Translations under genes and position numbers: made by a program | The notes under the pieces: model-generated | Seen by the model: only the letters and a program-made list of their open reading frames with translations | Databases searched by the model: none | Told to the model about the DNA's origin: nothing | Part shown: piece by piece, positions 1 through 40,049 of the stretch | Layout of the letters: every line of letters starts with the position of its first letter | How positions within the stretch are numbered: position 1 is the first letter of the stretch | From: a virus | Taxonomy: Duplodnaviria > Caudoviricetes | DNA: 40,049 nucleotides | Virus record (IMG/VR): IMGVR_UViG_3300008255_000230 | Coordinates: 1 to 40,049 of that record | Direction: 5' to 3' (one strand)

Positions 1-340
1 CTTCTTGCCAACTCATGTCGAGGCGAGAAATGTTTTCTACTAGCTCAACACTCTTTTTCTGCTCATCAGTGAGGGTGGAAGGATAGATTCGGACTAGCAC
101 AGACTTTCGAGAGGCCATCTTAAATCCCTCAATCCGTCGGCCACCAGCCAACAGCTCGTAGGGTTGCTCACTGTTGTCGCGGCGACACACTGCTAGAGAT
201 TGAATCTGACCCATGAAGGTTTTGGAAGAGTTTGAGAGATCCTCCAAATCTCCCATATCTTTCCGAGCTCGGTCTCCCACATAGATTTGTTCAATCGGAA
301 CAATGGCGGCTTCAATATCACCTTCTTTAACTGCACTCAT
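1..340 (-). CDS. ParB/Srx N-terminal domain protein (partial, runs off the left edge)
   Basis: Not in the ORF track. Manual translation from ATG at 340 (AGGAG upstream) gives MSAVKEGDIEAAIVPIEQIYVGDRARKDMGDLEDL...YELLAGGRRIEGF...VELVENISRLDMSWQE, with the GxRR and ExxENxxRxD motifs typical of ParB-N domains. Confidence 0.85.
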   Translation of the reverse strand, partial: MSAVKEGDIEAAIVPIEQIYVGDRARKDMGDLEDLSNSSKTFMGQIQSLAVCRRDNSEQPYELLAGGRRIEGFKMASRKSVLVRIYPSTLTDEQKKSVELVENISRLDMSWQE

Positions 341-354
341 CTTTCTCACACTCC

Positions 355-570
355 TTATCTTTGATAACCAAACGTTACGACAAACGTAATACAGGCTGCC
401 GACATCCAGTACGCCGCGTCCCATGGTTTGTTGTTATACAACCACCATGCAGCACATACCAGGTAGAGAGTAAGTATAACACAGTTCATCAGTTTAATAT
501 GGTCTGGCAAAAAGAACAGTGCAGTGCCAGCCATCAGTAGGAATATGGCAACAATGTGTTTCTCCCTCAT
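355..570 (-). CDS. small membrane protein
   Basis: 71 aa with 2-3 hydrophobic segments; ATGA overlap with the upstream gene. Confidence 0.6.
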   Translation of the reverse strand: MREKHIVAIFLLMAGTALFFLPDHIKLMNCVILTLYLVCAAWWLYNNKPWDAAYWMSAACITFVVTFGYQR

Positions 571-788
571 TTCTTGTTCTCCTGTAACAAACGTTTGAAC
601 TTCTCAAGCTCTTCAACGGTCAAATCACTTACTGCTCTCTTTGTCTTTGCCTTTCGGGTAGTGGATTTTTTCTTTTCCCTGTAGGTTGGGTTGTCCCTGC
701 GGGATTTTCTGATCTCGGCTATCTTCCGAGTTAGTTCCTCGTCCGACATCTCCGAGATTGGTGTCTGCATTTCGTTTAGGTCCATCAT
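567..788 (-). CDS. hypothetical basic protein
   Basis: AAGGAG RBS; Lys-rich linker followed by a short helical C-terminus (SDLTVEELEKFKRLL). Confidence 0.7.
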   Translation of the reverse strand: MMDLNEMQTPISEMSDEELTRKIAEIRKSRRDNPTYREKKKSTTRKAKTKRAVSDLTVEELEKFKRLLQENKK

Positions 789-930
789 CTTTCTCCTTAA
801 GTTTCTTAAGAGCTAAGCTAACATCATAAGCGATGTCGCGGCCAAGATAACCAAGTCCGACACTCTTTAGTATTTGTTCACAGCTGAAGCGTACCTGATC
901 CTCGACCATTTGAAGTTCTTCACTGGTCAT
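625..930 (-). CDS. hypothetical protein
   Basis: AGGAG RBS and start coupled to the upstream gene. The C-terminal half overlaps 567..788 in another frame. Confidence 0.5.
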   Translation of the reverse strand: MTSEELQMVEDQVRFSCEQILKSVGLGYLGRDIAYDVSLALKKLKEKDDGPKRNADTNLGDVGRGTNSEDSRDQKIPQGQPNLQGKEKIHYPKGKDKESSK

Positions 931-1192
931 CTTTCTTCTCCTTTTTCGCTGAGCTCTTTTCTATGTACTCTTGTAGTTTGTTGTAACCAACTCCGATTGC
1001 TCCCGTACAGATTGCGGATAGACCAACTTGTCCGTGGTCCTCCGTGACCTTTAGAACATCGTCAATAAGTCGTTGGAACAGCAGTTTTCGGAAACCAAAA
1101 GGGATTAGTTTCTGCATAGATTGCAGCTGATCCTCCCTGATTTCAACGCTCAAACGTGGGACGTACTCCCAATTCTGCTTTTTCTCACTCAT
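920..1192 (-). CDS. hypothetical protein
   Basis: GAGGA RBS; overlapping start/stop with both neighbours. Confidence 0.7.
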   Translation of the reverse strand: MSEKKQNWEYVPRLSVEIREDQLQSMQKLIPFGFRKLLFQRLIDDVLKVTEDHGQVGLSAICTGAIGVGYNKLQEYIEKSSAKKEKKDDQ

Positions 1193-1478
1193 CTTTTTCC
1201 TCCTCTGAGGTTGTGCTTAAGGTCATCTTTTCTGATATCCTTTTTGTGAAGGTTTCTACCTCAGTTAGTGCTTCCTGATACGTGTTGTAGTACTTATTAA
1301 CTTTTGTTTGTATCTCCCTAGTTGTTTCCTGTCCATCAGAGGTGTGTACACACTCATAAGTGGCTGTAACATACACTTTATAGCCGTTGAGCCCATAGAT
1401 GGCTCTTGATACTCGTATCTCTAAGTTACTTAACTTAGCTTTGTAACTCCTCATTCTTTTACTCCTTCTTTTACTCAT
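1185..1478 (-). CDS. hypothetical protein
   Basis: 97 aa ORF coupled to both neighbours in the operon. Confidence 0.65.
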   Translation of the reverse strand: MSKRRSKRMRSYKAKLSNLEIRVSRAIYGLNGYKVYVTATYECVHTSDGQETTREIQTKVNKYYNTYQEALTEVETFTKRISEKMTLSTTSEEEKDE

Positions 1479-1798
1479 TTAATGTTGCCAGTATATAGTA
1501 CAGATGGATTACTACGCAGTATGTAGTTTAGTATATCTGCGTAGCCACAAAGGTCAATTAGGTTGTCTTGACTGTGTACTGCTGTCTCCCTGCTTAACTT
1601 AACACACATCATGAATAAGGCACCTTCTGCGGCTGTTAAAGTGTGTCCTGAGACAATACGGAAGAGATCTACTGTACGTTGGAAGTCGTATTTTGGGTCT
1701 CCGTACACATCATGCCTGTCTTTTGTTATAAGCTTTTTAGCTTCTTCACAAATTCCACCTAGTTCCTCTATCATTTTCTTCTCCTTTTGGTTGTTCAC
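1475..1798 (-). CDS. DUF6378-like phage protein (putative nucleotide metabolism)
   Basis: Pattern EA..LI..DR..VYGDP...F...MMCVKLSR...DNLIDLCGYA is characteristic of this phage family. Confidence 0.75.
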   Translation of the reverse strand: MNNQKEKKMIEELGGICEEAKKLITKDRHDVYGDPKYDFQRTVDLFRIVSGHTLTAAEGALFMMCVKLSRETAVHSQDNLIDLCGYADILNYILRSNPSVLYTGNIK

Positions 1799-1822
1799 CT
1801 GAGAATTTCTCCTTTTGTTAAT

Positions 1823-2008
1823 TCAACGGGTAGCGCTAATTGACAGCTCAGAATCCCACTTGTAATACACGGTCATTTTTCGCCACGCCCACAGTGCATC
1901 TATCGCTATCCATGGAGAGAGCGCATAGGTTGTGTAGAACCCGTCCGTGGCCTCGTAAAGCCGCAGGCCGTTGTCACGGACACAGCGGACTTGAAGAACA
2001 GTAGTCAT
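1823..2008 (-). CDS. hypothetical protein
   Basis: Start moved to ATG 2008 (MTTVLQVRC) because AAAGGA lies upstream and the longer start falls inside a hairpin. Confidence 0.5.
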   Translation of the reverse strand: MTTVLQVRCVRDNGLRLYEATDGFYTTYALSPWIAIDALWAWRKMTVYYKWDSELSISATR

Positions 2009-2249
2009 GGCTCTTTGCAATCCTTTATGTCTCAATAACCCCCGCAACCGCAGCGCAGTTTTGTACTTAACGCTACAGCTGCGGGGTTGTTGCCCCAGTT
2101 ATTCGCGGTTATTTGTCTAATACAACCACTGGAGCAACATCCAGCCCCGGCATAATGGGCTAGGGCTGGTAAAAGCTTGTGCGGCGCGGGCAATCCGCTG
2201 TGCGCCGTTCATTTATCAACTAACGCTACAGCGTTCCGCGCCGCACAAA

Positions 2250-2288
2250 AACTTTCAACTGTCAGAACTTTCAACTGTCAGAACTTTC
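2250..2288. repeat. 16-bp tandem repeat (AACTTTCAACTGTCAG x2.4)
   Basis: Copies at 2250-2265 and 2266-2281, partial copy at 2282-2288. Confidence 0.9.
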
Positions 2289-2313
2289 GCCAAACCCAGA
2301 GAGTTCATGGATC

Positions 2314-2562
2314 TCACTCCAGCCTGTTTGCCAACTCTCCGGCGGCCCGTGTTGCGACTATGCGCCACTCGCGGAGCATCGGTATTCGGTACAAGTCGGG
2401 GAACATCTGCGCGTAGGCCAACGCTTCTTCGTAGCTCAAAAACACTATGCCTGTCTCCCAGCCATAGCCAACGCCCAATTGTAGTATGTACACAGGGGCC
2501 TCGTATCCACTGGATTTCTGCCGTTCAGCCAGCGTCGGGATTGTGACTGACATTTTCACCAT
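2314..2562 (-). CDS. hypothetical protein
   Basis: 82 aa ORF coupled to the small upstream ORF. Confidence 0.55.
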   Translation of the reverse strand: MVKMSVTIPTLAERQKSSGYEAPVYILQLGVGYGWETGIVFLSYEEALAYAQMFPDLYRIPMLREWRIVATRAAGELANRLE

Positions 2563-2657
2563 AACTCGTACCTGCCCTTTTTTATCTGTGTTACCTTTTT
2601 ACACCATTGATTTGTCGCATCCCATTGCTTGACGGAATCATAGTTGTAGTCGCTCAT
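2556..2657 (-). CDS. small hypothetical protein (33 aa)
   Basis: MSDYNYDSVKQWDATNQWCKKVTQIKKGRYELW; overlaps both neighbours at start and stop, GGAGG upstream. Below the ORF-track cutoff. Confidence 0.45.
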   Translation of the reverse strand: MSDYNYDSVKQWDATNQWCKKVTQIKKGRYELW

Positions 2658-2894
2658 TTCTTCCACCTCCATTGCTTGATCGTCGCACCATATTCCTTGG
2701 TCGGGAACGCTGAATCGAATACTATCAGCGCGTTCTCGCGGCTGTTACTGGACCGCGCTACGCTAGGTGCTGGCACAAACTGCACCCTGGGCGACAGACG
2801 CAGCCACGTCAATGTCGAAGCGAAATTCGTCGTTGAGCACAGCCCAGAACTCCGGCGGCGTACGCCATTCTTGGCGCGGGTCAATTATTTTCAT
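2654..2894 (-). pseudogene. internally deleted, frameshifted phage DNA N6-adenine methyltransferase (Dam-like)
   Basis: Frame A (2894-2763) MKIIDPRQEWRTPPEFWAVLNDEFRFDIDVAAS matches the phage Dam N-terminus (WxTP...F..D.AA). Frame B LSPRVQFVPAPSVARSSNSRENALIVF matches the C-terminus. The NPPY/F catalytic core is absent. Confidence 0.7.
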
Positions 2895-3054
2895 CTTCTC
2901 AATCCTCTTTTGCTATTTGCTAAAAGATGGCTGCTATAGCCTTACAACTTGGGATTATTTAACTATAGCAGCCACCGTCATCTGTGGTGGTGTAGGTAAC
3001 AGTGGCCACAGACAACACCCAGTGCTAACATAGCAGGTTAGTACTGGAAAAAGG

Positions 3055-3456
3055 TTACTTTGACTTGACCCAGCGCTTCACATCATTCTGCGTTCCGTAG
3101 ACATCATCTTCGGATTGGCTAAGAATGACCCACGCCGTCTTACCTTGGTAATCCTCAGCGTCGGAGATTGCACCGCTGATCCCGAGTGCTTCATGAGCTG
3201 TTTTAAGGCGACGAAGTTTGTTGTTCTTCTTCAACTCTTCATCTTCTGGCCGAGGATAATTGAGGAACGTAGTGAAGTTTTTCACATTGTCAAAGTTCTC
3301 ACCACTGGCAAGCTGTATGACTTTGCAAGTGAGGAGGACATAACGCCGTTCTTCATTGGGGACAGCGGAGAGTACTTCAATCTTCGCTTCCGTCGCGTTC
3401 TCCAGTGCGATTTGCTCCGGAATGTCATCGAGGTTCACATTGAGAAAGTCTTCCAT
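3055..3456 (-). CDS. putative single-stranded DNA-binding protein (DUF669-like)
   Basis: Beta-rich, C-terminal YG.QNDVKRW motif, located directly after an AAA_24 ATPase. Confidence 0.6.
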   Translation of the reverse strand: MEDFLNVNLDDIPEQIALENATEAKIEVLSAVPNEERRYVLLTCKVIQLASGENFDNVKNFTTFLNYPRPEDEELKKNNKLRRLKTAHEALGISGAISDAEDYQGKTAWVILSQSEDDVYGTQNDVKRWVKSK

Positions 3457-3477
3457 AATCAGTTCCCTTTTAGTCTT

Positions 3478-3512
3478 TGAGCTATGCTCAGTTTCGGTTC
3501 ATTATTTGAACC
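3478..3512. promoter_or_regulatory. double-palindrome element TGAGCTATGCTCA-N6-GTTCA-N5-TGAAC (copy 1)
   Basis: Intergenic; a second copy with identical spacing lies at 15585-15618. Confidence 0.6.
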
Positions 3513-3519
3513 AGTTGTC

Positions 3520-4326
3520 TCACACTTTATCATCTGCATTGAGCCCCGCCTTTTTTATGAGATACCTGATGTCTGGTTTCTCTTCACGTGAGAAAATACC
3601 AGATCCAATACGGGTAGCAGCTCTGTATTCGGAGAAGTTCTCGGTTATAAACACTCTTTCTGAGCCACTACTACTCTCTTTATTAATAAGAGTGTAGTAC
3701 TCCTGAAAGTGGACTGGTAATCTCTCACCTGATTGACCTGGCAACATCAGCTTTTTTATAATGTTGCCGAGAGCCTCATCTTTGTCCCTTTCAAGGTGTC
3801 CCAATATAAGAGTGTGACATGGGAGAGCACTGAGTGAGATTACAACATTGGTCATCTGATGGTACAAGGTCATCCAATCCTGAATCCGCATTCCTTGCCC
3901 TTCACCTGATTTAGAGCTCATATTGGAGGGGCTTCTACCTTCTTTGTGCATAATCTGACGGATTAGTGCATCGCAGAAGGTTGTAGTACTATCCAAGATG
4001 TACGTTCCAAGTGAATTGAAGAAGCCATTATTTCCGAGTTCATGATATTCTTTCTCCCATAAGCTGTAGGCGGTGGGATGAACTCGGTCATCTTCCTCAA
4101 ATCGGGTATCGACAAAGATTTTTCCCTCTTTAATCTCCTTTCGTAGTGTAACAGTTCCACCACTATCAAAGCTGTGGATGAGCACTGGTGCTGGACAGGT
4201 CTTAGCTAAAGAGGTCTTTCCAACACCTTTTTCACCAATAACACAGCCATGAAAGAAGTTAATGGTGGAACTTTCCTCCATTCGTTTCTTTATCTCGGCA
4301 AACTTAGTCTTGACATCAAAGGCCAT
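3520..4326 (-). CDS. AAA_24 / Sak4-like P-loop ATPase (phage recombination)
   Basis: Walker A GEKGVGKTS, Walker B YILDS, ILGH motif; sits between a nuclease and an SSB-like gene. Confidence 0.85.
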   Translation of the reverse strand: MAFDVKTKFAEIKKRMEESSTINFFHGCVIGEKGVGKTSLAKTCPAPVLIHSFDSGGTVTLRKEIKEGKIFVDTRFEEDDRVHPTAYSLWEKEYHELGNNGFFNSLGTYILDSTTTFCDALIRQIMHKEGRSPSNMSSKSGEGQGMRIQDWMTLYHQMTNVVISLSALPCHTLILGHLERDKDEALGNIIKKLMLPGQSGERLPVHFQEYYTLINKESSSGSERVFITENFSEYRAATRIGSGIFSREEKPDIRYLIKKAGLNADDKV

Positions 4327-4347
4327 TTTTTAGCTCCTAACAAGTTT

Positions 4348-5382
4348 TTACGTTGGAAATGGGAAGTCGGCACTACTCAACTCTTTCCTCTCAACAACCT
4401 CTGGCTCCACTCTCTCTTTGTTGAGAAGCATAGCTCCGTCTTTCAACAAGTATTTTGCCTCTTTATCATGTGAGCGGGGATTCCAGAAATTAGTGGTCAT
4501 CCCCAAAGGTGGGGAATCTGCACTTCTGAGAGGATTAACCCAAGCGGCGCACAAATCAAGGTATGGACATACACCATATTGAGTACATGAGTCAGTTCTT
4601 CGTGGAAAACTCTCTAGGATTTGGTCACCTTCTTTACATTCCATAAGCTGGTCGAAGTTCCAATCTAGTTCTTTCAAAATATATTGGATATCGAACAACC
4701 AGCTCAGTAGGTGCTCATCGTTCTTTTGGATTGGAAGTCTGATAAAGCCATTTCCAGTCTTTCTAAGCAAAATCCCATTTACTTTCATCCCAAAGACTGG
4801 CTCATTTGGAAAGATGCACTTAAGTGCATGAGTGTAAGCGGACATCTGAAGGGAGAGGTCAAACTGACGTCTCCATTGAGTACTGTCACGGCTAGATGTT
4901 TTGTGGTCTATGGAGAAGATTCCTTCGGCGCCACGACAGATTGTGTCCATCTTAAAATGGAGGAATTCATACTCACTTATTGGGACTGACCCAGCGACCT
5001 CTGTATAAAGAACTTCGAAGTTCTCAGAACCGTTGTAGTGCTCACAGTATTGTTCTAACGCCAGTGAGCCATTAGACAAGTTCTTTGGGGACCATTGACC
5101 CTCTTCCTCAATAGAAAAGTGTTTGAGATAATGGTTCTTGAAAGCGTCAATTGCTTGTCTCACACACTCTATTGGGTAGTGGGAGTTTGTTAGCCCTTCC
5201 ATCAGCTTTTCCATCCCCAGATGGATTGCCGTACCAAACTCAAGGTGAATATTAGGTTGGTCCGAGGTCCATCCGAGAATGTGGCGAAAGAAGAAGTAGC
5301 GCGGACATTTTTGGAAATCGTTCAGCTTACTAGAGTCCCTAACCATTACGGCGGGATCAAGCTTTAGTTGATGTCCATCCAT
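4348..5382 (-). CDS. PD-(D/E)XK exonuclease, Cas4/AddB-like with Fe-S staple
   Basis: N-terminal FQKCPRY, GTAIH, catalytic E...KMD...IDHKT, QMSAY, C-terminal CTQYGVCPYLDLC (1+3 Cys). Confidence 0.88.
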   Translation of the reverse strand: MDGHQLKLDPAVMVRDSSKLNDFQKCPRYFFFRHILGWTSDQPNIHLEFGTAIHLGMEKLMEGLTNSHYPIECVRQAIDAFKNHYLKHFSIEEEGQWSPKNLSNGSLALEQYCEHYNGSENFEVLYTEVAGSVPISEYEFLHFKMDTICRGAEGIFSIDHKTSSRDSTQWRRQFDLSLQMSAYTHALKCIFPNEPVFGMKVNGILLRKTGNGFIRLPIQKNDEHLLSWLFDIQYILKELDWNFDQLMECKEGDQILESFPRRTDSCTQYGVCPYLDLCAAWVNPLRSADSPPLGMTTNFWNPRSHDKEAKYLLKDGAMLLNKERVEPEVVERKELSSADFPFPT

Positions 5383-5473
5383 CTCATATATTCCTTTCTC
5401 TCAGTTCTTAACAACAAGAATCTGGGCAGGAGCCCAGCGGAGTTTGAAAACTGAACTCCTGCCCATTGCTCAG

Positions 5474-5556
5474 CTGGTTAGCTGTTCAGCGAATTAGCTG
5501 TTCAGCGAATAACTGGTTAGCTGTTCAGCGAATAACTGGTTAGCTGTTCAGCGAAT
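5474..5556. repeat. tandem repeat, core TTAGCTGTTCAGCGAAT x4 (period 23/16)
   Basis: Cores at 5478, 5494, 5517 and 5540; the last copy encodes the end and stop codon of 5540..5896. Confidence 0.92.
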
Positions 5557-5896
5557 CGAGGAAAGCCTGACGTTCTTCGTCCGTCATGCTGTTGAAGAGC
5601 TCCATAGCTTTGTCGGCCTTGTCCTTGCCCTTTACTTGACCTACGGATGGGACCCAATCTTCGAGAGCCAATAAAGCTTCCTCTGCGCTCTTCGGCTCTT
5701 TGCCATGAGTCAGGGAGAAGAGTTTGTTCCGCTTAGAGGTCTTTGCCCCGATTACGAAGTTGTAAAAGACGACATCCTCACCCCACTTCTGGAGTGCATC
5801 CTGCAAGTTGGAGCCAACATCATACGTGCACACGACGGTGCTTTCGTCAGCGTGCTTCACTGAGATTTTGCCAGAGCCGACGTTCTCATTAGACAT
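5540..5896 (-). CDS. hypothetical protein
   Basis: AAGGA RBS; 118 aa; C-terminal MTDEERQAFL helix. Confidence 0.75.
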   Translation of the reverse strand: MSNENVGSGKISVKHADESTVVCTYDVGSNLQDALQKWGEDVVFYNFVIGAKTSKRNKLFSLTHGKEPKSAEEALLALEDWVPSVGQVKGKDKADKAMELFNSMTDEERQAFLDSLNS

Positions 5897-6366
5897 AGTT
5901 CTTTTCCTTTAGTCGTTAGATGATTAAAATATCCGACATGGACATGTTCTGGAGGGCAGCCCATCTTTTTGGACCACCACTCTCTTTCAAGGTGATTCAT
6001 CAGCTGGGTGTTCAACTCAAAAGTTAGGTCACGACAAAACTCCTTTATGGTTACATTGGTGATTAGAGTACCGAAGTGGTGAAGTACATAAGGTGAAGGT
6101 AGGCCACCATCTTTGTTTCTCCCCACTTTTGGTTCAGTAATTGAACCTGACTGGAGAACCCAATAAGCTTTGGGGATATCAAGAAAGTTCTCATTATAGC
6201 TGTTAAGTAATTGTGACACCAAAGATGGGTCATACTTATCAGCTACTTTTAGAGACGGTATCTTTATTAGCTCATCTTTTTGGAAGATGAGAATTTGGAA
6301 AGATATAACCGTTCTCTTATCAGAACAAATCTTGTATTGGATACAAAGATTGTGTAGCTCCATCAT
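5857..6366 (-). CDS. hypothetical protein
   Basis: 169 aa ORF filling the operon gap. Confidence 0.6.
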   Translation of the reverse strand: MMELHNLCIQYKICSDKRTVISFQILIFQKDELIKIPSLKVADKYDPSLVSQLLNSYNENFLDIPKAYWVLQSGSITEPKVGRNKDGGLPSPYVLHHFGTLITNVTIKEFCRDLTFELNTQLMNHLEREWWSKKMGCPPEHVHVGYFNHLTTKGKELCLMRTSALAKSQ

Positions 6367-6396
6367 CTTTTAGTCCCTTACCGATCTTTTAGTCCC

Positions 6397-6768
6397 CTAT
6401 CGATCTTCCATCGCGTTCAGTGCCTCTTCCAATCTCTTGTTTAGATGTTTTATCTTGGTTACGGACTCAGGTAGTTCTAGCTCCCTACTAAGTGCCTCTT
6501 CCAAGCTGTGTCGACCACGACCACTTCTGTTACAATTACCATAGCCTAGTTTTACCATAACAGATAGGGCCTCATCAGTGAACTCTATCTCCTTAATAAG
6601 ATTGTTTGCCATTAAAACTCCTCGTAAGTCCTCACAGATTTGACGCCCCAGCTCACTTCTGGAATGAAGAGTTTGGTCTCTCTCCTTATAGAAGGTAGCT
6701 AACTCAGCTAGTGTTCGGATATCAACTCGACATTCAATCACCGCGGAGTTTCCTTTCTCTCTGCCCAT
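6397..6768 (-). CDS. hypothetical protein (possible DNA-binding regulator)
   Basis: First gene after the 6832-6860 promoter; AGGTGG RBS; beta-alpha-alpha-like N-terminus. Confidence 0.65.
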   Translation of the reverse strand: MGREKGNSAVIECRVDIRTLAELATFYKERDQTLHSRSELGRQICEDLRGVLMANNLIKEIEFTDEALSVMVKLGYGNCNRSGRGRHSLEEALSRELELPESVTKIKHLNKRLEEALNAMEDR

Positions 6769-6831
6769 TAAATCACCACCTTTGTGTTTGGAAATACGTC
6801 TTTTGGATTACCCCTTGTTAAGTCTAATGCC

Positions 6832-6860
6832 ATTATACGCTATTGCGGGCGAAAAGTCAA
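6832..6860 (-). promoter_or_regulatory. sigma70-type promoter
   Basis: Minus strand TTGACT-17 bp-TATAAT, about 60 bp upstream of 6768. Confidence 0.85.
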
Positions 6861-6900
6861 GATATTAATTTGTGCTATTCATCATCTCACACACTTATCA

Positions 6901-6959
6901 TATTTTTTCCACTAATAATCTTTTTTTCCACTAATCTTCTTTTTTCCACTAATAATCTT
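6901..6959. repeat. three imperfect copies of TTTTTTCCACTAAT(AAT)CT
   Basis: Read directly; A-tract repeats upstream of the 6860 promoter. Confidence 0.8.
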
Positions 6960-6977
6960 GGTTCATTACCCAAATTG

Positions 6978-7019
6978 GGTGGCGGATCCAAGCTTTCTTC
7001 AAAACTCAGATCCGCCACC
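6978..7019 (-). terminator. long GC-rich hairpin after 7038..7247 (terminator or processing site)
   Basis: GGTGGCGGATC/GATCCGCCACC, extended by G-U pairs on the minus strand; no clear U-tract. Confidence 0.45.
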
Positions 7020-7037
7020 AGAACTCAGATTCAGCCC

Positions 7038-7247
7038 CTACTCAGCTTCGACAGCCGACAGGTTGAAGAGGAGGACAATACGACTGGTGAACTTCAAGAT
7101 CTCTTCGTGAAGAGCTGTGGCATTCTCCTGATCTTTAATCCACTCCGAAAGCTTCTCAGAGTTCTCAATCTGGTCGATGGGGAGACTGATGGAGTAGCTA
7201 TCTGAGTAGCCAGTTGTCAAAGTGATGTTTGCCTTAAGCGTGTACAT
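7038..7247 (-). CDS. hypothetical protein
   Basis: Start reassigned to ATG 7247 (MYTLKAN) after AAAGGA. Confidence 0.6.
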   Translation of the reverse strand: MYTLKANITLTTGYSDSYSISLPIDQIENSEKLSEWIKDQENATALHEEILKFTSRIVLLFNLSAVEAE

Positions 7248-7284
7248 AGTTAATCCTTTTGTGCGAAGCACATTGGTTGTAATA

Positions 7285-7470
7285 CTACCGTTTGACGTAC
7301 GCGTTCAGTCCGAGTACAAGCTCATGACCTTCGACGATAACCCCAGTTGGGACGTTGCCGCCAGTTGAGGCCACTACCAAGCTCTTTCCGGTCTTGGAAG
7401 CTTTGAGGGGTTTGTTAATTGGAATTTCAATCACCAGTTTGTCCCCATCCATCTTAACTTTCATCTTCAT
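7285..7470 (-). CDS. small beta-rich hypothetical protein
   Basis: KLVIEIP...SKTGKSLVVASTGGN...LGLNAY; AAAGGAG RBS. Confidence 0.75.
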   Translation of the reverse strand: MKMKVKMDGDKLVIEIPINKPLKASKTGKSLVVASTGGNVPTGVIVEGHELVLGLNAYVKR

Positions 7471-7494
7471 CTCCTTTCGGCCTATGGCCGGTTG

Positions 7495-7869
7495 TTAGTT
7501 AGTTTTGATCTGGATATCCCGTTCGGCTGCGTTTTGCGCTTCCCTTGTTAGGCTCAACGCTCTTTCGATGTTCTTAGGGGAAAGGTCAAACTCTTCTTTG
7601 TTGATAACTCGGAGAATGTGCCACTTCCATATGAACCATTCAATACCCTCTTTGAGAAGTATATCCAAGAGGAAGATGTCATTCAACTCGTTTTGGAACT
7701 CCTTATCTACGAGGTGCCATAAGGAAGGTGGGCACAGAGAAATCTGTTCTCTCAACTCATTTGGTATGATATTGCTCAGTTGTAGTGACAAATCCTCCTT
7801 TCTATCCACCAATTTGTGGAGTTCCCTAATAGATTTGCAGAGGAAAACAGCTCTTTGAGATTTGATCAT
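7495..7869 (-). CDS. hypothetical protein
   Basis: 124 aa; GGAGG RBS; ATGA overlap with the upstream ORF. Confidence 0.65.
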   Translation of the reverse strand: MIKSQRAVFLCKSIRELHKLVDRKEDLSLQLSNIIPNELREQISLCPPSLWHLVDKEFQNELNDIFLLDILLKEGIEWFIWKWHILRVINKEEFDLSPKNIERALSLTREAQNAAERDIQIKTN

Positions 7870-8039
7870 TTGAAGAGAGCCTCCGCAAATTTCTCCAAGT
7901 CCACATGGGACATGGACTTAATATGGGATGTCCACCACGCCTCATTAGCTAATGACCAGGTTCCGCGCTCGTGAAAAAGTGCAATCAGCGATTTCAGAAC
8001 TGAGTTCTGCATCATTTTGATTTCCTCGATACTCTTCAT
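7866..8039 (-). CDS. hypothetical protein (57 aa)
   Basis: Manual translation MKSIEEIKMMQNSVLKSLIALFHERGTWSLANEAWW...EALFK; fills the gap exactly, GAGGG RBS. Confidence 0.6.
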   Translation of the reverse strand: MKSIEEIKMMQNSVLKSLIALFHERGTWSLANEAWWTSHIKSMSHVDLEKFAEALFK

Positions 8040-8417
8040 CTAAAATCCCTCCTCTTCAAAGTTCACGGTTATTTGGTTCAAACTGATCTTGGTTAGATTC
8101 AACCAATGTATCTCTTCCTGAGCTTCCTGAACTGGACAGTTCTCAGTGTGCTCCTCAATTGGAGCATCGCAGAACTTACAGTAAGTCCCCTCTTGCGTTT
8201 TGATAAACGTCTGGAGGAGCGATGTCATGATTGAGATATGCTCAGATATTAGTGTGTGGTCACTTAGGAGATAGCGTAAAGCTGAGTATTCTTCAACTCT
8301 GGCTGACAGCATACCTAAGTTTGCTTTTGTCTGGCCTGTGGGTCCAGCCCAGAATAGGGAACGGATATGCGGGCCAACCTTAGTTGAGCGCACCCTTAGC
8401 TCTGTCTTTCTTAACAT
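8040..8417 (-). CDS. hypothetical protein with putative Zn-binding motif
   Basis: CKFC...H...C; GAGGAG RBS. Confidence 0.65.
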   Translation of the reverse strand: MLRKTELRVRSTKVGPHIRSLFWAGPTGQTKANLGMLSARVEEYSALRYLLSDHTLISEHISIMTSLLQTFIKTQEGTYCKFCDAPIEEHTENCPVQEAQEEIHWLNLTKISLNQITVNFEEEGF

Positions 8418-8449
8418 CTTTGTTCTCCTCTTTGTTCTCCTTTTTCACT

Positions 8450-8641
8450 TCACTTTAGCTTGGTCACTCTACCTTTAGAGTCTGTCCAAGCTGTTAGACG
8501 CCAATCCCAGTTTGAGCTGGCAACAAAGAGTGGACCACCGATAACTCGATGGCCCACCTCATCTAAGATGTACAGGACAGCTCCAGCAGAATATGCCTTC
8601 TTTGCTTCATTAGAAGTTTTGAAGGTTCTACTAAGCTTCAT
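8450..8641 (-). CDS. hypothetical protein
   Basis: GAGGAG RBS, 63 aa. Confidence 0.65.
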   Translation of the reverse strand: MKLSRTFKTSNEAKKAYSAGAVLYILDEVGHRVIGGPLFVASSNWDWRLTAWTDSKGRVTKLK

Positions 8642-8843
8642 TAAGTCTCCTCACTGAGTGTGATTGTGCAAGCTTTTCTCTGAGAAACAAGACCATCTCT
8701 TTCATTGTAGATGTGTGATGACAAAAGAAGTCGTCTTTATCCAGTGTCCAGCCGTTCTCCTCTGGGAGAAGGGAGTACTCAGCTCCAGTTTTCTCGTTCA
8801 GCTTCATCATAAGCTGACAAGCTTGATTTAACCTTGAGCTCAT
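8631..8843 (-). CDS. hypothetical protein
   Basis: GGAG RBS, 70 aa, coupled to the next gene. Confidence 0.65.
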   Translation of the reverse strand: MSSRLNQACQLMMKLNEKTGAEYSLLPEENGWTLDKDDFFCHHTSTMKEMVLFLREKLAQSHSVRRLNEA

Positions 8844-8861
8844 GTTAGTTTCTCCATGTGT

Positions 8862-9275
8862 TTAGTCCCCAAAGATTTGGTCCTTCTCAAGATTGTGCAG
8901 GAAGAACTCTTGTTGTTCCGGACTCATTTGGTTAAATATATCACGGATTAGTTCTGTAGAAGATTTTTTCTTCCCTTTAACCTTCTTCCCCTCGACCACC
9001 GATTTGTTTGGATTCCACTTCTTTATGGGAGTCCTATAAGATCGGTTATCGAGATTGGTTACATTCAAGAGGGATTTGGGAACCACCTTCCCATCCGTAT
9101 CAAAGGTGTAGTGGCGCTCCTTACTGGGGTGAGAAAGCACTTTCTGCGCCATCCAATGAAGGGCGAATAAACGGATGTGAGTTTCTGAAAGAAGGGACCA
9201 ATCGAAGTTGATTGGCCCCCTTTTCTCATCTGTCACAGTTGCCGTCTTCTTGAGAACGTCAATTGTTAGATCCAT
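8862..9275 (-). CDS. hypothetical protein
   Basis: Start reassigned to ATG 9275 (MDLTIDV) after GGAG; Lys-rich linker and MSPEQQEFFL C-terminus. Confidence 0.7.
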   Translation of the reverse strand: MDLTIDVLKKTATVTDEKRGPINFDWSLLSETHIRLFALHWMAQKVLSHPSKERHYTFDTDGKVVPKSLLNVTNLDNRSYRTPIKKWNPNKSVVEGKKVKGKKKSSTELIRDIFNQMSPEQQEFFLHNLEKDQIFGD

Positions 9276-9576
9276 CTGTAAGATTCTCCAAAGAGTTAAA
9301 GAGTTCTTCGGAATCACTCATTAGATAGGCTGCTAATAGTGTGTTCATACACAGGTTGTCCATGAATTCATCTTGGTTCAATTGAGCTGCGATACATTTC
9401 TCACTTAGAGAGAGAGAAACCTTCTCTGAACCAAGCCGGAGGGTGAGCTCCCTACATTGGGCCATTACTATAAGAAATGCCGCTAAAAAGTCATCGCGTT
9501 TCCCGCTGTTGTTTGGGAGAATCTTCCGTGTTGTACGGATAAAAAGCTCTTCGTGTTTCGTCAGTTTGAGTTTCAT
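9259..9576 (-). CDS. hypothetical protein
   Basis: AAGGTG RBS, 105 aa. Confidence 0.65.
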   Translation of the reverse strand: MKLKLTKHEELFIRTTRKILPNNSGKRDDFLAAFLIVMAQCRELTLRLGSEKVSLSLSEKCIAAQLNQDEFMDNLCMNTLLAAYLMSDSEELFNSLENLTDGSNN

Positions 9577-9624
9577 GCTTCACCTTTCTGGGCGCAGCCC
9601 TTAGGCTGCGCCCAATTAGTTGAG

Positions 9625-9819
9625 TCAAAATGACTCTTTCCTATCCACATAGTTAGTTGGATACTTATCTGTCTGGTGATAGTGGTGATGAACTCGCCAA
9701 CCACACCGAATGAGTAGGTCGATCTCAGATGAAATCAGCCATTCCACATTGTCCTTATCCACCTTGTTTTTGAGGTGAATAGCTGTTTGGTTCTTGTAGT
9801 TGAGTAGATACCAGCTCAT
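9625..9819 (-). CDS. hypothetical protein
   Basis: 64 aa, ATGA overlap with the upstream gene. Confidence 0.6.
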   Translation of the reverse strand: MSWYLLNYKNQTAIHLKNKVDKDNVEWLISSEIDLLIRCGWRVHHHYHQTDKYPTNYVDRKESF

Positions 9820-10025
9820 TTTTCGTACTTCTCCAAGGTGCGAGTGATACGATCCATCTTCTTTTCCATTATTATCATCTCACGGTGGGCCGTCTCTTGA
9901 AATATGTTGGACAGCTCCTCTGGCACCGCTAATGAGAGGTTCTCAAGAACGTTGATGGCGCTCCCAATCTGTTTCAAAGATGGGCGTCTTCTCTTCTCAC
10001 GGTTGTTTAGCTCATAGATTGACAT
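9816..10025 (-). CDS. hypothetical protein
   Basis: AAGGAG RBS, 69 aa. Confidence 0.65.
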   Translation of the reverse strand: MSIYELNNREKRRRPSLKQIGSAINVLENLSLAVPEELSNIFQETAHREMIIMEKKMDRITRTLEKYEK

Positions 10026-10127
10026 TTTGCGACTCCTTCTTCTGGATTAATCCAGAATTGCAAGATGCCCAATGCATCTTAGGAGGGGCACCTTGAGAGG
10101 TGCCCTACCTGAGAGACACTAGACCTG

Positions 10128-10442
10128 TTATTTGGTCTCGCTTAAGATGGAGAGGAGCTCATCTGGGTCTTGGGCCAGCAATGTTGAGAGTGCCATAACA
10201 TCTATGGCCATTGCCCGAATAATGGCACCTCGATCACCTATGATGGTTTGAGCAGCTTTGGATACTACCTCAGCCATTAGAGCATTATACCCCTCTGATT
10301 GTATCTCTTTTTGTATGGTGGCAATAATCAGTGAGAGGCTAAAGCAAACACCTAGGTGAAAGTTCTCTTGATGTGAAAAGGCCTCATCAATGATGTCGGT
10401 TAAGATCTTCTTACCACCATTCATCTTCTTCTCCATCTTCAT
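10128..10442 (-). CDS. hypothetical protein
   Basis: Start reassigned to ATG 10442 (MKMEKK) after AAAGGAG; the longer start overlaps 10495..10962. Confidence 0.6.
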   Translation of the reverse strand: MKMEKKMNGGKKILTDIIDEAFSHQENFHLGVCFSLSLIIATIQKEIQSEGYNALMAEVVSKAAQTIIGDRGAIIRAMAIDVMALSTLLAQDPDELLSILSETK

Positions 10443-10494
10443 CTCCTTTTGCCAACCAAGTTGGCGTTCAAAAACTGAACAACGTCCGGTAATC

Positions 10495-10962
10495 TCAAAA
10501 GTAACGAGCGCGGCCCTGAAACTTGGTCTCAGCACTAGCTTTAGCCTGATAATCATGGGAGAGGACAATGAGCCCACGGGGCTGCTCATATTTGGTGTCG
10601 GTAACAACCTTCCAGAAGTACAAAATGACCTCATGCCCATAAAGGTCGCCACAGTACCGACCATCTGGTAAGTCATCAATAATTTCAGCTCTAACAAGAT
10701 CGGGGGAGCCAGAAAGATCGTTGTTGGCAATCCAGAAATCAACTACATCCACAGCTCTTCCATGAAAGTAGATGAAGGGCCATAAGAACTTTCTCTTAGG
10801 ACTAAATGGGGATTCTTCAACATCGGCTTCTGAGAAAAACTCGATTGGATTCTCCTCTGAGCCTTTTGGAAAGTCGTTTGGGTCTATCTCATGTTCGTTG
10901 TCACTACGACCTTCGACATAGTCGTAATCTTCTGGGCTGAAATTGTCTGGGTAGTTACTCAT
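10495..10962 (-). CDS. hypothetical acidic protein
   Basis: AAGGAG RBS; acidic N-terminus MSNYPDNF. Confidence 0.7.
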   Translation of the reverse strand: MSNYPDNFSPEDYDYVEGRSDNEHEIDPNDFPKGSEENPIEFFSEADVEESPFSPKRKFLWPFIYFHGRAVDVVDFWIANNDLSGSPDLVRAEIIDDLPDGRYCGDLYGHEVILYFWKVVTDTKYEQPRGLIVLSHDYQAKASAETKFQGRARYF

Positions 10963-11161
10963 CTTCTTTCTCCTTAACGTTAGCGGAGCTGACTGGTCTT
11001 AGGGCCATCTCAAGACCTAGGTGGAGTGTCCCATCTAAGAGAGCATCCTGGAAGATTCTGCGGGCATTATCTAAGGGGTATGACTCTGATGGATAGCAGC
11101 GCGTCCATCTTTTTTCCCCCCTAACTCTTTTGAACAATCCATACCTTCTGATACTTCTCAT
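10955..11161 (-). CDS. hypothetical protein, first gene of the leftward early arm
   Basis: AAGGAG RBS; 68 aa; bracketed by 43-bp direct repeats. Confidence 0.7.
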   Translation of the reverse strand: MRSIRRYGLFKRVRGEKRWTRCYPSESYPLDNARRIFQDALLDGTLHLGLEMALRPVSSANVKEKEDE

Positions 11162-11199
11162 CTTCTTTCTCCTTAACGTCAGCGTAGCTGACAGTTCTT
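10958..11199. repeat. 43-bp direct repeat pair (10958-11000 and 11157-11199)
   Basis: 39/43 identical; each copy contains hairpin, RBS and ATG. Confidence 0.9.
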
Positions 11200-11299
11200 T
11201 TGAGCTTACCTCATCAGTGTCAGTTGCTCAACCTGACAGACAGCCCCCAGCTGTGCAAAGCACAGCTGAGGGGGCTGTTTCGGCAATTCGGCGCAGCCG

Positions 11300-11579
11300 A
11301 CCAGCTTAGTAATCTTCTCAATCTTTGGGTCAAGCCCAAAGCACTTGGTTGGTGAGAAATTCTTAGTAGCTGCGATCATCTAGTCACAAGACCCATATTT
11401 TCTCAGTTGCTCATCTCGTTGGTGTTACGAACCTGAGATGAGCCAGAAAAATGGGATAGAGGACAGCAGATTGTAAGAACCTTCCAACTGGGTATCTCAC
11501 TACAAAGTGGGGAGTCGCGGGCCGTTGGAGGGCCGACGAACTTGGGACAGTGAGAAGATTGCTATTGGTAATAGCTGGT
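11300..11579. ncRNA. candidate structured non-coding element (multi-stem, about 280 nt)
   Basis: Closing helix 11307-11320/11551-11564 plus 11300-11306/11573-11579 encloses three internal hairpins; no credible ORF. Family not recognised. Confidence 0.4.
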
Positions 11580-11901
11580 TAGACTAATTATGGTGCGAAG
11601 CACCAAAATGGGGGGAGGGACTGAGCTTAGTTATCATCCAAAACCTGGAAAGTGGAACTTTTAGATGAACGCCCATAAACCATTCATCTAGCTCATGTCA
11701 GCGGGGCCGACCAATTATTAGAATCTCAGAAGCTTGTCTCAATTACTAATTGAGAGGGGCTTTGCTAAGGTTAGCGTTAGTACCACCTCAACGCCGGTGT
11801 CTTTGAGCTTAGCTCAGAAGTTCACCTTGTGCCTTACCACATTTTGGGGGTGGTAGATCCCAGATGGAATCCGCCCCCAACCATTAAACTTTTACTATCC
11901 C

Positions 11902-11930
11902 ATTATAGCATAATAAGGGCCAGATGTCAA
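11902..11930 (-). promoter_or_regulatory. consensus sigma70 promoter driving the leftward arm
   Basis: Minus strand TTGACA-17 bp-TATAAT with extended -10 TG and an A-tract upstream. Confidence 0.9.
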
Positions 11931-11946
11931 GTACTTTTTTCAAGGT

Positions 11947-12235
11947 GATTGGTCGTAGACTGATTGGTCGTAGACCAATCTGGTTGGTCGTAGACCAATT
12001 GGGGGGTGTGAAATCAGATTGGAGGGTGTGGGATCAGGCTGGGAGCCTGCGCTCCAAGTTGTGGACTAACTCCCATCTCCGTTCAGTAAATGAACGGAGG
12101 TTGGGATACGCCCAACAAGGTTGGGATACGCCCAACGCGGTCGTAGACCGATCCGTTGGTGCCTAGCACCTTTTCGGCTACGCCGAAGATCGGTGTAGCC
12201 GAACATTCGGAGTAGCCGAACAGCTGAAACGCTGA
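11947..12235. repeat. cluster of short palindromes / mini-hairpins, partly tandem
   Basis: GGTCGTAGAC x4, GTTGGGATACGCCCAAC x2, three TCGG-N5-CCGA hairpins (loops CTACG, TGTAG, AGTAG), GGTGCCTAGCACC. Confidence 0.85.
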
Positions 12236-12281
12236 CATTAAGAGGAGAGTAGCATTAGTTTGTGCTAACATAGGGAACTAG

Positions 12282-12556
12282 TACTATGGGCGTATGGGCA
12301 CTCGTATACTAGGGCCCCCCTAGGGTTGGGAGGGGCATCCCGCCCATCTGGGTATGGCTAACCAACTGGGTATGGCTAACCAACTGGGTATGGCTAACCA
12401 TGGGAGTAGCACAAACCAGCTCAAAAATTTTTTTCATAGAGATTTTTTTTCTCTATATGTGTATATATAAAGATGTCCCCACAGGGGGCCAGATGTGTCC
12501 CCGTACGGCCAATGGGGGGGGGACCCTAGTATACAGACGCCCATATGCCCACAGTA
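12282..12556. repeat. 39-bp imperfect inverted repeat around an AT-rich core
   Basis: 12282-12320 versus the reverse complement of 12518-12556, 32/39 identical. Confidence 0.85.
12348..12400. repeat. 18-bp tandem repeat CTGGGTATGGCTAACCAA x3
   Basis: Read directly. Confidence 0.92.
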
Positions 12557-12614
12557 GTATACAGAAAGTACAAAACTACACTAATACTAAATTGTGCTAT
12601 CACTAGACTCAATC

Positions 12615-12668
12615 AGTTAGCTACTAGTAGTTAGCTACTAGTAGTTAGCTACTAGTAGTTAGCTACTA
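12615..12668. repeat. 14-bp tandem repeat AGTTAGCTACTAGT x3.9
   Basis: Read directly. Confidence 0.92.
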
Positions 12669-12819
12669 AGAGAGCGCCTTGCGCAGATCTCCGTTCATTT
12701 ACTGAACAGGAGTGTTGGGTAACTACCAAGATGGCGCGAAGCGCCACCAAGCTTACACACACACACACATATGAGGTCAGCTCCGCTAATTTGGGAGTAC
12801 ACTATTCAGCTGGTGGTGG

Positions 12820-12876
12820 AGCTAACCATTTGAGTAGCTAAGCATTTGAGTAGCTAACCATTTGAGTAGCTAACCA
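12820..12876. repeat. 16-bp tandem repeat AGCTAACCATTTGAGT x3.5
   Basis: Read directly; one substitution in copy 2. Confidence 0.92.
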
Positions 12877-12879
12877 CTG

Positions 12880-12908
12880 TTGTCGGCTACGCCGATATGG
12901 AGTATAAT
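12880..12908 (+). promoter_or_regulatory. possible sigma70 promoter
   Basis: TTGTCG-17 bp-TATAAT; overlaps the hairpin TCGGC-TAC-GCCGA. Confidence 0.5.
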
Positions 12909-12965
12909 AGACAGATGGGCGCTTCCGCCCATGGGCGCTTCCGCCCGCATGGGCGAAAAATAGAT

Positions 12966-12994
12966 TTGACTTTAGCACTAAAATGTGCTAAACT
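12966..12994 (+). promoter_or_regulatory. sigma70 promoter with a palindromic operator in its spacer
   Basis: TTGACT-17 bp-TAAACT with extended TG; TTTAGCAC-N6-GTGCTAAA spans 12971-12992. Confidence 0.7.
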
Positions 12995-13052
12995 TCATGT
13001 GTCAATGGTTCACCAGACTGTCTGGAGGACCGAAAAAAAAGGAGTTTGGGAC

Positions 13053-13388
13053 ATGGCGAAGAACTCAAAGTCTGGGAAATGGTTGGGGACAGTCTACTCC
13101 TGTCCGACAAAATACGGAGTAAGGACGCTGGACCTGTCAAAATTGTCCGCGGAAGCGAAAAAGTATGTACTAGGTTTAGGGTGCGCATTCATACTACGCC
13201 AGTACAGTGCTGAGAAACCGGGACAGTTATATAATGGAGTGATTCGGACCTCTAAGACAGGTAAGTCTAAATCGGAAAAAATCACCGATTTGGCGAAGGG
13301 GATGCCAATTGCTGAAAAAGCCGCGCTTTTGGTAAATGGTATGACAGCAGCCGAAAAAGCAGTGCTCCTTGCTATGCTCGGGAAGTAG
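13053..13388 (+). CDS. hypothetical basic protein
   Basis: Start reassigned to ATG 13053 (MAKNSK) after AAAGGAG; the longer start runs through the promoter. Confidence 0.75.
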   Translation: MAKNSKSGKWLGTVYSCPTKYGVRTLDLSKLSAEAKKYVLGLGCAFILRQYSAEKPGQLYNGVIRTSKTGKSKSEKITDLAKGMPIAEKAALLVNGMTAAEKAVLLAMLGK

Positions 13389-13455
13389 TACACTAGCTAG
13401 GCAGGGAAGTTAGGTCAAATGGCCAACTTCCCTGCCTGAAAACGGGAGAGAAAAA

Positions 13456-13809
13456 ATGGTTTTTGAGAAGAATGATTTTAACTGGGACTACCTTCCACTA
13501 GTACAGCAGGTGATTAATACTTCTGTGCTGGAGGACATAGCAGACTCTACTATTTCGGAGATTGACTGCTGCCGTTCCCTTAGCGAACTTGAGATGTACG
13601 CGGTCGTTAGTAAACTGATTGAACTACTGGGATGGAGCAGAGGAATACCAGCTTACGAAGTCACTCGCGAAATGAGTAAGGAACTGGTACAGAATGGTTT
13701 CAGTATACCAGAAGAGTGGTACACCAATCTTCCGGTGGAGGCGCAGGAGAAGCGTAGGGAACTGCTCGACGAGTGCAAAAGGCGGAGTGAAGAGGAGGAC
13801 TTTAGATAA
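13456..13809 (+). CDS. hypothetical acidic protein
   Basis: GGGAG RBS; followed by a terminator. Confidence 0.75.
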   Translation: MVFEKNDFNWDYLPLVQQVINTSVLEDIADSTISEIDCCRSLSELEMYAVVSKLIELLGWSRGIPAYEVTREMSKELVQNGFSIPEEWYTNLPVEAQEKRRELLDECKRRSEEEDFR

Positions 13810-13821
13810 GTAGTACAGCTT

Positions 13822-13848
13822 AGGGGAGGCGAAAGCCTCCCCTTTTCT
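13822..13848 (+). terminator. Rho-independent terminator
   Basis: AGGGGAGGC-GAAA-GCCTCCCCT followed by TTTCT. Confidence 0.85.
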
Positions 13849-14048
13849 ATGCCTATGGTGTACTAATGTGATGGTACACTACACAGCTACTACCCCCCCT
13901 AAGGGGGGATACTAGCACACCAATACATACGTAACATCCCATCTAGTGCTTAACAAATATATTTTAATAGCACTTCTTTGTGCTTTTGTGCTACACACAA
14001 ATTTGTGCTTTTGTGCGGCGCAAGCTCTGCTCGGCTTCCGGAGAGACT

Positions 14049-14170
14049 GTGAGAAGATGAGAGGTGAGAAGATGAGAGGTGAGAAACGCAGCGCTTGCGC
14101 TGTCCTCCTGAACGCAGCGCTTTTGTGTGGTACTAAGAGGTGAGAAGGTGAGAAGATGAGAGGTGAGAAG
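14049..14170. repeat. purine-rich GGTGAGAAGATGAGA repeats in two blocks
   Basis: 15-bp unit repeated, interrupted by two AACGCAGCGCTT copies. Confidence 0.8.
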
Positions 14171-14311
14171 AAAAAGAAGAGATTGAACGAATCAGCGCGG
14201 GGCCGCTGCGCCCTTCTTCTATATACTATATACAGGAGCGCTTACCTCCAGTTGGGAGTAGCACAAGATTGAATAACTCCCCCACAGACTACAATCGCAG
14301 TTCGAAATAAC

Positions 14312-14340
14312 TTGACATCTTCCCTTTTACCTGCTACAAT
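14312..14340 (+). promoter_or_regulatory. sigma70-type promoter of the morphogenesis arm
   Basis: TTGACA-17 bp-TACAAT with extended TG, 25 bp before terS. Confidence 0.8.
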
Positions 14341-14365
14341 CAGGGCGGTATAAAAGGGAACTTGC

Positions 14366-14920
14366 ATGTCTCCACAAATGTTTTCTTCACTAAAATCCTT
14401 TGATAGACGCCATCCGAGTGGGGATGGAAGAAGGAAGTATCAGCTCAAAGAACTTCGGTCGCGCCACCAAGAGATTTTGAGGAGAAACTTGGAGGGCCAA
14501 TCCAATGAGCGAATTGCCCAAGACCTTTCCATTACTCCTGTTGCTGTCTCCTACACACTGAACTCCGATATCGGAAGGGAGAAGATAGAAGAGCTCCAGG
14601 TAATAGGAGATTTGGATACAGCCTCAGTTATTAGAGAAATCCATGATCTTATTCCCCATGCGCTCCAGGTTCACGGAGATATTGTTAAGGATGAGAATAT
14701 GGATCCTCGAATCCGTCAGAAGTCCGCAGACAGTATTTTGGACCGCGGTGGCTTTGGTCGTGTAACCAGAGTTGAGGCGCACATGAAACATGAGAAAGAC
14801 GTTCAGAGGGGGAAAGAGGAAATTCGGAAGAGGGCAGTTGAGCTTGGTCTAATCAAACCAGTTATTGAGTGCTCAAGTAATGAGCTATGCACAACACAGT
14901 TGGAGATTAAAGATGAATAG
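14366..14920 (+). CDS. putative terminase small subunit (HTH)
   Basis: HTH GQSNERIAQDLSITPVAVS and IRQKSADSILDRGG motif; first gene of the packaging arm. Confidence 0.65.
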   Translation: MSPQMFSSLKSFDRRHPSGDGRRKYQLKELRSRHQEILRRNLEGQSNERIAQDLSITPVAVSYTLNSDIGREKIEELQVIGDLDTASVIREIHDLIPHALQVHGDIVKDENMDPRIRQKSADSILDRGGFGRVTRVEAHMKHEKDVQRGKEEIRKRAVELGLIKPVIECSSNELCTTQLEIKDE

Positions 14921-15587
14921 GGAGAAAACAGAGTTCATTGTAATCCACACTGCTGCTGCCGCCTACAACAAAATGCCAATTGATCAAAGTGCAGAAACAA
15001 TCAAACTCTATCATGAAATTCACAATGGTTGGTCTGATATCGGATATCATTATGTAATTCGGATGGGTGGTGCTATCGAAGTTGGTAGACCACAAAATGA
15101 GGTTGGTGCTCATGTACTTGGCTTAAATGATAGGTCATTGGGAATCTGCTTGTCTGGTCACGGAGATATCTCAGCACCACCCCCTGAGCAGTGGGCCTCT
15201 CTTCTTACACTTACACAACAGATGATGAGCAACTACAATATTCCAGTAGAAAAAGTTATTGGTCACAGGGAAGCTTCTCAATACCTTCCACCCCATTTAG
15301 AGGTTTATAAGACTTGTCCAGGCACTAAATGTGATATGGATAAGTTAAGAGCCCAACTTCAAGCGTCTACCCCTACGCTTAAAATTGATGAGAAGCTCCC
15401 TGTGATCTTCTATGACAAAGAGGGTGAGCATATAACACAAGATGTGAGAACCTATCAGAACACGCTCAATGTCATTTTGGATAGCCGAAACCAGTTTCTC
15501 CTAATTGATGGATGGGCTGGAAAAAAGACCTCGGATGCTACAAAGATGGTACTCGGCCACTACTTGGTCGGTGATCCAAGAGGTTGA
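14913..15587 (+). CDS. endolysin, N-acetylmuramoyl-L-alanine amidase (Amidase_2)
   Basis: IVIHT, WSDIGYHY, GAHVLG.N..SLGI, GHRE, KTCPG; C-terminal PG-binding-like IDG.AG..T. Start at 14913 after GGAG. Confidence 0.92.
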   Translation: MNREKTEFIVIHTAAAAYNKMPIDQSAETIKLYHEIHNGWSDIGYHYVIRMGGAIEVGRPQNEVGAHVLGLNDRSLGICLSGHGDISAPPPEQWASLLTLTQQMMSNYNIPVEKVIGHREASQYLPPHLEVYKTCPGTKCDMDKLRAQLQASTPTLKIDEKLPVIFYDKEGEHITQDVRTYQNTLNVILDSRNQFLLIDGWAGKKTSDATKMVLGHYLVGDPRG

Positions 15588-15618
15588 GTTATGCTCAACT
15601 TTTGTTCAAAAAGTGAAC
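15585..15618. promoter_or_regulatory. double-palindrome element TGAGTTATGCTCA-N6-GTTCA-N5-TGAAC (copy 2)
   Basis: Same layout and spacing as 3478-3512. Confidence 0.6.
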
Positions 15619-15628
15619 GGAGATAAAG

Positions 15629-16222
15629 ATGGCAACAACCTACTATAAGTCGATAAAAGGGTATGTGAATGAACTAACTGCTTTACGACGAATTCTGAAT
15701 AATCAGATAAATGTTGTGAACACCTTCCAATCTATGTATCTAATAAAAAATGAGAGGGGAAAACTCCCTGGTGTAATCTGGAGTGAGGTCGACGCCTATA
15801 ATGAGACACTCGACAACTTCAGAACTCAAGTATCTAGTACTGAGGTAATTGCTAATCCATACAAAATTCCATTCGTAGCAAACCCTGCTATTAATACCAC
15901 AATTGGTAGTTTCTCCACAGTTGTAGATTATCTAGCCTCTGGTCACGGTGCAATAATTGCATACGATGAAAACGGTGATCCTCTAACTGGAGTCTGGTAT
16001 CCCTACCTATATGAGTCTGGTCCTCCTATCAGCTCTAGCACAACTGACACCATAACAATTTTCTACCCAGATGGAACCAGTGAACAAAAAACTGTATATA
16101 ACACCGTCGATTATGGTGGGGTTACACGAGCCGCGTTAGTACTAACAACTACCTTAGCACAAGCAGTTACGAAGAACTCAAATCTCTCAGTGGTCTTATT
16201 CAGTCGGATAGATTTGCTCTAA
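15629..16222 (+). CDS. hypothetical protein, possibly virion-associated
   Basis: GGAG RBS; Thr/Val-rich beta C-terminal half. Confidence 0.7.
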   Translation: MATTYYKSIKGYVNELTALRRILNNQINVVNTFQSMYLIKNERGKLPGVIWSEVDAYNETLDNFRTQVSSTEVIANPYKIPFVANPAINTTIGSFSTVVDYLASGHGAIIAYDENGDPLTGVWYPYLYESGPPISSSTTDTITIFYPDGTSEQKTVYNTVDYGGVTRAALVLTTTLAQAVTKNSNLSVVLFSRIDLL

Positions 16223-17778
16223 TGCCAAACGATGTTGACATAAGATCTGATTGGTGGGTCGAAATAATGGCCAAATGCCAATTCAGCTTTGAGAACTACT
16301 GCAAAGTGTTTCATCCAGAACGATTTACTCGCCCATTCAGTAAGGCCCATTACCAGCTGTTTGAAATGGTCGATGATCCAACTATAAAGAGGGTTTTGGT
16401 ACTAGCACACAGGGGATTTGGGAAATCCTCAATCTTCAACTTCGCCCTTCCAAGTTGGGCAATTGTGTTTGATAAAGCCAAATTTATCGCTCCCGTCAGT
16501 GCGTCAGCCACCGTAGCTATTATGCACAGCGAAAACTTGAAACGAATACTAACATCTGAGAGTCGCTTCAAATCGGTGATTGGGAAGATTGATAGTGACA
16601 GTTTCTCGAAAGAGGAATGGACTACTGGGAATGGCTGCTTTGTGTTGCCCCGAGGAGTTGGACAGCAGATTCGAGGAGTTTTGCACGACAACAGTCGGTT
16701 GGAACTTGGAATTTGTGATGACCTAGAAACTAAAGACGGTGTACTAAGTGAGGAGCAGAGAGAGAAGTTGAAGAAGTGGTTCTTCTCAGACTTCTGTAAT
16801 GCTGTTAATCTCAGCTCTAATACGTATCGAATCTTTGTGATTGGGACTGTTCTGCATGAAGCCTCTCTCTTGCAAGATTTGAGAGAAGATTCTAGTTGGC
16901 AGAAGCTTGAATTCCCCCTCTGTGATGATGAGTACAAAAGCTATTGGCCTGCTTTTATGGATGATGCGGCTGTATCTGATCTCGCTCAAGGATATGAGAA
17001 ACAAGGACTACTTGAGGAATTCTTCCTTGAGTTTTGCAACGTAGCTAATCCTAAACAAGACGCTGTTTTCCGTAAAGAGATGTTCAAGTACTATGACGAA
17101 GGTGAGCTAAACCTAAATGGTGACCAGTACGAGAATGTTATTATAGTAGACCCAACTAAGTCTGAGAAAAGCCATACTGCATTCAGCGCAATTATTGGAG
17201 TTGCCTATGATTCGCAGCGCAACAACTTCTATATACGCGACATTGTGAATGAGCGCGTTACAACTGATGACCTCTACGAGCGTATTTTCGACATGGCTGA
17301 GAGGCTCAATGCTAGAGTTATTGGAATAGAAGTTACTGGGTTGGAAGAGTTTGTTAAGAAACCTCTAACTGACTATATGCTAAAGAAGGGCCGCCACTAC
17401 GAATTGGTTTGGCTCAAAGCACGTAGAGGGATTGGAGAATTCAGTCTACGCACAAAGGGTAAGTCTGGACGCATTGCACAGTTAGCCCCTTATTACCGAA
17501 TGGGCCATATCTATCACAATCCTCACACATGTGAGGTTCTCGAACATCAATTGCTTAACTTCCCAAGGGCTAGACATTGGGACGTTATGGATGGAACTGC
17601 CTATTTGATTGAGATGTTTGACCTTGGTGATCGCTATTTCTCAGAGACACAACAGATGGATGGTACATCAAAGATTAGTAGTGTTGAAGAGATGGAGCTC
17701 CGCGAACTAGATCGTATGCTCGCGGAGGATGCGAAAGACTCCTATCTGTTGGGAGAAGAGGAAGTGCTTTATGGCTAA
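16222..17778 (+). CDS. terL: terminase large subunit
   Basis: Walker A HRGFGKSS, Walker B ICDDLE, IGT coupling motif, nuclease IIVDP...HWDVMDG. Confidence 0.93.
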   Translation: MPNDVDIRSDWWVEIMAKCQFSFENYCKVFHPERFTRPFSKAHYQLFEMVDDPTIKRVLVLAHRGFGKSSIFNFALPSWAIVFDKAKFIAPVSASATVAIMHSENLKRILTSESRFKSVIGKIDSDSFSKEEWTTGNGCFVLPRGVGQQIRGVLHDNSRLELGICDDLETKDGVLSEEQREKLKKWFFSDFCNAVNLSSNTYRIFVIGTVLHEASLLQDLREDSSWQKLEFPLCDDEYKSYWPAFMDDAAVSDLAQGYEKQGLLEEFFLEFCNVANPKQDAVFRKEMFKYYDEGELNLNGDQYENVIIVDPTKSEKSHTAFSAIIGVAYDSQRNNFYIRDIVNERVTTDDLYERIFDMAERLNARVIGIEVTGLEEFVKKPLTDYMLKKGRHYELVWLKARRGIGEFSLRTKGKSGRIAQLAPYYRMGHIYHNPHTCEVLEHQLLNFPRARHWDVMDGTAYLIEMFDLGDRYFSETQQMDGTSKISSVEEMELRELDRMLAEDAKDSYLLGEEEVLYG

Positions 17779-19804
17779 AGTGAGAGTATCACTAGGCGAT
17801 ATGAAGAACTTCCATATCTTTGATACAGCAAAGCATCCGTGGTTCTCACTTCTCTTGGAGAGTGGGCTCTCAGCTATTACAGCTGGAAATATCTTTTCAA
17901 TAGATGCTAATGGAAATGGCCAACCTGTTTCCCTAACCAGTCTTGGTGGAGTCCTCTACAGTGGTACAGCACTTAACAGACAAGTACCAGTATTCAGCCC
18001 TGACCAAACAACGATTATTGCAAGTCCAGTCTATATTGGGTTAACTGGAATTGTGACTGGTGTACTTGACTTAACAGCCACTGGTGTGTTGACTGGTGGA
18101 AGCTTGGTAACTGGTGGTAATATTGGTGTGGCCGCTGACTCTGACCTTTTACAACTAGCTCTTGATAGTCTAACAATTAATGGCGCAGTCAGCAGTAGTA
18201 ACTTGTCCGGAACAAATACCGGTGATATAAGTCTTGGTGGCGTTTATGACTATCTGACCTTAGTTGGTCAGGTGTTGACAAGGGGGCAGATAGACCTTGC
18301 TGCGGATGTGACTGGAACGCTACCCATTGGAAATGGCGGAACAGGTGAAACGGCGTTTGGCACAAACAGGGTTATCTACCAACACGCCACGACAGGTAAA
18401 CTTACTAGCGTCAACACGTTTGTGTTTGACGGGACAAATCTTGGTATAGGCACAGACACTCCGTTGAACCTATTGCATATTGTAAAAAGTAATAGTGGGG
18501 GTACATCAACAGCTGCACGTCTGGAAAACCCGTTCTCTGTTGCTGATACAGGTGTATCATTCGACTTTCGTGTACACGCCTCAAATACGATAACAGGTAG
18601 AATTACTAACCTGATGGATTCTCTCACAGCAGAGCGCCATCTTGTTTTCAGGACGTTCACTGCCGCTGGCTCGCTCAGCGAGAAGATGAGAATAACCGGA
18701 GATGGGAAAATTGGTATTGGGATAACAGTCCCAACTGTCAAACTTGATGTAGTTGGGGATATTAAAGCTAGTGCAACAACAGAGGGCACCACCCACTACT
18801 TCAACAGCACCCTGTATAGCAGAGCGGCTGTGGCAACCTTACGAGCAACAGGCCACTCCATAAACTTCAGTCTGGACGCGACCTATTGCAACCTTAACAC
18901 AGCAGCCTATCGCATTTTGCAATCTGGCACAGCTAACATGAGTCAAAGCTGGTGGGCAAATAACAGCACTCCATCGACGGTACAGTATTTATCGTGGTTC
19001 TGTATCTTGGATGATACAACAGCGGGAAGTGAGGATGCTCATTTCGCATTGGGCGGCAGGGTAGCAGGAACATATGGCTACAATAAAATACTGTTGTGGC
19101 CCAATGGAGATGCAGATTTTGTTGGCAGTATAAACGTGGTTAACGTTGATGCTAGTGGCGTCTATTATGCTGGGTCCAGTAACATCCAGGTTACGAAGTC
19201 AACAGGCTTGATAAGGGGTGCTGCGTTAGCGGCAGGTGGCGCTGCTGCGAAGTTCCTTGAGTATGTTGATGCTGACACAGTTCAATGGTCAACACCTTCT
19301 GGCTCAGCGGTCAACTACATATGGCTAACTGCCATAGATGGCTACGCCCCTGCGGCGTCCGCCGCATCTGAAAGCATTGTGAGTATAACCAACAGAAAGA
19401 TTAAGACGATTAGCTTCGCTGACAACTCCACAACTTATTACGAGTTTCAGTTTGTGTGGCCGCCTGGCTATGGCGGTGGCACATTGACTGCAACCATAAT
19501 CTGGACAACGGCAAGTGGCACAGCAGGTAGCCGTGACTGCCGGTGGCAGATTGAACTGGCGTCTGTTGGGCAGGCGGATAGCCTGAAAGCGGCATGGGGC
19601 ACGGCTGTCTTGGAGACAGGAAGTTACGGTGGCGGGTCAACAGACTATAAGAATGAGACAACTGCGGTTAGTGGAGCAATAACGCCAAGTGGAACGCCTG
19701 CTGCCGGTGAGATGGGATACATGAGAGTGGCAAGGATAGGCGCGGATGCAGATGACACACTGGGTGGCGCGGCTTTGTTAATTGCAGTTAAACTAGCTGC
19801 ATAA
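17771..19804 (+). CDS. tail fibre / receptor-binding protein
   Basis: Start at MAKVRV (17771); Gly/Thr-rich with VTGTLPIGNGGTG, NLGIGTDTP and EKMRITGDGKIGIG...P...LDVVG fibre repeats. Confidence 0.8.
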   Translation: MAKVRVSLGDMKNFHIFDTAKHPWFSLLLESGLSAITAGNIFSIDANGNGQPVSLTSLGGVLYSGTALNRQVPVFSPDQTTIIASPVYIGLTGIVTGVLDLTATGVLTGGSLVTGGNIGVAADSDLLQLALDSLTINGAVSSSNLSGTNTGDISLGGVYDYLTLVGQVLTRGQIDLAADVTGTLPIGNGGTGETAFGTNRVIYQHATTGKLTSVNTFVFDGTNLGIGTDTPLNLLHIVKSNSGGTSTAARLENPFSVADTGVSFDFRVHASNTITGRITNLMDSLTAERHLVFRTFTAAGSLSEKMRITGDGKIGIGITVPTVKLDVVGDIKASATTEGTTHYFNSTLYSRAAVATLRATGHSINFSLDATYCNLNTAAYRILQSGTANMSQSWWANNSTPSTVQYLSWFCILDDTTAGSEDAHFALGGRVAGTYGYNKILLWPNGDADFVGSINVVNVDASGVYYAGSSNIQVTKSTGLIRGAALAAGGAAAKFLEYVDADTVQWSTPSGSAVNYIWLTAIDGYAPAASAASESIVSITNRKIKTISFADNSTTYYEFQFVWPPGYGGGTLTATIIWTTASGTAGSRDCRWQIELASVGQADSLKAAWGTAVLETGSYGGGSTDYKNETTAVSGAITPSGTPAAGEMGYMRVARIGADADDTLGGAALLIAVKLAA

Positions 19805-19818
19805 GAGAGGATAAAGAA

Positions 19819-20238
19819 ATGATAGACAAAAATCGCGATGTGCTTGCGGGAGCATCGGCTTTGTTACTAGCTTTACTAGGTGGTTGTACAACTGTCAGTA
19901 CTCACTTCGACGAACAGATCACGGAGAATGTTGATGGTTCTATCGTGACCAATACGATCTATGAGGCGAAAAGCCAAGCAGCCCCTCTTGGAAAACTTGA
20001 GACAGCCAACCAGCAATGGACATACCGCTGGGGTGGAGAAGAGAATGTTATTGGGACCGGCCAAGCTGCTCAAGGGCTGGACAACACCGGGCAGACGGTC
20101 ATTGTGGACCTGATACGGGCTTTGCTAGGGGAGTTGCGAGCGGCCTATGAGACGGGCCAAGTTGAAAAGACGAATAGGGCTGCAATTGATGCGACAAGAC
20201 CACCTGAACCACCAATTGTTCTGAATGTCACACCATAA
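19819..20238 (+). CDS. putative lipoprotein (possible lysis accessory)
   Basis: Signal peptide with lipobox LLALLGG-C. Confidence 0.65.
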   Translation: MIDKNRDVLAGASALLLALLGGCTTVSTHFDEQITENVDGSIVTNTIYEAKSQAAPLGKLETANQQWTYRWGGEENVIGTGQAAQGLDNTGQTVIVDLIRALLGELRAAYETGQVEKTNRAAIDATRPPEPPIVLNVTP

Positions 20239-20626
20239 AATGGAGTTCCTTATGTATATCTTCATCACATCTAAATTTTGGATTCTCTCCTCTGTGATGA
20301 CTGCCACTATATGGCCAGCTATGCAAACTGCTGTAGGACAGATGAACGCGGTGGTAGGAACTGATGTTGGCTATTCTTCCATTATTGAGACGACCATCAG
20401 TTCATTAGGCCCATCAATTGTAGTTGCTTGGGCCATCTTGAAACAGGCTTGGTCTAGGGAAATGCGAATGAGTGACCGTATAAATCTACTTGAAGATAGA
20501 GCACAACTGAATGTCACTACCCATAATGAACTTATAAAAGAACTTAATTTAATTATTGAAAAGTTGAGAAGTGACTTCAAAACTGGCGTTACCGAAGATG
20601 GAATTAATAAGAGGGTGACAAAATGA
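20225..20626 (+). CDS. putative holin-like membrane protein
   Basis: Two hydrophobic segments followed by a charged coiled coil; start uncertain. Confidence 0.5.
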   Translation: MSHHKMEFLMYIFITSKFWILSSVMTATIWPAMQTAVGQMNAVVGTDVGYSSIIETTISSLGPSIVVAWAILKQAWSREMRMSDRINLLEDRAQLNVTTHNELIKELNLIIEKLRSDFKTGVTEDGINKRVTK

Positions 20627-20850
20627 ATCCACTGGAAGACTTGACCAATGTTGAGTTTGAGAACTACTTGATTGCAAGACTAAGACGGGAGAAAGAACTT
20701 CTCCATAACAACAGAAGTAAAGAAGGGGCACTAACTAATGAAGAACGAGCAGCTTACGGAGACAAATTCACAGAGAAGTGGAACAACCAACTCAGAGCAG
20801 AAGACTTCAAACAACCAGCAGAAGTTGACCCCACTAATCGCGTTGAGTAA
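20623..20850 (+). CDS. hypothetical protein
   Basis: GAGGG RBS, ATGA overlap. Confidence 0.5.
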   Translation: MNPLEDLTNVEFENYLIARLRREKELLHNNRSKEGALTNEERAAYGDKFTEKWNNQLRAEDFKQPAEVDPTNRVE

Positions 20851-20992
20851 CTTATCCCTGGTGGTAAATGCCTCAGTTATGGAAGAGCAGTACAAGATGT
20901 TGATGAGACGAAGCCTTATTGTATTGGCCAATAAGTTGGGTGAAGATCCAACTCAATTCCTTCCCACATTCGATTTGACAGAAGGTAGATGA
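20738..20992 (+). CDS. hypothetical protein
   Basis: Ends 1 bp before the portal start; overlaps 20623..20850. Confidence 0.45.
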   Translation: MKNEQLTETNSQRSGTTNSEQKTSNNQQKLTPLIALSNLSLVVNASVMEEQYKMLMRRSLIVLANKLGEDPTQFLPTFDLTEGR

Positions 20993-20993
20993 A

Positions 20994-22961
20994 ATGCCAA
21001 TAATGATTACAACTCCCTACGGGAATGTGGATAACCGAGAAGCTATTGAGTTCGGAAAACTCAGAAGCAAATACAGGGAGTTCTATCCACCAAATGTGGA
21101 CTTAACTCCAGGAACGGAAGTTCATGATAGGTTGGCTAGACACATTCTGGAGTTGTCCTTCGAATCAGAGAGGTTCATGAGTCAAAAGTTCCGACAATGG
21201 AATTTGATTGACGACATGTTGACTGGGTATATACCGACTAGTGATTACGAGAAAAAGCTGGAAAATGCTGATCCAAACACTCCAATAAGTATTGTAGTCC
21301 CCGAATCTTACTCTACCCTTGAGACGTTACTCACCTACATGATGGCCGCATACAGTGAGAGTCCAATGTTCGAATACGAGGGAATGGGGCCAGAGGATTT
21401 GATAGGCTCAATTCTGATGGAGAAAGTAGTTGAGGTTCAAACCAGACGGTCGAAGGCACTATTGGCTTTGCACACTCAATGGCGGGATGCATTCACCTAT
21501 GGGATTGGTATAGTAGCTGTTGCTTGGACAACGAAGAGTGGTAAACGTCCTGTTCTTAATGATTTAGGACTCTATGACCCGTCTAGTGGAGCTTTTATTA
21601 AAACAGGAACTGAGAAGGTAATCGAAGATTATGTCTACTTCGAGGGAAGCCAAATCTACAACATTAGCCCCTACTACTACCTACCTGATCCGAACACTGA
21701 ACTTTACAACCCGCAAGGTGGAGATCGTGTTGGTTGGTTGGAAGAGGACACACTTCTTTCATTAAAAAGGTCTGAGGCGGAACAAGGCTCTATGTACTTT
21801 AATGTTGGGTATTTAGAAGGTAGAGCAACCACCTCCGCACTGTATACAACTGGCCATGGTGCGATAAACAGAGGGATTACTGGTAGAGACAGTAGTGGTG
21901 GTTATTCTGCAACTCAGGCAGTTGATAAGATCTGGATGCACGAGTGGATAATTCCCAGTGAATGGAACTTGGGTTCAACAAATGAACCAGTCTTATATCT
22001 CTTTTGCCTAGCTGGAGATGGAATCATTATCGCTTGCCATAGCTTGGACCTCTACCATAATATGTTCCCAGTGGCTGTGTGTGCACCAGATTATGGTGGG
22101 CATGAGATAATGCCTATCTCCCGTCTTGAAACTATGTACGGTTTGCAGAAGGGCATGAACTTTTGGTATAACTCAAAAGTTGAGAATATTAGACAGATGC
22201 TTTGGATGGCCTTCCTGGTTGATCCAAAATCAGTTAATATGCACGATGTAATAAATAGGAACCGCTTCATTCGTACTAGGCGCCCAGTCTGGGGTCGTGG
22301 CATCAAAGATATTATGGAGCAACTCCAAGTTAGTAATATCACACAGGATTTTACTCAAGAGATGCTTATGTCGAGAGAGATGAGCCGTAATGTAACTGGT
22401 GCCACGGATGCTCTCCAAGGGTTGCAGCGCACCAAAGGGGAGAGAGTAACAAAGGCTGAATTCCAATCCACAATGGGTTCGGCATTAAGCAGATTGCAGA
22501 AATCTGCACAGCTTATCTCACTTCAATCTATGTACGACATTGCCCTGATGTATGCCATGAACACTCAGCAATTTATGTCAGAAGATACATATGTCAAGAC
22601 ATTGGGTAGGTGGGAAGAGACTTTAAGGGGAGAGTATGGGATTACTGATCCGACTATTAAGGTACGTCCATCTGATCTCAATGTACTATTTGATATCAAG
22701 ATAAAAGATGGTAGTGTAGACAGTAGTGAGTTTACAGACAACTGGATTCAGCTACTACAGATTATGATGCAAAATCCAGAAACCCTGCAAACCTTTGACT
22801 ATACACGATTGATCCTGCACGTCGCCAGAATGATGAAAGCAAAGAATGCTGAGGAATTCCTCAAGAAGGGTCCACCTGTTGGGGTTCAGGAGCAATCCAC
22901 AGAGCAGATTCAACAAGGTGTGCAGGCTGGAAATCTTGTGTCCTTAAACGAGGCTGTGTAA
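20994..22961 (+). CDS. portal protein
   Basis: 655 aa, DAFTYGIGIV, SPYYYLPDP, VTGATDALQG...TKAE motifs of podoviral portals; precedes scaffold and capsid. Confidence 0.85.
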   Translation: MPIMITTPYGNVDNREAIEFGKLRSKYREFYPPNVDLTPGTEVHDRLARHILELSFESERFMSQKFRQWNLIDDMLTGYIPTSDYEKKLENADPNTPISIVVPESYSTLETLLTYMMAAYSESPMFEYEGMGPEDLIGSILMEKVVEVQTRRSKALLALHTQWRDAFTYGIGIVAVAWTTKSGKRPVLNDLGLYDPSSGAFIKTGTEKVIEDYVYFEGSQIYNISPYYYLPDPNTELYNPQGGDRVGWLEEDTLLSLKRSEAEQGSMYFNVGYLEGRATTSALYTTGHGAINRGITGRDSSGGYSATQAVDKIWMHEWIIPSEWNLGSTNEPVLYLFCLAGDGIIIACHSLDLYHNMFPVAVCAPDYGGHEIMPISRLETMYGLQKGMNFWYNSKVENIRQMLWMAFLVDPKSVNMHDVINRNRFIRTRRPVWGRGIKDIMEQLQVSNITQDFTQEMLMSREMSRNVTGATDALQGLQRTKGERVTKAEFQSTMGSALSRLQKSAQLISLQSMYDIALMYAMNTQQFMSEDTYVKTLGRWEETLRGEYGITDPTIKVRPSDLNVLFDIKIKDGSVDSSEFTDNWIQLLQIMMQNPETLQTFDYTRLILHVARMMKAKNAEEFLKKGPPVGVQEQSTEQIQQGVQAGNLVSLNEAV

Positions 22962-23221
22962 TGGAAGAACATGTTATAAAGACAGAACGTAGACAACTTG
23001 AGGTGTTCTTTAAGAGTGAAATTTGGAAAGACATCATAGGGTTGTTGAAAGATGGGATTAGTGATGGACAAGAAGAATTGGAATCTAAAGAACTTGGGAT
23101 AGAAGAAACTGCATTTTTGCGGGGTCGGCTCTTTCAAATCCGTCGTTTGTTAGAGTTAGAAGAAACAGTGTTAGAACTAAAGGATGTTCAAGAAGAGGAG
23201 ACGAGTAATGGAAACGAATGA
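22961..23221 (+). CDS. small portal-adjacent protein
   Basis: FFKSEIWK...FLRGRL pattern; typical position between portal and scaffold. Confidence 0.7.
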   Translation: MEEHVIKTERRQLEVFFKSEIWKDIIGLLKDGISDGQEELESKELGIEETAFLRGRLFQIRRLLELEETVLELKDVQEEETSNGNE

Positions 23222-24206
23222 GAAGAAAGAAAAAAATGAGCGAAAACTTGTAGATTCGTCAGAATTCTACGGGGATAAAGTGACTGATCAACTCTCCGAA
23301 ATGGAGTCCGCGTTCACTGGTCCCCCACCTGATAGTACCGAAGTGTTGAGTGAATATGAACAGTATAAGGCAGATAAAGATTCAGGTAAAATCACCGGAG
23401 TAGTCCCCCCTGAGGTGAGGAAAAAGAAAGTTGTTGGGGAAGAGGAAGAGGGTGAAGAGGACGAAAAATCCTCTGACCCTACAAAAGAAAGTGATGAGGG
23501 GGAAGAAGAAAGTGATGAGGATGAAGAAAGTGATGAGGGGGAAGAAGTTGATGAACTAACTACGTTGAAGGAACGTAATGCTGCTCTTGAGGACATGCTG
23601 AATAGATTGGCCCGTGGTGAAACGATAGAACCCACTATTAGTGAAGAAGCCAAGGAAGTTGCCAACCGGACAACTGCGGTAGTCGAACGCGTACTGCCGA
23701 AGCCAATCGAAGGTATGAAGGAACTCTCAGATGAGGAATTCGAGGAGCTGTTTGAGGACAAAGACAAGTTCAACTCCTACATTAATGACGTTGCTCAGAG
23801 GGCGCGGCAACAAACTCTCCAGAGTACCGGCGTAATTGTGCAGGGGATTATAGAGACTCGTCAACGAGTTGATGGCTTCTTCAAAAAGCCAGAGAACTCA
23901 GATCTAACAGCTATTAGGGAATTCATTTTGAGACGCGCGGTAGATATTGAGTCCGACAAACCTGGTATTAAACCAGAGGATGCATTATCTCAAAGTGCGA
24001 AAGAGTTCCGTGAGCAGATAAAGGCAAGCTCTAGTCGTAGGTCCAGAGAAGTAGAGGAGAAGAAAAACTCTGCTCGGGCTAAGGCTGGTCGGTTTGCAAG
24101 TCCTCCGAAAAGGAAGGGCGCAGTTAAGGTAGCGAATCGAGATGAAGGAACTACCGTAGCTGATGAAATAGAACGAATGGAAAGAGCGTTAAACGCTGGA
24201 GGTTAA
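23208..24206 (+). CDS. capsid scaffolding protein
   Basis: Start METNEK after GAGGAG; very acidic low-complexity N-terminal half, helical core, basic tail. Confidence 0.7.
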   Translation: METNEKKEKNERKLVDSSEFYGDKVTDQLSEMESAFTGPPPDSTEVLSEYEQYKADKDSGKITGVVPPEVRKKKVVGEEEEGEEDEKSSDPTKESDEGEEESDEDEESDEGEEVDELTTLKERNAALEDMLNRLARGETIEPTISEEAKEVANRTTAVVERVLPKPIEGMKELSDEEFEELFEDKDKFNSYINDVAQRARQQTLQSTGVIVQGIIETRQRVDGFFKKPENSDLTAIREFILRRAVDIESDKPGIKPEDALSQSAKEFREQIKASSSRRSREVEEKKNSARAKAGRFASPPKRKGAVKVANRDEGTTVADEIERMERALNAGG

Positions 24207-24210
24207 TAAG

Positions 24211-24552
24211 ATGGGATTTGGATATGCCTTGCCGATTGGCCAAAACCTGAGCTGGACTGGAGATATCTATCGTCCACAGGGTTTAGCCACAGAGACTGCG
24301 TTTCAGCTTCAACCTTATCATTTTGAAGTTGATATTCAGGTCGCAGCCGGTGCGATGACACTAACATTGGCTCCACCAGCCTTAGTTGCACATCGCATCA
24401 TCTATATCCGTGCAGTCGGAGCTGGTGGTGACACAACTATTACTGACCCCTCTGGATCTGTGTCTATCGGTAATTTGACTGCTGATAACGACTATGTGCT
24501 TCTCTACTCAACTGGTAATCGGTACGTGATACTTGCCGAAGTATCCACGTGA
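24211..24552 (+). CDS. putative capsid decoration protein
   Basis: 113 aa beta-rich, TLTLAPPA...IYIRA...YVLLYSTG. Confidence 0.55.
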   Translation: MGFGYALPIGQNLSWTGDIYRPQGLATETAFQLQPYHFEVDIQVAAGAMTLTLAPPALVAHRIIYIRAVGAGGDTTITDPSGSVSIGNLTADNDYVLLYSTGNRYVILAEVST

Positions 24553-24565
24553 TAGGAGATAAAAC

Positions 24566-25408
24566 ATGAGTTTTAGAGGAATGTTAATGAAGTTTGGGAT
24601 TGATGCTGATGGTGACCAAGTTACTATCTTCGATCCAGCTACATTCTCAAATTCAGTAGATATGGAGGGTGCAGTGGCAGTTGATGCCGCTGACCTTCGT
24701 ATCTATGATACTGCTGATGACCACTATATAACCTTCAAGGCTACTTCTGATGAAGCAGCGAATCGTAGTCTGAACATTCCCGCTTTGGGAGCCGATGACA
24801 CTCTTGTCACCCTAGCAACAGCTCAAACCTTCTCCGCTATTAAGACGTGGGGAGCAGTTCCTGCAACAAACCAGAATCTTGGTACAGTTAATGGGACAGG
24901 TGTAGCTGTGACAGCGGCGAAGGGTGATGGACGAGGAATCCAGATTACGTTGACACTGACAAATGTTGACCTTGCTCTAACTGATGCAGTTGGTGTAGTA
25001 GCGTGGGCAGCCCTTAAACTGTACACGATGCCCGCTGGTGCGGTGCTTTTCAGAGGGTTGAAAGCAGACCTTGACATTACGAAGAGTAGTGTTGGGGTAA
25101 ATGCAGATTGGGACGGAGACATTGGGTTTGGTACAGTCACCAATGATGGCGACGCCAACCTGACTGCATCTGAGCAGAACTTGGCCCCGTCAACTGCAAC
25201 TCCCCAAGCCGTTGCTGGTGTAACAACTGGTGATGCTAAAAGCACAGGGGCTGAAAGTGGCGCTGTCCATGGCACAACGGCTAGTCCTGCCGAAGTGTGG
25301 ATAAACGTCAACGTAGATGATACAGACCATGATGTAACTGGTACTGCATGTAACTTAATCGTTAACGGAACAATCGTATTCTCATACGAGCCTTTTGGCA
25401 CGCTTTGA
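24566..25408 (+). CDS. putative head fibre / decoration protein
   Basis: Ala/Thr/Asp-rich, TLVTLATAQTFS.IKT fibre-like repeat, jelly-roll-like C-terminus. Confidence 0.6.
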   Translation: MSFRGMLMKFGIDADGDQVTIFDPATFSNSVDMEGAVAVDAADLRIYDTADDHYITFKATSDEAANRSLNIPALGADDTLVTLATAQTFSAIKTWGAVPATNQNLGTVNGTGVAVTAAKGDGRGIQITLTLTNVDLALTDAVGVVAWAALKLYTMPAGAVLFRGLKADLDITKSSVGVNADWDGDIGFGTVTNDGDANLTASEQNLAPSTATPQAVAGVTTGDAKSTGAESGAVHGTTASPAEVWINVNVDDTDHDVTGTACNLIVNGTIVFSYEPFGTL

Positions 25409-25433
25409 GATTAGGTTAGTAGGAGATTGATAA

Positions 25434-26705
25434 ATGAGTTCTTTTCTTGGAATGATCGGGACAGGTGATTGGACGAACGAAGAACGTCCAAAGAACTTCC
25501 GTCAAGGTCTGCTTAAGATGTATCCGAATGGCAATATGCCTATAACGGCTATTACTTCAAAAGGAAAGTCTGAGCGGACTGATGACCCTGAGTTCAAATA
25601 CTACTCCAAAGACCTCGCAGTGCAGGGTGGCTCCATTACTGGGGTCTACACAGATTTGGCTATGACAGCGGCTGCGGGTGCAGGAATATATGCTGTTGGC
25701 CAGAACTTTTATGTTAAGGTGAATGCGGAGACAGCGAGTCACTTCCGTCGTGGCCACACAGCTTTGTTTGTATCCACCACGAATCGTGCGCTTGAAGCGT
25801 TTGGTAAGGTAATCTCAGTTACGTCGAATGGCGACAACTCTCAGATTGGCGTCATTCTTCGTGCCGAAAGTGCCGCTTCTACAATGAACGCTGTTAACTA
25901 CATCGACATTGTTGGTAATAGTAATCCAGAAGGTGGAACGGCTGTTGACTCTATCAACTACACACCGAACAAGTTCTACAACTATACGCAAATCTTTCGT
26001 ACTCCGCTCGACATCAGCCGTACTCAGCGGAAAACACGTATGCGTACAGGTGACCCTTATCTGGAAGCGAAAGCTGATTCCATGCTGTACCATGGAATCG
26101 AGATTGAGATGGCACTTATCAATGGTTGGAAAACTGAGATTAGTGAGAATGGTTCGACTGAAAGAACCACTCAAGGTCTGATCCCATTCCTTCGTGAGAA
26201 TGAGCCAGGGAATATTCTCGATTACGCCTCTAGTACCTCCCTAACTTGGAGGCAAGGCGGAGAGGATTGGCTTGATGAAAAGTTGGAAGTCCTCTTCCGT
26301 TATGGTCGTGAGACCAAGATGGCTGTCTGCGGTTCCGGTGCTTTGCTCGGAATCATGAAACTGGTTAAGATGAGTGGGCAATTTCAGCTTACCCCTGAAA
26401 CTGGCGCTTATGGTGTAAAAGTTGCCCGTTGGGTAACCCCGTTTGGGGAACTCTTACTCAAGCGCCACCCACTCTTTACTTTCAAGTCCTATCGTCGGCA
26501 GGATATGCTTATCTTTGAACCGGAAAATCTTCGGTATATGTACATTGATGATACGCACTTCAAGCGGGACGACGAAGAAGCTAAAGCTGGTAAAGTAGGG
26601 TATGATGGTACAAAAGAGGAATTTCTCACTGAAGCTGGATTTGAGATACACTTCCCTGAGACTATGATGCTTTTGACCTCTATCGGAAGTAATGGTACTG
26701 CGTAA
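25434..26705 (+). CDS. major capsid protein (DUF5309/SU10-type)
   Basis: NYTQIFRT..DISRT, IEMALING, TTQGL, YGVKV....TPFG.L....HPLF, EFLTEAG; AGGAG RBS, hairpin downstream. Confidence 0.88.
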   Translation: MSSFLGMIGTGDWTNEERPKNFRQGLLKMYPNGNMPITAITSKGKSERTDDPEFKYYSKDLAVQGGSITGVYTDLAMTAAAGAGIYAVGQNFYVKVNAETASHFRRGHTALFVSTTNRALEAFGKVISVTSNGDNSQIGVILRAESAASTMNAVNYIDIVGNSNPEGGTAVDSINYTPNKFYNYTQIFRTPLDISRTQRKTRMRTGDPYLEAKADSMLYHGIEIEMALINGWKTEISENGSTERTTQGLIPFLRENEPGNILDYASSTSLTWRQGGEDWLDEKLEVLFRYGRETKMAVCGSGALLGIMKLVKMSGQFQLTPETGAYGVKVARWVTPFGELLLKRHPLFTFKSYRRQDMLIFEPENLRYMYIDDTHFKRDDEEAKAGKVGYDGTKEEFLTEAGFEIHFPETMMLLTSIGSNGTA

Positions 26706-26717
26706 CCAGTTGGGTAA

Positions 26718-26751
26718 ATGGGGAGAGGGAGGAGTGACTTCCTCTCCCCAT
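26718..26751 (+). terminator. hairpin after the major capsid gene
   Basis: ATGGGGAGAGG/CCTCTCCCCAT 11-bp stem with no U-tract, so leaky or stabilising. Confidence 0.55.
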
Positions 26752-26764
26752 ATAGGAATAAGTA

Positions 26765-27925
26765 ATGGCTATTAAGGTTAGGACAATAAACAGGGATGAT
26801 GGAAACCCAGTCATCTTTGACATAAACCCATTAACTGGTTTGAAGATAGTGGGGCTGGAACAAGGCGTTGACCCAGTAATAGGTGTTGGATTTGACAGGA
26901 ATGGGAAAACATTGGTAGCTGCTGGTGGCCCCGCTAACTCAGTTACCATTTACAACACAGCTTTGGCCGTTGAGGCAACTGTAACAGTTCCAGCTAACGC
27001 GTGGGATGCTGATGGAGATTGGGATTCTGACAACATTTATGTGGCCTGTACAGGTGGCTTATACTGCTACACACAGGCGGGTGTGCAGTTGTATAGCTTT
27101 GCCCAAATTGGGCAGAGTGTAACAAGAGTGGCTGTCTCAGGCAATTACGTGTTTTGCCTAAACGCAACAACTGGCGTCATATATAGACGGAATAAAGATT
27201 TAACTGTCGTGGACAGTTTTGCTGGTGGTATTGAAGGGGTACAAACAATTGCTGCTGACTATGCAAATAACATGTATCTCGCCACACCGACAGGTATTAC
27301 AAAAGCAGATGAGGAAGGCAACACCCTTTTAACATTAGCCTTGACTGACATCTATGGACTAAGTTGGGATAGGCATAACAATTGGCTGTGGGTTGGTAGA
27401 CTTAATGGGGCAGCTTTACAGATAAAAGTGTACACTGAGGCCCTTCAACTTGTTAGTACCTTCGACTCAGACGCTCCAATAAACGGCATATCTAATACTG
27501 ACTTTGACATAGCCATATACGGCATTCCACAAACAATTAGTGGTGAAGAGGAGGAACAGATGGTAGGCTCTTTTGATAGAACAGTTACAATCTCAGACAC
27601 AGACTATAATGATGTTGGAACTGAGGTTATCCTAAAGGGACTTAATAGGTACGTAAGTTTTGAGGTAACAAACACAGGACATGTGCTCACTGACTTCAAG
27701 GTACAAATTAAGTTTGATGAAAACGCAGCTTTTGTTGACTATATCTCAGGTAGTCAATGGGCAGACACTTTAGATAGACTAAAACATGTGAGTGCAACAC
27801 CCGCAACAATGGCAAGTGGAGCAGTGGTGAGTTTAGTCATTGATGTCTACAAAGCCTACTCCATTAAGTTCTTGGCGAAGATTGCATCTAGCACAACTAT
27901 TGTAATTGTAAGAGGAATCTTTTAG
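26765..27925 (+). CDS. beta-propeller-like virion protein with separate C-terminal domain
   Basis: Repeated ~38-aa blades ending in D..NIYVA, NYVFC, NNMYLA, NNWLWV. Confidence 0.7.
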   Translation: MAIKVRTINRDDGNPVIFDINPLTGLKIVGLEQGVDPVIGVGFDRNGKTLVAAGGPANSVTIYNTALAVEATVTVPANAWDADGDWDSDNIYVACTGGLYCYTQAGVQLYSFAQIGQSVTRVAVSGNYVFCLNATTGVIYRRNKDLTVVDSFAGGIEGVQTIAADYANNMYLATPTGITKADEEGNTLLTLALTDIYGLSWDRHNNWLWVGRLNGAALQIKVYTEALQLVSTFDSDAPINGISNTDFDIAIYGIPQTISGEEEEQMVGSFDRTVTISDTDYNDVGTEVILKGLNRYVSFEVTNTGHVLTDFKVQIKFDENAAFVDYISGSQWADTLDRLKHVSATPATMASGAVVSLVIDVYKAYSIKFLAKIASSTTIVIVRGIF

Positions 27926-28566
27926 TGGAAACAAAGGTCCTTAAGACAAACACGGCTGTTGTAATAGCCATTGGGCCCTTCCTAGATTTAACAGATGGTG
28001 TGACCCCTGAGACAGCAATGACAGTGACGAATATCACTTGTGAAATGTACAAAGAAACGGATACTGGCAGTGCTCCAACACGGACAGCTTTGACACTTAC
28101 CGCCAGTGGTGGTAGTAATGACATGGTGCATATCACAAGTGATATAGCTGGTTTCTACTCTTTTGAGCTAACCGCAAACGATCTAAACTTCCTTGGACGT
28201 GCAACTCTTGTATTCACTGATGATGATGTATGCAGACAGGTAGTTCTTCCATTACTTGTGATTCCAGCAATCTCATTTGACCAATTTGGGAGCCTTGTTG
28301 GAATAGGAAATGTTGAGATTGATAGTGAATATGATGGGAATGACTGGAGGTATTTGACTACGGGCGGAGTTGGTATTGATGATGCCACTGTTAAGGTGTA
28401 CTTGAAGAGTGAATATGACGTTGGCGTCTATACTCTACGTGCTTCGTCAGTAACAGGGACAGATGGAACCTGGGGACCAGTTTATCTCAACACAGGACTT
28501 ACCTATACAGTAGTCTTTTACAAGTCTGGAGTCTATGGTCCTGACAACTTGGAGATAACGATATGA
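27925..28566 (+). CDS. hypothetical virion protein
   Basis: IGPFLD.TDGVTPET...GFYSFELTA.D.NFLG motif; Ig-like C-terminus; GTG start after GAGG. Confidence 0.7.
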   Translation: METKVLKTNTAVVIAIGPFLDLTDGVTPETAMTVTNITCEMYKETDTGSAPTRTALTLTASGGSNDMVHITSDIAGFYSFELTANDLNFLGRATLVFTDDDVCRQVVLPLLVIPAISFDQFGSLVGIGNVEIDSEYDGNDWRYLTTGGVGIDDATVKVYLKSEYDVGVYTLRASSVTGTDGTWGPVYLNTGLTYTVVFYKSGVYGPDNLEITI

Positions 28567-29351
28567 CAGTGGTAGGTACACCAGTTGCTGCTGCTGGAAC
28601 AAGGGATTTGGCCGCGGCAAGAATTAAACTCGTAACATCGAGTGGCCGCTACGACCTTGTTGTGGATGGAGATATCAGTGGTAACATTGATAATGGAGCT
28701 AACTACTATCTGCAAGAGGGACAAGACTTTTTGGATGAACTAGTTGAGATTCCTAGCTCAATTCGTAGGTGGAAGGGAGTATTGGCCACTGGTCAAATCC
28801 AAGTTGAGATACAACGACTTATGTCGGTTAATAGGCTTTGGATAATTACTACTGCTGATGGACGTACAGATCTAACTGATAGTTACCTAACTCCTGACGC
28901 GATGAGGAAGGAGTATACGACTCTAACTTCTGGATGGGAGTCAGGTACTCCTACTTACTGGACTATGAATAGGACTGGACTGGCACCAGAACAAATAGGA
29001 TTAACTAGCGCTGACTTTGTTACTGATGGTGTTTTGGATTATGAAGATGTGAGATTTGGGCCTGACTGGGGTTACTCCGGTATTCTCTTTGCCCCAAGGG
29101 CTGATGTAGATTACAACTTAGAGGTGATAGGCCGCTTCTATAGTGTGAAACTAGAAGAGGATTCGGATGTCAGCTTTTGGACCCAACACAAGATGTCTAT
29201 CTTGATAAATGCTGCTAGATACAAGATGGAGAGTGAGTTTGGCAATATGGCTAGAGCAGTAGCCCTCTTAGCGACGCTGGAGAGAGACTTGTCAGCACTT
29301 GATAATGTGACGGTTGACAGAGAGTTAATTGGATTGGACTTGGAGCACTAA
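28563..29351 (+). CDS. putative tail adaptor (tubular protein A-like)
   Basis: SGTPTYW...ILFAPRAD.DY.L...FW motif; position before the nozzle gene. Confidence 0.65.
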   Translation: MTVVGTPVAAAGTRDLAAARIKLVTSSGRYDLVVDGDISGNIDNGANYYLQEGQDFLDELVEIPSSIRRWKGVLATGQIQVEIQRLMSVNRLWIITTADGRTDLTDSYLTPDAMRKEYTTLTSGWESGTPTYWTMNRTGLAPEQIGLTSADFVTDGVLDYEDVRFGPDWGYSGILFAPRADVDYNLEVIGRFYSVKLEEDSDVSFWTQHKMSILINAARYKMESEFGNMARAVALLATLERDLSALDNVTVDRELIGLDLEH

Positions 29352-29354
29352 GAT

Positions 29355-29738
29355 ATGGGTAAGAGAAACGGACTTGCACCACGAGAACGGGAACCAAGAA
29401 TGGCTGTTAGACCTAGACCAACGATTGTTGGAGGTCGAGTTGAGGCATTAGCTAAGGTTCCGTGTTATTACTTTCTGGCACCATGCGATCTTGTTCTTTC
29501 CTCTATCACACTTTATTTAGAGGGAACTGATAAGGTGCTAATCGACTTGTTCATAAATCGAACGAAAGGGTTAGAGGAAATTAGTCGAGATATTGAACTG
29601 CAACCTGGCCTAAACAGAGTTAAAAGTGAGCTACAGATTAGTAGTGGTAGTCGAGTCTCTCTCTTAACCCAATCTGATTGTACCCTCTGGTATGGATTTA
29701 CTTTAACTCGGAGTAGAGAGGCAACTCTTTATGCCTGA
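29355..29738 (+). CDS. hypothetical protein
   Basis: GGAG RBS; fills the operon. Confidence 0.65.
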   Translation: MGKRNGLAPREREPRMAVRPRPTIVGGRVEALAKVPCYYFLAPCDLVLSSITLYLEGTDKVLIDLFINRTKGLEEISRDIELQPGLNRVKSELQISSGSRVSLLTQSDCTLWYGFTLTRSREATLYA

Positions 29739-31332
29739 ATACCAAGTTCCAGTTGATTTCAAGTTGATGTTGAAAAATGGGCTTAGGATGGAACCAGATA
29801 TGGATGTGAATACTCCAGTCTGTAAAACCTACCAGTTCTTGAAAGCTACAGAACGCGGTGCCCGCTCCCATGAGAGTGTAACACAAGCGATTAGCTTAGC
29901 TAAGTTGACCTCTGCCTCCATAGCTATTTCACACCCATATCCTCAACTCTTCCGTGGATCTGAGGTTACACTTCTGTGTACGGAGACAGCAGTTTATAGC
30001 GTGAATGAAACTACTTGGTCAATAACTCAGTTAATAACCTACGACCTTTATAATCCAGCAAATACAAAGGCTATACCAGCTGGTGGGCCATGGCAATTTT
30101 GTGATATGCACTCCAACTGGTTTCTCTTTAACGGAGTTTGTCAAGTCATAAAAACTGGATGGGTAGACTCCAATAAGGTGTTTGTCCAAGATACGATGAC
30201 AGTAAACACTGGAGTTAATTATCGAGGTCGGATGCTAATGGCTGGCTTTGACCCAGCAAATTTTATGAGCGCTGAATGGTTGGCGATATGGACAAATCTT
30301 TTAGAGGAAGGAACTAAGTGGGGATTTACACCTGGAGTTGCTAACCAAAACTGGGTATGGTGGGGCAGGATTGCTGGTGGTGACACCTTGAACTTCTTCC
30401 TACCTGAGCTGGCCCAACTTGGAATTGAGGATACAGAGTTTAGGGCAGTCGAAAATGTTCATAGTGAAAATGACCCGTTGTTTTTAGAGCAGGTTATTAG
30501 GAACCAAAGTGGGTTTATGCCTATGGACTGGAGAGGGAATGTCCAAGTTCTTTTCCCTCTTCGAGAAGGTGTGCTGGTAGCTGGAGAAGATGGAGTCAGC
30601 TACCTAATTCCCTCCTCCAATCCGTTTCCGACTTTTGGACTTGTGGATGACCTACTTCATGTGGGGATTGCTACAAGAACTGCTATAGGTGGAGATAAGA
30701 ATCAAGCTCTCCTAGTTGATGAGTCAGGAGTAATTTGGCTTATACTAGGTGATGGAAAGATTCAAAGGATTGGATACCAAGAGTACTTTGAGGGCTCACT
30801 AGGTGAGGAGTTCACAATTAGTTTGGATCCACAAAGACGGGATTTCTATATCTCATCTGTTAACGGCACCTATGTTTTGGATAAAGACCTACATTTGTCT
30901 CGTGCCCCTTATGTGATTAATAGTCTCTATTTTGTTGAGGGTGGACGAATTGGAGTTGCTAAAGATGAAGTTGCACCAACCAGTTTTGTGATAGAGACCC
31001 ACAATTTTGATATTGGCTATAGTGATATGAAAACTCTTATGTGGGTAGATATCAATTATAGTGGGATAACAAGTTTGAAGGTGCAAGTAAAATATAAGAG
31101 GGGAATGACCAGTGCGTTGATAAATGGACCACTTGTTCCAGTAAGTCCAGAAGGTATTGCGTTCGTAAAATGTTCGGGTGTGGAATTTGTTGTTAGGTTA
31201 GAAGGAGTTGTCGGGGATGACCCAAGAATTAATGACATCAAAGTCAAGTTTGAATGGACTAGTGAGAGATATACCAGAGGGCCAAGAGGAGCACAAACTA
31301 GAAGATCACAGGTTTTGTCTGAGCTATCCTGA
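29731..31332 (+). CDS. putative tail nozzle / stabilisation protein (tubular protein B-like)
   Basis: 533 aa beta-rich, C-terminal IETHNFDIG...K domain; follows the adaptor. Confidence 0.65.
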   Translation: MPEYQVPVDFKLMLKNGLRMEPDMDVNTPVCKTYQFLKATERGARSHESVTQAISLAKLTSASIAISHPYPQLFRGSEVTLLCTETAVYSVNETTWSITQLITYDLYNPANTKAIPAGGPWQFCDMHSNWFLFNGVCQVIKTGWVDSNKVFVQDTMTVNTGVNYRGRMLMAGFDPANFMSAEWLAIWTNLLEEGTKWGFTPGVANQNWVWWGRIAGGDTLNFFLPELAQLGIEDTEFRAVENVHSENDPLFLEQVIRNQSGFMPMDWRGNVQVLFPLREGVLVAGEDGVSYLIPSSNPFPTFGLVDDLLHVGIATRTAIGGDKNQALLVDESGVIWLILGDGKIQRIGYQEYFEGSLGEEFTISLDPQRRDFYISSVNGTYVLDKDLHLSRAPYVINSLYFVEGGRIGVAKDEVAPTSFVIETHNFDIGYSDMKTLMWVDINYSGITSLKVQVKYKRGMTSALINGPLVPVSPEGIAFVKCSGVEFVVRLEGVVGDDPRINDIKVKFEWTSERYTRGPRGAQTRRSQVLSELS

Positions 31333-31753
31333 GGGAGTGTGCTATAATTGGCCAATAATCAGATTGGCAATCTTAAAGACAATGCCACCACTGATGAAAG
31401 TGGATGAGGAAGTACTAGCTAATATTCAGACCTCTCTTATGGATGGGCGCCTACAATGTTGGATGCTCGCTGAGATTAAAGAGGCAACAAAAGGGACATT
31501 ACTAGGAGTGTGTACGACATCAGTAGTTGAGGATACATTTGCACGGGTTAAGTTTCTCTATATCTATACGACCACTATGTTTGGCTCAGTCAACTTGGAT
31601 GTTTGGAGCTTCTGTTTGGAGAGGTTACGAGCGTATGGGAGAAAGAAAGGTTGTGTTAAGATAGTAACTTTTACGAGTAACGACAGAATGTTGGCGGTCA
31701 TAAAACGGTTCGGTGGAACTGCAAGTTCTGTACGAGCTGAGATGGAGATATAA
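31217..31753 (+). CDS. GNAT-fold tail assembly protein
   Basis: WPII...L..GRLQCW...GVCTT...L.AYG.KKGC.KI pattern; ATG 31217 after GAAGGAG. Confidence 0.55.
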   Translation: MTQELMTSKSSLNGLVRDIPEGQEEHKLEDHRFCLSYPEGVCYNWPIIRLAILKTMPPLMKVDEEVLANIQTSLMDGRLQCWMLAEIKEATKGTLLGVCTTSVVEDTFARVKFLYIYTTTMFGSVNLDVWSFCLERLRAYGRKKGCVKIVTFTSNDRMLAVIKRFGGTASSVRAEMEI

Positions 31754-31754
31754 A

Positions 31755-33143
31755 ATGGGTGCTCAATCTGGTGAAGTCGCATATCCAGCCTACATTGGGA
31801 ATTTCCACTCCCAACTTTTAATGGGAGAAACTTATGAGCCTCTCGATTCAGATGGTGTTGCTAATATCTATCCAGACTTCTCCGGTGCTTATAATATGGA
31901 GTATTTGGTAAAGGCCGCGTTGGATCTGCAAAACCCGTATACTGGGGTAAACGCGTTTGACCCATACAATGATTTGTCTAATCTAAGTAATCGTATGGAA
32001 ATCTTTTCTCAATTAGCTGATCTTATTGATGAACAAGACCTTTGGACTGACTCAATGCAGTTGGCATTACAACATGTTGAGACCTACCTACCTGGGTTGA
32101 GTGACTTAAGTAATGTGAATAACTTGACTGAGCTAAGACTAAAGATGGGTTCCTTTGAAGGGTTTTTGGATAACTTTGAGGTTGTTCTGGATGGGCTCTC
32201 TGTGGAGGTATCAGCGCATCGGTCCGAACTCCTTCAGAACTTAGCCAGGTCTTATAATCACATTGCTGGTGGTTTATTTGATATTAATGGAGTAGTCTCA
32301 TCTGTTTCACACGTAGCTTTTGCGAACCTCGAAGCAGAGTTTAACAGAGACATGCAGCGCTTCCAACAAGATAGAGAATTTCAGTTGAATCAGCAAAAGA
32401 GAGAATCTCTCAACGTAATTACTCAAGCTCGTCAATCTTTAGTAGTTCTTGAGAGGGATATATTGAATGCTGAGAAGGATAAAAATCTTGTTGAGCTTGA
32501 GGAGTTGAAAGCACGCCTTGGGTATTATATGCAGAGCACTCAGGAGATACACAACATTGTTAAGACGAAGATAATGAGTGAGGCTCAAGCAGTAACTTTA
32601 CAGGATGGAGTTAGTAAGGTCCGCATTGACGCGTTTGGTAATGAAATAGCTTTGAACGCCGACCTTGATTCGATGGAGATTAAGTGGGATATGGATTTGC
32701 TTACGGAGGGGGGAAAAGCTATGAATATCCAAGCACAAGGGATGACGAGAGGGTTGAGCGAAAAGCAACAGCAGTTGATGCTTCTTGCGACCGTTGCTCA
32801 AATTGGCTCCGGTGTTATAGGTGCTATTGTACCATTTCTTGGTATGGTTGCATTTAAGTCTGATGAAAATCTTAAGACTGAAATAGTACCACTCGAAAAT
32901 GGTCTTGATGTTCTGAATAAATTGAGACCAGTGAGGTATCAGTATAAAGAGTTGCAAGGTGTCAACCAAGTTGGGTTCATCGCTCAAGAGTTGAGAGAAG
33001 TAATTCCTGAGTGGATTATATCTATTGACGGAACTTTATATGTTCACCCCTACGGGTTTGAGGCTGTTGCAGTTAAGGCGATACAAGAACTTAGCGATAA
33101 AGTAGATCGGTTGGAGAAACAACTGAGTGGAGATCTAAAATGA
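31755..33143 (+). CDS. internal virion protein with C-terminal peptidase S74 chaperone domain
   Basis: Helical coiled coil, hydrophobic segment, then SDENLK...RPVRYQYK...GFIAQE...VKAIQEL. Confidence 0.8.
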   Translation: MGAQSGEVAYPAYIGNFHSQLLMGETYEPLDSDGVANIYPDFSGAYNMEYLVKAALDLQNPYTGVNAFDPYNDLSNLSNRMEIFSQLADLIDEQDLWTDSMQLALQHVETYLPGLSDLSNVNNLTELRLKMGSFEGFLDNFEVVLDGLSVEVSAHRSELLQNLARSYNHIAGGLFDINGVVSSVSHVAFANLEAEFNRDMQRFQQDREFQLNQQKRESLNVITQARQSLVVLERDILNAEKDKNLVELEELKARLGYYMQSTQEIHNIVKTKIMSEAQAVTLQDGVSKVRIDAFGNEIALNADLDSMEIKWDMDLLTEGGKAMNIQAQGMTRGLSEKQQQLMLLATVAQIGSGVIGAIVPFLGMVAFKSDENLKTEIVPLENGLDVLNKLRPVRYQYKELQGVNQVGFIAQELREVIPEWIISIDGTLYVHPYGFEAVAVKAIQELSDKVDRLEKQLSGDLK

Positions 33144-33760
33144 ATCAGAATCAACTAATGGCCTTGTTAGGACAGTTTGGGACGACAGCAGCCAGTCTTG
33201 GGCAAATCATTCCAGGGTATGTAGACCCCGCAGCTTTTAATAGTATAATCGAGTCTAATAGGGGGATGATAGCTCAGGCAGCACAGGAAGAGGAGAAACG
33301 CCGCAGAGAGGAGGAGGAAAAGAAGTTTAAGAAGAAGGGAAATATTGGTAGTATAGCAGGAGGTGTAGTTGGTGGCACTGCTGGTTTTATGTTAGGTGGA
33401 CCAGCCGGTGCTGCAATTGGTGCGCAGATGGGCTCTAGTTCTGGAAAAAGCTTTGCACAAGGAGATGTTGCTGGAGGTATAGGAAGTTTAGCTAGTGCCT
33501 ATCCTGGGATGTCAGAGGCACATCAGTTGAGTAAACAAGCTATGGCTGGTTCTGGCTCTCTTAGTTTACCAAAGAGTGGTGAGCTATTCTCAAAGCAGAT
33601 GCAAAGCCAAGCTCCACAAACGGCAACACTTCAACAATCATTCATGGGTGCTCAGCCACAACTGACTACTCCTACCTCACTGAATAGACCTGTCCCAATA
33701 CTATCTGGTATAGATGAAGAGGAAATGCGTAGACGAGCAATGATGGGAGGTTACAACTGA
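33140..33760 (+). CDS. ejection / pilot protein with glycine zipper
   Basis: GSIAGGVVGGTAGFMLGGPAGAAIGAQMG. Confidence 0.7.
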   Translation: MNQNQLMALLGQFGTTAASLGQIIPGYVDPAAFNSIIESNRGMIAQAAQEEEKRRREEEEKKFKKKGNIGSIAGGVVGGTAGFMLGGPAGAAIGAQMGSSSGKSFAQGDVAGGIGSLASAYPGMSEAHQLSKQAMAGSGSLSLPKSGELFSKQMQSQAPQTATLQQSFMGAQPQLTTPTSLNRPVPILSGIDEEEMRRRAMMGGYN

Positions 33761-35904
33761 TGGGTAATATAAACACTGAAATTATGCTACGGGATCTCCT
33801 GAATCCCCCACAGCAACCTGACCCACTAAAAGTTTATAGGGCCCAACAAGCGGCATTAGCCGCACGAGCTCCAGTAGCCCCTCAGGAGAATACTTGGAAA
33901 AGTGTGTTGACTCCTGAAAATGTTAGTAGTCTACTTTCATCTTTTGGAGGAAACAGACAACGGGAGCTACAAAGACCTGAGAGTTCTCCCAGGATAGGTG
34001 CATCCTACGGATTTGGTTTGCCCCCTGATGTTGTAGCTCAAATGAACAGGGACTTTAATGACCGCGCTCAGAAAGCTAATGAGTTGAAGCAGGTAGAGCT
34101 AGAGCGGATTAGCAAAGAGACTGAGATGGAGAAAGAACGGAAGCAGGCAATTGATTTGGAGAAGCTCCGTCAGAAGAATGCTAAAGATTTACAGGAATTA
34201 GGTATTGCTGCACAGCAATCATCTGATATGAAAAGTGAGCGTGGAGCTGATAGGAGAGCTGCGGTTGGCGCTCTAGCTTCACTTGAGCAATCTAGACAAA
34301 ATGACATCGCAGCGAGTAATAGAATAGCAGAGAGTGCTAAAGCTCAAGTGGGAGCTGCGAAGGAGATTGATGCGTATACTCAAGGTACTCCTGCCGGAAA
34401 GTCTGCGCAGCAAGAAGCTCAAAACAAAAATGAAGCGGATACACTAGCTCTAGTCAATGCCTATATAGGAAGTGGTGATCCAGATAAAGCACTAGAGGTA
34501 CTCACTAGATTTAACGAAGAAGGTTTTAAGCCAGACGAAAATGGATATGTTCCAAACACTAAAGACGTTAGTAACAATGGACAAATTAACACAGCAGGTG
34601 GGGTTATGGTTATTAGTCCATCAGGAGTAGTTCCTGAGTACTTAGGTGAGCTAGGAAAAGAAGTGGCGAGGGCTGGTAAAGCCACTGTAGCGCAAGGAGA
34701 ACAGCTATATACTCTAGCCTTATCTGAGCATAAGAGGATAGCCGCGACACAAATTCCTAACTTTGAAAATCTTACAGGTACACAACAAACTGTCTTAGGT
34801 GACCTTGTGTATCAAACAGGCTCCGCGGTTGGCTGGATTAAAGATGCTGCTAAGTTAATGGAGAATGGAGATAATGAGAAAGCTGGACAGTTAATTCTAG
34901 CCAGGGCTGTTAGCTCCACTAATCCTAGTATAAATAATGGACTTAGGAATAGAGCATCAAGACTTGTTCAATTACTAACAATGGAGACTAACCAACGAAT
35001 TGCTAACTATCAAAGTGCTGTAAACCAAGCAGCAGACAATTACCTAAACCTTCAAAGGGAGGGTACTCTTCCGATAAGTGATGTTACTGGTGTAGAACTG
35101 ACTGTAGAGGAATATACCAATCGTTATATAAATAATATTAAGGGAAAGAGTACTCCAGCTCCGGCTCCAACTGGGAAGGTCGTAAATGTTAGTCCAGAAG
35201 AAATGATTGGGTCCTCTTTTGCACCTAGTGGTGCTGCTGCACCTAGTGGAGCTGCTCCAAAGGCTGGTTCAACTATTGAACCGCCAACTGCTCCAACTAC
35301 TCCGACTGCTCAACTTTCAGGTATTGAATTTCTAAAAGCTGAAAGAGCTAGAAAAATAGATAGAATTACTAAAGCGGCTGTATCTGTAGGTGGAGTTGTA
35401 GAAGAAGTAGCAGATTGGGCGAGTAAAGCGGCTTTATTCTCATACGCTAAGGACCATACGGATCTAGTTATCTCTGGACTCGTTGGGAATGAATGGGTAA
35501 CTGTCGAAGATGCAGAGAAAGAGGGTATTGACGTTTACACTCTTATAGTTAACAGCAGTGATCTAAGGCTCAAATCAAATGACAGAGACGTTAGGAGAAT
35601 TAAAGGGAGTTTTAGGAGACTAAGAGGTTCAACTGCTGCACCTAGTCTTATTGCTGCACCTAGTTCTATTGCTGTAACTACTGACAAAAATATTCCATCT
35701 AGTAGTTCTAACTTATCTATTACTCCCCAACCTAGTAAGAATAGTCTACTTAGACTGATGATGGATATAAGGACAAATAAGAGAAGTGTTAATGTCACTT
35801 TAGGTGATTCTACCGTAACTTATACTCCTGAGATAATTACTCAAATGGGTGCAGGCTTTACTGATATAATCCGTAAGGCAGAAAAAGTAGAAGTGCTTAA
35901 ATAA
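33760..35904 (+). CDS. ejection protein with GH24 lysozyme-like domain
   Basis: EEGF...D...TAGG and LTGTQQTVLGDLVYQTG...GDNEKA...GLRNRA motifs within a coiled-coil, Pro/Ala-rich protein. Confidence 0.65.
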   Translation: MGNINTEIMLRDLLNPPQQPDPLKVYRAQQAALAARAPVAPQENTWKSVLTPENVSSLLSSFGGNRQRELQRPESSPRIGASYGFGLPPDVVAQMNRDFNDRAQKANELKQVELERISKETEMEKERKQAIDLEKLRQKNAKDLQELGIAAQQSSDMKSERGADRRAAVGALASLEQSRQNDIAASNRIAESAKAQVGAAKEIDAYTQGTPAGKSAQQEAQNKNEADTLALVNAYIGSGDPDKALEVLTRFNEEGFKPDENGYVPNTKDVSNNGQINTAGGVMVISPSGVVPEYLGELGKEVARAGKATVAQGEQLYTLALSEHKRIAATQIPNFENLTGTQQTVLGDLVYQTGSAVGWIKDAAKLMENGDNEKAGQLILARAVSSTNPSINNGLRNRASRLVQLLTMETNQRIANYQSAVNQAADNYLNLQREGTLPISDVTGVELTVEEYTNRYINNIKGKSTPAPAPTGKVVNVSPEEMIGSSFAPSGAAAPSGAAPKAGSTIEPPTAPTTPTAQLSGIEFLKAERARKIDRITKAAVSVGGVVEEVADWASKAALFSYAKDHTDLVISGLVGNEWVTVEDAEKEGIDVYTLIVNSSDLRLKSNDRDVRRIKGSFRRLRGSTAAPSLIAAPSSIAVTTDKNIPSSSSNLSITPQPSKNSLLRLMMDIRTNKRSVNVTLGDSTVTYTPEIITQMGAGFTDIIRKAEKVEVLK

Positions 35905-35915
35905 GGATACTGATA

Positions 35916-38900
35916 ATGCCATCTTACTATATGGAAGATACAGACACTACACTAAACTTTCCTGATGCTACATCTAAGGAGAGTATAATTAAGTATGTGA
36001 ATAACAAGTATCCTACTCATATTGATTATTTAAAGCAGAAGTACGCTCCTCCGCCACCAGAGTCAGCTGGAGTAGTCCGTTCCTTTGGGCGTGGAATAGT
36101 TGCTGGTGGCGCAGGGATTGTTAGGGATCTCGGAACATTGATTAGGGTGACAGCTCCGTATGATATAACAACTCCGATTGGAATGATCCAAGCTCCATTT
36201 ATAAGATCATATAAGGATAGACTTCATAATAAGGTTGGCCAATACCTTGAGGATAAAGGAACAGAGTGGGCGGCCAACTTCAATATGAACCCAGAGGACT
36301 CTTCTTCTCTAATTGATATGTATAGGAAAGAAGGACTTAAGTCAGCACTAAAACATGGTTTTGACCCAACTAGAGTTGCGTATCAAATTGGTGAGGTACT
36401 CCCATTTGTTGCTTCTCTTCTAATACCTGAGGCGGCAATAACCAAAGTAGCAACAGTGTCTAGAGCGGCTAAACTTGCTGAGGGTGGACTCACCGCTACG
36501 AAGGCACTAAAGCAGATTAAAGCCATTCGTATGATTACCGGTGGAGTTATTGATGGCTCCCTAGAAGCTACAGGGGTCTACAGGGAAGCAGAAGAGGCAG
36601 GTGGAACTGAGTTACAGAAACAAGCTGCATTCCTAGGATCAGCAATCTGGATAGGTCTGTTAAATACAATATCTTTTGAATACGCTGCTGGGCCACTGAT
36701 AAACAAGATAGGGATTAAAGAACTTGTTAATAAGTCAACAACTATTAATCAGAAAATGATTAGAATGTTAGGGGCAAGTGGATTAGAGGGATTAACTGAG
36801 TGGTTAGAAGAAGCAGGGAGCACTGCCGCACTTCAGGCTGCTGGATTCCCTCAAGACTTTCCAGAAAAATTAAAGCAGGCCGCAGATGTTATTATACCAT
36901 CTATGTTGAGCGCTAGTCTGCTTAGTGGAATTGGATCACTTGGTGGGAATGAATCTGAGGTGAGGAAAGAGCTTGAGGATCTAAAGGCTAAAGCAGTGTC
37001 CGAAGGATTGCAGATGTCCAAACATCTGTCATCCCGTATGAGTAAGGATATGCTAGACTCCTTCTTGAAGTATGATAAGAAGGAGAGTGATAAACCGCTT
37101 AAGGCTGCACAGCGTAGGATTAGAAATATTGGGGTTATCCACGAAGATGATATTCCCCTTGTAGCTGCTCGGGTAGAAGAGTTTAAGAAGGCTGAGATTA
37201 AACGCGCTAACGATGAGAATAGACCAATCCCTGATTTCAGCAAAGATACCTTTCACGCTGCTACTGAACTTGAGATGATGTTAAAGATAAAAGAGAAGAG
37301 TAAGGTGAGAATTCTGAGAGAGGAGGACATTGTTCTTACACCTGAACAGAGGGAGGAACTAGCAACTGGTTTAGTACATGCATTTGGTGAGGAGACTAAA
37401 GGTAGTGATGTTAAAGGTGTTACTCTGACTGATCCAATGGCGAAAGATATTGCTGTTGGGATGTTTGAACAGGTTCTTAGGAATAGAGCTATCTCTAGTG
37501 GAACTACTGTGAAAGAGGAGATGGAGAATATCGCTGGCTTTTTGACGGGTGGAGAAGCACTTCCTGATAACTTCTTTGAAGTTGGAGAGACCTTGAATCA
37601 GGAAACAGTTGGGGATGAGCTAACTTCTTTTCTTGTAAAAACCTATAATGAGAAAATAACCTCGCAAGGCTTATTACCAGAATATGGTGCAAAGAAGGGT
37701 GTTGGTAATAGTGTAGAGTTTAGCTCTGGATCAGTTGTTGGAACAATAGATATTACTAAGGGAAAGGTTAAAGGTGATGTTATTGGTGAATTTTCTGATG
37801 CAACTAACAATATTAAATTTATGTATACTGGAGTACGATTACGTAAGGCTGACGCAATTAATGTGAATGTTAATGGAATATCAATGAGTCTTAACTCTTT
37901 CATTTTCAAAACAAGGCGCAGTACAAATGATGCGTTCAAAGCAGCTGAAAAAGCTGCATATATGCTAAGGGATAATGTTAATTTATCTCACAGCCTAAAG
38001 TTAACTAAAAATACTTTCTCAAAAGAAGTACCAATGGATGTACAAAACTTTGTAAATACTCTAACTGAAGGTTTTGGAATATCTGGAATAAGGGTTATGT
38101 CTGATGCTGCTGATATTGGTGATATGTCGTATGAAGAGTATCTTACAAGTTCACTTGTATCAGATAGTGCTAGATCAGAGATAAGAGGGATATTGAAAGG
38201 AACCGCAGGCGGTTCTGCCATTTTTACTAAAACTAACGCGATTGCCTTTAAGGGTATAATATATAAAAAGGGTCTTCCTAAGGCTAATATTATGGAAACA
38301 TTAGTCCATGAGGTAGGACATCATATTTTGTGGAGTCTACTTGAAAAAAGAGTAGATGATCCAATTTATAAAGCTATTGATAAAGACTACAAGGATTGGA
38401 AGAAAGGAGTACTTAGTAACTTAAAACGATTAACTAAGGAAGAGTTTTTTGCTGAATACGAAGGTGTTTTTGGCATAGGCTTAAGGGAGGATGAATGGGA
38501 TCTTTTCTCACACTACTCTAGTAAGGAACGAATCTACCTTTTGAATAAAGAAGAATGGTTTGCTAGTCAAGTAGTTCGTTGGTCACAGACACAGCAGGTG
38601 CCAAAAACAGTGGTAGAGAAGTTCTTCTCTGAGATAGCTGATGCTTTGAACGAACTACTAGGGCGTAGGAATAATGTGTTACCGGTGAAGAGTGTTGAGA
38701 CATTCTTAAATGAAGTTTTTTCTGACACTAAGGTTAAAGAAACCCTTCACAGCTTTCTCTCAAAAGAGGGTGGTCCTCTGCTCCAGACAGAGGTGAAAAG
38801 TGGAGTTCCGAAAGGTTCTATCAGCTCTGTGCATATTGGCTCTGCGGATGGACCAATGAAGTATTTGTTTAGAGGACTAAATGCGCCAGACCTAAGTACA

Positions 38901-40049
38901 GCGCTACATGAGCTCACACACTTTGCAATCTTAACCTCATCCCCAAAACTGAGGGAGTTAATCGAAGAGAGGTTGAGCAAAAGTCCTGCGTTCAAGAGAC
39001 ATGGTGGGAAAAGGGAGATTGTGAACTGGACACGAGAACAGCATGAGTATGCGGCTAAGATGGGAGAAGCTTACTTTATTACAAGAAAGCTTGGGGATAA
39101 AAAGCTTGAGAGCATGTTCGAGGTTATTAGGCAGAAATTGGGGAAGATTTACAAGAATGGTGTGAAAGGTATTCTGGGGAAAGACGCATATAATGTTGAG
39201 CTGGAACCAATGTTTGATGCTATCTTCTTTGGTACTGGTGCAGCTGATGTTATGAAAAACCACGCAATTGCTATTGGAGAATTGTATCAGGGCCAAGAAG
39301 GGGGTGGGAGAAAAAGAACTCTGACTGCTACCGGACGTGAGAGGTATCATGATGTTAGAGAGTTAGATGATTCTGATATTGAGGACTGGGTTGTTCAGGA
39401 GCAAAACATCTTGAAGAGCGCAGAGAGGGTTGATAGAATGGCCAGGCGGTTTAAGAGTGGTCAAACTCCTCTTCCTTATGAAATGATGGCCGCAGCAACT
39501 ATTATTGACATGGACGTACAATTTATGGAAGGACTAATAGGTAGTAATATTAGTCAAGATGTGCTAGATGCACATGCTAGGTTTAGGGAAATGCAGCAGG
39601 GTGGACTGAAACAAGCTAGTGAGGCAGGAAGGAACCTGTATGCACTAAAGCTCCATCATGCTCACGCCTATTTGGCAGAGGCCTATCAAGCTGGTGTTAT
39701 GACAGAAGATGAAGTACGCTCAATGGAGATGATGCATGAATTATCTTTGTATCAGATACAAGATCTTGCGAATAAGATTAAGGATAGATACTCAGTTATT
39801 AAGAAAAAAGCCCTTAGTGGTCTATCCCTATCTGAAGTATTCGTAAGTGCTTGGTATAACTCAATCCTGATTAACCCAGGAATTCAGGTTGGTAACATAG
39901 TGAGTAATGTAGCACAAGCCTCTTATATAATTGGGCACAGACTTGTACTATCTACTCTAGATTATGCAGGCCATAAAGTACTTGGTACAAAGAGACAGTA
40001 TGCGTTTGGTGAAGCCTCTAGATTGGCTAAAGAGTTAGGACTTGGTCTA
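35916..40049 (+). CDS. giant ejection / polyvalent protein (partial, at least 1378 aa) with two HExxH motifs
   Basis: Not in the ORF track (no stop in window). ATG 35916 after AAGGA; in-frame TLVHEVGHH (38307) and STALHELTH (38907); frame spot-checked open to the last base (RLAKELGLGL). Confidence 0.85.
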   Translation, partial: MPSYYMEDTDTTLNFPDATSKESIIKYVNNKYPTHIDYLKQKYAPPPPESAGVVRSFGRGIVAGGAGIVRDLGTLIRVTAPYDITTPIGMIQAPFIRSYKDRLHNKVGQYLEDKGTEWAANFNMNPEDSSSLIDMYRKEGLKSALKHGFDPTRVAYQIGEVLPFVASLLIPEAAITKVATVSRAAKLAEGGLTATKALKQIKAIRMITGGVIDGSLEATGVYREAEEAGGTELQKQAAFLGSAIWIGLLNTISFEYAAGPLINKIGIKELVNKSTTINQKMIRMLGASGLEGLTEWLEEAGSTAALQAAGFPQDFPEKLKQAADVIIPSMLSASLLSGIGSLGGNESEVRKELEDLKAKAVSEGLQMSKHLSSRMSKDMLDSFLKYDKKESDKPLKAAQRRIRNIGVIHEDDIPLVAARVEEFKKAEIKRANDENRPIPDFSKDTFHAATELEMMLKIKEKSKVRILREEDIVLTPEQREELATGLVHAFGEETKGSDVKGVTLTDPMAKDIAVGMFEQVLRNRAISSGTTVKEEMENIAGFLTGGEALPDNFFEVGETLNQETVGDELTSFLVKTYNEKITSQGLLPEYGAKKGVGNSVEFSSGSVVGTIDITKGKVKGDVIGEFSDATNNIKFMYTGVRLRKADAINVNVNGISMSLNSFIFKTRRSTNDAFKAAEKAAYMLRDNVNLSHSLKLTKNTFSKEVPMDVQNFVNTLTEGFGISGIRVMSDAADIGDMSYEEYLTSSLVSDSARSEIRGILKGTAGGSAIFTKTNAIAFKGIIYKKGLPKANIMETLVHEVGHHILWSLLEKRVDDPIYKAIDKDYKDWKKGVLSNLKRLTKEEFFAEYEGVFGIGLREDEWDLFSHYSSKERIYLLNKEEWFASQVVRWSQTQQVPKTVVEKFFSEIADALNELLGRRNNVLPVKSVETFLNEVFSDTKVKETLHSFLSKEGGPLLQTEVKSGVPKGSISSVHIGSADGPMKYLFRGLNAPDLSTALHELTHFAILTSSPKLRELIEERLSKSPAFKRHGGKREIVNWTREQHEYAAKMGEAYFITRKLGDKKLESMFEVIRQKLGKIYKNGVKGILGKDAYNVELEPMFDAIFFGTGAADVMKNHAIAIGELYQGQEGGGRKRTLTATGRERYHDVRELDDSDIEDWVVQEQNILKSAERVDRMARRFKSGQTPLPYEMMAAATIIDMDVQFMEGLIGSNISQDVLDAHARFREMQQGGLKQASEAGRNLYALKLHHAHAYLAEAYQAGVMTEDEVRSMEMMHELSLYQIQDLANKIKDRYSVIKKKALSGLSLSEVFVSAWYNSILINPGIQVGNIVSNVAQASYIIGHRLVLSTLDYAGHKVLGTKRQYAFGEASRLAKELGLGL

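What the first reader, a model, noticed from the sequence alone, without database searches (positions are those of the whole stretch)
7260..12895. Family of C-GNA-G triloop mini-hairpins with covarying stems, mostly on the template strand
Seen, plus strand: TGTGC-GAA-GCACA (7260), GGGC-GCA-GCCC (9590), GTTAGC-GGA-GCTGAC (10979), GTCAGC-GTA-GCTGAC (11178), TCGGC-GCA-GCCGA (11288), TGGTGC-GAA-GCACCA (11591), GATTGGTC-GTA-GACCAATC (11962), TTGGTC-GTA-GACCAA (11984), CGGTC-GTA-GACCG (12138), TGGCGC-GAA-GCGCCA (12732). Minus strand equivalents lie at 9604, 12173, 12776 and 12883. Stems change sequence but stay paired while the C-GNA-G loop is kept, which points to structure rather than a dsDNA binding site. 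Established: d(GC-GNA-GC) forms exceptionally stable DNA hairpins, and phage N4 virion RNA polymerase promoters are template-strand hairpins of this type. At 9590 and 7260 a template C lies 11 nt from the loop centre, as at N4 start sites; at 10979 and 11178 the spacing does not fit. Inference: an ssDNA or cruciform hairpin code read by a phage protein (polymerase, primase, SSB or nuclease). No RNA polymerase gene is visible here, and consensus sigma70 promoters argue against full dependence on such a system.
Basis: partly seen in the sequence, partly recalled or inferred. Interest (0 to 1): 0.8.

Follow-up and report, generated by a model that had tools for sequence, protein, structure and literature searches.

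The report
DNA mini-hairpins at phage genome ends
An uncultured phage carries 15 tiny DNA hairpins with an extra-stable loop type, mostly packed around what is likely its terminal repeat; they fail the N4 promoter rules and likely arise where the genome ends turn single-stranded and fold back on themselves.

Summary
The hairpins are real: 10 perfect stems of 5 bp or more in 1-13,500 against 0.25 in shuffles; the late arm is not enriched. The window is a PaP2/Desulfofustis-MD01-like podophage with sigma70 promoters. Contig depth doubles at 12,371-12,644, a likely direct terminal repeat, and 11 of 15 hairpins lie within 1.2 kb of it, among tandem arrays and other palindromes. The N4-promoter reading is not supported: 2 of 15 meet N4's three base contacts, and no T7/N4-type RNA polymerase was found here (genome incomplete) or in 12 near-complete relatives. 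Dense clusters with other stems recur in 2 of 42 relatives on separate branches; 23 of 42 have none. T7, T3 and phiKMV carry one such hairpin in their terminal repeats. Best reading (0.45): fold-back and slippage products of single-stranded genome ends, perhaps kept as nuclease-resistant caps; one test for template switching was negative. Main rival (0.25): priming or end-processing signals; 12 relatives showed no Toprim or Prim-Pol primase. Separately, a genome-wide palindrome looks like the loading site of the family's ParB-HTH-methyltransferase. The scan noted that system, and GNA hairpin repeats, before on other DNA.

The parts
7260..7272 (+). TGTGC-GAA-GCACA (family A), between two early genes, next to a Shine-Dalgarno complement
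9589..9615 (.). two C-GCA-G hairpins (9590 plus, 9601 minus) that are the arms of one 11-12 bp palindrome with a 4-nt loop, just upstream of an RBS
10958..11000 (+). 43-nt duplicated RBS-plus-hairpin unit, copy 1 (GTTAGC-GGA-GCTGAC, one G.T)
11157..11199 (+). copy 2 of the 43-nt unit (GTCAGC-GTA-GCTGAC)
11248..11268 (+). 9-bp stem with a C-AAA-G triloop inside a longer palindrome
11288..11300 (+). TCGGC-GCA-GCCGA (family B)
11591..11605 (+). TGGTGC-GAA-GCACCA (family A)
11902..11930 (-). sigma70 consensus promoter, 12 of 12 with TG, facing the early arm
   Evidence: pattern match only
11946..11999 (+). three tandem GGTC-GTA-GAC copies (family D), upstream of the -35 box
12081..12095 (.). GTTC-N7-GAAC palindrome, candidate ParB-HTH site; a separate element from the hairpins
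12138..12150 (+). CGGTC-GTA-GACCG (family D)
12173..12203 (-). TTCGGC-GTA-GCCGAA nested in a 14-bp palindrome, about 170-200 bp left of the likely repeat
12344..12400 (.). 18-nt tandem array; one more copy in another assembly of this phage
12371..12644 (.). likely direct terminal repeat: contig depth 18.8 against 9.1 and 10.6 on its flanks; AT-rich core; imperfect inverted repeat at about 12,280-12,320 and 12,515-12,560; ends approximate
   Evidence: inference
12612..12668 (.). 14-nt tandem array with four GTAGCTAAC copies on the minus strand
12693..12707 (.). second GTTC-N7-GAAC palindrome, just right of the repeat
12732..12746 (+). TGGCGC-GAA-GCGCCA (family A, compensatory change against 11591)
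12777..12789 (-). TTAGC-GGA-GCTGA, the only copy that resembles an N4 promoter
12818..12876 (+). 16-nt tandem array of G(G/T)AGCTAA half-elements without a 5' arm
12883..12895 (-). TCGGC-GTA-GCCGA, inside a 10-of-12 sigma70-like site at 12880-12908
3520..5382 (-). Sak4-like annealing ATPase and PD-(D/E)XK nuclease, candidate makers of single-stranded ends
   Evidence: role inferred
14366..14920 (+). small terminase (weak PHROG hits, HTH), 1.7 kb right of the likely repeat

Best explanation
The 15 hairpins sit mostly on both sides of a likely direct terminal repeat and are likely by-products of single-stranded genome ends that fold back at the most stable loop, would be filled in by the polymerase and then copied by slippage. 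Shown: the cluster, its place beside a depth-doubled segment, its mix with tandem arrays and other palindromes, and its patchy spread in relatives. Inferred: the phage nuclease and Sak4 expose single-stranded tails each cycle; a 2-bp C-GNA-G fold-back primes a few bases of synthesis and leaves a perfect inverted repeat; local duplication spreads four stem families in both orientations, some into the gaps between early genes. Weak selection for nuclease-resistant, SSB-poor caps may keep them, but no dedicated reader protein is needed.
For: Position: depth 18.8 at 12,371-12,644 against 9.1 and 10.6; Kuura has a 606-bp repeat just upstream of TerS and PaP2's record starts 2.3 kb before TerS beside an AT run; Shea is terminally redundant (PMC13348215, whole text). 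General palindrome field: non-GNA palindromes exceed shuffles in 34 of 35 regions, most in the GNA-rich genomes (window 6.2x, L152 5.2x, L054 9.6x; rho 0.49, p 0.003, not corrected for kinship); 3-nt loops 161 against 34, loops of 4-8 nt 2.1-2.6x. The window and L152 hold the most tandem duplication. Turnover: clusters lie on three separate TerL branches whose neighbours have 0-2 (quick tree); of 3 sub-terminal hairpins alignable between G011 and G012, none keeps its loop and two differ by 3-4 bases in one arm. Nested palindromes in the window. C-GNA-G hairpins in the first 800 bp of 5 of 11 known terminal-repeat podophages, 0.74 expected. Stability and nuclease resistance of GC-GNA-GC: PMC13037366 (passages and section 4).
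Against: A direct test found no excess of substitution clusters in palindrome arms between close strains: 4 of 441 clusters against 6 in shifted controls (mostly coding DNA). GNA density and tandem duplication are not significantly correlated over 35 regions (rho 0.26, p 0.14); L054 has little duplication and L248 much duplication with no GNA hairpin. T7 and T3 keep a C-GAA-G hairpin at a like place with a compensatory change, and phiKMV has one at 76, which looks like selection. Four hairpin sites sit right before ribosome sites up to 5 kb from the repeat. The terminal repeat rests on contig depth in one run, probably the source sample; other runs were too shallow.
Confidence: 0.45

Rival explanations
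1. Functional single-strand signals for priming or end processing. The family has PolA and an MCM-like helicase but no recognisable primase, so hairpins beside the repeat would stay free of SSB and recruit a host primase or primosome, or be nicked to prime duplication of the repeat.
For: G002's annotated 'primase' models as an MCM-like AAA+ helicase; Toprim_2 and Prim-Pol 0 of 12 relatives while controls ring 14 of 14 and 3 of 14. Mini-hairpins occur at the G4 origin and at ssiA, and bind SSB poorly (PMC13037366 section 4). Family-wide excess upstream of TerS: 39 against 4.15. T7/T3 compensatory pair. A 14-bp palindrome lies 170-200 bp left of the repeat, like the T7 M-hairpin (recalled, no paper found).
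Against: 23 of 42 relatives have no such hairpin in the stretch held (1.2-7 kb, some short); no fixed distance to TerS or its promoter; strand polarity differs between window, L152 and L054; loops not kept between G011 and G012. A divergent primase may be missed; the RepB-primase search had no ringing control.
Confidence: 0.25
2. Pairs of double-stranded half-sites (iteron or terminase-site type). The unit is the octamer GNAGCYRA, and hairpins are head-to-head copies.
For: 16 copies in 10.9-12.95 kb against 0.8 per kb elsewhere, 10 of them without a 5' arm; T7 has CCTAAAG-type arrays at its repeat; L152 and L054 also repeat their own half-sites.
Against: Families A and D do not share the octamer; the same loop class recurs with unrelated stems in other lineages; most armless copies come from two tandem arrays.
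Confidence: 0.12
3. RNA hairpins that tune early mRNAs (stability or ribosome access), with the GNA loop incidental on the other strand.
For: 7260, 9589, 10979 and 11178 lie within a few bases of ribosome sites; 9589-9614 folds at -28.6 kcal/mol as RNA with its flanks.
Against: The mRNA loops would be C-UNC-G triloops; cUUCGg is rare (2 against 0.5); several copies lie upstream of the early promoter; of the 15, only 7260 and 11178 were listed as terminator-like, both on the non-coding strand.
Confidence: 0.08
4. Selfish REP-like palindromes copied by a host HUH enzyme or by gene conversion.
For: Same stems at dispersed sites in both orientations; a 5-bp direct repeat flanks 12732 (sequence); earlier scan notes describe such elements in other phages.
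Against: No common tag or length, no HUH gene among the window's proteins, no spread into the late arm.
Confidence: 0.06
5. N4-type template-strand promoters for a virion RNA polymerase in the missing part of the genome.
For: Same loop class; in the window the GNA strand is mostly the template; 12777 reads much like N4 P2; the genome is 84% complete and the big protein is cut at 1,378 aa.
Against: 13 of 15 fail the three base contacts; no PF00940 in 12 relatives or the window (T7 and N4 ring); N4 mini-vRNAP finds nothing, best E 0.39; big proteins are zincin/LPD38-type without RNAP motifs; strong sigma70 sites exist.
Confidence: 0.04

Closest known systems
Phage N4 virion RNA polymerase early promoters (PMC4496689, passages read)
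   Same: C-GNA-G triloop on a 5-7 bp stem, near a genome end, in the window mostly on the template strand
   Different: 13 of 15 miss the -11 purine, -8G or +1C; no AAAA ruler except 12777; no virion RNAP found; 15 copies, both strands
Mini-hairpins at single-strand origins: G4/St-1/alpha3 hairpin I and plasmid ssiA (PMC13037366, section 4 read)
   Same: extra-stable GNA/GNNA-type loops in a replication-related non-coding region
   Different: those are single conserved sites with a known primase; here many, lineage-specific, with no primase identified
T7/T3/phiKMV terminal repeats with short-repeat arrays (sequence checked; M-hairpin model recalled)
   Same: direct terminal repeat with flanking short-repeat arrays and a C-GAA-G hairpin
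   Different: one hairpin inside the repeat at a like position; here none inside the likely repeat, 11 in its flanks; no T7-type RNAP
REP-type and other small palindromic repeats (recalled; earlier scan notes)
   Same: short palindromes with GNA loops copied to intergenic sites
   Different: no shared tag, no HUH gene seen, confined to the end region and early arm
PaP2/119X-like phages (Jamesmcgillvirus, Fredfastierviridae) and Desulfofustis phage MD01
   Same: gene order exo-Sak4-(ParB)-PolA-helicase facing TerS-TerL-portal-capsid; capsid 42% to MD01, 23% to PaP2
   Different: neither PaP2 nor MD01 has a GNA cluster; genus or family membership not tested

Membership tests
N4 vRNAP hairpin promoter | C:G closing pair with 5'G..A3' loop on a 5-7 bp stem | tested here: met
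N4 vRNAP hairpin promoter | -11 purine, -8G and +1C together | tested here: not met
   2 of 15; N4's own 2 of 2 pass; rules from PMC4496689
N4 vRNAP hairpin promoter | A-run between stem and start | tested here: not met
   3 or more A in 1 of 15
N4 vRNAP hairpin promoter | cognate virion RNA polymerase encoded | tested here: not met
   0 of 12 relatives and 0 in the window with ringing controls; window genome 84% complete
N4 vRNAP hairpin promoter | rifampicin-resistant starts 11 nt from the loop; supercoil-driven extrusion | not testable with these tools
   no RNA run listed
Single-strand initiation signal (G4 ori, ssiA) | stable mini-hairpin in an origin-like region | tested here: inconclusive
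   AT-rich core with inverted repeats at 12.3-12.6 kb; origin not mapped
Single-strand initiation signal (G4 ori, ssiA) | conserved position and strand among relatives | tested here: not met
Single-strand initiation signal (G4 ori, ssiA) | primer synthesis at the site | not testable with these tools
   needs biochemistry
T7-type direct terminal repeat region | segment present twice per genome | tested here: inconclusive
   depth doubling in one run's contigs; no raw reads; cultured relatives have repeats there
T7-type direct terminal repeat region | short-repeat arrays flanking the repeat | tested here: met
   18-, 14- and 16-nt arrays; T7 arrays seen
REP/RAYT repeats | conserved tag 5' of the palindrome and a cognate HUH transposase | tested here: not met
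   GTAG/GGAG lies in the loop, not as a 5' tag (sequence); no HUH hit among 56 window ORFs; host genome unknown; tag rule recalled

The most novel reading that the evidence does not exclude
A widespread podophage family with PolA and an MCM-like helicase but no primase uses extra-stable GNA mini-hairpins beside its terminal repeat as loop-read, stem-free signals to prime replication or duplicate the repeat, and the C-GAA-G hairpin in the T7, T3 and phiKMV repeats is the same unrecognised signal, testable at once in T7.
Probability: 0.22. Interest if true: 0.75.

Novelty: new variant of a known kind. Interest (0 to 1): 0.42.

Why it matters
How terminal-repeat podophages regenerate their ends is only partly understood, and how this family primes replication is unknown (own knowledge). 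If the hairpins are signals, T7's own repeat hairpin makes the idea testable in a laboratory phage. If they are by-products, they mark where phage ends go single-stranded and warn against reading every GNA hairpin as an N4-type promoter. The side finding, lineage-specific palindromes spaced along genomes that encode a ParB-HTH-methyltransferase, offers a candidate DNA target for a fusion class that PMC12704722 (passages read) lists as common in phages and of unclear role.

Tried and rejected
No RNA holder listed. Runs X5-X8 too shallow to test the repeat. No contig found for the missing part of this genome. An exact search for one hairpin gave 24 viral stretches, one of them this phage; the others were used only as a control set and not studied. 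A TerS alignment was too variable for a collection scan, so TerS loci came from TerL flanks. L152, L140, L145 and L143 are not held as whole records. Template-switch test in close strains: no excess. No fixed hairpin-promoter distance. ParB-site flanks (AC-RNA-G) do not explain the hairpins: 9 of 30 outside L152 have A next to the closing C, by my count. An HTH tree against palindrome motif was unresolved and the window's ParB is cut before the HTH. The careful TerL tree did not finish; the quick tree was used, 4 of 43 rows left out. A first palindrome count double-counted nested stems and was redone. Big-protein searches gave zincin-type and LPD38 relatives only; it was not folded. Literature: 'GNA triloop'+hairpin+phage 0 papers; 'concatemer junction'+hairpin+'terminal repeat'+'phage T7' 0; 'mini-hairpin'+'terminal repeat'+bacteriophage 0; older subscription papers on T7 ends are not in the library. 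PMC11685472 (ops-type non-template hairpins; passages) was considered and set aside because the GNA strand is mostly the template here.
Full report
Observation. The listed hairpins are in the sequence; with one weaker extra copy there are 15 between 7,260 and 12,895. Perfect stems of 5 bp or more closing C-GNA-G number 10 in 1-13,500 (shuffle mean 0.245, maximum 2 of 200) and 1 in the late arm (0.435 expected). Because a search for stems yields 'covariation' by construction, I asked how often the bare heptamer GC-GNA-GC extends: 11 of 11 in 7-13 kb, 0 of 9 elsewhere. The copies are not independent. They form about four stem families; 9590 and 9601 are arms of one palindrome; 12173 is nested in a 14-bp one; five lie in local duplications. 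Two compensatory changes are clear (11591 against 12732; 11178 against 11288).

Setting. The window is a podophage. The minus-strand early arm has ParB-N, a Sak4-like ATPase and a PD-(D/E)XK nuclease; the plus-strand late arm has TerS, amidase, TerL, portal, capsid and a large protein cut at the contig end. The nearest named phage is Desulfofustis phage MD01 (capsid 42%), then PaP2-like phages. The marker-gene order is shared by the relative records wherever they are long enough to show it (21 records). Sigma70 consensus sites lie at 11,930 (12 of 12), 6,860 and 14,312 (11 of 12). In run X1, probably the source sample, the contig 12,371-12,644 has depth 18.8 between contigs of 9.1 and 10.6, as a direct terminal repeat would give. 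It has an AT-rich core and is bounded by 18- and 14-nt arrays. Kuura has a 606-bp repeat just upstream of TerS, PaP2's record starts 2.3 kb before TerS beside an AT run, and Shea is reported terminally redundant (PMC13348215, whole text). The repeat remains an inference from contig depth in one run. Eleven of the 15 hairpins lie within 1.2 kb of it and none inside.

N4 test. By the rules in PMC4496689 (passages), 5 of 15 have a -11 purine, 11 a -8G, 8 a +1C, 2 all three, and only 12777 also an A-run. N4's two hairpins in its first 3 kb pass everything. The '+1 C' at 7260 and 9590 belongs to the Shine-Dalgarno complement. PF00940 rings in T7 and N4 but not in the window or 12 relatives at 93-100% completeness; N4 mini-vRNAP finds nothing in the window, the 21 records or five named relatives (best E 0.39). 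The large proteins carry HExxH or LPD38 features and no RNAP motif. The window's own genome is 84% complete, so absence there is not shown.

Relatives. Of 88 loci with TerS, 66 had at least 1.2 kb upstream and 43 remained after dereplication. In the 42 other than the window, C-GNA-G stems number 39 against 4.15, C-AAA-G 15 against 1.25, other triloops 340 against 198. Two have dense clusters with their own stems: L152 (9, TCTGAC-GNA-GTCAGA type) and L054 (7, GCAACC-GNA-GGTTGC type); 23 have none. The three rich genomes fall on separate TerL branches and their neighbours have 0-2 (quick tree, 39 of 43 rows). Downstream of TerL there is no excess (9 against 12.8). Against a family-specific claim: non-coding DNA of 37 dereplicated random viral loci (of 75) and 20 prokaryote pieces also shows a small excess (2 against 0.7; 2 against 0.4), though never more than 2 per 2 kb, against 9, 9 and 6 here. 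Without L152 and L054 the family has 10 against 0.4 in 46.6 kb of non-coding DNA, about twice the control density. Strand and distance to TerS are not fixed.

Known phage ends. T7's repeat holds GTCAACC-TTC-GGTTGAC (C-GAA-G on the other strand) among CCTAAAG-type repeats. In the first 800 bp of 11 terminal-repeat podophages chosen from memory (T7 prompted the test), 5 have a C-GNA-G stem of 4 bp or more, against 0.74 expected; other triloops 51 against 37.9. T7 and T3 differ by a compensatory change at a like place; K11, K1F, VP4, LUZ24, phiEco32 and BA14 have none. Vibrio phage VS-ABTNL-3, a cultured relative, has five such stems within 4 kb of its record ends.

Mechanism. The region is a general palindrome field. 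Non-GNA palindromes exceed shuffles in 34 of 35 regions, most where GNA hairpins are many (rho 0.49, p 0.003, kinship not corrected), and 3-nt loops are favoured (161 against 34; other loops 2.1-2.6x); cUUCGg is rare, GNRA-type loops 33 against 12.5. GC-GNA-GC is stable with two pairs and resists nucleases (PMC13037366, passages and section 4); that C-AAA-G is also stable is recalled. I infer that ends made single-stranded by resection and Sak4 annealing (the T7 parallel is recalled) fold back at such loops, are extended by a few bases, and are then multiplied by slippage. G011 and G012, with near-identical TerL, fit this: of three alignable hairpins none keeps its loop, two differ by 3-4 bases in one arm, one shows a compensatory change with a new loop. 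A wider test was negative: 4 of 441 substitution clusters fell in a palindrome arm, against 6 in controls, in mostly coding DNA. Tandem duplication is high in the window and L152 but not correlated overall. Hence 0.45.

Rivals. The signal model (0.25) gains from the lack of a primase: G002's 'primase' models as an MCM-like AAA+ domain (pLDDT 77; best Foldseek hits all MCM, E 1e-9) and Toprim_2 and Prim-Pol are absent from 12 of 12 relatives with ringing controls. It loses on patchy presence. The half-site model (0.12) rests on 16 GNAGCYRA copies, 10 without an arm. RNA (0.08), selfish repeats (0.06) and N4-type promoters (0.04) follow.

Second element. A separate palindrome, GTTC-N7-GAAC, occurs 10 times across the window (0.78 expected), 0.6-7.6 kb apart, two copies flanking the likely repeat. 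By my reading, 18 of 20 records of 29 kb or more (window, MD01, 18 environmental) have their own fixed-arm palindrome spread the same way; G008 and G014 are unclear; PaP2, Kuura, VS-ABTNL-3 and Mel-JY34 show none. A stricter pattern gave 4 hits in 1.44 Mb of controls. The family encodes ParB-N, HTH and N6/N4 methyltransferase in one protein; PaP2 and Kuura have no hit to it, the other two only a partial one. These are likely its loading sites (inferred). An earlier scan note proposed the same for another genome; I had noted it before that look-up.

Novelty and verdict. GNA mini-hairpins at phage promoters and origins are known. Dense, lineage-specific clusters at terminal repeats, and the hairpin in T7-type repeats, were not found in three searches of a library that lacks most older T7 papers; no supplements were read. 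Earlier scan notes report GNA hairpin repeats in other genomes. Verdict: real, a new variant of a known kind, probably not a promoter code; interest 0.42, up to 0.75 if the signal model holds.

Noticed in passing
window 3497, 6132, 10466, 12081, 12693, 13574, 15604, 21973, 29549, 35267; relatives G002-G021 and MD01: Genome-wide fixed-arm palindrome (GTTC-N7-GAAC here; other arms in other lineages; about 7 kb spacing in MD01) in phages encoding a ParB-HTH-methyltransferase fusion: candidate parS-like loading sites.
   Followed up: partly
L165:8427-9620 (G002) and 21 homologues: The protein annotated 'DNA primase' in this family models as an MCM-like AAA+ helicase with no primase domain; no Toprim or Prim-Pol in 12 relatives.
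   Followed up: partly
T7 66-82 (L392), T3 79-93 (L382), phiKMV 76-88 (L386), VS-ABTNL-3 8-20 (L245): C-GAA-G hairpin on the minus strand near the left end; compensatory change between T7 and T3; identical stem in phiKMV and VS-ABTNL-3.
   Followed up: partly
window 12971-12992: 8-bp inverted repeat with a 6-nt spacer over a sigma70-like site at 12966-12994; operator-like.
   Followed up: no
window 5462-5560, 6899-6965, 2261-2290, 8408-8456, 14040-14171: Further short tandem duplications in intergenic gaps, away from the terminal region.
   Followed up: no
window 35916-40049: Large ejection-type protein with two HExxH motifs (residues about 800 and 1000); one zincin-like segment is missing from the G002 homologue.
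   Followed up: partly
L005:11779-14256 (MD01): Family A DNA polymerase with an N-terminal uracil-DNA-glycosylase-like domain.
   Followed up: no
window 12425-12470 and 12514-12522; PaP2, Kuura, MD01, L152, L054, G011: An AT-rich run, often with a nearby G run, recurs about 1-3 kb upstream of TerS; G007, G011, G012 and G015 contigs break beside it.
   Followed up: partly
L371:3790-3890 (G039): A bacterial REP-like palindrome built with GC-GAA-GC mini-hairpins turned up in the control set.
   Followed up: no

What the first reader, a model, noticed from the sequence alone, without database searches (positions are those of the whole stretch)
11300..11579. Unrecognised ~280-nt multi-stem fold in the 730-nt ORF-free leader, with wobbles favouring the antisense strand
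Seen: closing helix TAGTAATCTTCTCA/TGAGAAGATTGCTA (11307-11320/11551-11564) extended by ACCAGCT/AGCTGGT. It encloses hairpin 11323-11341, a long interrupted hairpin 11392-11455 (CCCAT, TTTTCT and GCTCATCTC arms) and hairpin 11480-11532 with inner stem 11496-11511. The non-Watson-Crick pairs in these stems read as G-U on the plus strand and A-C on the minus strand, although the strong promoter at 11902-11930 fires on the minus strand. Inference: a novel phage ncRNA antisense to the early leader, or a fold of the single-stranded plus DNA strand.
Basis: partly seen in the sequence, partly recalled or inferred. Interest (0 to 1): 0.72.

Follow-up and report, generated by a model that had tools for sequence, protein, structure and literature searches.

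The report
Hammerhead-capped orphan phage leader RNA fold
An uncultured groundwater phage carries a real, uncatalogued 280-base RNA-like fold between a predicted strong early promoter and a previously unnoticed hammerhead ribozyme motif that likely cuts the folded leader free as its own RNA, but the fold is more stable on the opposite strand, so which strand works and what it does are untested.

Summary
The fold is real: z about -7 on plus and -5.5 to -5.9 on minus. The plus fold beat the best window in 88 of 88 shuffled leaders. The predicted layout is: 12/12 sigma70 promoter, about 655-nt non-coding leader holding the fold, self-cut at 11239/11238, early genes. Best reading (0.42): the fold is the core of a leader RNA the ribozyme releases, likely a stable protein-binding RNA. 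The strand is open. Plus has lower energy, 11 vs 4 G-U pairs and a tight five-way junction, the sense pattern in 19 of 19 E. coli RNA segments. But plus has no convincing promoter or terminator, and the energy gap is unremarkable once composition is fixed (23 of 150 shuffles). No homologue was found, so covariation is untested. The scan noted the promoter-leader-hammerhead layout before in other phages, and hammerheads in phage early transcripts are in print.

The parts
11902..11930 (-). Sigma70-type early promoter (TTGACA-17-TG-TATAAT); predicted start about 11894-11895
   Evidence: 12 of 12 consensus; start site inferred from spacing
11714..11755 (-). Weaker internal promoter-like site (10 of 12) whose -35 overlaps a 19-bp AT-rich palindrome (11737-11755, operator-like)
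   Evidence: function inferred
11580..11895 (-). 5' part of the leader: several hairpins and a three-way junction, moderately structured, no strand bias
   Evidence: MFE -98.9 vs -99.0
11591..11605 (.). 6-bp GC-triloop hairpin flanking the fold on the promoter side
11300..11320 (.). Closing helix, left arm; pairs with 11551-11564 and 11573-11579 (21 bp, 8-nt bulge)
11323..11341 (.). Hairpin A (7-8 bp), forms on both strands
11343..11493 (.). Long interrupted arm B, about 150 nt; core helices shared by both strands, base helix specific to plus
   Evidence: z -3.75 plus, -3.33 minus
11496..11548 (+). Hairpins C (11496-11511) and D (11514-11548); complete a five-way junction with 1-2-nt linkers on plus, poorly defined on minus
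   Evidence: 11478-11550: z -1.3 plus, 0.0 minus
11551..11579 (.). Closing helix, right arm
11289..11299 (.). Small GC-triloop hairpin between the fold and the ribozyme
11200..11286 (-). Type II hammerhead ribozyme: stem II 11286-82/11210-06, GAAA 11281-78, extended stem III 11278-11240, GUC with predicted cut between 11239 and 11238, stem I 11238-33/11223-18, CUGAUGA 11217-11, 6-bp pseudoknot 11231-26/11205-00
   Evidence: (RF02276, 35 bits, cut-off 37)
11157..11199 (-). 43-nt hairpin-plus-RBS start module of the first early gene, repeated (91%) before the second gene at 10958-11000
10955..11161 (-). First early ORF (68 aa, no family, no homologue found), 77 nt after the predicted cut

Best explanation
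The 280-base fold lies between a 12-of-12 sigma70 promoter match and a complete type II hammerhead motif on the minus strand, and is likely the central domain of a roughly 655-base non-coding leader RNA that the ribozyme would cut off the phage's first transcript and that most likely acts as a stable protein-binding (decoy or scaffold) RNA early in infection. Steps: (1) shown in sequence: promoter match, no credible ORF, fold, hammerhead core and pseudoknot; (2) inferred from family knowledge: host RNA polymerase starts near 11895 and the hammerhead cleaves at 11239/11238; (3) inferred: the 5' product ends in an unusually long stem III hairpin (17 bp) plus a 2',3'-cyclic phosphate, which would protect it, while the early mRNA starts with a 5'-OH inside stem I and is insulated from the leader; (4) speculative: the released RNA binds a host or phage protein.
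For: All hammerhead core nucleotides, three stems and a 6-bp loop I/3'-tail pseudoknot are present; this pseudoknot is the type II signature in PMC3088659. The active conformer lies within 1.0-4.9 kcal/mol of the MFE in six contexts before the pseudoknot (-8.8 as a duplex) is counted. The fold ends 14 nt before stem II and is significant on minus too (z -5.5 and -5.9; 64 pairs shared). The predicted 657-nt product folds at z -6.2 (20 shuffles). Stem III carries a 23-nt insert against the Rfam model. The only strong promoter in the region reads through the fold on minus. TAAGCT occurs 4 times on minus in the leader, once in the fold's closing helix and once in the hammerhead tail, out of 13 on that strand window-wide (noticed post hoc, weak).
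Against: Single-sequence strand features point to plus: MFE -113.8 vs -94.3, 11 vs 4 G-U pairs, MFE equal to the centroid, and a five-way junction with 1-2-nt linkers only on plus. In 19 of 19 E. coli control segments the sense strand had the lower MFE (six genes, 15 segments are rRNA pieces). The minus energy was reached by 14 of 88 best-window shuffles. There are no homologues, so no covariation. Related phages show short promoter-to-gene distances where checked and no type II hammerhead (0 of 49). The hammerhead scores 2 bits under the Rfam cut-off and was not assayed. Nothing tested bears on the decoy role.
Confidence: 0.42

Rival explanations
1. The fold is selected on the plus strand. 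It would be a separate ~280-nt five-way-junction RNA antisense to the leader, cut from a longer convergent transcript at its 21-bp closing helix (RNase III-like), and the hammerhead would serve to insulate the early mRNA from the sense-antisense overlap.
For: Lower MFE, more G-U pairs, A-richer loops (0.40 vs 0.30) and G excess (+0.15) on plus, which matches the sense pattern of the E. coli controls. The gap is unmatched in 78 left-arm windows and the G skew is matched in 1 of 78. The plus fold beats 88 of 88 window-picking shuffles. All five junction linkers are 1-2 nt.
Against: No plus promoter above 7 of 12 in 10850-11290; the nearest weak match (9 of 12) is at 10195. Three terminator-like plus hairpins lie upstream and none follows the fold. 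The gap is matched by 23 of 150 shuffles, and the G>C excess has binomial p 0.12. The neighbouring repeat DNA 11901-12180 shows the same gap (-20.2). With 30 shuffles the z order flipped. PMC1892782 (passages) warns that G-U differences from single predicted structures are error-prone.
Confidence: 0.33
2. The fold works in DNA, as a single-stranded or cruciform signal near the genome end (priming, ejection or packaging), like the neighbouring palindromes.
For: DNA fold z -7.7 on plus vs -4.9 on minus. The fold is flanked by GC-GNA-GC triloop hairpins, and that heptamer occurs 11 times in 9001-14400 vs 9 times in the other 34.6 kb. It lies about 0.8 kb from a stretch of doubled depth that may be a terminal repeat.
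Against: Tandem G-T wobbles, many internal loops and a five-way junction are more RNA-like (inference). None of the fold's own loops is a GNA triloop. No virion RNA polymerase domain was found in the large proteins. The adjacent ribozyme needs RNA.
Confidence: 0.1
3. The fold is a captured cassette or relic: a structured RNA gene or small mobile element inserted in reverse orientation, now just carried in the leader and cut away by the hammerhead.
For: Closed by terminal inverted repeats; absent from related phages; explains a plus-strand bias without a plus promoter.
Against: Single copy, with no target duplication seen. Helices are intact with no sign of decay. No donor was found.
Confidence: 0.08
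4. The sense leader fold acts in cis on RNA polymerase as a put-like antiterminator for the long early operon before being cut off.
For: Promoter-proximal position; the early arm is over 11 kb with terminator-like hairpins at 8558 and 5437.
Against: Terminator-like sites are no more frequent than chance (11 vs 9.1 +/- 3.2). A second promoter (11 of 12) sits at 6860. Self-cleavage would untether the RNA. No put-like two-hairpin unit was identified (put features recalled).
Confidence: 0.07

Closest known systems
Type II hammerhead ribozymes of bacteria and phages (Rfam RF02276; Perreault et al. 2011, PMC3088659; passages, section 6 and first part of section 11 read)
   Same: Full core, open stem II, loop I/3'-tail pseudoknot, phage intergenic position upstream of a gene.
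   Different: Stem III is extended by about 23 nt; the ribozyme is single rather than in a cluster; it is preceded by about 600 nt of structured non-coding leader. This covers the adjacent ribozyme, not the 280-nt fold.
HHphage of haloviruses HF1/HF2 (PMC3088659, section 11)
   Same: A hammerhead just upstream of the first ORF of an early polycistronic transcript, where the mapped 5' end lies within 3 nt of the cut.
   Different: That one is a core variant 13 nt from the start codon in an archaeal virus; here the core is canonical, the cut is 77 nt from the start codon, and a large folded upstream product is predicted.
Theta ribozymes that release phage tRNAs (PMC10879173; search listing and abstract start only)
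   Same: A small self-cleaving ribozyme placed next to a structured phage RNA.
   Different: HDV-like fold and tRNA payload; no tRNA in this window.
Large phage-associated ncRNAs GOLLD, ROOL, OLE (PMC12286853; search listing and abstract start only)
   Same: Several hundred bases, multi-stem, non-coding, function open.
   Different: No match to any Rfam model at E<=10; no conservation shown.
T7 early leader cut off by RNase III at R0.3 (recalled; one search gave no source)
   Same: Gene-free first transcript segment removed before the first early gene.
   Different: The cut here would be self-catalysed, and the leader is longer and strongly folded.
Leader-derived or antisense phage regulators: P4 CI, P1 C4, P22 sar, lambda OOP, HK022 put (recalled)
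   Same: Structured RNA at the head of an early operon.
   Different: Those are about 70-80 nt; no convincing target was found among 22 phage start regions.

Membership tests
Type II hammerhead (adjacent element 11200-11286, minus) | Core CUGANGA, GAAA and UH around three stems, with stem II open | tested here: met
   CUGAUGA, GAAA, GUC; stems of 6, 5 and 9+8 bp
Type II hammerhead (adjacent element) | Pseudoknot between loop I and the tail 3' of stem II | tested here: met
   UUGAGC/GCUCAA, 6 bp, duplex -8.8 kcal/mol; feature from PMC3088659
Type II hammerhead (adjacent element) | Score at or above the Rfam gathering threshold | tested here: not met
   35 vs 37 bits, with a 23-nt stem III insert; E 0.0015 window-wide, 3.4e-7 single-family
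Type II hammerhead (adjacent element) | Self-cleavage | not testable with these tools
   Needs an in vitro assay
Any Rfam 15 family (280-nt fold) | Covariance-model match | tested here: not met
   only a 53-nt miRNA-model hit at E 8.4 inside the fold, and an E 9.2 hit touching its edge
Conserved structured RNA family | Homologues with covariation | tested here: inconclusive
   No homologue obtained, so covariation could not be computed
Ribozyme-excised or circular RNA (retrozyme or viroid-like) | A second ribozyme upstream or on the other strand | tested here: not met
   One hammerhead only by Rfam and by descriptor on both strands; unknown ribozyme classes are not excluded
Retron msr-msd | Reverse transcriptase gene next to the ncRNA | tested here: not met
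   No RT among flanking ORFs; about 16% of the genome is missing; retron features recalled
Antisense RNA gene on plus | Own promoter and terminator on plus | tested here: not met
   Best 7 of 12 in 10850-11290, no sigma54 pattern, no U-tract terminator after 11579; other promoter types not covered
N4-type hairpin promoter or ssDNA signal | GNA-triloop hairpins plus a virion RNA polymerase | tested here: inconclusive
   GNA hairpins flank the fold but are not in it; no RNAP domain hit; the last ORF is cut by the contig end; N4 features recalled

The most novel reading that the evidence does not exclude
An ambisense RNA locus at the phage genome end. The sense strand gives a hammerhead-released ~655-nt leader RNA, while the opposite strand encodes a new class of ~280-nt five-way-junction RNA. 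The ribozyme exists to decouple the early mRNA from this two-sided RNA unit.
Probability: 0.18. Interest if true: 0.78.

Novelty: new variant of a known kind. Interest (0 to 1): 0.5.

Why it matters
Why DNA phages carry hammerheads has been open since 2011 (PMC3088659). Here one ribozyme sits exactly where it would release a large folded non-coding RNA as the first product of infection, which suggests the cut-off leader, not only the trimmed mRNA, may be the point. The locus is compact and directly testable by in vitro transcription, cleavage and structure probing on both strands. Its weight is limited: it is an orphan without covariation, expression data or a known host, and the scan has noted this layout in other phages.

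Tried and rejected
Homologue searches, all negative. blastn of the leader against 50,697 phage and 72,556 plasmid records: no match. Own genome: only the fold's locus and the 38-nt RBS repeat. Viral-contig pattern scans gave the same phage plus chance hits: 9 unrelated inverted repeats, L109 and L120, whose matches stop at 19 and 18 nt. The metagenome scan returned 1 locus, a record of the window's own length. nhmmer and a hammerhead descriptor over 86 loci found only self copies; the E 0.12 hit in the L049 group lies in what reads as coding sequence. The 12 genome-contig loci gave nothing. RF02276 matched 0 of 49 related phage records (50 of the 80 loci were given, 1 not held; positive control). 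A single-sequence covariance model of arm B matched 0 of 92 other loci and 0 of 49 records. Rfam gathering scan of 8 related loci: 0. Desulfofustis phage LS06-2018-MD01 (closest annotated phage, terminase 36%): no ribozyme at E<=1. The structured gap in L072 is palindromic junction DNA with no visible likeness. Closest proteins: terminase 55%, exonuclease 47%, none for the 68-aa first gene. Sequencing runs: no RNA holder listed; laid DNA contigs showed no variant inside the fold. Antisense targeting: 5 of 44 duplexes reached at most 1 of 30 shuffles, about 3 expected, all fragmented. Coding: the 57-aa minus ORF 11379-11206 has no RBS and no family hit, and crosses the ribozyme. Repeated TGAGA and CCAA words in the fold were noted post hoc and not relied on. 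Twister, group I/II intron, tmRNA, Y RNA and SRP likeness were considered from recall and have no Rfam support. An attempt to extend the missing 16% of the genome found nothing. My first hammerhead constraint was off by one base and was redone. Literature searches returned no paper; others returned none describing a ribozyme-released phage leader of this kind. The library lacks most subscription journals, and supplements (for example Perreault's Dataset S1) were not read.

Full report
Context. The window is an 84%-complete virus record with minus-strand early genes to the left (Sak4-like, exonuclease, ParB-like) and plus-strand terminase, portal-like, capsid and tail genes to the right. The runs that hold it are aquifer and groundwater metagenomes; one holds 98% of the sampled words and may be the source. 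It is an orphan: the closest terminase is 55% identical, the closest exonuclease 47%, and the first early protein has no relative. A 274-nt contig at 12371-12644 has twice the depth of its flanks in that run (18.8 vs 9.1 and 10.6). I read this, as an inference, as a terminal repeat, which would make the leader the first thing transcribed.

Observation. As RNA, plus folds at -113.8 kcal/mol (z -7.1 and -7.4) and minus at -94.3 (z -5.5 and -5.9), with no shuffle as stable among 200 and 300. On plus the fold is a five-way junction: a 21-bp closing helix, hairpin A, a 150-nt interrupted arm B, and hairpins C and D, with linkers of 1-2 nt. Rfam has no family for the fold.

The E-value scan found Hammerhead_II on the minus strand at 11285-11199 (35 bits, cut-off 37; E 5.5e-5 locally, 0.0015 window-wide). 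Every core nucleotide is canonical. Stems I, II and III have 6, 5 and 9+8 pairs, and loop I pairs with the tail behind stem II over 6 bp, the pseudoknot that PMC3088659 describes as typical of type II and needed for fast cleavage. The active conformer is 1.0-4.9 kcal/mol above the MFE in six contexts before the pseudoknot is counted. Stem II begins 14 nt after the fold. The predicted cut (11239/11238) lies 77 nt before the first start codon and about 656 nt after the predicted start from a 12-of-12 promoter. The 5' product folds at z -6.2 (20 shuffles) and would end in a 17-bp hairpin, because stem III carries a 23-nt insert. No second ribozyme was found on either strand, so excision as a circle has no support.

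Which strand. For plus: lower MFE, 11 vs 4 G-U pairs, unpaired A 0.40 vs 0.30 and G skew +0.15. In 19 E. coli control segments the true strand had the lower MFE in 19, more G-U in 16, more unpaired A in 19, positive G skew in 18 and better z in 17 (six genes, mostly rRNA, not independent). No left-arm window of 78 shows so large a gap. For minus or neither: 64 pairs are shared, and only one wobble lies inside a shared helix. The gap is matched by 23 of 150 composition-preserving shuffles, although composition is itself part of the signal. The hammerhead has the better z on its wrong strand, though the better MFE on its right one. With 30 shuffles the z order of the fold flipped. Repeat DNA at 11901-12180 shows the same gap. 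Plus has no promoter above 7 of 12 in 10850-11290 and no terminator after the fold, whereas three terminator-like plus hairpins lie upstream. PMC1892782 (passages) says strand calls need alignments and that G-U differences from single structures are error-prone. I therefore rate the two strands close to even. I lean to minus because that is the only strand with a defined transcription unit.

Homologues. None was found, by blastn, pattern scans of viral and metagenome contigs, nhmmer and a descriptor, or a covariance model of arm B (0 of 92 loci, 0 of 49 records). Related phages often share the divergent promoter layout, but where checked the promoter is close to the first gene, and 0 of 49 carry a type II hammerhead (control). 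The leader thus looks like a lineage-specific cassette. Covariation, the decisive test, could not be run. No RNA holder was listed.

Mechanism. Most likely (0.42) host polymerase transcribes the leader and the hammerhead cuts it off co-transcriptionally. This would leave an early mRNA with a 5'-OH hairpin end and a closed, 3'-protected ~655-nt RNA whose core is this fold. With no ORF and no convincing base-pairing target among 22 phage start regions, a protein-binding decoy or scaffold role is the most economical guess; it is untested. Rivals: a plus-strand five-way-junction RNA from which the ribozyme insulates the mRNA (0.33), a DNA structure near the genome end (0.10; DNA z -7.7 vs -4.9, flanking GNA-triloop hairpins), an inverted relic cassette (0.08), and a put-like antiterminator (0.07). 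Both leading readings share the claim that the hammerhead separates the folded region from the early mRNA.

Comparison and novelty. The ribozyme works like, and by anatomy belongs to, the type II hammerheads, 2 bits short of the Rfam cut-off and not assayed. Hammerheads at the head of phage early transcripts are in print (HF1/HF2, PMC3088659). The fold belongs to no Rfam family. Searches returned no paper, and 43, 101, 102 and 120 none on such a released leader; the library is incomplete. Earlier scan notes report the same promoter-leader-hammerhead layout in other phages, with no sequence likeness to this one; I did not test those loci. I had reached the cassette reading before that look-up. 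Verdict: real, a new variant of a known kind, interest 0.5.

Noticed in passing
window 7265, 9594/9607, 10985, 11184, 11293, 11597, 12179, 12738, 12782, 12888: A family of GC-GNA-GC / GC-UNC-GC triloop hairpins, 11 heptamers in 9001-14400 vs 9 in the other 34.6 kb; several sit directly 5' of ribosome-binding sites, and their orientation mostly flips across the junction region.
   Followed up: partly
window 12344-12668: Tandem 18-nt and 14-nt repeats bracket a 274-nt stretch with doubled depth in run X1, a possible direct terminal repeat; L003 carries one more 18-nt unit.
   Followed up: partly
window 11375 (run X5): A low-depth contig follows the window up to 11375, inside the fold, then continues for 255 nt or more in unrelated sequence not found elsewhere in the window: chimera or structural variant.
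   Followed up: partly
window 11802-11816 vs 11199-11213; 11403-11413 vs 11220-11230: A 14-of-15 copy of the hammerhead's 3' end lies near the start of the leader, and an 11-nt copy of its loop I lies inside arm B; either could compete with the pseudoknot.
   Followed up: no
window 2030-2240: A second strongly folding, apparently non-coding stretch of long GC-rich hairpins in the early arm (minus -128.9 for 1961-2240; z -5.8 for 1800-2420), no Rfam match.
   Followed up: partly
window 2763-2894 (minus): A 43-aa ORF matching the N-terminus of the phage Dam methyltransferase family (PF05869, E 0.003), apparently truncated.
   Followed up: partly
window 14040-14172: Purine-rich GTGAGAAGAT repeats upstream of the late promoter; the same 9-10-mer forms the fold's closing helix (6 matches vs 0.76 expected, chosen post hoc).
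   Followed up: partly
window 11902-11937 and 14305-14340: The early and late sigma70 promoters share ACTTGACATCT around -35; a 39-nt stretch over the early promoter also aligns (7 differences) to unrelated contigs in runs X3 and X4.
   Followed up: no
window 10040-10110: Three tandem perfect 7-8-bp hairpins upstream of ORF 10025-9816 (z about -5 on both strands).
   Followed up: no
window 35916-40049: Open-ended ORF of at least 1378 aa with two HExxH motifs and a weak SprT-like hit, resembling a large polyvalent or ejection protein (label recalled).
   Followed up: no
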